64,000 bases of DNA. It comes from Eledone cirrhosa. Taxonomy: Eukaryota. Below are positions 1 through 64,000 of this stretch, piece by piece. Location: the NCBI GenBank assembly GCA_964016885.1, contig OZ024740.1:409510001-409574000 (forward strand), in the 5' to 3' direction. The position numbers and the translations under genes are program-made. The notes under the pieces are model-generated. The model was not told the origin of the DNA, did not search any database, and saw only the letters and a program-made list of their open reading frames with translations. Every line of letters begins with the position of its first letter. The first letter of the stretch is position 1.

Positions 1-170
1 TTAACACTGTATTCCCTACTCTAATATAGCCATCAACAGCTGTTAACACTGTATTTCCTACTCTAATGTAGCCATCAACAGCTGTTAACCCTGTATTTCC
101 TACTCTAATTTAGCCATCAACAGCTGTTAACCCTGTATTTCCTACTCTACTGTAGCCATCAACAGCTGTT
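1..170. repeat. 42-bp minisatellite (TTAACMCTGTATTTCCTACTCTAATRTAGCCATCAACAGCTG), ~4 copies, truncated by window start
   Basis: Units restart at 1, 43, 85 and 127. Confidence 0.95.
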
Positions 171-224
171 TTAGAATGGAAGCACGGAAGAGCGTCTGAC
201 AGTATTTGCATGTGTACAAGTACG

Positions 225-388
<164 letters not shown>

Positions 389-414
389 TAAGTATATGAT
401 TAGCTTCGTGTGTG

Positions 415-1327
415 TATTTACTGGAACTGGTTTGCGTATGAAACTACTTATTGGGATTCAATTGCTAATCCCGTTCGAATTGGTTCCTTATGTCTTCATA
501 CACGTAGCTCAACAATCTTTCTATTGTTTGAACCACGTTTAGATGGCTTGTTCCGGGATGGCGCTCAGCTCTGTCGTCCCATTTCGTATGTTGTCCTCTC
601 AGTTCTCTAAGCGGGAGCCTTTCAATGACATCGTCGTTATTTTGGAACAGCCATCTCTAGAAGGGGCCATATCAGGAAAGTAGGGATACTGGCGATTGAA
701 CCTTGGATCAGCTGCGAAGAATGAGTATCGGCGCTATCATGATACAGCTTCCAGTTTTGCAAGTACTACGAATCTTAGTATAGAGTTACGGCCCTTTGCC
801 TTCTGAGTTTAATCCCGCCGAGGTTAACTTTGCCTTTCATCTTTACGGGGTCGATAAAATAAAGCACCAGTAATGCACTGAGGTAATTGCTGGCCTTGTG
901 CCAAAAGTAGAAACAATTATTACTGTACAACGCCTCGGTAGTCGAAGAAAACAATCAGCATCACCTTGATATTATTCTGTACCCGTGGTACGTTTTGGGC
1001 CTTGGTGACCGTTGATGTTTCCCCTGTGATGACCGACATTTGGTTTCCGGCTCGTACTCCTACACCCAATTCTCATCCCCAGTTTTCCTGGTATTCAAAA
1101 ACTCATGATCCTTGATGATTGTATTGGACGAAATGAAAATTCAACGAGTAAATAGTACAGCACCTCACATGCTGGCTGCCTGACTGTGATTGACGTATCC
1201 AGTGAGCTTACCAAAAACCACGCATGCGCATGAATGTATATGGCTCCATTCTGCACACCTTTGTCTCCCTAACGTCTTATATTTCACGGGTAAAAATAAG
1301 GTTGGATACTTTTCAACAGACCTCATA
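415..1327 (-). mobile_element. Degenerate, internally deleted mariner DNA transposon interrupted by a SINE
   Basis: Minus-strand translation gives mariner DD34D motifs with stops/frameshifts: FLNTRKTGDENWV*EYEPETK..SPRPK, KVMLIVFFDYRGVV, W.LYHDSA..HSS, PYFPDMAPS (YSPDLAPSD), LKGSRL. A mariner-type 5' TIR (TA-TGAGGTCTGTTGAAAAGTATCCAACC) lies at ~1300-1327; the other TIR is degenerate. Confidence 0.85.
780..921 (+). mobile_element. 5'-truncated tRNA-derived SINE (Nin-domain family)
   Basis: B-box-like GAGTTTAATCCC, Nin-like core GCCTTTCATC..GGGGTCGATAAAATAAAG.ACCAG and 3' GAAACAATTATTA tail; matches other copies in the window. Confidence 0.88.
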
Positions 1328-1539
1328 TATCTGGGTGCATAGGCGTGTGTGAGTATGTGCGTGTGAGTAGGTGGGTCTAACTAGAGCTGTATCCGTGACC
1401 TTATTTATATAAGCATCTGAATGCGCATTTGCATTTAGATAGGATGTATACGAAATGCTTGGAAATTAAATCGTGGCCCAGTTACACATACCATAATCAG
1501 GCGCCATATCTTTATATAGCTATATAGACTGAACTATAT

Positions 1540-1700
1540 TTAAACTAAATACGCTGCCTGGGGACCGTCTAGATGGAGTAGCCAAATCGCCCTCAAATTA
1601 CACCCTACTATTATAAAGGACACATTGAATAATATGGTTCTAGATACACTGATTAGAAAGGCAAGATTGTTATGACTAGGTCGTCTTTAATCAGGCTCTG
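1540..1700. repeat. Copy of a second, old interspersed repeat family (related copies in opposite orientation at ~3105-3305 and ~5375-5570)
   Basis: Shared diverged blocks (ctcaaattacac, ggacaca, ctagata, atgac..gg..tctttaatca); family not identified. Confidence 0.55.
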
Positions 1701-1753
1701 TCGGTGCGCTGTATATCACTTGCTTCAATTACCGGACTCCATCATAGTGTAAA

Positions 1754-1943
1754 ATAATAATTGTTTCTACTTTTGGCACAAGGCCAGCAATTATCCCAGT
1801 GCATTACTGGTACTTTATTTTATCGACCCCGTAAGGATGAAAGGCAAAGTTAACCTCGGCGAGATTTGAACTCAAACGGTAAAGGGCCGTAACTCTATGT
1901 TGCAAAGCATGGTGTCCGACCCTCTACCGATACTGCCAATCCA
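1754..1943 (-). mobile_element. Near full-length tRNA-derived Nin-domain SINE
   Basis: Reverse complement of the SINE consensus, from A-box-like TGGCAGTATCGG through B-box GAGTTCAAATC to the (ATT) tail. Confidence 0.92.
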
Positions 1944-2807
1944 AATAATAATTTCGGTATAACTTATGCTTACTCTAACGTCGAAGATGGGATTCGGTTC
2001 CTCGATCTTACAGCCGGTAGGTCGACATAAACCACTCATGCGAAGAGAATTCTATTTTGTTATTAGTGGACTGTGGAATGTCAGAAATAGCAAAGAAGAA
2101 CCACAAGTACCTTACGATTTTAGTCTGTATGCTTTCAGTGTTCAAAATTTGCTGATGTCAACTTCGAGTGTCGATAAATTGAGTACCAATCAAGTACTGA
2201 ATCGATGAAATCCTTATTCCTAATTCTTTGACGTTGTAAATCATAATGATGTTTTCGTGGCATCAGTAGAGGCCACGGACGTGAATAGTGTAATCGGGTC
2301 CCTCTCTGTAACATTCGTTAACAATGTGACAGTATCATCGAGACTATTTATTTATATTCCTTGACATTATAAGTTTAAATCATACCGAAGGTTATTATTA
2401 TATAAGAAAAATCTTCGAGAATTTTCGTTTAATCACTGATGTTATATTGTTGCACTGTGCAGTTATTGCTGCATTTATTCGACCGCAAAATTATGAAAAA
2501 CGATAATTTTATAGTACCTTATGATGCTTGATGTTTGAATTTATACACTGAGAATTCGGGCAATAAATCCTTCCTCTGCCATTTATGGAATAAATGATTT
2601 GCAGCCTGCAATTCTCTTTGGACATTCAAAGCGAGTTATTTCTAAAGATTTCAGAATTGCGGCAAAGCGATTCATTGGTGCATCTATGACGTAAGTAGAT
2701 GGTTGCAAATTGAGGGTGCTAAATCATTCAGCAGAAAATTAATTAGAAAAAGTCTTCGATAGTTTAAAAAGTTATGTATTTTGTTAGTTGTTAATATTTA
2801 ACTCCTT

Positions 2808-2870
2808 CGAGTTTGAACTCAGATCGTTATGCCATAGAGCAAACTGTCCGACACTCTACCGATACTGCAA
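2808..2870 (-). mobile_element. Inverted SINE head fragment (A/B box region of a variant subfamily)
   Basis: Reverse complement is GCAGTATCGGTAGAGTGTCGGAC...CTGAGTTCAAACTCG. Confidence 0.75.
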
Positions 2871-3090
2871 GGGCAGTGGATTGGCAGTATCGGTAGGGGG
2901 TCGGACGCCATGCTTTGCAGCATAGAGTTACGGCCCTTTATAGTCTGAGTTCAAATCCCGCCGAGGTTAACTCTACCTTTCATCCTTATGGGGTCGATAA
3001 AATAAAGTACCAGTCACGCACTGGGGTCGATTTAATCGACTTTCCCCTCCCTCCAAATTACTGACCTTGTGCCTATATAAGAAACCAATA
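2871..3090 (+). mobile_element. Full-length tRNA-derived Nin-domain SINE
   Basis: GGGCAGTGGATTGGCAGTATCGG (A box) ... GAGTTCAAATCCC (B box) ... Nin core ... GAAACCAATA. Confidence 0.92.
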
Positions 3091-3675
3091 TTTAACTCCT
3101 TTTCAGCCCCGACTGGACAGGCTTATAATCAAAAGCATTGCAACAATGACCAATCTGTTTTATTGTGTGTGTGGGGGGGGGGGGGGCATCATATATCTAG
3201 GACATTATCTAGTGTATCCTAGTTTCAAGACAATAAAGTGTAATTTGAGAAAAATTAATTTGCTATTTCTACCAGAACGAGTGACCATGAAGAGGATCCA
3301 TTCCTTGCATTTGTTAGGTTGAAATACTATACAGCAGCGTGTTTGTGTCCTCAAATTGACTGTATTTAGCGAGGCATGAAATGGTTTCAGCTAACATTAA
3401 CCCAAATCGTCCATAGTCACTTTGCAAGGGTATCGGATGAATAGAGCAGGTAGGCGAGTTTTTAAGTTTTCAGCAACAACAGCAACAACATGTTTTGATG
3501 GCTGATAAATATTTTAATGAGAGCACCTGAAACATAAGTGATGTATGCCTTAGTGCAGAGGTTCTCAAACTTTTTGGGCCACCGCCCCTCTCACAGTCAC
3601 GTAATGACCTCAGCGCCCTCCAACCCTATTTCCAGAGAGACCTACCTAGACGCAAATTGTAAATAATATATAATA

Positions 3676-3788
3676 AATAATTGTTTCTACTTTTGGCACA
3701 AGGCCAGCAATTACCCAGTGTATTACTGGTGCTTTATTTTATCGACCCCGTAAGGATGAAAGGCAAAGTTAACCTCGACGGGATTTGA
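3676..3788 (-). mobile_element. 5'-truncated Nin-domain SINE
   Basis: Matches the 3' half of the SINE consensus. Confidence 0.88.
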
Positions 3789-3818
3789 TATATAATAAAT
3801 AATATATATACTATATTA

Positions 3819-4612
3819 TATATTTCTTTAGGTCGTTTTGGAAGCCTCAACAACGCAGATGGGTAAATCTCCGGGTAACAAGATCCGGTGGTGGAGAGAT
3901 GTAAGTGAATGTAGGTTGAGATGTGTAGCGTGTAGAAGAGTGTAGGAAAGAGCGTAAAGGATAATAAAAACACGAGATAGAGTTACCTTGGGAGAGATTT
4001 AATTGTCCCTATATATTTCTGATTCACATCCATCAACTGGGGAGGGGGTCCGGGGGAGGGGGGAGAAAGGTTGTCTGTCGGAAAGGTGCGAAACGTGTCC
4101 TCCGCTGTTCGTTGTTTTGAATATCTGAGGTATTCAGCAGAGCGCGCGTGCGCGTGAAATGGGGTCGGTCAATCCAACAGGGCAGATAATACAATGGACT
4201 GACAGCTAACGCCACCCCACTCCCACAATTGAAAGAACTATTTCGGCCGCCGACCTCTGCTTGACCGACCCCATTTCACGCGCACGCGCGCTCTGCTGAA
4301 TACCTCAGATATTCAAAACAACGAACAGCGGAAGACACGTTTCGCACCTTTCCGACAGACCCCCCCCCCCCCGGACTCCCCCCCCCCAGTTGATGGATGC
4401 GAAATCCGAAATATAGGGACAATTAAATCACTCCAAAGGTAACTCTATCTCATGTTATATTATTATCCTTTACGCTCTTTCCTACATTCTTCTACACGCT
4501 ACACATTTCAACCTACATTCACTTACATCTCTCTCTCCACCACCGGATCTTGTTACCCGGAGATTTACCCATCTGCATTGTTGAGGCCTCCAAAACGACC
4601 TAAAGAAATATA
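3819..4612. repeat. Long inverted repeat / fold-back element (arms 3819-4172 and 4261-4612, 88-bp spacer)
   Basis: The arms are high-identity reverse complements over ~350 bp. Confidence 0.95.
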
Positions 4613-4684
4613 CCTTATTATTCCACAATGCTTCAAGCAAACTTCAATACTCTCTTATATTATATATTTTTAATTTTTACTATA

Positions 4685-4868
4685 TAATTGTTTCTACTTT
4701 TGGCACCAGGCCAGCAATTATCCCAGTGCATTAATGGTACTTTATTTTATCGACCCCGTAAGGATGAAAGGCAAAGTTAACCTCGGCGGGATTTGAACTC
4801 AGATCATAAAGGGAGGTAACTCTATGCTTCAAAGCATGGCGCCCGACCCTCTACCGATACTGCCAATC
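4685..4868 (-). mobile_element. Nin-domain tRNA SINE
   Basis: Reverse complement of the SINE consensus including A and B boxes. Confidence 0.92.
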
Positions 4869-6487
4869 ATAATATGTATTAATATGTATCATTTTATATT
4901 TAATATACTATTATATCATGTCTACAGCCCCCACCCCCTAGGCCCCAGCGCTCCCTGGACCTTCTCAATCCCCCCTCGGGGTGGGGTGGGGTCTGTAGCA
5001 TCCACTTTGAGAACCTCTGTCTTTGTGGTATTACAGTAAGTAGGTTGTATGTTGTAGTATTAGTATCGTTATAATTATTATCATTGAATCTAGTATCAAT
5101 TATAAGAAAGATTCTTTTGCTACAGAAGAAAGACAACTAACAACTTGACTTTGTATATATCACAATTGAACTAAAACAACTGTCAAATTACAATTTCATA
5201 TTGGTTTGGGTGTCGCTCATCTTATCAAAGAGACTATTGTTGGTTGAAAAACAGATTGAGAGTAAATACCGAGCACAGGTTTATGTGTGGATGTAGTATT
5301 AGTTCACATGCAATTGATTTCAGGTTTTATTCGTAGACATTTAACTTTCAACAGGTTTTAAAGAGGTTGTTGGGCCCTGAGTCAGCCCTGGGTCAGCCCT
5401 GGTCAAGCAGATCTATGATCAAAGCCATTCCAGTCGTAACAATCCCGTCTTTTTGCATATCTAGACCTACATTGTCAAATATATCCTTTATTCAAGATGG
5501 AATGAGAGTTTTTGACAGTATTTTTTCTAACGGACTGAATGACCACGCAGAGGCTCCCTCGTTAGCGCATCTAAATGGGTAAAGTATACCACTCTGCAGA
5601 GTGGTATACTTTACAACGTACACAAGGTAGGTGTAACAGCAACAGCACAGGGAAACATTTCCCCAATCAAATATTTAATCCATTAAACTTTTATAGAGTT
5701 TTCTTGTCATTTTATGATCAACAATAATACTTAGACTGTGCTTTACTGAGGACGCCGAATAATAATGAAACCTGTTGCCGTTTCCTACTGCATTTCTTAT
5801 TAAACTTTAATTCTCGACCCGTCGTTTTTTTTCCAAAAAGAAAGATTGTTCTCATAACCAAGAGTATGATTTTAATTAATGAAACATTTTTGGCACACTA
5901 CATCAAGTATGTTAGCGTCCATTTCACTACTGAATACAACTCCTCCATCGTAAAATGGCGGCTGTAAAGGAACTCAGAGTTAAACACACCCCATGAATCT
6001 TTAGTATTTGGGAAGAAAGGATGGGGAATGAAAAAGACAGATACAAACATGTGGATCAGGAAAACATTGATTTAGCAATCATAGCCGCCTTAACAGCATT
6101 ACAGGCACTTGGGCACAACAATGCACTAAAGCACCCCTAACATACACAACCACAGCATACATAGATTGATTAACATCGGATCCATACACTTTTCAGTGTA
6201 CCCATACCTTCGACGGTACAACTGTTAGAGTGTCATTATCAATACTCTAAATCAGGGCCTCCAAGAGAAATTTTGCAAGGTGGTACAAGACCCCTTTCGG
6301 GACTGAAGCAGGCAAAGACTTTTCTCAAAATAGATGTTGCATGGTTGATGTAGGGCCTACTTAGCTCTTGGGCCCCGGAATAAAGTACTGGCTGAACCTC
6401 CCACCCCCTCTCGCTTCGTGTGTAGGCATGAGTAGGTTTATATGTATGTTTTGCAGACTCATCCCACCCTTACACCCATTTACACGT

Positions 6488-6496
6488 ACACACACA

Positions 6497-6560
<64 letters not shown>

Positions 6561-6561
6561 G

Positions 6562-6593
<32 letters not shown>

Positions 6594-6714
6594 TCACACA
6601 CACTCATAAATATGAAACTGAGTATACAAAGCAACTCTCACTAACCCTCTACTAATACTACTACCTCCACCACCACTATTACTACTACTGCTGCTGCTGC
6701 TACTACTACTACTT

Positions 6715-6765
<51 letters not shown>

Positions 6766-7010
6766 TTACAATGTCTTTTAATCTCTTCTATTACCTTCAA
6801 CCATATTGTTCTCCCTCTCCCCTCTCACTCCCACAGAACCTCTCTCTCTAGCTCTCTCTCGCTCTCTCTCTCTAGCTCTCTCTTTCTCTCTCTCTCTCTC
6901 TAGCTCTCTCTATAGCTCTCTCTATAGCTCTCTCTATAGCTCTCTCTTTCTCTCTAGCTCTCTCTCTCCCTAACTCTCTCTCTCTCTAGCTCTCTCTCCC
7001 TCTCTGTCTC
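6488..7010. repeat. Compound microsatellites (CA)n, (CTA)n and (CT)n/(TAGCTC)
   Basis: Direct inspection. Confidence 0.95.
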
Positions 7011-7189
7011 CACTCAGTCACCAATCAAAGATTCTACAATGGACCCATTAGGAGATCATTAAACCTGCTAACAGCCAAAATCTTAAAATCACACACTTCC
7101 TTCTTAATTTAGTGGGGTGGATACATTGTCTGAAGAGAGGAAGTGGTGTTTATCGAAAGTAAAGTTTGTAAGAGACTAAACAACACCAA

Positions 7190-7462
7190 AGGGCTAAATT
7201 GGCTTATTGGGATGAATGCGGTATTCATTCTACCTGAGTTCTCAGTTGAAATCCCGCTGAGGTTAGCCTTGCCTTTCAACCTTTCGAAGTCGATATAAAA
7301 AAGGCGGCAAATTGGCAGAGTCGTAGGACGTCGGATAGAATGCTTTACGGTATTCATCCCACCTCTTTGCGCTCCCTGAGTTCAAATCCGGCCGTGGTCA
7401 ACTTTGCCTTTCATCCTTTCGTTGTCGATAATAAGAAGTACCAGTCCAGTACTGGGGTCGAT
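7190..7462 (+). mobile_element. Two tandem, diverged Nin-domain SINE copies (~7190-7300 and ~7303-7462)
   Basis: Each has CTGAGTTC and GCCTTTCA.CCTTTCG..GTCGATA; the second has a GGCGGCAAATTGGCAGAGTCG head. Confidence 0.75.
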
Positions 7463-7938
7463 TTTTTCCTCTATAGAAAAAAATCGGCTGTGTTCAGACC
7501 TGGATAGGGTTGGGCTCTGCCAGGTTTAGAAGTACCCTAGACATGCCGTATAACGGTGCCTCTCCGACTCCACAAGGAGTTATGGGATCGTTATCCTTTT
7601 TTTTTTTTATTAAAAAAAAAGTACCAGTCCAGAAAAAAAAGTACCAGTCGATTCTTCCTCTGTATCTCTTTATCAATTCTCTACCATTTACTCTCCTAGA
7701 GACCTAGAGAAAGGATGGTCTCTACGTATGTCACTACGGATCTAAAAACAGAAAACACCATCACTCTGTCAATATAATTCTTCAGCAGACATCATGCTTC
7801 CTTCTAGCAATAATTTTTGATTCCTTGAGTTCCAATGAGTTATATGAGGTTTCGAGAGGTTGTACAACTTAAGCAAACAGAATAATACAGAGGACAGTAT
7901 ATCTGGAAACATCGTGGACACGGATCTTGCCAATAACA

Positions 7939-8061
7939 GTAATAATTGTTTCTACTTTTGGCACAAGGCCAGCAATTAACCAGTGTATTACTGGTACTTT
8001 ATTTTATCGACCCCGTAAGGAGGAAAGGCAAAGTTAACCTCGGCGGGATTTGAACTCAGAA
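7939..8061 (-). mobile_element. 5'-truncated Nin-domain SINE
   Basis: Matches the SINE consensus from the B box to the tail. Confidence 0.9.
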
Positions 8062-8065
8062 TGGC

Positions 8066-8290
8066 AGTAATAATGGTTTCATTTATTGGCCACAAGAGCC
8101 GACATATTGAGAGGGAGTATTGGTGTTGTTGTGGAAGTGTTTGTTGTGGGTGGGGCTTCTGTTGTTTCAATTGTTTGTGGGGGAGGGGATGTTACCAGGG
8201 GTTTTCTTTTTTCTTTGTCTTGTATTTTCGTTTTTGTATTTTTTGCTTTCTGTGGTTGTTCCTCGTCTCCGCTACTGGAAGACGATGTGT
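8066..8290 (-). mobile_element. Fragment of the local Tx1-like LINE family (ORF1-like Pro/Thr-rich segment joined to the 3' end)
   Basis: Reverse complement ends GTCGGCTCTTGTGGCCAATAAATGAAACCATTATT, like the 3' end at 38180-38220. Upstream it reads [14 protein letters not shown]...[17 protein letters not shown], similar in character to the ORF1 tail at 40100-40400. Confidence 0.55.
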
Positions 8291-11200
8291 CTGTGTGTCT
8301 GTAACTGTGAGTCTGTGTCTGTGTGTCTGTGTCTGTGTCTGTGTCTGTGTGTTTGTATCTGTGTGTCTGTATCTGTGTGTCTGTGTGTCTGTGTGTCTGT
8401 ATCTGTGTGTTTGTGACTGTGTCTGTGTGTCTGTGTCTGTGTGTCTGTGTCTGTGTTTGTGTCTGTGTGTCTGTATCTGTGTGTCTGTGTCTGTGTCTGT
8501 ATCTGTGTGTCTGTGTCTGTGTGTCTGTGTCTGTGTCTGTATCTGTGTGTCTGTGTCTGTGTCTGTGTGTCTGTGTCTGTATCTGTATCTGTGTGTCTGT
8601 ATCTGTGTGTCTGTGTCTGTGTGTCTGTGTCTGTGTGTCTGTGTCTGTGTGTCTGTAACTGTGAGTCTGTGTCTGTGTGTCTGTGTCTGTGTCTGTGTCT
8701 GTGTGTTTGTATCTGTGTGTCTGTATCTGTGTGTCTGTGTGTCTGTGTGTCTGTAGCTGTGTGTTTGTGACTGTGTCTGTGTGTCTGTGTCTGTGTGTCT
8801 GTGTCTGTGTCTGTGTGTCTGTGTCTGTGTGTCTGTATCTGTGTGTCTGTGTCTGTGTCTGTATCTGTGTGTCTGTGTCTGTGTGTCTGTGTCTGTGTCT
8901 GTATCTGTGTGTCTGTGTCTGTGTCTGTGTGTCTGTGTCTGTATCTGTATCTGTGTGTCTGTATCTGTGTGTCTGTGTCTGTGTGTCTGTGTCTGTGTGT
9001 CTGTGTCTGTGTGTCTGTATCTGTGTGTCTGTGTCTGTTTGTCTGTATCTGTGTGTCTGTATCTGTGTCTGTATCTGTGTGTCTGTGTCTGTGTCTGTGT
9101 CTGTGTGTCTGTGACTGTGTCTGTGTGTCTGTGTCTGTGTGTCTGTGTGTCTGTGTCTGTGTTTCTGTGTCTGTGTGTTTGTATCTGTGTGTCTGTATAT
9201 GTGTGTCTGTGTCTTGTGTCTGTATCTGTGTGTCTGTGTATGTGTGTATGTCTGTGTGAATGTGTCTGTGTGTCTGTATCTGTGTGTCTGTATCTGTGTG
9301 CCTGTGTGTCTGTGTATGTGTGACTGTATCTGTGTGTCTGTGTGTCTGTGTCTGTGTGTCTGTATCTGTGTGTCTGTGTATGTATGACTTTGTCTGTTCG
9401 TCTGTGTCTGTGTATCTGTATCTGTGTGTCTATATCTCTGTGTCTGTGTCTGTCTCTGTGTAAGTGTCTGTGTGTCTGTGTCTGTGTGTCTGTGTTAGTG
9501 TGTCTCTGCATGTGTGTCTGTATCTGTGTGTCTGTATCTGTGTCTGTGTGTCTGTGTCTGTATCTGTGTATCTGTGTGTCTGTATCTGTGTGTATGTGTC
9601 TGTGTCTGTGTGTCTGTGTCTGTGTCTGTGTCTGTATCTGTGTGTCTGTATCTGTGTGTCTGTGTCTGTGTCTGAGTGTCTATATCTGTGTGTCTGTGTC
9701 TGTGTGTCTGTATCTGTGTGTCTGTGTCTTTGTCTGTGTCTGTGTCTGTGTGTCCGTATCTGTGTATCTGTGTGTCTGTGTGTCTGTGTCTGTGTCTGCG
9801 TGTCTGTGTCTGTGTGTCTTTGTCTGTGTCTGTGTCTGTGTGTCTGTATCTGTGTGTCTGTGTCTGTGTGTCTGTATCTGTGTCTGTCTGTCTGTCTCTG
9901 TGTGTCTGTGTCTATGTGTTTGTATCTGTGTGTCTGTGTCTTTGTGTATGTATATGTGTCTGTGTCTGTGTCTGTATCTCTGTGTCTGTGTGTCTGTATC
10001 TGTGTGTCTGTGTGTCTGTGTCTGTGTGTCTGTATCTGTGTGTCTGTGTCTCTGTCTGTCTGTGTGTCTGTGTCTGTGTATCGTGTGTCTGTGTGTCTGT
10101 GTCTGTGTCTGTGTGTCTGTGTCTGTGTGTCTATGTCTATGTGTTTGTATCTGTGTGTGTGTGTGTCTTTGTGTATGCATATGTGTCTGTGTCTGTGTCT
10201 GTATCTCTGTGTCTGTGTGTCTGTATTTGTGTGTCTGTATCTGTGTGTCTGTGTCTGTGTCTGTGTGTCTGTATCTGTGTGTCTGTGTCTGTATATGTGT
10301 GTCTGTGTGTCTGTATCTGTGTGTCTGTGTCTGTTTGACTGTACGTGTCTGTGTGTCTGTGTCTGTGTGTCTGTGTCTGTGTGTCTGTGTGTCTGTGTCT
10401 GTGTGTCTGTGTCTATGTGTTTGTATCTGTGTGTCTGTGTCTTTGTGTATCTATATGTGTCTGTGACTGTGTCTGTATCTCTGTGTCTGTGTGTCTGTAT
10501 CTGTGTGTCTGTATCTGTGTGTCTGTGTCTGTTTGACTGTACGTGTCTGTGTGTCTGTGTCTGTGTGTCTGTGTCTGTGTGTCTGTGTGTCTGTGTCTGT
10601 GTGTCTGTGTCTATGTGTTTGTATCTGTGTGTCTGTGTCTTTGTGTATGTATATGTGTCTGTGACTGTGTCTGTATCTCTGTGTCTGTGTGTCTGTGTCT
10701 GTGTGTCTGTATCTGGGTGTCAGTGTCTCTGTCTGTCTCTGTGTCTGTGTGTCTGTGTCTGTGTGTTTGTGTCTGTGTGTATTTATCTGTGTGTCTGTAT
10801 CTGTGTGTCTGTGTCTGTTTCTGTGTCTGTGTGTGTGTGTTTGTGTGTCTGTGCCTGTGTGTCTGTGTCTGTATCTGTGTGTCTGTATCTGTGTCTGTGT
10901 GTCTGTGTCTGTGTATCTGTGCCTGTGTGTCTGTGTCTATATCTGTGTGTCTGTGTCTGTGTCGGTGTGTCTGTATCTGTGTGACTGTGTTTGTCTCTGT
11001 TTGTCTGTGTCTGAGTGTCTGTATCTGTGTGTCTGTGTCTATGTCTGTGTCTGTGTGTCTGTGTGTGTGTCTGTGTGTCTGTATCCGTGTGTCTGTGTCT
11101 GTGTGTCTGTGTCTCTGTGTCTGTGTCTGTGTGTCTGTATCTGTGTGTCTGTATTTGTGTGTCTGTGTCTGTGTCTGTGTGTCTGTATCTGTGTGTCTAT

Positions 11201-14200
11201 GTCTTTTTGTCTGTGTGTGTCTGTGTGTCTGTGTCTGTGTGTCTGTGTCTGTGTGTCTGTATCTGTGTGTCAGTGTCTGTGTGTCTGTGTGTCTGTGTGT
11301 CTGTGTCTGTGTATGTGTCTCTGTGTGTCTGTGTCTGTGTGTCTGTGTCTGTTTGTCTGTGTCTGTGTGACTGTGACTGTGTGTCTGTATATGTGTGTCT
11401 GTGTCTGTATGTCTGTATCTGTGTGTCTGTATCTGTGTGTCAGTGTCTATGTGTCTGTGTGTCTGTGTCTGTGTGTCTGTGTCTGTGTCTGTGTCTGTGT
11501 CTGTGTGTCTGTATCTGTGTGTCTGTGTCTGTGTGTCTGTGTCTGTGTCTGTGTGTCTGTGTGTCTCTGTGTCTGTGTCTGTTTGTCGTGTGTCTGTGTG
11601 TCTGTGTCTGTGTCTGTGTGTCTGTGTCAGTGTGTCTGTCTCTATGTGTTTGTATCTGTGTGTCTGTGTCTTTGTGTATGTATATGTGTCTGTGTCTGTG
11701 TCTGTATCTGTGTATGTGTGTCTGTATCTGTGTGTCTGTGTCTGTGTGTCTGTATCTGTGTGTCTGTATCTGTGTGTCTGTGTCTGTGTCTGTGTCTGTG
11801 TCTGTGTCTGTGTCTGTGTCTGTATCTGTGTGTCTGTGTCTCTGTCTGTCTCTGTGTCTGTGTCTGTGTGTTTGTGTCTGTGTCTTATCTGTGTGTCTGT
11901 ATCTGTGTGTCTGTTTCTGTGTCTGTGTGTGTGTGTTAGTGTGTCTGTGCCTGTGTGTCTGTGTCTGTATCTGTGTGTCTGTATCTGTGTGTCTGTGTCA
12001 TGTTTGACTGTGCGTGTCTGTGTGTCTGTATCTGTGTGTCAGTGTATGTGTGTCTGTGTGTCTGTGTGTCTGTGTGTCTGTGTCTGTGTCTGTGTGTCTG
12101 TGTCTGTTTGTCTGTGTCTGTGTGTCTGTGTCTGTGTGTCTGTATCTGTGTGTCTGTATCTGTGTCTCTGTATCTATGTGTCTGTGTCTTTGTATCAGTG
12201 TCTGTGTGTCTGTATCTGTGTGTCTGTGTCTGTGTGTCTGTATCTGTGTGTCTGTATCTGTGTGTCTGTATCTATGTGTCTGTGTCTTCGTATCAGTGTC
12301 TGTGTGTATGTGTATGTGTCTGTGTGTCTGTGTCTGTGTGTCTATATCTGTGTGTCTGTGTCTGTGTCTGGCTCTGTGTATGTGTCTGTGTGTCTGTGTC
12401 TGTGTGTCTGTGTCTGCGTGTCTGTGTCTGTGTGTCTTTGTCTGTGTCTGTGTCTGTGTGTCTGTATCTGTGTCTGTGTGTCTGTATCTGTGTCTGTGTG
12501 TCTGTATCTGTGTCTGTGTGTCTGTGTCTGTGTCTGTATCTCTGTGTCTGTGTGTCTGTGTCTGTGTGTCTGTATCTGTGTGTCTGTGTCTCTGTCTATC
12601 TCTGTGTCTGTGTCTGTGTGTAGTGTGTCTGTGTGTCTGTGTGTCTGTGTCTGTGTCTGTGTGTCTGTGTCTATGTGTATGTATAAGTGTCTGTGACTGT
12701 GTCTGTATCTCTGTGTCTGTGTGTCTGTATCTGTGTGTCTGTATCTGTGTGTCTGTCTCTGTGTCTGTGTGTCTGTATCTGGGTGTCAGTGTCTCTGTCT
12801 GTCTCTGTGTCTGTGTGTCTGTGTTTGTGTGTTTGTGTCTGTGTGTCTGTATCTGTGTCTGTGTGTTTGTGTCTGTGTATCTGTGCCTGTGTCTGTGTGT
12901 CTGTGCTGTGTGTCAATGTATGTGTGTCTGTGTATGTGTGTCTGTGTGTCTGTGTGTCTGTGTTTGTGTGTCTTTGTCTGAGTGTCTGTAACTGTGTGTC
13001 TGTATCTGTGTCTGTGTGTCTGTGTCTCTGTGCCTGTGTGTCTGTATCTCTGTGTCTGTGTCTGTGTGTCTGTGGCTGTATCCGTGTGTCTGTGTCTCTG
13101 TATCTGTGCGTCTGTGTCTGTATCTGTGTGTCTGTGTCTGTATCTGTGTGTCTGTGTCTCTGTATCTGTGTGTCTGTGTTTGTGTCTGTGTGTGTTTGTC
13201 TGTGTGTCTGTATCTGTGTGTCTGTATCTGTGTGTGTGTGTCTGTATCTGTGTGTCTGTGTCTGTATCTGTGTGTCTGTGTCTGTGTGTCTGTGTCTGTG
13301 TCTGTGTGTCTATATCTGTGTTATGTGTCTGTGTGTCTGTGTCTGTGTGTCTGTGTGTCTGTGTGTCTGTACCTGTGTGTCTGTGTCTGTGTGTCCGTAT
13401 CTGTGTATCTGTTTGTCTGTGTGTCTGTTTGTCTGTGTCTGTGTCTGTGTCTGTGTGTCTGTGTTGCGTATCTGTGTCTGTGTGTCTTTGTCTGTGTCTG
13501 TTTCTATGTGTCTGTGTCTGTGTCTGTGTGTCTGTATCTGTGTGTCTGTGTCTGTGTGTCTGTATCTGTGTCTGTGTGTCTGTCTCTGTGTGTCTGTGTC
13601 TATGTGTTTGTATCTGTGTGTCTGTGTCTTTGTGTATGTATATGTGTCTGTGTCTGTATCTCTGTGTCTGTGTGTATGTATCTGTGTGTCTGTGTGTCTG
13701 TGTCTGTGTGTCTGTATCTGTGTGTCTGTGTCTCTGTCTGTCTCTGTGTCTGTGTCTGTGTGTCGTGTGTCTGTGTGTCTGTGTCTGGGTCTGTGTGTCT
13801 GTGTCTGTGTGTCTGTGTTTCTGTGTCTATGTGTTCGTTTCTGTGTGTCTGTGTCTTTGTGTATGTATATGTGTCTGTGTCTGTGTCTGTATCTCTGTGT
13901 CTGTGTGTCTGTGTCTGTGTGTCTGTATCTGTGTGTCTGTATCTGTGTGTCAGTGTCTATGTGTCTGTGTGTCTGTGTCTGTGTGTCTGTGTCTGTGTCT
14001 GTGTCTGTGTCTGTGTGTCTGTATCTGTGTGTCTGTGTCTGTGTATCTGTGTCTGTTTGTATGTGTCTGTGTGTCTGTGTCTGTGTGTCTGTGTCTCTGT
14101 ATCTGTGTCTGTGTGTATGTGTCTGTGTGTCTGTATCTGTGTGTCTGTGTCTGTGTCTGTGTCTGTGTGTCTGTGTGTCTGTGTCTGTGTGTCTGTATCT

Positions 14201-17200
14201 GTGTGTCTGTGTCTGTGTATCTGTGTCTGTGTGTATGTGTCTGTGTGTCTGTGTTTGTGTGCCTGTGTGTCTGTGTTGGTGTGTCTGTGTCTGTGTGTAT
14301 GTCTGTGTGTTGTGTCTGTATCTGTGTGTCTGCATCTGTGTGTCTGTGTCTGTGTGTCTGTGTCTGTGTGTCTGTGTCTGTTTGTCTGTGTCTGTGTTTC
14401 TGTGTCTGTGTGTCTTATCTGTGTGTCTGTATCTGTGTGTCTGTATCTATGTGTCTGTGTCTGTGTGTCTGTGTCTGTGTGTTAATGTATGTGTGTCTGT
14501 GGCTGTGTGTCTGTGTCTGTATGTCTGTGTCTGTGTGTCTGTGTGTCTGTGTCTGTGTATATGTGTCTGTGTGTCTGTGTGTCTGTGTCTGTGTGTCTGT
14601 GTTGGTGTGTCTGTGTCTGTGTGTATGTCTGTGTGTCTGTGTCTGTGTGTCTGTGTCTGTGTCTGTGTCTGTGTGTCTGTGTCTGTGTGTCTGTGTCTGT
14701 GTGTCTGTATCTGTGTGTCTGTATCTGTGGGTCTGTGTCTGTGTGTCTGTATATGTGTGTCTGTGTGTCTGTGTCTGTGTGTCTGTATCTATGTGTCTAT
14801 GTCTGTATCTGTGTGTCTGTGTCTGTGTGTTTGTATCTGTGTGTCTGTGTCTTTGTGTATGTATATGTGTCTGTGTCTGTGTCTGTCTTTCTGCGTCTGT
14901 ATCTGTGTGTCTGTGTGTCTGTATCTGTGTGTCTGTGTCTGTGTGTCTGCGTGTCTGTGTCTGTGTGCCTTTGTCTGTGTCTGTGTCTGTATCTGAATCT
15001 GTGTGTCTGTGTCTGTGTGTCTCTATCTGTGTGTCTGTGTCTGTGTGTCTGTGTCTGTGTGTCTGTGTCTGTATGTCTGTCTGTCTATATCTGTGTGTCC
15101 GTATATGTGTGTCTGTGTGTCTGTGTCTGTGTCTGTGTGTCTGTGTCTGTGTGTCTGTGTCTGTGTGTCTGTATCTGTGTGTCTGTATCTGTGGGTCTGT
15201 GTCTGTGTGTCTGTATATGTGTGTCTGTGTGTCTGTGTCTGTGTGTCTGTATCTATGTGTCTATGTCTGTATCTGTGTGTCTGTGTCTGTGTGTTTGTAT
15301 CTGTGTGTCTGTGTGTTTGTGTATGTATATGTGTCTGTGTCTGTGTCTGTGTCTGTCTTTCTGCGTCTGTATCTGTGTGTCTGTGTGTCTGTATATGTGT
15401 GTCTGTGTCTGTGTGTCTGCGTGTCTGTGTCTGTGTCTGTATCTGAATTTGTGTGTCTGTGTCTGTGTGTCTCTATCTGTGTGTCTGTGTCTGTGTGTCT
15501 GTGTCTGTATGTCTGTCTGTCTATATCTGTGTGTCCGTATATGTGTGTCTGTGTGTCTGTGTCTGTGTCTGTGTGTCTGTGTCTGTGTCTGTGTATCTGT
15601 GTCTGTGTGTTTGTATCTGTGTGTCGTTGTCTATGTGACTGTATATGTGTGTCTGTGTATGTGTGTCTGTGTCTGTATCTGTGTGTATGTGTGTCTGTAT
15701 CTGTGTGTCTGTGTCTGTGTGTCTGTATCTGTGTGTCTATGTGTCTGTATCTGTGTGTCTGCGTGTCTGTGTCTGTATGTCTTTATCTGTGTGTCTGTGT
15801 CTGTGTCTGTGTGTCTGTGTCTGTGTGTCTGTGTGTGTCTGTGTGTCTGTGTGTCTGTGTGTCTATGTATCTGTGTATGTGTGTCTGTGTATCTGTGTCT
15901 GTGTATCTGTGTCTGTGTGTCTGTGTGTCTGTGTCTGTGTGTCTGTATGTGTGTGTCTGTGTCTGTGTGTCTGTGTCTGTGTGTCCCTGTCTGTGTGTCT
16001 GTGTCTGTTTGTCTGTGTCTGTGTGTCCGTATCTGTTTGTCTGTGTGTCTGTGTGTCTGTGTTTGTGTGTCTGTGTGTCTGTGTCTGTGTTTCTGTATCT
16101 GTGTGTCTATGTATGTGTGTCTGTGTATGTGTGTCTGTGTCTGTGTGTTTGTGTCTGTGTGTCTGTATCTGTGTGTCTGTGTCTGTGTGTCTGTGTCTGT
16201 GTGTCTGTGTCTGTGTGTCTGTGTCTGTGTGTCAATGTATGTGTGTCTATGTGTCTGTGTCTGTGTGTCTGTGTGTCTGTGTCTGTGTGTCTGTATCTGT
16301 GTGTCTGTGTCTGTGTGTCTGTGTCTGTGTGTCTGTGTCTGTATCTGTGTCTCTGTGTCTGTGTGTTTCTATCTGTGTGTCTTTGTCTTAGTGTATGTAT
16401 ATGTGTCTGTGTCTGTGTCTGTGTCTGTATGTCGGTGTCTGTGTCTGTGTCTGCATATGTGTGTCTGTGTGTCTGTGTCTGTGTGTCTGTATCTGTGTGT
16501 CTGTATCTGTGTGTCTGTTTCTGTGTGTCTGTGTTTGTGTGGTTTTGTCTGTGTCTGTGTGTCTGTGTGTCTGTGTGTCTGTGCCTGTGTGTCTGTGTCT
16601 GTGTCTGTGTGTCTGTGCCTGTGTGTCTGTGTCTGTGTCTGTGTGTCTGTGAGTCTGTGTGTGTCTGTGTCTGTGTTTGTGTGTCTGTGTCTGTGTGTCA
16701 ATGTATGTGTGTCTGTGTATGTGTGTCTGTGTCTGTGTGTCTGTATCTGTGTGTCTGTGTCTGTGTGTCTGTATCTGTGTGTCTGTATCTGTGTGTCTGT
16801 GTCTGTGTGTCAATGTATGGGTGTCTGTGTATGTGTGTCTGTGTGTCTGTGTGTCTGTGTTTGTGTGTCTGTGTCTGTGTGTCTGTGTCTGTGTTTCTGT
16901 ATCTGTGTGTCGATGTATGTGTGTCTGTGTATGTCTGTCTGTGTCTGTGTGTCTGTGTCTGTATCTGTGTGTCTGTGTTTCTCTATCTGTGTGTCTGTGT
17001 CTGTGTGACTGTGTCTGTGTGTCTGTATCTGTATGTCTGTGTCTGTCTGTCTGTATCTACGTGTCTGTATCTGTGTGTCTGTGGCTGTGTGTCTGTGTCT
17101 ATGTGTCTGTGTCTGTGTCTTTGTGTCTGTGTCTGTGTGTCTGTGTATGTGCGTCTGTGTCTGTGCGTCTGTGTCTGTGTGTCTGTATCTGTGTGTCTGT

Positions 17201-18660
17201 GTGTCTGTATCTGTGTGTCTGTGTCCGTGTGTCTGTATCTGTGTATCTGTGTCTGTGTGTCTGTGTCTGTGTGTCTATATCTGTATGTCTGTGTGTCTGT
17301 GTCTGTGTGTCTGTATCTGTGTGTCTGTGTCTGTGTCTATGTGTCTGTGTCTGTGTGCCTGTGCCTCTGTGTGTGTGTGTCTGTGTATGTGTATGTGTGT
17401 CTGTGTCTGTGTCTGTGTGTCTGTGTGTCTGTGTCTGTGTGTTTGTGTCTGTGTCTCTGTAACTGTGTGTCTGTGTCTGTGTGTCTGTATCTGTGTCTGT
17501 ATCTGTGTATCTCTGTGTCTGTGTCTGTGTGTCTGTGTCTATGTGGCTGTGTCTGTGTGTCTGTGTTTGTGTGTCTGTATCTCTGTGTCTGTGTGTCTGT
17601 GTCAGTGTGTCTGTATCTCTGTGTCTGTGTGTCTGTGTCTGTGTGTCTGTGTCTGTGTGTCTGTATCTGTGTGTCTGTGTCTGTGTATCTCTGTTTATGT
17701 GTCTGTGTGTCTGTGTCTGTGTGTCTGTGTCTGTGTGTCTGTATCTCTGTGTCTGTGCCTGTGTGTCTGTGTCTCTGTGTCTGTGTCTGTGTGTCTGTGT
17801 TTGTGTGTCTGTGTTTGTGTGTCTGTGTCTGTGTGTATGTCTGTGTGTCTGTGTCTGTGTGTCTGTGTCTGTGTGTCTGTGTCTGTGTGTCTGTGTGTCT
17901 GTGTATGTGCGTCTGTGTCTCTGCGTCTGTGTCTGTGTGTCTGTATCTGTGTGTCTGTGTCTATGTCTGTGTCTGTGTGTCTGTGTCTGTTTGTCTGTGT
18001 GTCTGTATTTGTGTGTCTGTCTGTGTCTGTGTGTCTGTGTCTGAGTGTATGTATCTGCGTGTCTGTCTCTGTGTGTCTGTGTCTGTGTGTTTGTATCTGT
18101 GTGTTAGTATCTGTGTGTCTGTGCCCTTGTGTCTGTGTCTGTGTCTGTGTGTCTGTGTATCTGTGTGTCTGTGTCTGTGTCTGTGTCTGTGTGTCTGTGT
18201 CTGTGTGCTTGTATCTGTATCTGTGTGCCTGTGTTTCAGTGTCTGTGTGTCTGTGTCTGTGTGTCTGTGTCTGTGTGTCTGTCTCTGTGTCTGTGTCTAT
18301 GTGTCTTTGTCTGTGTCTGTGTGTTTGTGTCTCCATATGTGTGCCTGTGTGTCTGTGTCTGTGTGTATGTGTCTGTGTGTCTGTGTCTGTGTCTGTGTGT
18401 CTGTGTCTGTGTCTGTGTGTCTTTGTCTGTGTCTGTGTCTGTGTGTCTGTGTCTGTGTCTGCGTGTCTGTATACGTGTGTCTGTATCTGTTTCTATGTCT
18501 CTGTGTCTGTGTGTCTGTGTCTCTGTCTGTGTCTGTATCTGTGTGTCTGTGTCTCTGTATGTGTCTGTATCTGTGTCTGTGTCTGTATCTGTGTGTCTGT
18601 GTCTGTGTCTGTATCTGTGTCTCTGTATCTGTGTGTGTATTTGTGTTTGTGTAAATGTGT
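8287..18660. repeat. ~10.4-kb degenerate simple satellite built of TCTG(TG)1-2 / TATCTG units
   Basis: Direct inspection; rare variants recur as duplicated blocks. Confidence 0.97.
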
Positions 18661-18719
18661 GTATTTGGGGGTATGGTGTATGGGAGAGCTGGTTAAACAA
18701 ATCATGGATGGATCTATTA

Positions 18720-18863
<144 letters not shown>

Positions 18864-19294
18864 GGCCGTCACAACCCGTCATGGCCGGCATGGGCTGGGG
18901 TTTGGCTTCTGTCGATCCATTGGTTATTGATTAGGCGAAACTTGCTGATGAAACCACATACGCCGATTATGCATTGATGCATAATATATGCAGACAGAGG
19001 GCTCAGTTCAACCGACTGCTTCATTAACTGTGGCCGAAACATGAGTCCGAGTACTATTATAGGCACCCGTTTTACGTGTATTGTATTGAAGCGAATAACT
19101 ATGTGTATAATCTGGGAATGTATCCTACATGGCCTATTGAGGTCGCTGAGATACAACCGGTCCTGGCATTGATAAACATGCTGGATCCGTCAACTCCTTA
19201 TTATATATATATAACGAAGGAAGTGTGGTAAGGAACCAGATGGACCATAACGCACCAGAGTACTCATTGCTTAGGGTTGTAGAGTGGGTAATAG

Positions 19295-19404
19295 GAAAAT
19301 CTTTGACCCCGACGGCAGAGCTCAAGCCGTTTCGACGGCTATTTCTGCGTCCAGAAATAGCCGTCGAAACGGCTTGAGCTCTGCCGTCAGGGTCAAACAT
19401 TTTC
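19295..19404. repeat. Near-perfect palindrome, 53-bp arms with a 4-nt loop
   Basis: GAAAATCTTTGACCCCGACGGCAGAGCTCAAGCCGTTTCGACGGCTATTTCTG-cgtc-reverse complement, with 2 mismatches. Confidence 0.95.
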
Positions 19405-19586
19405 GTATATATATATATATATATTTATTTATTTATTTATTGACGTATAGCACGGAGCATATGTGCATAAACACATATGCACCGTGTTGTATTATGACAG
19501 TATTGTATTCGCTCAATGTAAAAGAACAGAGCCGTTATATGTAAAAGAAACCATAGAACGCTTACATACTCAAACAGTTTTTATTT

Positions 19587-19631
19587 GCTTACAATGTTTC
19601 ATCCATACCGTTTGGTAGGAATCCTCAGAGC
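19587..19631 (-). ncRNA. Minimal type-I hammerhead ribozyme motif
   Basis: GCU CUGAGGA U UCCUACC AAAC GGUAUGGA U GAAA C-AUU-G UA AGC: intact core, stem I GCU/AGC, GUA cleavage triplet. Confidence 0.75.
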
Positions 19632-20473
19632 TTAATAAACACAGTGCTGAGTATAAGCTTCACCGAGCAATCGGAATACAATAGAGGGTAAAGATAGGGA
19701 GATCGGAAATAGCGAACAAGGAGGGAGTACATGTTCGGGTTGTTAAGCACCACAGCTAAATGCTAGGGCACAAGCAGATTTCACAAGATGCAGATACAAT
19801 TGATGGCACACAAAAGCAAAAAAATAGAAGCATGGTAAAAACATAATAAAAAAAATAAAATAATAAAAAAATAAAAGGAAGATAATATAAAGAGATAAAA
19901 AGTAAATAAAAAGGTAAAACAATTTTTTTTAATTTTTAAAAAGAAAGAAATGAAAACAGAAAGAAGAAAATGTTTTAAGCACATAAAAAAGCCAGAGGAA
20001 TTTAAGCGCTGGTCCCTAATAAAACGAGTGAATAGGATCTCCGTAACTTATAGTTATATAAGCACTAAGAGGTTCTTAAGGTACATCCAGAAAGACCACA
20101 GTAATCAAAATCTCCGCCATGGTATACATTTACAAGGTATACTGGTAGGTACCTGAATTACGTAGCCCAAGAGTGTTCCACAAGCATATAGACAGGTATC
20201 ACATAAATGCAAGCCATACACAAGCAAAATAGGGTTATTACAGGATAGAGATGAGTATAAGAAGTATACTACACATGCATATTAACCGTATAGGCTAGAC
20301 CAATCGGTTACATATGTCCCGAATGTCTAGGGGTAACTCTTTGCCAGTTGGTTTTACAGTAACTAAAATAAGCTTGTGGGGCTTTTGCTTCAGCTCTATA
20401 TTACAATAACCCCGCTTTGCTTGTGTATAGTTTGCTTTATATGTGGTACCTGTCTATATACTTGTTATACTGT

Positions 20474-20479
20474 ATATAC

Positions 20480-20533
<54 letters not shown>

Positions 20534-20536
20534 GTA

Positions 20537-20601
<65 letters not shown>

Positions 20602-20640
20602 GTATATATATATATTTATATGTATATCTATATATTTATA
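20474..20640. repeat. (TA)n microsatellite forming the left flank of PLE-1
   Basis: Direct inspection. Confidence 0.97.
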
Positions 20641-20843
20641 GCGGCGATGAATTAGTTTTGCGAGGTTTTTTATATGAAATCGTGTGTCGAAACAGATATT
20701 GTTATATTTGGGGAGGGTCATATTTGCGTAATATTGCCAGAATTAATAACAGAACACACTCACTGTTTGGTTGGTTTTCGCTTCTCGCTGTCTTTTATAT
20801 ATATATATCTGCGATCTAACTTACTCGGTCCTCAATGTTGCCA

Positions 20844-23377
20844 AAGTAAACAACAATACATCTAGCAATCATAACAATAATAATATTAATGCTAATGATA
20901 GAAACAACAACAACCACCATGATAACAATAATAGCAACACACACAACTATGACGATAGAAATAACGACAACCCCTTAGAGAAACTATTTTTCAACCCAGC
21001 TGACAAAACATATAAGATGGGTAATATCTATCCTACGAGGTTACCCTTTAATAAAAGAGTTTGCATACCACAGCAAATAGATGACGAGACGGAGGCACAG
21101 TTCACCATAGCTAGAAATAAGATTAGACAAGTAGTAGACAGGTACACTATGAGACAGAGCAGACCAGAGGCCCAACAACTTGGGATAAAACCTGTAGAAG
21201 GCTTGGTTAGCCTCAAGCAGCGCACAAGGGATGGTGAGGTAGTGTGTCTACCCACAGATAAGTCTGGTAGGATGTCAATAGATAGCATGCCGAACTACAT
21301 CGAGGCAATGCAACCCCACATCACCAACACGAGCGAAGTTGCACAACTAACACACGATGGGAGAGAAAAAATCCTCAACGCTCACATGATGATGTGGACT
21401 GACATCCTAAAGCCAAGCAGACGCACTGCCAACAACTTCCAGGCGTCTAACAATGGCATACCACCCTTGTATGGGCTCCGCAAAGACCACAAGACAGTCG
21501 ACGACCCGACAACAGGACCACCAACAAGACCCGTATGCGGAGCTAATATAGCTAGCAACTACAGGATCTCCTACTTCCTCTCAATGGTTATACGCCCCAT
21601 AATCAAGATGTCCCCAGATGTATGTGAAAGTACAGAGGACCTCCTCAGCAGAATCAGTGAGTGCAACAAAAACAGGAGCCTATCCAACTGCATAATAGGC
21701 AGCATGGATGTGGTGTCACTGTACCCATCCATTAACATTGATTTTGCTGTGAAAAGATGTGTGGAGATGATCATTGAGAGTGAGGTGGAGTTCTGCGACG
21801 TCGACACAGACGAACTGGGCCTCCTACTTAGACTTACCTACGACACTGACTACCTAGACAGCCATGACCTTAGATGTTTCTGCCCTAGTAGACCTATAAG
21901 AGGTAGACCCCCCACCATAACCTCAATGGCTAAAAAGACTCCCATAGGAAGGTGGATTGGGTGGACCAAAGCTATACGGACCCCCCAAAACACTGATCAG
22001 GTAAGAAAAATGGTCGCACATGCAATAGGGGCTAGTATCAAAACTACCCTAAAGGGCCACATATTTAAGTTCAATGAGAAAATCTACACCCAAAATGAGG
22101 GAGCAGCCATCGGCGTCAGCATAGCTGGTGATGTTGCCAACCCTTTCATGGTATGGTGGGAAAGGAGACTTAAAGATCTCCTTAATGAAAGCTCCATAGA
22201 CCTCATCATGTACTCTCGTTATGTAGACGATATCAATATAGTTATAAGAACACCCCCACTAGAGAGCACTAACAAGTTTGATTTAGAACGTAGCACGATG
22301 GAAAGCATCCAGCAGATAGCTAATTCCATACACCAGAGTATAACTGTAACTATAGACTTCCCTTCCAAACACCCTAACAATAGACTACCTGTATTAGACA
22401 CAGAACTCTGGATTAACACTATAGACGAGAGAGCCCAAATTCTCCACTCACACTATGCTAAACCCATGGCCTCCAAATACCTGATACTCAAAAACTCAGC
22501 AATGTCCAGTAGTGCTAAGTTTAATATTCTGATCGCAGATTTGGTACGAGTGATGAAGAATGTGTCCAGCATGTGCGACCCAACAGAAATGGAAGGACAC
22601 ATCCAACACTTCATCAACCGCATGCAGTTCTCTGGCTACAACCAAAGAGACAGAGTCAGAGTATACGAAGGAGCCATGGAAAAGTATAAGACCCTCATAG
22701 AACTGGACATGAAAGGAATTTGCCCACTATACAGGAGCAAATCATGGAATAGCTTAGATAGGGCTAGACATAAGATAGGGAAGGCCACATCATGGTACGA
22801 CAACCAGAGATATCAGAGTGTCATGTTTGTGGACGCCACCCCTGGAGGGAAATTAGCTAACCAGTGTAGAAAGGCCCTGAGAAAGACCCACTTAAAAATA
22901 AAGGTGGTAGAAAAGCCAGGAACCACCATAAAATCCCTGATCAGCAAAACCTACCCTTTTAAGAAAACCCACTGTACCAATAGGAAATGTATCATATGTA
23001 AGGTGAACCCCCGGATAAACTGTAAAACTAGAAACGTAGTCTATAGCATAAGATGTACAGAGGGTACTTGCAGAAACATGACAACAACATACATAGGTGA
23101 GACAGCTCGTAGCATAGGTGAAAGGATAGACCAACACTGGGGGGAACTAAAAGGACGAAAAAACGGGTCAGTACTATACGAACATGCTAGACAACAACAT
23201 GATGGTAACATAGACAACATAGAAATTAGAATAATATCTAAACATAGGAATGACCCAGCAGATAGGCAAATCAGAGAGGCCAGTGAAATAGAAATTAGAA
23301 GACCAAAGCTAAACAGAAAGAATGAGTGGAACAACAACAACACCCAAACAAACAACACTGACCTAAGAGAAGTATAA
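20844..23377 (+). CDS. PLE reverse transcriptase + C-terminal GIY-YIG endonuclease (open frame, N-terminus truncated)
   Basis: Motifs TDKSGR, LYGLRKDHK, SMDVVSLYPSI, GAAIG, RYVDD, LPVLDTELW, HYAKPM, C..C...NCKTRNVVYSI.C, YIGETARS..ER..QH, RQIREA, LNRKNEW. The ORF-track start at 20771 lies inside the inverted pLTR and is not a real start. Confidence 0.93.
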
Positions 23378-23665
23378 ATAAGTAAATAAAATAAAATAAA
23401 ATAAGATAAATAAATACATACACAAGCACAATAACAACAAGCACATAAACACACACTAGTCACCCAGCAGACACAACACTATACACACTAGTCACACATC
23501 ACACATAACACTATACACACACGCAAACGCATGCGCAAAGAAGACAAAATAAAATAAGATAAACAAACAAGCAAATAAATAAATAAATATATAGACAGAC
23601 TGAACAAAAAAAAAAAAAAAAAAATGGCGTAGACATACAACACAACAGGAGGAACAATGAATATA

Positions 23666-23710
23666 ACACCACTGACGATGTTGCAGATGTGCAACGAAAG
23701 ATTTATGTAA
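23666..23710 (+). ncRNA. Minimal hammerhead ribozyme motif in the PLE-1 3' pLTR (weak stem I)
   Basis: CA CUGACGA U GUUGCA GAUG UGCAAC GAAA G-AU-U UA UG; stem I is only 2-3 bp. Confidence 0.65.
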
Positions 23711-23925
23711 ATTATGTAAACTATATATATGTGTTTGTGTCTATATTGTATCTGTATTATTTTTGACCGCCGGTCAGTCAATGGCAACATTGAGGACCGA
23801 GTAAGTTAGATCGCAGATATATATATATAAAAGACAGCGAGAAGCGAAAACCAACCAAACAGTGAGTGTGTTCTGTTATTAATTCTGGCAATATTACGCA
23901 AATATGACCCTCCCCAAATATAACA

Positions 23926-24094
<169 letters not shown>

Positions 24095-24303
24095 TCGTTT
24101 CTGAATTTGTTTAGCAAGATTCTTTATCTGAAATCGTGTGTTGAAACCGATATTGTTATACTTTGGGAGGGTCATGTTGCCAATAAGAAACACACGCACC
24201 AGTTGCTTTCACTTCAATTTATTATAATAAATTTATAAATTTAGGAATTTATAAATTTCTGGTTGGTTGGTTGGTTCCACAACCAGATAGTTGTTTATAT
24301 ATT

Positions 24304-24346
24304 GTCAAAGTTCTTTCGTCACACATTCTGTGACCTCTTCAGTGAC
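24304..24346 (-). ncRNA. Minimal type-I hammerhead ribozyme in the PLE-2 3' pLTR
   Basis: GUCA CUGAAGA G GUCACA GAAUG UGUGAC GAAA G-AA-C UU UGAC: stem I GUCA/UGAC, 6-bp stem II, 1-bp stem III, CUU triplet. Confidence 0.85.
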
Positions 24347-24548
24347 TGGGATTCTTTTCTTTGTTTTTGTGCCTCTCCTTTGTTCTGTCCTACGCCATTT
24401 TGTTTATGTGTGTGTGTTGTGTGCTCAGTTTGCGCATGCGCCACATCCGGGTGTCTGTGTGTGTTTATGTTCATTTATTTATTTGTTTATTTACATGTTA
24501 CTGGTTGGTTGTTTGTTCTATGTGTGTGTGTGTGTTTTCATTTTGTCC

Positions 24549-27500
24549 TTAATTGTAAGTTGTGATGTTGCTGTTCCACTCATATTTTCTATTTAATTTT
24601 GGTTGTAATTCTTTTATGTTTATTGCTTCTGTGATTTGTCTAAACATTGCGTCTTTTCTGTGTGTAGATTCTATTTTTATTTCTATGTTCTCTAATTTAC
24701 CCGTGTGTTCTATTTTAGCATGTTGGTAGAGTACAGATGATTCTTTACTATCTTGAAGGTCTCGCCAGTGTTCATTTATCCGTTCCCCTACACTACGATC
24801 TGTCTCACCTATGTACACTATATTGTTGTCTCTACATTGTCCTTCAGTCCATCTTATGCTATACACTACATTTCTAGTTTTACAGTTAATATGGGGGCTT
24901 ATTTTACAGGTTATACATTTCTTATCTATACATGAGGGTCTTTGAAAAGGGTATGTCTTGCTAATAAGTCTTTTTACGGAGGTACCTGGTCTTTCTACTA
25001 TCTTAATATTGAGTTTATGTTTATCTAGGGCCCTTCTAAATTTGTAAGCTAATTCACCTCTAGGAGTTGTATCGATGAACATTACACTCTGGTATTTATT
25101 GCTATCATACCATGAGTTTATTCTATTAGCCTTGTTCCTAGTTCTTTCTATTCTATTCCAAAATTTGCTCCTATATAAGGGGCAGGTCCCATTTATGTCA
25201 TTATTTACCATTTTTTCCCATTTAGTTCTGGCTCCTCTATACACTCTGATTTTATCTCTCTGATTGTAGCCAGAGAACTGCATACGGTGGATGAAGTGTT
25301 GTATGTGTCTCTCTAGTTCTTCGGGGTTGCACATGCGGGACACGTTTCTCATCACCCGTACCAAATCCGCAATCAGTATGTTGATTTTGGTATGGTCCGA
25401 AATGGCCGAGTTTCGGTGGATCAGATGTTTGGAAGTCATGGGTTTGGCATAATGGGAATGGAGGATTTGTTTTTTGTTATTAATGGTATCTAACCAGAGC
25501 TCTGTGTCTAGTACAGGTAATCGATGGTCGGGGTGTTTACTTGGGTAGTCTATAGTAACTCTAATACTCTGGTGGATGGAGTTAGCTATTTGCTGGATGC
25601 TTTCCATTGTGTTTTTCTCTAGTTCCTGGCTGTTCTCTAGTGGGGGTGTCTTAACTACGATGTTTATATCATCAACGTAGCGGGAGTACATTATCAGGGT
25701 TAATGGGTCTTCTAATTGTTCTTTAAGTTTAAGTTTAAGTCTACTGTCCCACCATACCATGAATAAGTTAGCTATGTCGCCTGCAATGCTAACACCAATG
25801 GCTGCTCCTTCCTCTTGGGCATATGTTTTTCCATTAAATTTGAACATATGTTCCTTAAGGGTTAGTTTTATGCTGGCCCCTACCGCATATGCAATCATTT
25901 TCTTCAGTTCATCGTGGTTTTCGGGTGTCCGTATGGCTCTGGTCCACCCGTTCCATCTATCTGTGTGGGTTTTCTTGGCCATTGAGGTAATGGTAGGTGG
26001 TTTGCCTCTTGCTGGTCTTGTAGGGCACAGGTTGCTAAGGTCATATGTATCTAGGTAATTATTACTATAGGTAAGTTTAAGTAGGAGTCCCAGCTCACTG
26101 GTATCAATCCCACGGAACTCAACATTGCTCTCACCGATTAATTCTACACATTTCTCCACAGCAAAATCCACATCAATAGATGGATACAGGGACACAACAT
26201 ACATACTCCCTATTATGCAGTTTGTTAGGTCCCTAGATCGGTTACTCTCGCCGATTCTGCTGAGGAGGTCCTCCGTGCTGTCACATACATCTGGGAACAT
26301 TTCAATGATGGGGCGTATGATCAGGGAGAGGAAGTAGGACAGTCTGTAGTTACTAGCAATGTTAGCTCCACAGATTGGCCGTGCTGGTGGTCCCGTGACA
26401 GGGTCACTGCCCGTTTTATGGTCTTTTCGAAGCCCATACAACGCCGGCACGTCATTGTTCCAGGCCTGGAAGTTGTTGGCAGTCCTTTTGTTGGGCTGCA
26501 TTATATTCGTCTACATCACCATATGGGCATTGAGGGCTTTTTCTCTATCCTCATGCTCCTGTGGTGTTACCTCTCTTGTGTTAGTGATGTGGGGTTGCAT
26601 TGCCTGGATGTAGTTTGGCAGGCTGTCAACCGACATTCTGCCAGACTTGTCTGTTGGAAAGTATGCTATCTCTCCATTACGTGAGCGCTGTATGAGCTTA
26701 CGCAAGCCATTTGCAGATTTTTCTCCCAGTTGCTGGGCCTCCATTCTATTATGCTTCTTGCTATACTGTTCTATAATATTTCTAAGTTTGGATCTAGCTA
26801 TACTAAATTGTGCTTCTGTTTGTTCATCGACCTGCGACGGCAATTGCGTGCGTTTGTTAAATGGTAAAGTCGTGGCGTGGACTCGTCGCAGGTCGAACGA
26901 TTTATCGGAGGGATTATAAAAAGTAGAGTTCCAGGCTGCTGCTTTATGTGTACTAGTGCTATTGTTATTGTTAGTTGTGTTGTTTCTATTTCTATTTCCA
27001 CCAACAGCCTCATGGTTGTTTCTATGTCTCTCATAATTACTCCTGTCTCTTTCCACTGGCTCATTGTTGTTATCTACCCTATTTTGTGTGTCTGTGTGTT
27101 CGTCTTGGTTATTTTCTTTGTCCTTAGTCTCCCTTTTCCTTTTAATCCTATTACTTTCCCTTATTTCTGTGATTTCTGTGCTACTGTCATTACTTGTTTT
27201 CTGTGTCTGTGTGTTTGTTAAGATTGTGGTGGTGGTGAGAGGCATTGAATGTGTGTGTGTTGTTGTTGTTGATGTGTGCTGTTGTTGATGTGTGTTGTTG
27301 TTGTCTCCGTGTGTGTTATTATTGTTGTGTGTGTTGTTATTGTTGTCTGTGTCTGCGTGTCTGTTGTTGTTGTTTCTGGGTATGTTATTATTGTTGTTGT
27401 TGTTGTTGGTGTGTGTGTTGTTGTTATTGTTGTTTGTGTCTGTGTGTCTGTTGTTGTTGGGATGTGTGTTGTATATGTGTGTGCGTATATTGTTACTTTT

Positions 27501-28256
27501 GTTTTTGTTTTTGTTGTTGTTTTTGAGGCTCCAACGTAATTTTGTAAATGATTTTTCTATTTCTGACAGACAACTAATCATATTTACCTTCTTGAATGTC
27601 GCAAATTTCGGTGGTAGAAGTAATACAGATAACTCATCGTCATCTATTACCGTGTTGCCGTATATATTTGTGTTGTTGTTGTTGAACTCATTTGTTAATG
27701 AGGTGTCGGCCATATTTATACCGTCAATTTTGTCGGGATATCTATTGGTATTCTCTACAGTATCCTGATTTAGCTTTATCTGCCTAAGCCACTTTAGTTT
27801 CTTGTTAAAGTGCTTATCACATTCTTGAGCAATGTACTGTTCTTCAGGACGTATAAGGTTTATAAATATTAGTTTCTCTCTTGGTGTGGTGATCCTAGCT
27901 ATTTCTTGTATTAGGTTACGCTTATGTTTTTCTTGATGACTTAATTCTCTATAGATCTTCTTTTTTATGTTTAGAATTAGTGTTCGTTTTAGCCTATCTG
28001 CTTGTTTTTTGGTGAGTTGTAATCTTCTTACGTCGGTGTTGATGGTGTTGGTGTAAACTCGGGACGAGGCACATTCTTTTATGAAGTGTAGTTGTCGAGA
28101 TGTTATGGTTTTTCGTAGACAACAGAACATGGTGGTTTTCAGTATCTTGTTAGCCTGGCTAAGGCTTACGATATTTCGTTTCTGAATTTGTTTAGCAAGA
28201 TTCTTTATCTGAAATCGTGTGTTGAAACCGACATTGTTATACTTTGGGAGGGTCAT
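24549..28256 (-). pseudogene. PLE-2 ORF (~1235 codons: N-terminal domain, Asn/Thr-rich linker, RT, GIY-YIG), inactivated
   Basis: One reading frame from ATG 28256 with an in-frame TAG at 26511-26513 where PLE-1 has Trp. The first RT catalytic Asp is replaced (SMYVVSL vs SMDVVSL). RYVDD and YIGET are retained. Confidence 0.92.
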
Positions 28257-28340
28257 GTTGCCAATAAGAAACACACGCACCAGTTGTTTCACTTCAATTT
28301 ATTATAATAAATTTATAAATTTAGGAATTTATAAATTTCT

Positions 28341-28350
28341 TATATATATG

Positions 28351-28417
<67 letters not shown>

Positions 28418-28474
28418 GTATATATATATGTATATATATATGTATGTATATATATATGTATATATGTATATATG

Positions 28475-28535
<61 letters not shown>

Positions 28536-28624
28536 GTATATATATATGTATATATATATATGTATATATATATGTATATATATATGTATATATATATATG
28601 TATATATATATGTATATGTATATG

Positions 28625-28656
<32 letters not shown>

Positions 28657-28674
28657 TGTATATATTTATATGTG

Positions 28675-28725
<51 letters not shown>

Positions 28726-28798
28726 ATATATATATATATGTGTATATATATATATGTATGTATATATATATATGTATACATATATATATATATATATA
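28341..28798. repeat. (TA)n/(TATG) microsatellite
   Basis: Direct inspection. Confidence 0.97.
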
Positions 28799-28814
28799 AA
28801 TGTAAGTATGTATG

Positions 28815-29160
28815 TAGGCAACCACGTCACTTTTTTGTTCAACACTGACACAGGAACTGACACAGGAACGATGTACTAGTTTCAAGCTTATTAGCTATCG
28901 TCAGCATCGCGTACCTTCCTGCCAGATGGTTGAACATCTGAAAGTATATACTTTCCTTATGCATATTAACGGCTGAACAGCCTAATTTGCATATCGAGTG
29001 AGTTTAGTCGGCCGGGCGCAACGAAAACGATAAATGGAATAGAATGAAACGTTCCTGTGTCAGTGTTGAGCAAAAAGGTGACGTGGTTGCCTAAAGACTG
29101 TACGGCGTAATTCGGGTTGTTTGTTTACAAACAAACCGAGCATTATAATAAATGTTCGGT
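28815..29160 (-). mobile_element. Non-coding mini PLE-like element with HHR and inverted pLTR tail
   Basis: Inverted repeat 28815-28870 / 29050-29092 flanks a canonical minimal HHR. Confidence 0.7.
28869..28909 (-). ncRNA. Minimal type-I hammerhead ribozyme
   Basis: CGAUG CUGACGA U AGCU AAUA AGCU U GAAA C-UA-G UA CAUCG: 5-bp stem I, palindromic stem III (ACUAGU), GUA triplet. Confidence 0.9.
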
Positions 29161-29320
29161 AAACCGATACGTCGATATATATATGTGTGCATGTATGTAT
29201 AAATATACATACTAATGTACGTATGTATACATATATGTATGTACGTATACATACATACATATTTACATTTAAGTAACTGCCGTACTAAGAGTGAGAAGGG
29301 AAATTTCGTTTCATTCTATT

Positions 29321-29372
<52 letters not shown>

Positions 29373-29589
29373 ATGTTTTTTTTTTAAACCTGAGTAGAAA
29401 ATGTTTAGATGGGAATGAGAATGTGAGTGAAAAAAAGAGAATGAGTGGGGGATCAAGAAAGAGAGAGTTAGAGAAGAGAAAGAGGAGGAAATTAAGTTAA
29501 AAGTGAGGGCGAGGTAAAGAGAAAGAGAGATGGGGGGAGAGAGGGAGAGGCAAACAGACAGAGAAAGTTAAAGAAAGAGGGGGCGAGAG

Positions 29590-29742
<153 letters not shown>

Positions 29743-29899
29743 CAAGGGTAATTCCACGAGGTGGAATAAATATTCCCATTGCCTACAAAACGTTAACTCT
29801 GACATTTAGTTATTTTGGCTCAAATGAAAAGCATGATTACGATGGAAAGTAAGGAAACTATGACATTTCAGAAGTGACCAATTACTGTTAGTGGTAAGT

Positions 29900-30950
29900 T
29901 AGAAGAGAGGGTGTGAGTGGGAGGTTAGAAGAGAGAGTGGGAGTGGGAGAAGAAGAGAGAGTGTGTGTGTGAGAGAGAAGAAGAGAGAGTGTGTGTGAGA
30001 GAAGAAGAGAGAGAGTGTGTGTGAGAGAAGAAGAGAGAGAGTGTGTGTGAGAGAAGAAGAGAGAGTGTGGGAGTGGGAGAAGAGAGAGAGTGTGTGTGAG
30101 AGAACAAGAGAGAGAGAGTGTGTGTGGGAGAAGAAGAGAGAGTGTGAGTGAGAGAAGAAGAGAGAGAGTGTGTGTGTGAGAGAAGAAGAGAGAGAGTGTG
30201 TGGGAGAAGAAGAGAGTGTGTGAGTGAGCGAAGAAGAGAGAGAGTGTGTGTGAGAGAAGAAGAGAGAGAGTGTGTGGGAGAAGAAGAGAGAGTGTGAGTG
30301 AGCGAAGAAGAGAGAGTGTGAGTGAGAGAAGAAGAGAGAGAGTGTGAGTGAGAGAAGAAGTGAGAGTGTGTGAGAGAAGAAGAGAGAGTGTGAGTGAGAG
30401 AAGAAGAGAGAGAGAGTGTGTGTGGGAGAAGAAGAGAGAGTTTGAGTGAGAGAAGAAGCGAGAAAGTGGGTGGGAGAAGCAGAGAGAGAGTTTGAGTGTG
30501 AGAAAAAGAGAGAGAGTGTGAGTGAGAGAAGAAGAGAGAGAGTGTGAGTGAAAGAGGAAGAGATAGAGAGTGTGAATGAGAGAAGAAGAGGGTGAGTGTG
30601 GAGTGTGTGGGAGAAGAAGAGAGAGAGTGTGAGTGAGAGAAGAAGAGAGAGAGTGTGTGGGAGAGAAGAAGAGAGAGAGTGTGAGTGAGAGAAGAAGAGA
30701 GAGAGTGTGTGGGAGAAGAAGAGAAAGTGTGAGTGAGAGAAGAAGAGAGTGTGAGTGAGAGAAGAAGAGAGAGAGAGTGTGTGGGAGAAGAAGAGAGAGT
30801 GTGTGAGTGAGAGAAGAAGAGAGAAAGTGGGTGGGAGAAGCAGAGAGAGAGTGTGTGAGTGTGAGAAGAAGAGAGAGTGTAAGTGAGAGAAGAAGAGAGA
30901 GAGTGTGAGTGAGAACAGAAGAGAGAGTGTGAGTGAGAAAAGAAGAGAGA
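29900..30950. repeat. Purine-rich minisatellite, ~24-28-bp unit GAGAAGAAGAGAGAGAGTGTGAGTGA
   Basis: The GAAGAAG anchor recurs with variable (GA)n(GT)n. Confidence 0.92.
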
Positions 30951-31183
30951 AATAAAAATGAGGGCTAAGAGGTGGAGGAAAATGATATCCGTTGACTCTC
31001 TTGTTAGAAGAGGCAACACCAGAATTATCATACATCAGTCTACAGTGTTTCCTTTCATGACATCAAAGAAACATATAATTGTGGGAGGTTTAAATGTTTT
31101 CTTTGTGTGGGTTGAATAAAGTCAGTAAGGCATTTTATATATTTTATATGCAACTATAAACTCTTTTTTCCTTTCTTCCTATC

Positions 31184-31248
<65 letters not shown>

Positions 31249-31504
31249 CTCTCGCTCTCTCTCTCTCTCTTTCTCTCTCCCACTCTCTCTCTCTATTCAC
31301 CTTCTCTCTCAGTACCATAACTGTAAGTGTAAATGAATATGTATGTATGTGTGTATCTATGTATGTGTGTATGTATGTGTGTGCATATATGTATGTATGT
31401 GTGTATGTATGTGTGTATGTATGTGTGTGTGTATATGTATGTATGTGTGTATGTATGTATGTGTGTGTGATGTATGTATGTGTGTATGTATGTATGTGTG
31501 TATG

Positions 31505-31524
<20 letters not shown>

Positions 31525-31539
<15 letters not shown>

Positions 31540-32772
31540 TCTGGTTTTAGAATTTCGCAAATGTTTGCCAATAGAGAGAGAGTTGGTTTCTAACATAGAC
31601 ACAAGACTCTCTCATTGGAATTTACACAACATCAATTAGGTAGATTATGTATGCATGCATGCATGTGTAGATATGGATGTTATTGTATGTGTGGATGTAT
31701 ATGTTTTGAGTTTTATGTGTGCATGTGTATATGCTTTGTATCTGTACATGTGTATATGCAGTTATTAGATGCAACATTTTTGGAATGTTTTACATATTTT
31801 TTCTGTCCATTAATGGATTGTACTTATAATTTCCTAACTAGTTGTATTCTTTCTGTTCCTGTGAAGCCTAGCTTCTCAAGATTTGTATTGAGGCAGTTAC
31901 TAACATACCCCAGTGCCCCAATAATCACAGGCATAAATCTGAAGGTATAATCGTGGTGAAGTATCTGCAGATTTTTCATCAGTTTTGCATAAATATTCTC
32001 CTTTTCGCTAATCTTTGATATTATATTGGCATCTGCTGGACAGCTAACTTCCACTACTGTGCATGCCTTCTTTTCCCTGTCCCATATCATTATATCTGGT
32101 CTGTTATGCTTGCATTTTATTGGGGGTTTTTACTGGAACATTCCACCAGTACTCTTTCATATTATGTATATGTATGTCTTCCACATTGCTGTAGCTTTTA
32201 ATGTGTTTATTATCGGGCTATCTTTTCTACGGATTGCATCGTACAGTGTTTTGGCCATTATATCATGCCTCATAGGCAGATAGTACCGCGATGACATCTT
32301 TGGACAGCTGCTTATGACCTGGGTGACATCTTCGATGTTAATTCTGCAGAGTCTGCACTTGATATCACATCTAGGTGTTTTACCTGCATCCTTATCTCTT
32401 TTGTGAATCAGGTATTTCGTGTTGATTTCCTGTTCTTGGATTGCAAAAGCGTATCCTTCAAAGTGGGAGCCAATATAGCGGTTGTTGGTCCAAGATAGAT
32501 TACTTTCCTTATCTATATTACTCTCACTCTGGAGCTTCCTGGCAACATATCCATGCATGATTTTTTGCTGAAAAGCATGCAGTCTTTCATCCATGGATTC
32601 ACTGCGATACTGCTGAGCAACTTCCCTGGGTGTGAGTTTTTGATTATCACACAGGGAATACCTCTCGAGGAGTTCCTTCCCAACTCTCATGATCTTAAGT
32701 CTATTCGAGAGACGGGCTCCTGCGCTTTGAGGTTCGTAGATATTGTCGGAGGGATATGATGCGACATTCAAA
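31525..32772 (-). mobile_element. 5'-truncated R4/Dong-like non-LTR retrotransposon (CCHC + restriction-like endonuclease) with (CATA)n tail
   Basis: EGYAFAIQEQEINT, CRLC....EDVTQVISSC, RHD, HNRPDIMIWD...VVEVSCP...K..EK...Y, PVIIGALG; frameshifted; 3' UTR stem-loop and (CATA)n. Confidence 0.88.
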
Positions 32773-32794
32773 TACATACATGTATGTATGCATC

Positions 32795-33025
32795 CATCTA
32801 TGTATGTATGTTCTGGTTTTATAATTTCACAAATGTTTGCCAATAGAGAGAGAGTCGGTTTCTAACATAGACACAAGACTCTCTCATTGGAATTTACACA
32901 TCAACTAGGTAGATATGTATGCATGACTGCATGCATACATGTGTAGATATGGATGTTATTGTATGTGTGGATGTGGATGTTTTGAGTTGTATGTGTGCAT
33001 GTGTATATGCTTTGTATCTGTATAT
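32795..33025 (-). mobile_element. Second 3'-UTR-only copy of the same R4-like family
   Basis: ~230-bp direct repeat of 31525-31750, also ending in (CATA)n. Confidence 0.85.
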
Positions 33026-33208
33026 ATATGTATGTGTGTATGTATGTATGTATGTGTGTATGCATGTATGTATGTATATGCGTGTGTATGTATGTATATA
33101 TATATGTATATATCTATGTATGATTGTATGTATATATGTATATATGTATGCATATATGTATGTATGTATGTATGTATATATGTATGGTCACCATATATGT
33201 ATGTATTA

Positions 33209-33824
33209 TGTCAGGTCACCAGTTGGTGCTACTGGTAACATGTATCCCAGTAAAACCTGTCCCATGGTCGGGTCGTTGGCGACTAAACTGGCAACCCTAG
33301 CAAGGTTTCTTGGGGAGGAGGGTGACTTTGGATATCCTGCAGGACTAAAAACAAAACCTGTCAAAGGGCAAAGGTCATCCAAAATCGGGAGAGATGACCC
33401 CTTAGCCTTTGTCAATGCAGAATTCTAGGAGAAGGAAAACTCTGATATAACACCTAGGAGAAGGAAAACTCTGATTTAACACCTGCAACCCTGATGGTAT
33501 CCAATGATGTTGACTTGTTCTTCTTTTTGGTAAATATCATCTTGGTTAAGAGAGTGGGACTGGCTTTGTGCAGTGCCTTTGCTCACTATAAAAGCTTCAC
33601 GGCACAGGCATTGCTTTATATCTGGAGATCTCTCTGCACTTGTCGTCACATGGTACCATGGGCGCAGCACTATGTGTCAATAATTGTCACAAGTGTAGTG
33701 TTTGTACCAGAGTTTTCAAGTCGTTGGCTGGACTAAAAAGTCACACTCGTTCAGCGCATCGGTAGGGTTTCTCCTACATGGATATAAAGTAGTGGCCGTA
33801 CTCGCAAACGAGTTGGCAGCCACC

Positions 33825-33825
<1 letters not shown>
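33209..33825. mobile_element. Probable RTE-type LINE 5' UTR fragment, partly rearranged
   Basis: CTAGGAGAAGGAAAACTCTGATT motif typical of RTE 5' UTRs, present as a 29-bp duplicate at 33425/33454; strong hairpins; flanked by (TATG)n. Confidence 0.45.
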
Positions 33826-33857
<32 letters not shown>

Positions 33858-34044
33858 TGTGCTGAGGCCCCTGTCAAACTTGTTTGACATGTCCCACTTT
33901 AAAAATACTATACAATTGTGTCACTTCTGTAAGACTTTTAGCTAACAAATGATTATTTATAAATACATATATATGCATCCACACACATAATGCAGAAAAT
34001 GGGTTATACAAATCTCCATATTACTTGATATTATCGTCACATAG

Positions 34045-34620
34045 TTGCTGCTGCACGGATCTGAGACTTGGACACTGACCAAGAAACCCACTCAGATGGT
34101 GGATAGGTGCTACACGAGAATGCTGAGGATGGCTCTGAACATTAATCAGTATATACTGAGGATGAAGGTCTCAGAGCTATACGGGAGCCTCCCAAACGTC
34201 AGCTCGAAAATAACACAGAGGAGACTGAGGTTAGCTGGACATGCTCACCGACATCCAGAGTTGATACTGCTCTCAGTGTTCCCGTGGGAGCCCCTACACG
34301 GACACACTAGGTTAGATGGACATCCTCACTGACATCCAGAGTTGACACTGCACTCAGTGCTTCTGTGGGAGCCCCTACACGGACACACTAGGTTAGCTGG
34401 ACATGCTCACCGACATCCAAAGTTGACACTGCACTCAGTGCTCCTGTGGGAGCCCCTGCATGGACACACTGGAAGAGGGAGACCGAGGTTAACATATGTT
34501 GATGTCCTAAGGACAGATACTGGTCTGTTGGAGACGCAGGACATGGCAGCGATAATGAGGGACAGAGACGGCTGGAGAGAACTCGTCCATGGATCTCGGG
34601 AATTTTACCTGCCCTAGATA
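34045..34620 (+). mobile_element. RTE-clade LINE 3' fragment
   Basis: LLHGSETWTLTK...YTRMLRMALNI...RRLRLAGHAHRHPEL...LLWEP.HG..GRGRPRLTYVD..DTGL...MRDRDGWR. Confidence 0.88.
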
Positions 34621-34782
34621 TATGTCTCGGACTGTTATATGCATGTATTCTGTAGTGTGTATGCATGTATATATATTCTTGTGGTATATACTCGTGCATA
34701 TATGAGTACATATGTGTATGTGCGTGTGTACGTGAATACGGATTCATACATCTTTTATTAAACCTTCTCCAAAATCCCTATA

Positions 34783-35099
34783 CAGTATAACCCCAGTATT
34801 CGCGGTCTCGATTATTCGCGGGTTTTTCCTTAGAACCTAATTAATAATTGTTCGTGGAAGCCACCGCATATTCGCGGAATCGTAAATATCTTCTGCGGTT
34901 TTTTATGGCTCTTTTCGTCGTGGCAATATATATTTTTTTAACGCTAAATTATAAATAACAATATATCGTATTTGCTGGCCTATATTTTACGTTATTTGAC
35001 GTTTATAGACTTTTTATGGACTACGTTCAATATTCGCGGTTTTTCACTCTTCGTGACTGCTCTAGGAACGTAACCCCGGCGAATACCGGGAGACAACTG
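34783..35099. mobile_element. Tc1/mariner-superfamily (Tigger/pogo-like) MITE
   Basis: TA|CAGTATAACCCCAGTATTCGC ... GCGAATACCGGGAGACAACTG|TA, with internal ATTCGCGG repeats. Confidence 0.75.
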
Positions 35100-35439
35100 T
35101 ATACCCTACCCATCGACAATACACGCACACTCACTCCAATGTACACCAGAGACACTTGACAACCTGTTTGGAGTCTGAGTTCGAAGCAAGCGGCTATTAA
35201 ATTAAAATGAATAAATAAATAAATAGATAAGTAAGATAATTGTTTAACTTATGTAAACCGGAGCGACTTATCCACTTGGTAATTTGACACCTCAGTCTAG
35301 TGACCATCCAACACCTTTCTTGTCTACAGAAACCTTTGTGTACATCATATATATATATATAATACAGAGACAGGGAGAGAGAGCGGGAGGTCAATTCATT
35401 ATGTGTGTGTGTGTGTGTGTGTGTGTGCGTATGGGGCGG

Positions 35440-36050
35440 GGTATTCAGATCTTATCATCTCCTTCATTTTATTCTCCTTGATGTTATCTACCTCCAGAAC
35501 ACTCTAATATCTATATCCCATTTCGGTATCGATGTCCTTTATCATCTCACCCGTTGGTACCTCGAGTTTTTCAATTTACATCTACTCATCACTAAAACTC
35601 CACACTTATTAACACCAAATTCCATACATATATCATTGCTGAAAATACGGACAGTGTTAACACGTGCATACAACTCCTTCTCTTCTAGAAGAGTTATAGG
35701 TCGTCCATGCAGAGGAGGTGGTTGATGGAAAGCTCTCCTCTTCCTAGTTCGTATTCTACTTTCAATCTTCGTGATACGAAGGACAAGGGTATGAGAGTAA
35801 GGACAAACAATAATGGGGAGAGACTATCTCCTTAGAAGATACCTCTCTTGATTTTCACTCTTCCCAAGGATTCTCCCTCTGATGTTACCTCTGTCTCCAA
35901 GGTCTTCATGCCATTATTTGATATCAGTCTGATATTGTCCGCCACCCTGAAGATTTCCAGACACTTGGTTATACAAGGATGAGGAACCATGTCGAATGAC
36001 TTTTATGTAATCTATCCTTCCCATGTTAAGACCAGTATGCTTCCCCTTGC
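35440..36050 (-). pseudogene. Degenerate R4-like RT fragment
   Basis: IDYIKSFDMVPH.CI.KCLEIF, IKRGIF*GDSLSPLLFVL.LIPLS, INHLLCMDDL. Confidence 0.85.
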
Positions 36051-36064
36051 ATTATTATTATTAG

Positions 36065-36663
36065 TGGAAAGAAACCGTCTACACGGCACTCGTCCAGTGT
36101 CCGAGTATCGCTGACTTGCGGGTATATGTCGAACACTTACTGTCACGTGAGGGATCGATTCGACTGTCAACTGAATCCATCGTCAAAATCGCCCCGCCAC
36201 CCTTCCTTAACCAGGAAGGGCAGTCTGTTTTTGTCTGCCTGGTGGCCATACGACTCCTAGGCTTAGATTTAGGGTTAGGGTTAGTGTTAGGTCATATGTT
36301 GGACGCGTCTGAAAGGGCTGAATACGAGTACTTTCCTCCACGGTGACCCCCTGATTAACTTCTTTAGGTTTCACTTGAAAAGGAAGATCGGGGTTAAGAG
36401 GGAAGTACTGCCTTCAAAGCAATTTTTGAAAGATGGGTGAAAGAGGCAAGATTGGCTCGAATGGATGGCCCGCTCTGAACGTGTGCCTGTAGATTGAGGG
36501 TGGATATCTAGGAGAGGGCACTTGCGGTCAGAGAGACTATGGCTTATGTGGGCTTTCCCCACAAGTATCCTTTGGTTTTGTTTTATGTTCATTTTTACAT
36601 GTAGAAATCCACATTGTACCGTTCTGTGCTGTCCTTAATGTATTTTGTAGTAAACTCTTTGTG
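36065..36663 (+). mobile_element. Tx1/L1-like LINE 3' fragment
   Basis: Paralogous to 36900-37530 (ALVQCP..ADL..YVEHLLSR) plus 3' UTR. Confidence 0.8.
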
Positions 36664-37557
36664 GCGTTCCATAGAGGATAAGTGGAGGGGAAGAGCGACG
36701 ACGTACTTGGGGAAACTCTAGGCGTCGACAAAAATCAACTAACCAATCTCTTCGGAAGAACTTTTGGGCCGGGGCCCATGGACAATTTCCAGAAATCCCT
36801 GGCCTGGCAGTGCTACCAAGGAGCTTTGTTAGTTCGGGATAAACTCTACAGGCATGGAAGTGCCATCAGCCTGGCAATCCGAGATGCGCGCAGGGCGACG
36901 AAACCGTCCTGCACGCACTCGTCCAGTGTCCGAGCATTGCTGACTTGTGGGTTTATGTCGAACACCTGCTGTCGCGTGTAGAACGGATCCGGCTATCAGC
37001 TGAGTCCATCGTGAGGATTGCCCCGCCCTCTTCCTTTAGCCGGGAAGGACAGGCAGTTTTTATCTGTCTGGTGGCCATGGCGAAAGAGATAGTATGGTGG
37101 ACACGTTTGAAAGGGCTGAAGACGAGCACTTACCTCTTCGGTGATGCCCTGATTAACTTTTTCAAATTCATTTGAAAAGGAAAATCAGGGTAAAGAGGGA
37201 AGTGCGCTCTTCCCAGCATTTTGTTGAAAGATGGGTGAGAGAGGCAAGAATGGCCCGAATGAATGGGCCTACTCTGAGTATGTGGCTGTAAATTGAAGGT
37301 GGAAAACTGGGAGGGAGCACTTGCCCTGGTGGTCAGGGTCACTGTGGCTTTTTTTAATGCGTTTTCTCCACGATGGCCCTCGAAGTCTCCCCCCTATTGG
37401 GGAATTTTTCATTGTTACTTTTTTTTGCTACATCCTCTGTTTTTGTTTTTTTTACACGCAGAAATGCCCATTTATACCGTCCTGTATTGTCCTGTATTGT
37501 CCTTAATGTCTTACTTTGTGTAAACCGTTGTGGTTAATAAAGAAAGCATCATTATTA
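36664..37557 (+). mobile_element. Tx1/L1-like LINE 3' fragment with ORF2 C-terminal CCHC region and 3' UTR
   Basis: KSLAWQCYQGALLVRDKL...PRCAQGDETVLHALVQC (frameshifted); ends AATAAAGAAA + (ATT). Confidence 0.85.
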
Positions 37558-37774
37558 GGGCAGAGGATTGGCAGTATCAGTAGAGGGTCGGACGCCATGC
37601 TTTGACGCATAGAGTTACGGTCCTTGCCATTCTGAGTTCAAATCCCGCCGAGGTTAACTTTGCCTTTCATCCTTTCGGGGTCGATAAAATAAAGTACCAG
37701 TAATATACTGGGTTAATTGCTGGCCTTGTGCCAAAAGTAGAAACAATTATTATTATTATTATTATTATTATTAT
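37558..37774 (+). mobile_element. Full-length Nin-domain tRNA SINE with (ATT)n tail
   Basis: A box, B box, Nin core and (ATT)~10. Confidence 0.93.
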
Positions 37775-38222
37775 TTCAAGTTTCACTTGAAGAGGAAAAT
37801 CAGGGTGAAGAGGCAAGTAGTGCCTTCTAGAAAGTTTGTTGAAAGGTGGGTGAATGTAGCGAGAATGGTCCGAGTGAACGGGACCGCTCTGAATATACGC
37901 CTGTAGTTTGAGAAATGGAAAAATTGAGAGAGGGCCCTTGCCTTGGTGGTCAGGGTGGCCGTGGTCTTTTGTGTGGTTTTCGCCACGAGTAACCCTCGGA
38001 GGTTTCCCCCCTATTGGGGAATTTTTCATTGTTTCAATTTTCATTTTTATTGTTTATATATATATATGTTTCTGTCTTTTTTTTCTTTTCTTATATAAAT
38101 AATAAAAATATTTACACGCACAAAACCCACATCGTACCCTCCTGTACCGCCCTGTGCCGTCTGTAATGTTTTTCTTGATGTCAGCCCTTGTGGCCAATAA
38201 AGAAATTATTATTATTATTATT
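37775..38222 (+). mobile_element. Tx1/L1-like LINE 3' fragment
   Basis: Paralogous to 37165-37555; ends CCCTTGTGGCCAATAAAGAAA(TTA)n. Confidence 0.85.
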
Positions 38223-38928
38223 ATATTATAGTTTAGATTTGACATCGTTTAAACTAAACATTTTGAGAGAGTTTAGAGTTTAGAGGTACAACAACAATAA
38301 TTATTATTTTGGTGTTGTTGTTGTTGTTGTAAGCTGTTTGACCAGGTCACTAAATCAGTCTATTTATATCTTTTGATGCCTTCCTCGCTTATTCATTCAT
38401 GTGTGTAGTGGTGGTAGCGATGATGCAGTGGTGGCGGTAGCGATGGGGTAGTAGTACCATAGTGATGGTGTTGCTGCAGCCTGGTTAGATTTTTTGTTGT
38501 TCTAGTGGTGATGGTGGTGGCGGCGGTGGTACTGTTGGTGGTGAAGTTATTTGGCTGTTCTTCGTAACCATTTTCTTGTTCTGTTCTATAATCTTTCGAC
38601 TTGTTGCTTATTATTATTATTATATTATAGTTTAGATCTGACATCGTTTAAACTAAAGAATTTTCACAAGTCACTCACACTCATTCCGTCTTCTTCTTCC
38701 TCAATCGTCACTACATCAGAGAGAAGATTGTCTCCCTCCCTCCCTTCTCTAAATGTGTCTCTCTCCCTCCCTTCTCTTTCGCAAGCGACGCCAGTAAAGA
38801 AAAAGAAAAATATAGTTTCTGATAGTTTCCAAGAGTACGTGCATACCGTAGAACGTTTCTCCACGACGACGAGAACGACGAAAAATGTGTGCGGTAAATA
38901 AGGAAAGCCATTTCATTCGTCTGACGTC

Positions 38929-40700
38929 ATGAATAATAGCAGTAGCAGCCGTAATAACAGCAGCAGCAGCAACAGTGACAAGGAAAACAATAATAGCAGC
39001 CGCAACAGCATCAGCAGCAGCAGCATAGACAACAACAGCAGCAGCAGCAACAGCAACAACAACAACAACAACCACAGCAACAGCGGCGGCGGCAGTCGTA
39101 GTACCAGCAGCAACAACAAAAGTAACAGCAGCTCTGACGACAACAACAATAACAGCAAGAAAGAAAAGCCAATCTCATTTGCAGGTATCGCAAAGAACCT
39201 GGAAACCATCCTTATAACAAATGAGGAATTACAGGAAGCAAAGAAGATGATGAGAAAAACTGGACACCGAGCAATCTGCAAGGCAGCCGAAACATTTTTC
39301 GAAACCCAACAGCACTGTACGGTCACGTACCGTACAGTAAGCACAAAATCCCGTAGGGTTGAAAGAGCCACAGTGGCTCAAATACACCCGAGGCAAGAAA
39401 TATGCCACCGTGGACGTGCTTTTTGCCACACCCCAGGAGGCAAAGGCTCAATCCTTAGTGACCCTAAGAAGCGAGGAAATGGTGTTGGTGCCCTCCTACT
39501 GCGGACAAAAAATTGTGAGGGTCAAACTGACCCCCCCCCCCCCCTTTGGCTGGCCGCGTCTGTCCTCGTCGGAATCGAGGACAAAACAACTGTACTGCAA
39601 GTACAGAAAAAGTAAGAGAAGATTGGGTCGGCTCCTCCATTGAAATGTTAATCCAAACCAACCAGGAGTGCATCGAAGCTATCCCGGATGTGATAGACTT
39701 CGATAACGGCACTCAACAGCCCATAAGTGTTGAGGGCAAACGCCCGAAATGCTTTTGCTGTGGATCGAAGACTCACCTCAGGGCCTTCTGCAATGAGAAG
39801 ACCCTGAGAAAGGAGAAAACCCCCCTCCTTCCGAAACCGGCTCCACTGCTACCAGCAATAGGACAGGCGGCAACCAGGAAGGATAAGTCCGTGGCACCCA
39901 TACCCACGCCACGGAAATCAAGAACAGCAGCAGCAGTGGAAGTATTAACAACAACAACAGCAATACCAACTGCAGCTGCAACAGAGACTCCACTGCAAAC
40001 ATCACCAACAACAACAAGTGAAAGAGTGGAGCTGGTACTCCTCCCCGACCTCACAGAATCGGACATGGAGTGTGAGGTGGGAGAGGGATGGCAAAAGGTC
40101 GCAAGAAGGCACAAACGCAGAAGCAGCGCATCGTCGCCTTCGAAAAGGGAGGAAAGAAATGAAAAAAGGGTAAAGAGACTTACAGCAGCAACACCACCAA
40201 CACCATCACCACCCACACTAGCACCACCATCACCACCGGCGGCAAACCCACTGCAAACAACAACACCTTCAACACCACCACCACAAGCACCAACATCGCA
40301 AACACAACAACAAAACACACACACCCTGCAACAACGACAAGAAATAGCAGACCCCCCCCCCCCCACCCTCCCCCGACCCCAACACGACCCCCAGAAAAAC
40401 AAATGCACAGCAATAAATACACACAACAAGAAACTAATGACTTACATAATTGAACACAGATATTTCACAGCACGACTACATAATACCAGCACCAATCAAA
40501 ACACCAACGAACATAAGACTGGTAAGAATAGCACAAAAACAATACACAAACAATAAAACGAAATTCCCCAACGCAGTTGGTGATTTCAGAGACCTAGGAG
40601 GGACACTCAGCCGGAGAGTATATTCGGATATACTCACAGAAGAGCCGACGACCAACCGAAGGGACGATTCAACGGTCCCTTCACAGACGATCAAGTGAAA
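38929..40700 (+). pseudogene. Frameshifted ORF1 (gag-like, CCHC zinc knuckle)
   Basis: KPISFAGIAK; VEGKRPKCFCCGSKTHLRAFC; W..V.RR; Pro/Thr-rich tail; split over three frames. Confidence 0.8.
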
Positions 40701-40776
40701 AGGGATGGAGAAACCATCCTTCCTCTACGAGAAGTAAGGTAAGTGGTCTTTCCCATCTTTTCCACTCCATTTCAAC

Positions 40777-41757
40777 ATGACCTCATTCAGAATAGGCAGC
40801 ATAAATGCGCGTGGCTTGGGGTCGTCATGGAAGCAGGGCCACCTGCTCAACGACCTCAGGTCACTAAACATAGATATAGTGGCCATCAGCGAGACTAGAA
40901 TCTCCGAAGCACGGGCCTTCGCACCGATCTTCGGCGGCTACGATGTGTACGCATTTCCCAGCCGTCCTGGATCGGGGGGAGGAGTTGCTGTGCTTTTTCG
41001 GAGAGGTTTGGATCTCGCCATACGGGCCATCTTCCTGGACCCAGAAGGTAAGTTGGTGGTGCTGGACGTGATCAGCGGAGACGGGCAAGCTTTCAGGCTA
41101 GTGGCCGTCTATGCCCCGACAGGAGCAGGGCGGCCTGATTTCTTCCGGCGTCTGGAGACCTTTCTAGGAACGTCCCGCTCTTTAGTGTTAGTGGGCGACT
41201 GGAACACGATCTTAGATGCACGCTGGGACTGTGTGGGATTAGCGGATAGGGGAGGAGGGTTCGAAAGCCTCACCAACCTGCTCAGGCGTTTTTAACTGTC
41301 TGACAGGTACCGATTGGATTTCCCGAATGTGCCAATGTGGACTTGGACAAACCGCATAGGGTCATCCAGATCATATCTAGATAGAGTATTTTGTAGGGAA
41401 ATAGATAGGTCTAGCATAGGCTGTCCACAATTCAAGATAGTCAGATACACGGACTACAAATTCGTGATATGTGTGCTTGACTTAGATAGGCTTCATAGAC
41501 GAGGACCCGGCTACTGGAAGCTAAACGCGTCCTTACCAGCGCGCAAGGCCTACAGAGACCGGATTAGCGAACTAGTTAAGCGGGCGTTGACGGGGGCCAT
41601 CGTCAACAAAAAGTGGTGGTTTGCTCTGAAAAGAGCGATTAGAATAGAGTCCATTAAGTTTAGTAAGGCTTTAGCAATAGAGAAAAATAGAACAGAGGGA
41701 GAACTAGTTAGAAAATTAGACGAGGCGCTTAGCAAAAGCATCGCGACCGACGTACTT
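40777..41757 (+). pseudogene. ORF2 N-terminal APE-type endonuclease (L1/Tx1 clade) with internal stop
   Basis: SINARGL, DIVAISET, GGVAVL, LVAVYAP, VGDWN, WTW...SYLDRVF, TDYK, GPGYWKLNASL; TAA at 41293. Confidence 0.9.
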
Positions 41758-41848
41758 GAAATGCCCATTTGTACCGTCCTGTATTTCCTGTACTGTCCTT
41801 AATGTCTACTTTATGTAAACCCTTGTGGTTAATAAAGAAAGTATTATT

Positions 41849-43124
41849 GTTCTTTGAGTCTCAGTCATTGATGTTAGTTAACTGGAAAGTTTGTTGAAAT
41901 GAATATCAAGCCACTACCTGCAGCCTCAGATATTCAGGAAGTATCGGAGGGTTCTTGCTGTTCCCAGCAAGTATGCCTTTTGAAGCGTTCCAAAGAGCGG
42001 GGCAGGACAATTTTCTTTAACCATCCCTAGAAACTTTTTGAGATAGTACCTAGTACGCCTATTACAATCGGGACCACTTTGACTTCATGGCAGTTCCAAA
42101 TCCTTTTTACCTCCCACTTTAAGTCCTGGTATCGGTTAATTTTCTCCCTCTCCTTCTCTTGCACTCTCGTGTCGAATGGGCAGGCCACATCCACAATCAG
42201 GCACGACCTTTTTTCCTTCTCCAAAACCACCAGGTCAGGTCTATTGTGTTCCAGTTTCTTGTCCGTCTGTATCCTAAAATCCCACAGCACCTTCACCTGA
42301 TCGTTTTCTATCACCGACTCTGGCTTATGCTCATACCACTTCTCAGCGTGTGGTAAATTGTTTACTTTGCATAGGTGCCAGTGGATCACCCTGCCCATCT
42401 CCAGCCTTTATAGTGAATCTGGGCTAGGTGTTTACACTCGGATACAATGTGAGCCACAGTCTCCTCTCTCTCTCTCTACAGATCCTGCACAGTGGGCTAG
42501 CCTCCTCCTTGTAAATATGGTGTTTCAACCACTTCGTTTTGAGGGCCTGATCTTGCGCAGCCATTAGCATTCCTTCTGTAGCCTTTTTAAGGTCTCCTCT
42601 TTTCAACCAGTTCCATGTCTGTGGATCTCTGAATTCAGTTTTCTCAAAGAAGGTACTATGAAGGGATTTTTCATGAAGGCTGCTCTTTCTCCTTGTTGTT
42701 ATTTCCTCCTTGGACATCCCCTGGTCTATTGTCCTCTCCTTCAGTACAATTCTGAGCATTGGCTCCTTACTATCAGTCACGTATTTGTGTAGGTTGTTTT
42801 TCTCCATCTGAACACAGTCCTCTATGCTGATAAGACCTCTTCCACCTTCAGATCTCCTTAAGTAGAGTCTATCGACATCACTCCTCTTGTGTAACATGTT
42901 GTAGATAGTCAATAGCTTCCTAGTCTTCTATCCAGTTCTTTTTGTTCAGCAACATTCCATCTCAGAATTCCCGCACTGTACCTAATAATAGACAGAGCTC
43001 GGGGATTTACTGCACTTATGGCATTCCTACTGTTCAGATGTGACTTTAATACGCTCCTTACTCTCCGAATGTATTCAGATCTTATCAATTCCTTCATTTT
43101 TTTGTTCTTGATGTCATCAGCCTC
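41849..43124 (-). mobile_element. 5'-truncated R4/Dong-like LINE (post-RT, CCHC, RLE endonuclease)
   Basis: EYIRRVRSVLKS.LN, RLYLRRSEGGRGL, EGMLMAAQDQAL, CRIC, WYEHKPESV, LWDFRIQTD, RPDLVV...IVDVACP..EK..RYQDL, VPIVIG.LG; the AAT-rich 3' end abuts the Tx1 tail. Confidence 0.9.
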
Positions 43125-43125
43125 A

Positions 43126-43257
43126 GGGCGGTGGATTGGCAGTATCGATAGAGTGTCGGACAACATGCTTCACAACATAGAATTACTGCTCTTTACGTTC
43201 TGAGTTCAAACCTCGCCGAGGTTAGCTTTGGCTTACGGGTTCGATATAATAAAATAC
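43126..43257 (+). mobile_element. Nin-family SINE, 3'-truncated and diverged
   Basis: GGGCGGTGGATTGGCAGTATCG ... CTGAGTTCAAACCTCGCCGAGGTTAGC. Confidence 0.85.
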
Positions 43258-43599
43258 TAGATAGATAGATAGACATGTATATATGTATGTAAGTAGGTAG
43301 ATAGCTAGGTAGTAGATAGCTGATGCTTGAGCGCTGAATATCTTGCCAACAATGTGTGTGTAATAGCAAATGGTCGGGAAGTAGATATCAAATTACCACT
43401 TCCCTGTCAAAGTTAGCACATAGTGGTTGTCACTTGAAACTTCTGTTTTCTCATTACGATATATATATATATAAAACCTCGCAAACAAAAAAAGATATAT
43501 ATATATATATATTTATATATACACACACACAAACACACGGATGTATTTTACGTATCTGCTATTTTAGAGCGAAAAATCAAATTCTAATTTTGTTTATAC

Positions 43600-44750
43600 G
43601 GCTGGGGAGTTATAAAAAAAGGTGGTACGTCCACAGACACTCCACGAAGAACCGTAGACTGGAGAACTCTACAACTCTCGCCAATAAAATCTGGCAGCTT
43701 AAAAACACAAACCAGGAATATAGGATTAGCTGGTCAAAATTATCAGGAGCAGGGGCCTACAACGATGGAATGTCCCACTGCGGACTTTGCAATATGGAGC
43801 TATTCCATATTTTAAGGTACGATAAGATGCTGCTTAACAGCAAAATAGAAAGATCAATTTTCTGTAGGCATAAAATAGCTACCAAGTTCAAACAACCGTG
43901 ATTCGAGCCAGCAATCCCAAAATTAGAACTGAACCACCTGGATTTTAACGTATGGAATACATACCATCACTTCGCTATTAGTTGTCAAGCGGCCGACTGG
44001 TCACTAAATCATAACTCTCTTAACATCTCTTTCACCCTCTCTCCCTGAAACCGCATCAACCCCATTAAGACAAGACAATCAGCAAAACATTTACCACACA
44101 CATTTGTCAAACCTCCCTTCACCATCCACCCTTAGCCATTGGGTCTCATACTAGTATCTCCCAATTAATCTCTAATTTATTGCCTTTTCTTTTATACGTC
44201 ACTACCTCGGACTCTCTACACGTATCTATGTATGTTTCGAATATGACTTTTCATGTTAGCACTAAATCCACCACAGAATCCTTCGGACACTTACTCACCA
44301 CCACCACTATCATATTCTGCACTTATATGCTCTCACTTATCCTTATTTCTTTATATTTCTATTATTTTTCCATTCTCTTACTTTTTTACTGTATCTTTTT
44401 TCTTATCTTTTACTTTTTACATCTGTTCCTTCTTTACCTATTTATCATATATATTTTATTATTGGTGTTATTGTTTTGATTATACGCTATTTCTCTCTAT
44501 ATATCTTGCCATGTATGAATTATTTTTGTATTCCGAGGATTTGATCAGAGGTAAATAATGTAATGGAGATCGAGTGACGCAACTTCGAGTGATTAGCGGC
44601 CTCTAGACTCACCTGATCAATGAAACAATTGTTAATACCTGAAATAAAGCCCCTTGTTGTACAGCCAACCATGTTACTCTTCATTTTTTCACGCTTAAAG
44701 CGTCCGTATGCGGTAGGCCGTTTGAGCACTCGATGCTCTCATAGAGCAGA
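43600..44750 (+). mobile_element. 5'-truncated Penelope-like element PLE-3 (GIY-YIG C-terminus, 3' UTR, HHR)
   Basis: YKKRW..HR.S......STTLANKIWQLK......ISW...AGAY.....CGLC..E...I......LLNSK.E....CRHK (43600-43901) is a PLE GIY-YIG C-terminus of a different type from PLE-1/2; an HHR motif follows. Confidence 0.8.
44528..44638 (+). ncRNA. Hammerhead-like motif with extended stem II and a U4C core change
   Basis: GUAUU CCGAGGA U UUGAUCAG [64 nt] CUGAUCAA U GAAA CA-AU-UG UU AAUAC. Confidence 0.75.
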
Positions 44751-44806
44751 GTATGATATTACAAAAAAAAGGGAATCAGTGTTGCGACGAATAGAATTTA
44801 TTGGAC

Positions 44807-44896
44807 ATATTACAATCGTTTCTCTGGCGACCAGCTCGAGGCACGATCGATGTGATGATCGAACCTGACTCTGAAAATCGCAAGGTCCTCAGATAC
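44807..44896 (-). ncRNA. Hammerhead ribozyme motif with extended stem II (left arm)
   Basis: Exact reverse complement of 44938-45027. Confidence 0.72.
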
Positions 44897-44937
44897 GTCT
44901 TGATTCTACGAAGCACATTTTCCTATAGAATCAAGAA

Positions 44938-45027
44938 GTATCTGAGGACCTTGCGATTTTCAGAGTCAGGTTCGATCATCACATCGATCGTGCCTCGAGC
45001 TGGTCGCCAGAGAAACGATTGTAATAT
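44938..45027 (+). ncRNA. Hammerhead ribozyme motif with extended stem II (right arm)
   Basis: GUAU CUGAGGA C CUUGCGA [~47 nt irregular hairpin] UCGCCAG A GAAA CG-AU-UG UA AUAU. Confidence 0.72.
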
Positions 45028-45079
45028 GTCCAATTCCATTCGTCGCAACACTGATTCTCTTTTTTTCTGTGATATATAA

Positions 45080-45231
<152 letters not shown>

Positions 45232-45249
<18 letters not shown>

Positions 45250-46037
45250 GAATATCTGTATGTCTGTCTGTCCGTTTACCTAAAACTCGAGAACCACCCG
45301 ATTTTTTTTCAAACTTTACACATGCAATACTTATGGTTGTGTGAGTGTTTTGAGCAAAAAATATTTCAAATTTCGACCGCATTAGGCGAAAAACCGTATA
45401 TTTTAGGCTTTAAATGCTTTTTTGAAACATAACGGAATAGTCCAGGCGATTTCTTCAAAATTTGCATTACTTATGTTGTTTAAAGTGTTTTGAGCAAAAG
45501 GATTTTCTCATTGTTTGCCCCAGTGACCGCATTAGGTGAAAACCCGAATTTTTGAAGCATTTTGGTTGCGTTAGGGCCTGTAACTCGAGAAGTACCCAAC
45601 CGATTTTTTTAAAACTTTGCATATGCATTACTTATGTGTCACACATTTTCTTGACTGAAAAAGATTTCAAATTTATTCCCGGGGACCGCATTGTTTAGCA
45701 TTTTGGTTGCGTTAGGGTCACCACTGCAGTCACACATTCTTACTGCTCTATAACTATTGCTTTCATTGTACCATAGCACAACAAATACATATTCGGTTTT
45801 TCGAATGCCTTTTTACTTAACCCTATCGTCTTGGCTTTCGTGGGTTGAACATTTTACTCTCAGGCACCCAATTAAGTTAAACCCTTGGTAATCTACGACG
45901 AACTTTTTTATAAGCACACAATGTAGACACCATCCCCAGGCCGAGGTATTCCGTACTTCTCTGTACTGCTTCAGAAAGGAGGAACAAACATGCCAATCGA
46001 TGTTTAGAATCCCGAGCAACGCCGGGCCATTCTGCTA

Positions 46038-46038
<1 letters not shown>
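45232..46038 (+). mobile_element. Non-autonomous Helitron
   Basis: 3' end CCCGAGCAACGCCGGG hairpin then CTAG|T; 5' TATATAAAA...TGTCTGTCTGTCC; internal direct repeats AACTCGAGAA..CCGATTTTTT at ~45283 and ~45582. Confidence 0.8.
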
Positions 46039-46080
<42 letters not shown>

Positions 46081-46191
46081 TAAAAGGAATTCCAACTTTA
46101 TCTGATTTACTCGTTTTATTTACAATCCTTTAAAATTTATAATGGTATTAGAATGAAAAGTATGGTAGAATATTAAATGTTAAATGTTAAT

Positions 46192-46230
46192 TGAACAAGT
46201 ACTTACATGCTTTCGCAATCTTCAGGTTCA
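46192..46230 (-). ncRNA. Minimal hammerhead-like motif, GAAA->GUAA variant (left arm)
   Basis: UGAAC CUGAAGA U UGC GAAA GCA U GUAA G-UA-C UU GUUCA. Confidence 0.65.
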
Positions 46231-46294
46231 TATTCTGTGGTGACAGTCAAGTTTGCAATTTTCAACTGTCAAACTTGACTGTCACCACAGAATA

Positions 46295-46333
46295 TGAACT
46301 TGAAGATTGCGAAAGCATGTAAGTACTTGTTCA
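46295..46333 (+). ncRNA. Minimal hammerhead-like motif, degenerate (UUGAAGA, GUAA; right arm)
   Basis: Mirror copy of 46192-46230 with an additional C3U change. Confidence 0.55.
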
Positions 46334-46493
46334 ATTAACACTTAATATTTAATATTCTATCATACTATTTCATTCTAATACCATTATAAATTTTAAAGGA
46401 TTGTAAATAAAACGAGTAAATCAGACAAAGTTGGAATTTCTTTTATTAATATAATCTTCTATACACAATCATACACATCCGTGTATATTTATT

Positions 46494-47042
<549 letters not shown>

Positions 47043-47606
47043 GTGCGTGTCGAATTCTATAAAGTTTTGGGTCAGTTGGACTTGTTCTGTATAACCAACT
47101 ACTAAATAAATAATTGGTACTGCATGTTATTTTAGCGATTAGTCAGAAATTTCACATTAGGTCGACATGACATTTTGAGTTCCAGTTTTTATTTTAAGCT
47201 AATCATAACAAAACAAATGTAAATACTTTAAACCTCATAAAACTTCTTAAGGCTCAAACTTTTTAACTTTTTTTAACACGATCCAGCGTAAGGATTCAAT
47301 GTTGAAGTCAAATCTCTCTACAAACTATCTGCAAAAGCATTTTTTACAGATAGCTTTTTTTAAGTACTAGATGGGTCGGACCAACATATCTTGCTTATAT
47401 GTTCCATATTTGGTATATATTAAGAATCAAGAATCTGCAAACAAGAGCTATAGGTAACTGTTTGCAGTTAAATTTAACACTCAAAGTTCCTGTGAGTATG
47501 CAAAGGTGAAGAGTGGATTATATGTCAAATAATAAGATAATTCTAATGGTACTTGGAGAGAACAAAATAATAATTTTGCTTTGGATATCTATTTATGATA
47601 AAATAG

Positions 47607-50600
47607 CAGTTGTTAGGGCATAAGTTCTGGGGTTAAAATGGCAGTTGTTAAGACATAAGTTCTGGGGTTAAAATGACAGTTGTTAAGGCATAAGTTCTGG
47701 GGTTAAAATGACAGTTGTTAAGGCATAAGTTTTGTGGATAAAATGGCAGTTGTTAAGGCATAAGTTCTGGAGATAAAATGACAGTTGTTAAGGCATAAGT
47801 TTTGGGGTTAAAATGACAGTTGTTAAGGCATAAGTTCTGGGGTTAAAATGGCAGTTGTTAAGACATAAGTTCTGTGGTTAAAATGACAGTTGTTAAGGCA
47901 TAAGTTCTGTGTTAAAATGACAGTTGTTAAGGCATAAGTTTGGGGGATAAAAATGACAGTTGTTAAGGCATAAGTTCTGGGGTTAAAATGGCAGTTGTTA
48001 AGACATAAGTTCTGGGGTTAAAATGACAGTTGTTAAGGCATAAGTTCTGGGGTTAAAATGAGAGTTGTTAAGGCATAAGTTTTGTGGATAAAATGGCAGT
48101 TGTTAGGGCATAAGTTCTGGGGTTAAAATGGCAGTTGTTAAGACATAAGTTCTGGGGTTAAAATGACAGTTGTTAAGGCATAAGTTCTGGGGTTAAAATG
48201 ACAGTTGTTAAGGCATAAGTTTTGTGGATAAAATGGCAGTTGTTAAGGCATAAGTTCTGGAGATAAAATGACAGTTGTTAAGGCATAAGTTTTGGGGTTA
48301 AAATGACAGTTGTTAAGGCATAAGTTCTGGGGTTAAAATGGCAGTTGTTAAGACATAAGTTCTGTGGTTAAAATGACAGTTGTTAAGGCATAAGTTCTGT
48401 GTTAAAATGACAGTTGTTAAGGCATAAGTTTGGGGGATAAAAATGACAGTTGTTAAGGCATAAGTTCTGGGGTTAAAATGGCAGTTGTTAAGACATAAGT
48501 TCTGGGGTTAAAATGACAGTTGTTAAGGCATAAGTTCTGGGGTTAAAATGAGAGTTGTTAAGGCATAAGTTTTGTGGATAAAATGGCAGTTGTTAAGGCA
48601 TACGTTTTGTGGATAAAATGGCAGTTGTTAAGGCATAAGTTCTGTGTTAAAATGACAGTTGTTAAGGCATAGGTTTGGGGGATAAAATGGCAGTTGTTAA
48701 GGCATAAGTTCTGGGGTTAAAATGGCAGTTGTTAAGGCATAAGTTTTGGGGATAAAAATGACAGTTGTTAAGGCATAAGTTCTGGGGTTAAAATGGCAGT
48801 TGTTAAGACATAAGTTCTGGGGATAAAATGACAGTTGTTAAGGCATAAGTTCTGTGGTTAAAATGACAGTTGTTACGGCATAAGTTCTGGAGATAAGATG
48901 ACAGTTGTTAAGGCATAAGTTCTGGGGTTAAAATGACAGTTGTTAAGGCATAAGTTCTGTGGTTAAAATGGCAGTTGTTAAGGCATAAGTTCTGTGGTTA
49001 AAATGACAGTTGTTACGGCATAAGTTCTGGAGATAAGATGACAGTTGTTAAGGCATAAGTTCTGGAGATAAGATGACAGTTGTTAAGGCATAAGTTCTGG
49101 GGTTAAAATGACAGTTGTTAAGACATAAGTTCTGGGGATAAAATGACAGTTGTTAAGGCATAAGTTCTGTGGTTAAAATGACAGTTGTTAAGGCATAAGT
49201 TCTGGAGATAAGATGACAGTTGTTAAGGCATAAGTTCTGGAGATAAGTTGACAGTTGTTAAGGCATAAGTTCTGGGGTTAAAATGACAGTTGTTAAGGCA
49301 TAAGTTCTGTGGTTAAAATGACAGTTGTTACGGCATAAGTTCTGGAGATAAGATGACAGTTGTTAAGGCATAAGTTCTGGGGTTAAAATGACAGTTGTTA
49401 AGGCATAAGTTCTGGGGTTAAAATGGCAGTTGTTAAGACATAAGTTCTGTGGTTAAAATGACAGTTGTTAAGGCATAAGTTCTGGAGATAAGATGACAGT
49501 TGTTAAGGCATAAGTTCTGGTGTTAAAATGACAGTTGTTAAGGCATAAGTTCTGTGGTTAAAATGACAGTTGTTAAGGCATAAGTTCTGGAGATAAGATG
49601 ACAGTTGTTAAGGCATAAGTTCTGTGGTTAAAATGACAGTTGTTAAGGCATAAGTTCTGGAGATAAGATGACAGTTGTTAAGGCATAAGTTCTGGGGTTA
49701 AAATGACAGTTGTTAAGGCATAAGTTCTGGAGATAAGATGACAGTTGTTAAGGCATAAGTTCTGGAGGTAAGATGACAGTTGTTAAGGCATAAGTTCTGG
49801 GGTTAAAATGGCAGTTGTTAAGGCATAAGTCTGGAGTTAAAATGACAGTTGTTAAGGCATAAGTTTTGGGGATAAAAATGACAGTTGTTAAGGCATAAGT
49901 TCTGCAGATAAAATGACAGTTGTTAAGGCATAAGTTCTGGGGTTAAAATGACAGTTGTTAAGGCATAAGTTCTGGGGTTAAAATGACAGTTGTTAAGGCA
50001 TAAGTTCTGGGGTTAAAATGACAGTTGTTACAGCATAAGTTCTGGGGTTAAAATGACAGTTGTTACGGCATAAGTTCTGGTGATGAAATGACAGTTGTTA
50101 AGGCATAAGTTCTGGGGTTAAAATGGCAGTTGTTAAGGCATAAGTCTGGAGTTAAAATGACAGTTGTTAAGGCATAAGTTTTGGGGATAAAAATGACAGT
50201 TGTTAAGGCATAAGTTCTGGAGATAAAATGACAGTTGTTAAGGCATAAGTTCTGGGGTTAAAATGACAGTTGTTAAGGCATAAGTTCTGGGGTTAAAATG
50301 ACAGTTGTTAAGGCATAAGTTCTGGGGTTAAAATGACAGTTGTTACGGCATAAGTTCTGGGGTTAAAATGACAGTTGTTACGGCATAAGTTCTGGAGATA
50401 AAATGACAGTTGTTAAGGCATAAGTTCTGGGGTTAAAATGGCAGTTGTTAAGACATAAGTTCTGGGGTTGAAATGACAGTTGTTAAGGCATAAGTTCTGG
50501 GGTTAAAATGACAGTTGTTAAGGCATAAGTTTTGGGGATAAAATGACAGTTGTTAAGGCATAAGTTCTGGAGATAAAATGACAGTTGTTAAGGCATAAGT

Positions 50601-53600
50601 TCTGGAATTAAAATGACAGTTGTTAAGGTATAAGTTCTGGGGTTAAAATGACAGTTGTTAAGGCATAAGTTCTGGGGTTAAAATGGCAGTTGTTCAGACA
50701 TAAGTTCTGGGGTTAAAATGACAGTTGTTAAGGCATAAGTTCTGGGGTTAAAATGACAGTTGTTAAGGCATAAGTTTTGGGGATAAAAATGACAGTTGTT
50801 AAGGCATAAGTTCTGGGGTTAAAATGACAGTTGTTAAGACATAAGTTCTGGAGATAAAATGACAGTTGTTAAGGCATAAGTTCTGGGGTTAAAATGACAG
50901 TTGTTAAGCCATAAGTTTTGGGGATAAAAATGACAGTTGTTAAGGCATAAGTTCTGGGGTTAAAATAACAGTTGTTAAGACATAAGTTCTGGAGATAAAA
51001 TGACAGTTGTTAAGGCATAAGTTCTGGGGTTAAAATGACAGTTGTTAAGACATAAGTTCTGGAGATAAAATGACAGTTGTTAAGACATAAGTTCTGGGGA
51101 TAAAATGGCAGTTGTTAAGACATAAGTTCTGGGGTTAAAATGACAGTTGTTACGGCATAAGTTCTGGAGATAAAATGACAGTTGTTACGGCATAAGTTCT
51201 GGAGATAAAATGGCAGTTGTTAAGGCATAAGTTCTGGGGTTAAAATGGAAGTTGTTAAGACATAAGTTCTGGGGTTAAAATGACAGTTGTTAAGGCATAA
51301 GTTCTGGAGATAAAATGACACTTGTTAAGGCATAAGTTCTGGGGTTAAAATGACAGTTGTTACGGCATAAGTTCTGGGGTTAAAATGACAGTTGTTACGG
51401 CATAAGTTCTGGAGATAAAATGACACTTGTTAAGGCATAAGTTCTGGGGTTAAAATGACAGTTGTTAAGGCATAAGTTCTGGGGTTAAAATGACAGTTGT
51501 TAAGGCATAAGTTCTGGGGTTAAAATGACAGTTGTTAAGGCATAAGTTCTGGGGTTAAAATGACAGTTGTTAAGGCATAAGTTTTGGGGATAAAATGACA
51601 GTTGTTAAGGCATAAGTTCTGGAGATAAAATGACAGTTGTTAAGGCATAAGTTCTGGGGTTAAAATGACAGTTGTTAAGGTATAAGTTCTGGGGTTAAAA
51701 TGACAGTTGTTAAGGCATAAGTTCTGGGGTTAAAATGGAAGTTGTTAAGACATAAGTTCTGGGGTTAAAATGACAGTTGTTAAGGCATAAGTTCTGTGGT
51801 TAAAATGACAGTTGTTAAGGCATAAGTTCTGTGTTAAAATGATAGATGTTAAGGCATAAGTTTTGGGGATAAAAATGACAGTTGTTAAGGCATAAGTTCT
51901 GGTTAAAATGACAGTTGTTAAGGCATAAGTTCTGTGTTAAAATGATAGTTGTTAAGGCATAAGTTCTGGGGTTAAAATGGCAGTTGTTAAGACATAAGTT
52001 CTGGGGTTAAAATGACAGTTGTTAAGGCATAAGTTCTGGTGTTAAAATGACAGTTGTTAAGGCATAAGTTTTGGGGATAAAATGACAGTTGTTAAGGCAT
52101 AAGTTCTGGAGATAAAATGACAGTTGTTAAGGCATAAGTTCTGGAATTAAAATGACAGTTGTTAAGGCATAAGTTCTGGGGTTAAAATGACAGTTGTTAA
52201 GGCATAAGTTCTGGGGTTAAAATGACAGTTGTTAAGGCATAAGTTCTGTGGTTAAAATGACAGTTGTTAAGGCATAAGTTCTGTGTTAAAATGATAGTTG
52301 TTAAGGCATAAATTTTGGGGATAAAAATGACAGTTGTTAAGGCATAAGTTCTGTGGTTAAAATGACAGTTGTTACGGCATAAGTTCTGGAGATAAGATGA
52401 CAGTTGTTAAGGCATAAGTTCTGGGGTTAAAATGACAGTTGTTAAGGCATAAGTTCTGGGGTTAAAATGGCAGTTGTTAAGGCATAAGTTCTGGGGTTGA
52501 AATGGAAGTTGTTAAGGCATAAGTTCTGGGGTTAAAATGGAAGTTGTTAAGGCATAAGTTCTGGGGTTAAAATGACAGTTGTTAAGGCATAAGTTTTGGG
52601 GATAAAAATGACAGTTGTTAAGGCATAAGTTCTGGGGTTATAATGACAGTTGTTAAGACATAAGTTCTGGAGATAAAATGACAGTTGTTAAGGCATAAGT
52701 CCTGGGGTTAAATTGACAGTTGTTAAGGCATAAGTTTTTGGGATAAAAATGACAGTTGTTAAGGCATAAGTTCTGGGGTTAAAATGACAGTTGTTAAGAC
52801 ATAAGTTCTGGAGATAAAATGACAGTTGTTAAGGCATAAGTTCTGGGGTTAAAATGACAGTTGTTAAGACATAGGTTCTGGAGATAAAATGACAGTTGTT
52901 AAGGCATAAGTTCTGGGGATAAAATGGCAGTTGTTAAGACATAAGTTCTGGGGTTAAAATGACAGTTGTTACGGCATAAGTTCTGGAGATAAAATGACAG
53001 TTGTTACGGCATAAGTTCTGGAGATAAAATGGCAGTTGTTAAGGCATAAGTTCTGGGTTTAAAATGGAAGTTGTTAAGACATAAGTTCTGGGGTTAAAAT
53101 GACAGTTGTTAAGGCATAAGTTCTGGGGTTAAAATGACAGTTGTTACGGCATAAGTTCTGGGGTTAAAATGACAGTTGTTACGGCATAAGTTCTGGAGAT
53201 AAAATGACAGTTGTTAAGGCATAAGTTCTGGGGTTAAAATGACAGTTGTTAAGGCATAAGTTCTGGGGTTAAAATGACAGTTGTTAAGGCATAAGTTCTG
53301 GGGTTAAAATGACAGTTGTTACGGCATAAGTTCTGGGGTTAAAATGACAGTTGTTACGGCATAAGTTCTGGAGATAAAATGACAGTTATATAGGCATAAG
53401 TTCTGGGGTTAAAATGGCAGTTGTTAAGACATAAGTTCTGGAGATAAAATGACAGTTGTTAAGGCATAAGTTCTGGGGTTAAAATGACAGTTGTTAAGGC
53501 ATAAGTTTTGGGGATAAAATGACAGTTGTTAAGGCATAAGTTCTGGAGATAAAATGACAGTTGTTAAGGCATAAGTTCTGGGGTTAAAATGACAGTTGTT

Positions 53601-56600
53601 AAGGTATAAGTTCTGGGGTTAAAATGACAGTTGTTAAGGCATAAGTTCTGGGGTTAAAATGACAGTTGTTAAGGCATAAGTTCTGGGGTTAAAATGACAG
53701 TTGTTAAGGCATACGTTCTGGGGTTAAAATGACAGTTGTTAAGGCATAAGTTCTGGGGTTAAAATGACAGTTGTTAAGGCATAAGTTCTGGGGTTAAAAT
53801 GACAGTTGTTAAGGCATAAGTTCTGTGGTTAAAATGACAGTTGTTAAGGCATAAGTTCTGTGTTAAAATGATAGTTGTTAAGGCATGAGTTTTGGGGATA
53901 AAAATGACAGTTGTTAAGGCATAAGTTCTGGTTAAAATGACAGTTGTTAAGGCATAAGTTCTGTGTTAAAATGATAGTTGTTAAGGCATAAGTTTTGGGA
54001 ATAAAAATGACAGTTGTTAAGGCATAAGTTCTGGGGTTAAAATGACAGTTGTTACGGCATAAGTTCTGGAGATAAGATGACAGTTGTTAAGGCATAAGTT
54101 CTGGGGTTAAAATGACAGTTGTTAAGGCATAAGTTCTGGGGTTAAAATGGCAGTTGTTAAGGCATAAGTTCTGGGGTTAAAATGGAAGTTGTTAAGGCAT
54201 AAGTTCTGGGGTTAAAATGGAAGTTGTTAAGGCATAAGTTCTGGGGTTAAAATGACAGTTGTTACGGCATAAGTTCTGGAGATAAAATGACAGTTGTTAC
54301 GGCATAAGTTCTGGGGATAAAAATGACAGTTGTTAAGGCATAAGTTCTGGGGTTAAAATGACAGTTGTTAAGGCATAAGTTCTGGGGTTAAAATGACATT
54401 TGTTAAGGCATAAGTTCTGGGGTTAAAATGACAGTTGTTAAGGCATAAGTTTTGGGGATAAAAATGACAGTTGTTAAGGCATAAGTTCTGGGGTTAAAAT
54501 GACAGTTGTTAAGACATAAGTTCTGGAGATAAAATGACAGTTGTTAAGGCATAAGTTCTGGGGTTAAAATGGAAGTTGTTAAGACATAAGTTCTGGGGTT
54601 AAAATGACAGTTTGTTACGGCATAATTTCTGGGGTTAAAATGGCAGTTGTTAAGACATAAGTTCTGTGGTTAAAATGACAGTTGTTACGGCATAAGTTCT
54701 GGGGTTAAAATGACAGTTGTTACGGCATAAGTTCTGGAGATAAAGTGACAGTTGTTAAGACATAAGTTCTGGGGTTAAAATGACAGTTGTTAAGGCATAA
54801 GTTCTGTGGTTAAAATGACAGTTGTTACGGCATAAGTTCTGGGGATAAAATGACAGTTGTTAAGACATAAGTTCTGGGGTTAAAATGACAGTTGTTACGG
54901 CATAAGTTCTGGGGTTAAAATGACAGTTGTTAAGACATAAGTTCTGGGGTTAAAATGACAGTTGTTACGGCATAAGTTCTGGGGTTAAAATGACAGTTGT
55001 TAAGACATAAGTTCTGGGGTTAAAATGACAGTTGTTAAGGCATAAGTTCTGGAGATAAGATGACAGTTGTTAAGGCATAAGTTCTGGAGATAAAATGACA
55101 GTTGTTACGGCATAAGTTCTGGAGATAAAATGACAGTTGTTAAGACATAAGTTCTGGGGTTAAAATGACAGTTGTTACGGCATAAGTTCTGGAGATAAAA
55201 TGACAGTTGTTAAGACATAAGTTCTGGGGTTAAAATGACAGTTGTTAAGGCATAAGTTCTGTGGTTAAAATAACAGTTGTTACGGCATAAGTTCTGGGGA
55301 TAAAATGACAGTTGTTAAGACATAAGTTCTGGGGTTAAAATGACAGTTGTTACGGCATAAGTTCTGGGGTTAAAATGACAGTTGTTAAGACATAAGTTCT
55401 GGGGTTAAAATGACAGTTGTTACGGCATAAGTTCTGGGGTTAAAATGACAGTTGTTAAGACATAAGTTCTGGGGTTAAAATGACAGTTGTTAAGGCATAA
55501 GTTCTGGAGATAAGATGACAGTTGTTAAGGCATAAGTTCTGGAGATAAAATGACAGTTGTTACGACATAAGTTCTGGGGTTAAAATGACAGTTGTTAAGA
55601 CATAAGTTCTGGGGTTAAAATGACAGTTGTTAAGACATAAGTTCTGGGGTTAAAATGACAGTTGTTAAGGCATAAGTTCTGTGGTTAAAATGACAGTTGT
55701 TACGGCATAAGTTCTGGAGATAAAATGACAGTTGTTAAGGCATAAGTTTTGGGGATAAAAATGACAGTTGTTAAGGCATAAGTTCTGGAGATAAGATGAC
55801 AGTTGTTACGGCATAAGTTCTGGAGATAAAATGACAGTTGTTAAGACATAAGTTCTGGGGTTAAAATGACAGTTGTTACGGCATAAGTTCTGGGGTTAAA
55901 ATGACAGTTGTTAAGACATAAGTTCTGGAGATAAAATGACAGTTGTTAAGGCATAAGTTCTGGGGTTAAAATGACAGTTGTTAAGGCATAAGTTCTGTGG
56001 TTAAAATGACAGTTGTTACGGCATAAGTTCTGGATATAAAATGACAGTTGTTAAGACATAAGTTCTGGGGTTAAAATGACAGTTGTTAAGGCATAAGTTC
56101 TGGGGATAAAATGACAGTTGTTAAGGCATATGTTCTGGAGATAAAATGACAGTTGTTAAGGCATAAGTTCTGGAGATAAGATGACAGTTGTTAAGGCATA
56201 AGTTCTGTGGTTAAAATGACAGTTGTTAAGACATAAGTTCTGGGGTTAAAATGACAGTTGTTAAGGCATAAGTTCTGTGGTTAAAATGACAGTTGTTAAG
56301 GCATAAGTTCTGGAGATAAAATGACAGTTGTTAAGACATAAGTTCTGGGGTTAAAATGACAGTTGTTAAGGCATAAGTTCTGGGGTTAAAATGACAGTTG
56401 TTAAGGCATAAGTTCTGGGGTTAAAATGATAGTTGTTAAGGCATAAGTTCTGGGGTTAAAATGACAGTTGTTAACGCATAAGTTCTGGAGATAAAATGAC
56501 AGTTGTTAAGGCATAAGTTCTGGGGTTAAAATGACAGTTGTTAAGGCATAAGTTTTGGGGATAAAATGACAGTTGTTAAGGCATAAGTTCTGGAGATAAA

Positions 56601-59600
56601 ATGACAGTTGTTAAGGCATAAGTTCTGGGGTTAAAATGACAGTTGTTAAGGTATACGTTCTGGGGTTAGAATGACAGTTGTTAAGGCATAAGTTCTGCGG
56701 TTAAAATGGAAGTTGTTAAGACATAAGTTCTGGGGTTAAAATGACAGTTGTTAAGGCATAAGTTCTGGGGTTAAAATGACAGTTGTTAAGGCATAAGTTC
56801 TGTGGTTAAAATGACAGTTGTTAAGGCATAAGTTCTGTGTTAAAATGATAGTTGTTAAGGCATAAGTTTTGGGGATAAAAATGACAGTTGTTAAGGCATA
56901 AGTTCTGTGGTTAAAATGACAGTTGTTAAGGCATAAGTTCTGTGTTAAAATGATAGTTGTTAAGGCATACGTTTTGGGGATAAAATGACAGTTGTTACGG
57001 CATAAGTTCTGGTGATAAAATGACAGTTGTTAAGGCATAAGTTCTGGGGTTAAAATGACAGTTGTTACGGCATAAGTTCTGGAGATAAGATGACAGTTGT
57101 TAAGGCATAAGTTCTGGAGATAAAATGACAGTTGTTAAGGCATAAGTTCTGGGGTTAAAATGGCAGTTGTTAAGGCATAAGTTCTGGGGTTAAAATGGAA
57201 GTTGTTAAGGCATAAGTTCTGGGGTTAAAATGGAAGTTGTTAAGGCATAAGTTCTGGGATTAAAATGACAGTTGTTACGGCATAAGTTCTGAAGATAAAA
57301 TGACAGTTGTTACGGCATAAGTTCTGGGGATAAAAATGACAGTTGTTAAGGCATAAGTTCTGGGGTTAAAATGATAGTTGTTAAGGCATAAGTTCTGGGG
57401 TTAAAATGACAGTTGTTAAGGCATAAGTTTTGGGGATAAAAATGACAGTTGTTAAGGCATAAGTTCTGTGGTTAAAATGACAGTTGTTACGGCATAAGTT
57501 CTGGAGATAAGATGACAGTTGTTAAGGCATAAGTTCTGGGGTTAAAATGACAGTTGTTAAGGCATAAGTTCTGCGGTTAAAATGGCAGTTGTTAAGGCAT
57601 AAGTTCTGGGGTTGAAATGGAAGTTGTTAAGGCATAAGTTCTGGGGTTAAAATGGAAGTTGTTAAGGCATAAGTTCTGGGGTTAAAATGACAGTTGTTAA
57701 GGCATAAGTTTTGGGGATAAAAATGACAGTTGTTAAGGCATAAGTTCTGGGGTTATAATGACAGTTGTTAAGACATAAGTTCTGGAGATAAAATGACAGT
57801 TGTTAAGGCATAAGTTCTGGGGTTAAATTGACAGTTGTTAAGGCATAGGTTTTGGGGATAAAAATGACAGTTGTTAAGGCATAAGTTCTGGGGTTAAAAT
57901 GACAGTTGTTAAGACATAAGTTCTGGAGATAAAATGACAGTTGTTAAGGCATAAGTTCTGGGGTTAAAATGACAGTTGTTAAGACATAGGTTCTGGAGAT
58001 AAAATGACAGTTGTTAAGGCATAAGTTCTGGGGATAAAATGGCAGTTGTTAAGACATAAGTTCTGGGGTTAAAATGACAGTTGTTACGGCATAAGTTCTG
58101 GAGATAAAATGACAGTTGTTACGGCATAAGTTCTGGAGATAAAATGGCAGTTGTTAAGGCATAAGTTCTGGGTTTAAAATGGAAGTTGTTAAGACATAAG
58201 TTCTGGGGTTAAAATGACAGTTGTTAAGGCATAAGTTCTGGGGTTAAAATGACAGTTGTTACGGCATAAGTTCTGGGGTTAAAATGACAGTTGTTACGGC
58301 ATAAGTTCTGGAGATAAAATGACAGTTGTTAAGGCATAAGTTCTGGGGTTAAAATGGCAGTTGTTAAGACATAAGTTCTGGGGTTAAAATGACAGTTGTT
58401 AAGGCATAAGTTCTGGGGTTAAAATGACAGTTGTTAAGGCATAAGTTTTGGGGATAAAATGACAGTTGTTAAGGCATAAGTTCTGGAGATAAAATGACAG
58501 TTGTTAAGGCATAAGTTCTGGGGTTAAAATGACAGTTGTTAAGGTATAAGTTCTGGGGTTAAAATGACAGTTGTTAAGGCATAAGTTCTGGGGTTAAAAT
58601 GACAGTTGTTAAGGCATAAGTTCTGGGGTTAAAATGACAGTTGTTAAGGCATACGTTCTGGGGTTAAAATGACAGTTGTTAAGGCATAAGTTCTGGGGTT
58701 AAAATGACAGTTGTTAAGGCATAAGTTCTGGGGTTAAAATGACAGTTGTTAAGGCATAAGTTCTGTGTTAAAATGATAGTTGTTAAGGCATAAGTTTTGG
58801 GGATAAAAATGACAGTTGTTAAGGCATAAGTTCTGGTTAAAATGACAGTTGTTAAGGCATAAGTTCTGTGTTAAAATGATAGTTGTTAAGGCATAAGTTT
58901 TGGGAATAAAAATGACAGTTGTTAAGGCATAAGTTCTGGGGTTAAAATGACAGTTGTTACGGCATAAGTTCTGGAGATAAGATGACAGTTGTTAAGGCAT
59001 AAGTTCTGGGGTTAAAATGACAGTTGTTAAGGCATAAGTTCTGGGGTTAAAATGGCAGTTGTTAAGGCATAAGTTCTGGGGTTAAAATGGAAGTTGTTAA
59101 GGCATAAGTTCTGGGGTTAAAATGGAAGTTGTTAAGGCATAAGTTCTGGGGTTAAAATGACAGTTGTTACGGCATAAGTTCTGGAGATAAAATGACAGTT
59201 GTTACGGCATAAGTTCTGGGGATAAAAATGACAGTTGTTAAGGCATAAGTTCTGGGGTTAAAATGACAGTTGTTAAGGCATAAGTTCTGGGGTTAAAATG
59301 ACATTTGTTAAGGCATAAGTTCTGGGGTTAAAATGACAGTTGTTAAGGCATAAGTTTTGGGGATAAAAATGACAGTTGTTAAGGCATAAGTTCTGGGGTT
59401 AAAATGACAGTTGTTAAGACATAAGTTCTGGAGATAAAATGACAGTTGTTAAGGCATAAGTTATGGGGTTAAAATGGAAGTTGTTAAGACATAAGTTCTG
59501 GGGTTAAAATGACAGTTGTTACGGCATAAGTTCTGTAGATAAAATGACAGTTGTTACGGCATAAGTTCTGGAAATAAAATGACAGTTGTTAAGACATAAG

Positions 59601-62600
59601 TTCTGGGGTTAAAATGGAAGTTGTTAAGACATAAGTTCTGGGGTTAAAATGACAGTTGTTACGGCATAAGTTCTGGAGATAAAATGACAGTTGTTAAGGC
59701 ATAAGTTCTGGGGTTAAAATGGAAGTTGTTAAGACATAAGTTCTGGGGTTAAAATGACAGTTTGTTAAGGCATAAGTTCTGGAGATAAGATGACAGTTGT
59801 TAAGGCATAAGTTCTGGAGATAAAATGACAGTTGTTACGGCATAATTTCTGGGGTTAAAATGGCAGTTGTTAAGACATAAGTTCTGTGGTTAAAATGACA
59901 GTTGTTACGGCATAAGTTCTGGGGATAAAATGACAGTTGTTAAGACATAAGTTCTGGGGTTAAAATGACAGTTGTTACGGCATAAGTTCTGGGGTTAAAA
60001 TGACAGTTGTTAAGACATAAGTTCTGGGGTTAAAATGACAGTTGTTACGGCATAAGTTCTGGGGTTAAAATGACAGTTGTTAAGACATAAGTTCTGGGGT
60101 TAAAATGACAGTTGTTAAGGCATAAGTTCTGGAGATAAGATGACAGTTGTTAAGGCATAAGTTCTGGAGATAAAATGACAGTTGTTACGACATAAGTTCT
60201 GGGGTTAAAATGACAGTTGTTAAGACATAAGTTCTGGGGTTAAAATGACAGTTGTTAAGACATAAGTTCTGCGGTTAAAATGACAGTTGTTAAGGCATAA
60301 GTTCTGTGCTTAAAATGACAGTTGTTACGGCATAAGTTCTGGAGATAAAATGACAGTTGTTAAGGCATAAGTTTTGGGGATAAAAATGACAGTTGTTAAG
60401 GCATAAGTTCTGGAGATAAGATGACAGTTGTTACGGCATAAGTTCTGGAGATAAAATGACAGTTGTTAAGACATAAGTTCTGGGGTTAAAATGACAGTTG
60501 TTACGGCATAAGTTCTGGGGTTAAAATGACAGTTGTTAAGACATAAGTTCTGGAGATAAAATGACAGTTGTTAAGGCATAAGTTCTGGGGTTAAAATGAC
60601 AGTTGTTAAGGCATAAGTTCTGTGGTTAAAATGACAGTTGTTACGGCATAAGTTCTGGATATAAAATGACAGTTGTTAAGACATAAGTTCTGGGGTTAAA
60701 ATGACAGTTAAGGCATAAGTTCTGGGGATAAAATGACAGTTGTTAAGGCATATGTTCTGGAGATAAAATGACAGTTGTTGAGGCATAAGTTCTGGAGATA
60801 AGATGACAGTTGTTAAGGCATAAGTTCTGTGGTTAAAATGACAGTTGTTAAGACATAAGTTCGGGGGTTAAAATGACAGTTGTTAAGGCATAAGTTCTGT
60901 GGTTAAAATGACAGTTGTTAAGGCATAAGTTCTGGAGATAAAATGACAGTTGTTAAGACATAAGTTCTGGGGTTAAAATGACAGTTGTTAAGGCATAAGT
61001 TCTGGGGATAAAATGACAGTTGTTAAGGCATAAGTTCTGGGGTTAAAATGACAGTTGTTAAGGCATAAGTTCTGGGGTTAAAATGACAGTTGTTAACGCA
61101 TAAGTTCTGGAGATAAAATGACAGTTGTTAAGGCATAAGTTCTGGGGTTAAAATGACAGTTGTTAAGGCATAAGTTTTGGGGATAAAATGACAGTTGTTA
61201 AGGCATAAGTTCTGGAGATAAAATGACAGTTGTTAAGGCATAAGTTCTGGGGTTAAAATGACAGTTGTTAAGGTATACGTTCTGGGGTTAGAATGACAGT
61301 TGTTAAGGCATAAGTTCTGGGGTTAAAATGGAAGTTGTTAAGACATAAGTTCTGGGGTTAAAATGACAGTTGTTAAGGCATAAGTTCTGGGGTTAAAATG
61401 ACAGTTGTTAAGGCATAAGTTCTGTGGTTAAAATGACAGTTGTTAAGGCATAAGTTCTGTGTTAAAATGATAGTTGTTAAGGCATAAGTTTTGGGGATAA
61501 AAATGACAGTTGTTAAGGCATAAGTTCTGTGGTTAAAATGACAGTTGTTAAGGCATAAGTTCTGTGTTAAAATGATAGTTGTTAAGGCATAAGTTTTGGG
61601 GATAAAATGACAGTTGTTACGGCATAAGTTCTGGTGATAAAATGACAGTTGTTAAGGCATAAGTTCTGGGGTTAAAATGACAGTTGTTACGGCATAAGTT
61701 CTGGAGATAAGATGACAGTTGTTAAGGCATAAGTTCTGGAGATAAAATGACAGTTGTTAAGGCATAAGTTCTGGGGTTAAAATGGCAGTTGTTAAGGCAT
61801 AAGTTCTGGGGTTAAAATGGAAGTTGTTAAGGCATAAGTTCTGGGGTTAAAATGGAAGTTGTTAAGGCATAAGTTCTGGGATTAAAATGACAGTTGTTAC
61901 GGCATAAGTTCTGAAGATAAAATGACAGTTGTTACGGCATAAGTTCTGGGGATAAAAATGACAGTTGTTAAGGCATAAGTTCTGGGGTTAAAATGATAGT
62001 TGTTAAGGCATAAGTTCTGGGGTTAAAATGACAGTTGTTAAGGCATAAGTTTTGGGGATAAAAATGACAGTTGTTAAGGCATAAGTTCTGGGGTTAAAAT
62101 GACAGTTGTTAAGACATAAGTTCTGGAGATAAAATGACAGTTGTTAAGGCAAAAGTTCTGGGGTTAAAATGGAAGTTGTTAAGACATAAGTTCTGGGGTT
62201 AAAATGACAGTTGTTACGGCATAAGTTCTGGAGATAAAATGACAGTTGTTACGGCATAAGTTCTGGAGATAAAATGACAGTTGTTAAGACATAAGTTCTG
62301 GGGTTAAAATGACAGTTGTTACGGCATAAGTTCTGGAGATAAAATGACAGTTGTTAAGGCATAAGTTCTGTGGTTAAAATGGAAGTTGTTAAGACATAAG
62401 TTCTGGGGTTAAAATGACAGTTGTTACGGCATAAGTTCTGGGGTTAAAATGGCAGTTGTTAAGACATAAGTTCTGTGGTTAAAATGACAGTTGTTACGGC
62501 ATAAGTTCTGGAGATAAAATGACAGTTGTTAAGACATAAGTTCTGGGGTTAAAATGACAGTTGTTACGGCATAAGTTCTGGGGTTAAAATGACAGTTGTT

Positions 62601-64000
62601 ACGGCATAAGTTCTGGGGTTAAAATGACAGTTGTTAAGGCATAAGTTCTGTGGTTAAAATGGCAGTTGTTAAGACATAAGTTCTGGGGTTAAAATGACAG
62701 TTGTTACGGCATAAGTTCTGGGGTTAAAATGACAGTTGTTACGGCATAAGTTCTGGAGATAAAATGACAGTTGTTAAGACATAAGTTCTGGGGTTAAAAT
62801 GACAGTTGTTACGGCATAAGTTCTGGAGATAAAATGACAGTTGTTAAGACATAAGTTCTGGGGTTAAAATGACAGTTGTTACGGCATAAGTTCTGGAGAT
62901 AAAATGACAGTTGTTAAGACATAAGTTCTGGGGTTAAAATGACAGTTGTTACGGCATAAGTTCTGGAGATAAAATGACAGTTGTTAAGACATAAGTTCTG
63001 GGGTTAAAATGACAGTTGTTAAGGCATAAGTTCTGTGGTTAAAATGACAGTTGTTACGGCATAAGTTCTGGGGATAAAATGACAGTTGTTAAGACATAAG
63101 TTCTGGGGTTAAAATGACAGTTGTTACGGCATAAGTTCTGGGGTTAAAATGACAGTTGTTAAGACATAAGTTCTGGGGTTAAAATGACAGTTGTTAAGGC
63201 ATAAGTTCTGGAGATAAGATGACAGTTGTTAAGGCATAAGTTCTGGAGATAAAATGACAGTTGTTACGGCATAAGTTCTGGGGTTAAAATGACAGTTGTT
63301 AAGACATAAGTTCTGGGGTTAAAATGACAGTTGTTAAGACATAAGTTCTGGGGTTAAAATGACAGTTGTTAAGGTATAAGTTCTGTGGTTAAAATGACAG
63401 TTGTTACGGCATAAGTTCTGGAGATAAAATGACAGTTGTTAAGGCATAAGTTTTGGGGATAAAAATGACAGTTGTTAAGGCATAAGTTCTGGAGATAAGA
63501 TGACAGTTGTTACGGCATAAGTTCTGGAGATAAAATGACAGTTGTTAAGACATAAGTTCTGGGGTTAAAATGACAGTTGTTACGGCATAAGTTCTGGGGT
63601 TAAAATGACAGTTGTTAAGACATAAGTTCTGGGGTTAAAATGACAGTTGTTAAGGCATAAGTTCTGGAGATAAGATGACAGTTGTTACGGCATAAGTTCT
63701 GGAGATAAAATGACAGTTGTTAAGACATAAGTTCTGGGGTTAAAATGACAGTTGTTACGGCATAAGTTCTGGGGTTAAAATGACAGTTGTTAAGACATAA
63801 GTTCTGGGGTTAAAATGACAGTTGTTAAGGCATAAGTTCTGGAGATAAGATGACAGTTGTTAAGGCATAAGTTCTGGAGATAAAATGACAGTTGTTACGG
63901 CATAAGTTCTGGGGTTAAAATGACAGTTGTTAAGACATAAGTTCTGGGGTTAAAATGACAGTTGTTAAGACATAAGTTCTGGGGTTAAAATGACAGTTGT
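47607..64000. repeat. 35-bp satellite CAGTTGTTAAGGCATAAGTTCTGGGGTTAAAATGA, ~470 copies, running off the window end
   Basis: Direct periodicity; recurring variants (GGAGATAA, TTACGG, AAGACA); no ORF is reported in the track for this region. Confidence 0.98.

Follow-up and report, generated by a model that had tools for sequence, protein, structure and literature searches.

A head-to-head hammerhead repeat between (TA)n tracts of Eledone cirrhosa, probably a non-LTR retrozyme copy inserted by Penelope-like enzymes

The DNA analysed here (the window) is a stretch of 64,000 nucleotides of Eledone cirrhosa (GCA_964016885.1, contig OZ024740.1, positions 409,510,001 to 409,574,000 of the forward strand), repeat-rich animal DNA with long microsatellites. 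Two Penelope elements, A and B, and a short retrozyme-type copy lie end to end in it, split only by (TA)n tracts at 20473-20640, 23926-24091, 28341-28798 and 29323-29369. The three adjacent insertions at TA look like repeated use of one TA target. The short insert is bounded by the last two of these tracts, and no target-site duplication is readable within the TA. Established at this locus are a hammerhead motif, two head-to-head arms, common segments of 18 nt and 20 nt, (TA)n at both ends and a high copy number. The features are as follows.

20641..23925, plus strand: Penelope element A, with (TA)n at either end and an ORF at 20750-23377
24093..28340, minus strand: Penelope element B, with direct terminal repeats and (TA)n at either end; its frame (28298-24549) has one in-frame stop, at 26511-26513
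28341..28798, no strand: (TA)n/TATG microsatellite, left flank of the insert and likely integration target; also adjoins the 5' end of element B at 28340
28797..29051, minus strand: direct arm (arm B, 255 nt), whose order in RNA sense is X, body, hammerhead, Z carrying a 12-nt duplication, Y
28797..28816, minus strand: segment Y, 3' end of arm B, the same as 29252-29271 in 19 of 20 nt; in reads it has the same upstream and downstream neighbours as the Y of arm A
28815..28857, minus strand: segment Z, the sequence 3' of the cut, the same as 29051-29093 in 41 of 43 nt
28844..28869, minus strand: 12-nt tandem duplication in the 3' strand of the extended helix I, omitted in 1,358 of the 5,687 reads placed there
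28868..28910, minus strand: type I hammerhead motif of canonical metazoan architecture (helix I 6 bp, helix II 4 bp on U.U, helix III 1-2 bp with a palindromic loop, GUA triplet)
28911..28936, minus strand: bulge and 5' strand of a long helix I extension whose predicted partner is Z (17 additional pairs in the register of arm A)
29034..29051, minus strand: segment X, 5' end of arm B, an exact 18-nt copy of the arm A 3' end
29048..29053, no strand: head-to-head junction, an AACGTT palindrome whose CG (29050-29051) is common to both arms
29050..29324, plus strand: inverted arm (arm A, 275 nt), whose order in RNA sense is Z from +4/+6, hairpin-bearing spacer, AT-rich hairpin, Y, 35-nt segment, X
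29112..29159, plus strand: two predicted hairpins (29112-29139 and 29136-29159); six of nine visible head-to-head joints of other copies resume at 29108-29120
29174..29251, plus strand: AT-rich low-complexity hairpin
29252..29271, plus strand: segment Y in arm A
29272..29306, plus strand: 35-nt segment between Y and X, which with X makes up the 53-nt extension ("tail") of the inverted arm; variants lie beside Y in reads
29307..29324, plus strand: 3'-terminal segment X of arm A, which passes into (TA)n
29323..29369, no strand: (TA)n tract, right flank and likely integration target
777-929, 1744-1943, 2870-3033, 3664-3788, 4671-4868, 7219-7464, 7936-8066, 37557-37745 and 43125-43260, both orientations: short interspersed repeat of about 110-200 bp (at least nine places, 75-97% alike)

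The rest of the window is occupied by repeats of other kinds. Four near-perfect palindromes, MITE-like or fold-back, lie at 3819-4612 (794 bp), 19291-19408 (118 bp), 44756-45075 (320 bp) and 46078-46448 (371 bp). A GT/CT-rich microsatellite covers 10 kb (8290-18636), and a 35-bp satellite with 468 copies and 91% matches (47599-64000) runs off the window end. Retroelement fragments were found at 39531-41802, 32157-32861, 42027-42927 and 43338-43901. The first contains an endonuclease/exonuclease/phosphatase domain (PF03372, 40738-41292) behind a low-complexity frame, and the frames in the other three look, by eye, like C-terminal remnants of LINE and Penelope elements.

The hammerhead lies on the minus strand. 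Helix I pairs 28905-28910 with 28873-28868, the core letters CUGACGA and GAAA occupy 28904-28898 and 28883-28880, helix II (28896-28893/28888-28885) has 4 bp and an AAUA loop on a U.U base, and helix III reads AC-UA-GU. With the GUA triplet these assignments agree with the predicted cut at 28874|28873, where an earlier, sequence-only reading of this DNA had also placed it. The same reading had called the motif a textbook minimal hammerhead. A hammerhead is indeed present on this strand, but it is neither minimal nor textbook, with U.U at 10.1-11.1, no Rfam match and helix sizes of the canonical metazoan kind. As described in PMC4209133 (Cervera and de la Pena 2014), canonical metazoan motifs have a helix I of 6 bp, a helix II of 4 bp and a helix III of 1-2 bp with a palindromic loop, and the minimal motifs of Penelope elements have a long helix II preceded by a single unpaired base, a helix I that is short (4-5 bp), and G10.1-C11.1. 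The insert motif departs from this minimal pattern in its 4-bp helix II, its 6-bp helix I with a long extension and its U.U, whereas its helix sizes match those of the canonical metazoan tandem-repeat hammerheads of the same paper, a likeness of motif and fold only. The U.U below helix II is shared with axolotl HHR_Amex2 and the weak palindromic helix III with HHR_Amex1. Axolotl retrozymes are described in PMC7229834 (Cervera and de la Pena 2020) with U.U below helix II and a one-pair helix III with a palindromic tetraloop, and an axolotl motif with the same U.U is reported there to cleave weakly as a monomer and better as a dimer. In the giant squid genome, 235 Rfam hammerhead-1 loci have been counted (PMC6962438).

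A strict hammerhead scan missed the motif because of the U.U, and a relaxed descriptor (helix I of at least 5 bp) was adopted afterwards. It gave one motif in 32,069 non-repeat bases on both strands and none in any of 100 dinucleotide shuffles. Rfam returned no match at the gathering threshold and no hammerhead among 48 matches at E up to 10, and ribozyme-core pattern scans gave no match in metagenome contigs, viral contigs or prokaryote genomes. By itself, the 41-nt motif folded no better than shuffles (z -1.3). In reads of other copies, A-U replaces G.U at 28910 (4,627 of 4,676 reads). Of the 37 variable positions listed, a count that rests on 40 of 71 rows, none falls within the 27 core and helix II positions, where 2.8 were expected (P 0.055), and one falls in loop 2.

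The inverted copy noticed earlier was confirmed, with an exact match of 15 nt (28856-28870/29050-29064) and 41 of 43 nt alike over 28815-28857/29051-29093. Two further short inversions had been pointed out. The one at 29034-29051/29307-29324 (segment X) is exact over 18 nt and has no further match in the window when up to 3 mismatches are allowed. The other (segment Y, 28797-28816) is real, but its partner is 29252-29271 and not 29248-29271, and three look-alikes with two mismatches lie in TATG microsatellites. The inverted arm reaches further than the direct arm, as had been read, by 53 nt. Since X stands both at the end of arm A and at the start of arm B, the arms close into one unit of 438 nt, and the extra inversions are thereby explained as overlaps of a circularly permuted unit. 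Arm B lacks about 160 nt between Z and Y, with the join at a TA microhomology. The inferred unit of about 438 nt replaces the earlier estimate of about 350 bp. It has a GC content of 37% and its longest ATG frames are 53 and 66 aa. An ORF for reverse transcriptase and GIY-YIG between terminal repeats is absent from the unit, which is not an autonomous Penelope-like element, and long direct terminal repeats are absent from the insert. Folded as a circle, the unit is predicted to be 65% paired (z -6.0, 0 of 60 shuffles; z -3.4 and 0 of 100 shuffles without the AT-rich hairpin), and the predicted lowest-energy circular fold contains the hammerhead helices. A microRNA identity of 29174-29280 was rejected, as its Rfam matches are far below gathering and reflect TA-rich hairpins.

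Other copies were sought in sequencing data. Parts of the stretch are held by 20 of the 23 listed runs (best share 0.40 of 52 words), with no RNA run among those listed, and the family was sampled in four of the 23 at 85% likeness. It was matched by 7,028 of 17.1 M contigs in run X1, 6,361 of 16.3 M in X2 (the same sample as X1), 2,461 of 17.6 M in X4 (a different organism label) and 22,108 of 12.5 M RAD reads in X21 (0.18%), none of these figures being a copy number. The read comparison skipped 29174-29335 as repeat. Our analysis revealed that hammerhead, Z and spacer stand in line in other copies, at the joints 28871/29050 (429 reads, 26 starts), 28856/29065 (500 reads, 25 starts) and 28834/29101 (2,784 reads, 14 starts). 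On the 3' side of 29051, 777 reads carry AAATT, the next letters of the unit, for five letters only before they scatter, the behaviour expected of a library cut at AATT. In three rows (52, 32 and 23 reads), Y has a variant of the 35-nt segment as its immediate neighbour. Most of the inferred junctions of the 438-nt unit are backed by reads of other copies. Besides the reads that omit the 12-nt duplication, 1,406 more diverge before 28856 without it. A joint from 28961 to 28797 (3 starts) and 834 loose ends behind 28961 suggest a shorter variant of the unit, with about 90 nt missing and a length near 350 nt, and several loose-end rows belong to a subfamily with a different Z segment. At 29070 the letter of arm A is lacking in 3,236 of 3,271 reads, and at 28831 that of arm B in 374 of 399; each arm thus has a substitution that nearly all reads lack, so the copy at this locus is not fresh. 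Neither a head-to-tail dimer nor a piece spanning the whole unit was found among the matched reads and contigs, with 29174-29335 skipped, and the locus copy itself has circularly permuted arms, one ribozyme and no tandem array. The RAD library is rich in chimeras (64% of placed reads continue into unlike sequence). Strong read ends at 28984, 28987 and 29112 were considered as element ends and rejected, as they coincide with AATT sites and were taken as RAD library cuts.

Both neighbouring Penelope elements encode reverse transcriptase (YVDD), C-terminal GIY-YIG-like and C-x4-C-x2-C linker motifs. Element B is nearly whole (about 1,250 codons, an asparagine-rich N-terminal part, terminal repeats 98.5% alike) and shares 72% DNA identity with element A over 2.3 kb. 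Its protein has its nearest named relative in Octopus vulgaris, with 68% identity across 88% of the query. Pfam gave no match for the proteins of A and B, and the structure bank none for that of B, so the label of Neptune-like Penelope rests on motifs, architecture and homologues named RT-domain proteins. All four ends of the two elements are at (TA)n or nearly so. Element A carries a 144-bp inverted copy of its own 3' end (20700-20843/23782-23925, 100% identical), with the inverted arm 59 nt longer. Degenerate hammerhead cores of minimal type lie in the 3' regions of both elements, at 23672-23712 (plus strand, A) and 24342-24304 (minus strand, B), with a 6-bp helix II preceded by an extra base and a helix I of 2 bp in A and 4 bp in B. 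These fit the minimal pattern, in contrast to the canonical motif of the insert. No sequence common to the insert and the terminal repeats of A or B was found, the best of six local alignments being equalled by 4 of 200 shuffles; A and B therefore show the mechanism in this genome and not the parent. The idea that the insert is the 5' repeat of element B was also rejected, with no common sequence and with the repeat of B itself ending at 28340. Positions 28170-28182, in the end region of B, and 29300-29312, in the insert tail, are alike in 12 of 13 bases with opposite RNA polarity, probably by chance.

The insert bears the signature of a Penelope insertion, namely an inverted 5'-truncated arm, a palindrome or microhomology at the junction, and an AT-rich target. 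Inverted 5'-truncated copies and tails are described as routine in Penelope elements by PMC8557442 (Craig et al.), where the linker is proposed as the source of the microsatellite bias of Neptune elements. Palindromes and microhomology are common at inverted junctions of Penelope insertions according to PMC3846280, which also reports mobilisation in trans via terminal repeats. With the Neptune-like insertions of these two papers and PMC11167929 the insert also shares the extension of one arm and the microsatellite target. Such elements cut and extend both strands in vitro (PMC11167929); the anole Penelope protein studied there does so on AT-rich DNA, starting within its RNA at two nearby sites. 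Unlike them, the insert has no ORF, a canonical and not a minimal ribozyme, and an extension of 53 nt (59 nt in element A), compared with 30-40 nt in print. Its arms also overlap by 18 nt, the 3' end of one with the 5' end of the other, an overlap that element A does not show.

Taken together, these findings suggested that the insert is probably one dispersed copy of a many-copy, ORF-free hammerhead repeat, a non-LTR retrozyme with an inferred 438-nt unit, put into (TA)n by Penelope-like enzymes. The earlier view of a non-coding, retrozyme-like passenger of Penelope machinery thus gains support from the ORF-free closed unit, the high copy number and the (TA)n ends, which are as in the neighbouring Penelope elements. 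Animals are already known to carry such elements, and this locus adds a further example: PMC7229834 describes non-LTR retrozymes with type I hammerheads in axolotl, in corals and in mussels (350-390 bp), and proposes Penelope elements as their helpers (see also the review PMC7761336). The insert resembles these in its type I hammerhead, its small non-coding unit (150-450 bp there, 438 inferred here), GC below 50%, many copies, size variants, a self-paired fold predicted to leave the ribozyme free to form, and co-occurring Penelope elements. It differs from them in consisting of two head-to-head arms in TA with one ribozyme and no tandem array, and in being known from DNA alone; inversion junctions are not described in the results and discussion of PMC7229834. 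A preprint by Li, Clavereau and Pollet (bioRxiv 10.64898/2026.07.22.740005) derives non-LTR retrozymes from Penelope terminal repeats on the evidence of co-occurrence and likeness, mainly in vertebrates, and reports that eight of nine predicted retrozyme dimers were uncleaved and one was cleaved. The same parent and helper are proposed there, and dispersed monomer-type copies are common among those retrozymes. Unlike in the preprint, the evidence here is insertion geometry, and the insert shows no likeness to repeats of the neighbouring elements. Nor does it fall under the preprint's definition of an active retrozyme (two units with ribozymes), since a search allowing up to 3 mismatches gave a single motif for the element and for the whole window.

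Where the inverted arm starts relative to the predicted cut bears on the template that was copied. It had been read as beginning 3 nt after the cut. Arm A does begin at +4, but the CG at 29050-29051 is common to both arms, and the start therefore lies anywhere from +4 to +6. The chance of a start that near the cut is 1.4% for one end, 2.7% for either 5' end and 4.6% for a window of +/-10, all calculated post hoc. We then examined 15 of 108 joints in other copies, plus 12 of 65 rows with letters between, and nine proved head-to-head like the locus. Their sense arms resume at 29055 (+9), 29108, 29117 (twice), 29118, 29119, 29120, 29138 and 29146. Eight of the nine visible joints thus start at +62 to +100 and one near the cut, a share that chance allows (P 0.48); among the seven with printed letters between, one starts near the cut. 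The near-cut joint, 28816 to 29055, is carried by 142 reads with 2 starts, at about +9, and may have used the self-complementarity of helix I. Excluded from the inversion count were two 29110-to-28797 rows (probable ligation products), the same-arm deletions 28906/28944 and 28925/28966, and a colinear 28961/28797 row. The joints give a biased picture: Z can be placed at two positions, it differs between diverged subfamilies, and chimeras may have arisen in assembly or PCR. Six of the nine joints cluster at +62 to +74 (simulated P 0.008). A hot spot there was considered and set aside, as divergent subfamilies regain alignment close to these positions, two of the rows have unknown letters between their two sides, and the hairpin is partly self-complementary (68-84% over 25 nt, starts 29108-29120). 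In the neighbours, the starts lie at about +76 (element A) and about +48 (element B) from tentative cut sites, both being hand offsets. The likeness of the inverted arm to that of a neighbouring Penelope element, which had been suggested earlier, stood as far as the longer inverted arm is concerned (53 vs 59 nt), but the arm of element A starts at about +76 from its own degenerate motif.

A template of linear RNA with a ribozyme-made 5' end, whose reverse transcription to that end would be recorded in arm A, is an addition to the preferred reading, and one that we regard as doubtful. The nearness of arm A to the cut, the read joint at about +9 and the fact that every visible start, including those of elements A and B, is downstream of the predicted cut all argue for it. 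Against it stand the remote starts of eight of the nine joints, the 3-5 bases missing at arm A, and the junction itself, which is a CG microhomology within a palindrome, a known Penelope feature (PMC3846280). Furthermore, the anole Penelope element inserted as usual in vitro when its ribozyme was mutated, and none of its RNA reads had an end at the cut (PMC11167929). Upstream starts could also sit among the other 93 joints. A cut 5' end could account for where arm A starts, yet truncation and microhomology are more likely, and a start by the predicted cut probably does not prove copying of cut RNA. DNA-level evidence for reverse transcription of a self-cleaved RNA end, as claimed from the sequence earlier, is not established by a single copy with a microhomology and palindrome junction when eight of nine other joints lie elsewhere. 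Such a record in the DNA here is a possibility open to testing and not a result. The main alternative for the inversion itself is a later event at the DNA level, in which template switching in replication or repair by the microsatellites would have inverted part of a plain head-to-tail copy. The long (TA)n on both sides, the 12-nt slippage duplication and the 160-nt microhomology deletion in the same copy fit such an event, as does the age of the copy indicated by its rare substitutions (29070, 28831). We consider it quite unlikely, however, since the RNA 3' ends of both arms are at TA, which is the geometry of the adjacent element A, and nine further head-to-head joints are visible in reads and contigs.

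Two other explanations concern the nature of the repeat. The arms could be truncated terminal repeats of a long coding Penelope element absent from the window, as most Penelope hammerheads are truncated single copies, some in opposite-strand pairs 100-700 bp apart (PMC4209133), and retrozymes resemble Penelope terminal repeats (bioRxiv 10.64898/2026.07.22.740005); besides, 24 of 732 loose ends were examined, which leaves room for a coding relative. This is made very improbable by the order of the segments, because X comes after the spacer in arm A and before the ribozyme in arm B, leaving no space for an ORF. Moreover, no long frame is found in the 275 nt past the cut, unlike in A and B, where the repeat continues into the ORF, and the insert motif is canonical while theirs are of minimal type. 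It is still harder to believe that the hammerhead is an inactive look-alike in a hairpin-rich MITE-like repeat moved by another enzyme. The missing Rfam match, the U.U in place of the usual G-C and the poor folding of the isolated motif are what such a look-alike would lead one to expect, but all core letters are present in the right geometry, which none of the 100 shuffles produced, no listed variant falls in the core, and the same helix II variant cleaves in axolotl (PMC7229834). In addition, the ends of the insert are not terminal inverted repeats of one unit.

Under the preferred reading, a retrozyme copied by Penelope-like enzymes, the locus could have arisen as follows. Tandem copies would be transcribed, and the hammerhead would cut the multimers to unit length, probably as a dimer because helix III has only 1-2 bp with a palindromic loop. 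A TA-targeting Neptune-like protein with reverse transcriptase and GIY-YIG would nick both strands of the microsatellite, and each nicked strand would prime cDNA on one RNA of more than unit length, either a circle or a multimer of about 660 nt left partly uncut. One priming site would be where Y ends in the second unit (+225), the other where X ends in the first (+278). The first cDNA would extend back across a cut site left intact, skip about 160 nt by way of the TA microhomology and stop at the second priming site; a stop where the second cDNA was primed would give the 18-nt overlap. Such closeness of two independent ends has a chance of about 8% (36/438, hand arithmetic). Finally, the ends of the two cDNAs would be joined through the CG microhomology. 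In both arms the RNA 3' ends face TA, as in element A. The proposed scheme resembles L1 twin priming, in which a single RNA with two primers would yield an inverted 5' portion, its outer end adjoining the beginning of the direct portion. The insert differs from this in having no poly(A) tail, in that both proposed primings are internal, and in its TA target.

Penelope elements are candidates for the enzyme source that moves animal retrozymes, whether from circles or from cut linear RNA, on the grounds of co-occurrence and sequence likeness, and in vitro an insertion did not need ribozyme cleavage (PMC11167929). Among the papers listed by our literature search, none dealt with cephalopod retrozymes or described retrozyme inversion junctions. 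The single copy at this locus does not decide the matter. A high-copy family with a Penelope signature lets copy ends be scored against the cut site in one assembly. It is possible, though we think it unlikely, that the whole family is the footprint of a Penelope enzyme copying a retrozyme, with both TA nicks primed on one linear, ribozyme-cut RNA of more than unit length and with arms that start at or downstream of the cut and never upstream. If this were true, the helper of animal retrozymes would be named, cleavage in vivo would be shown from DNA, and a linear multimer, not a circle, would be the mobile intermediate.
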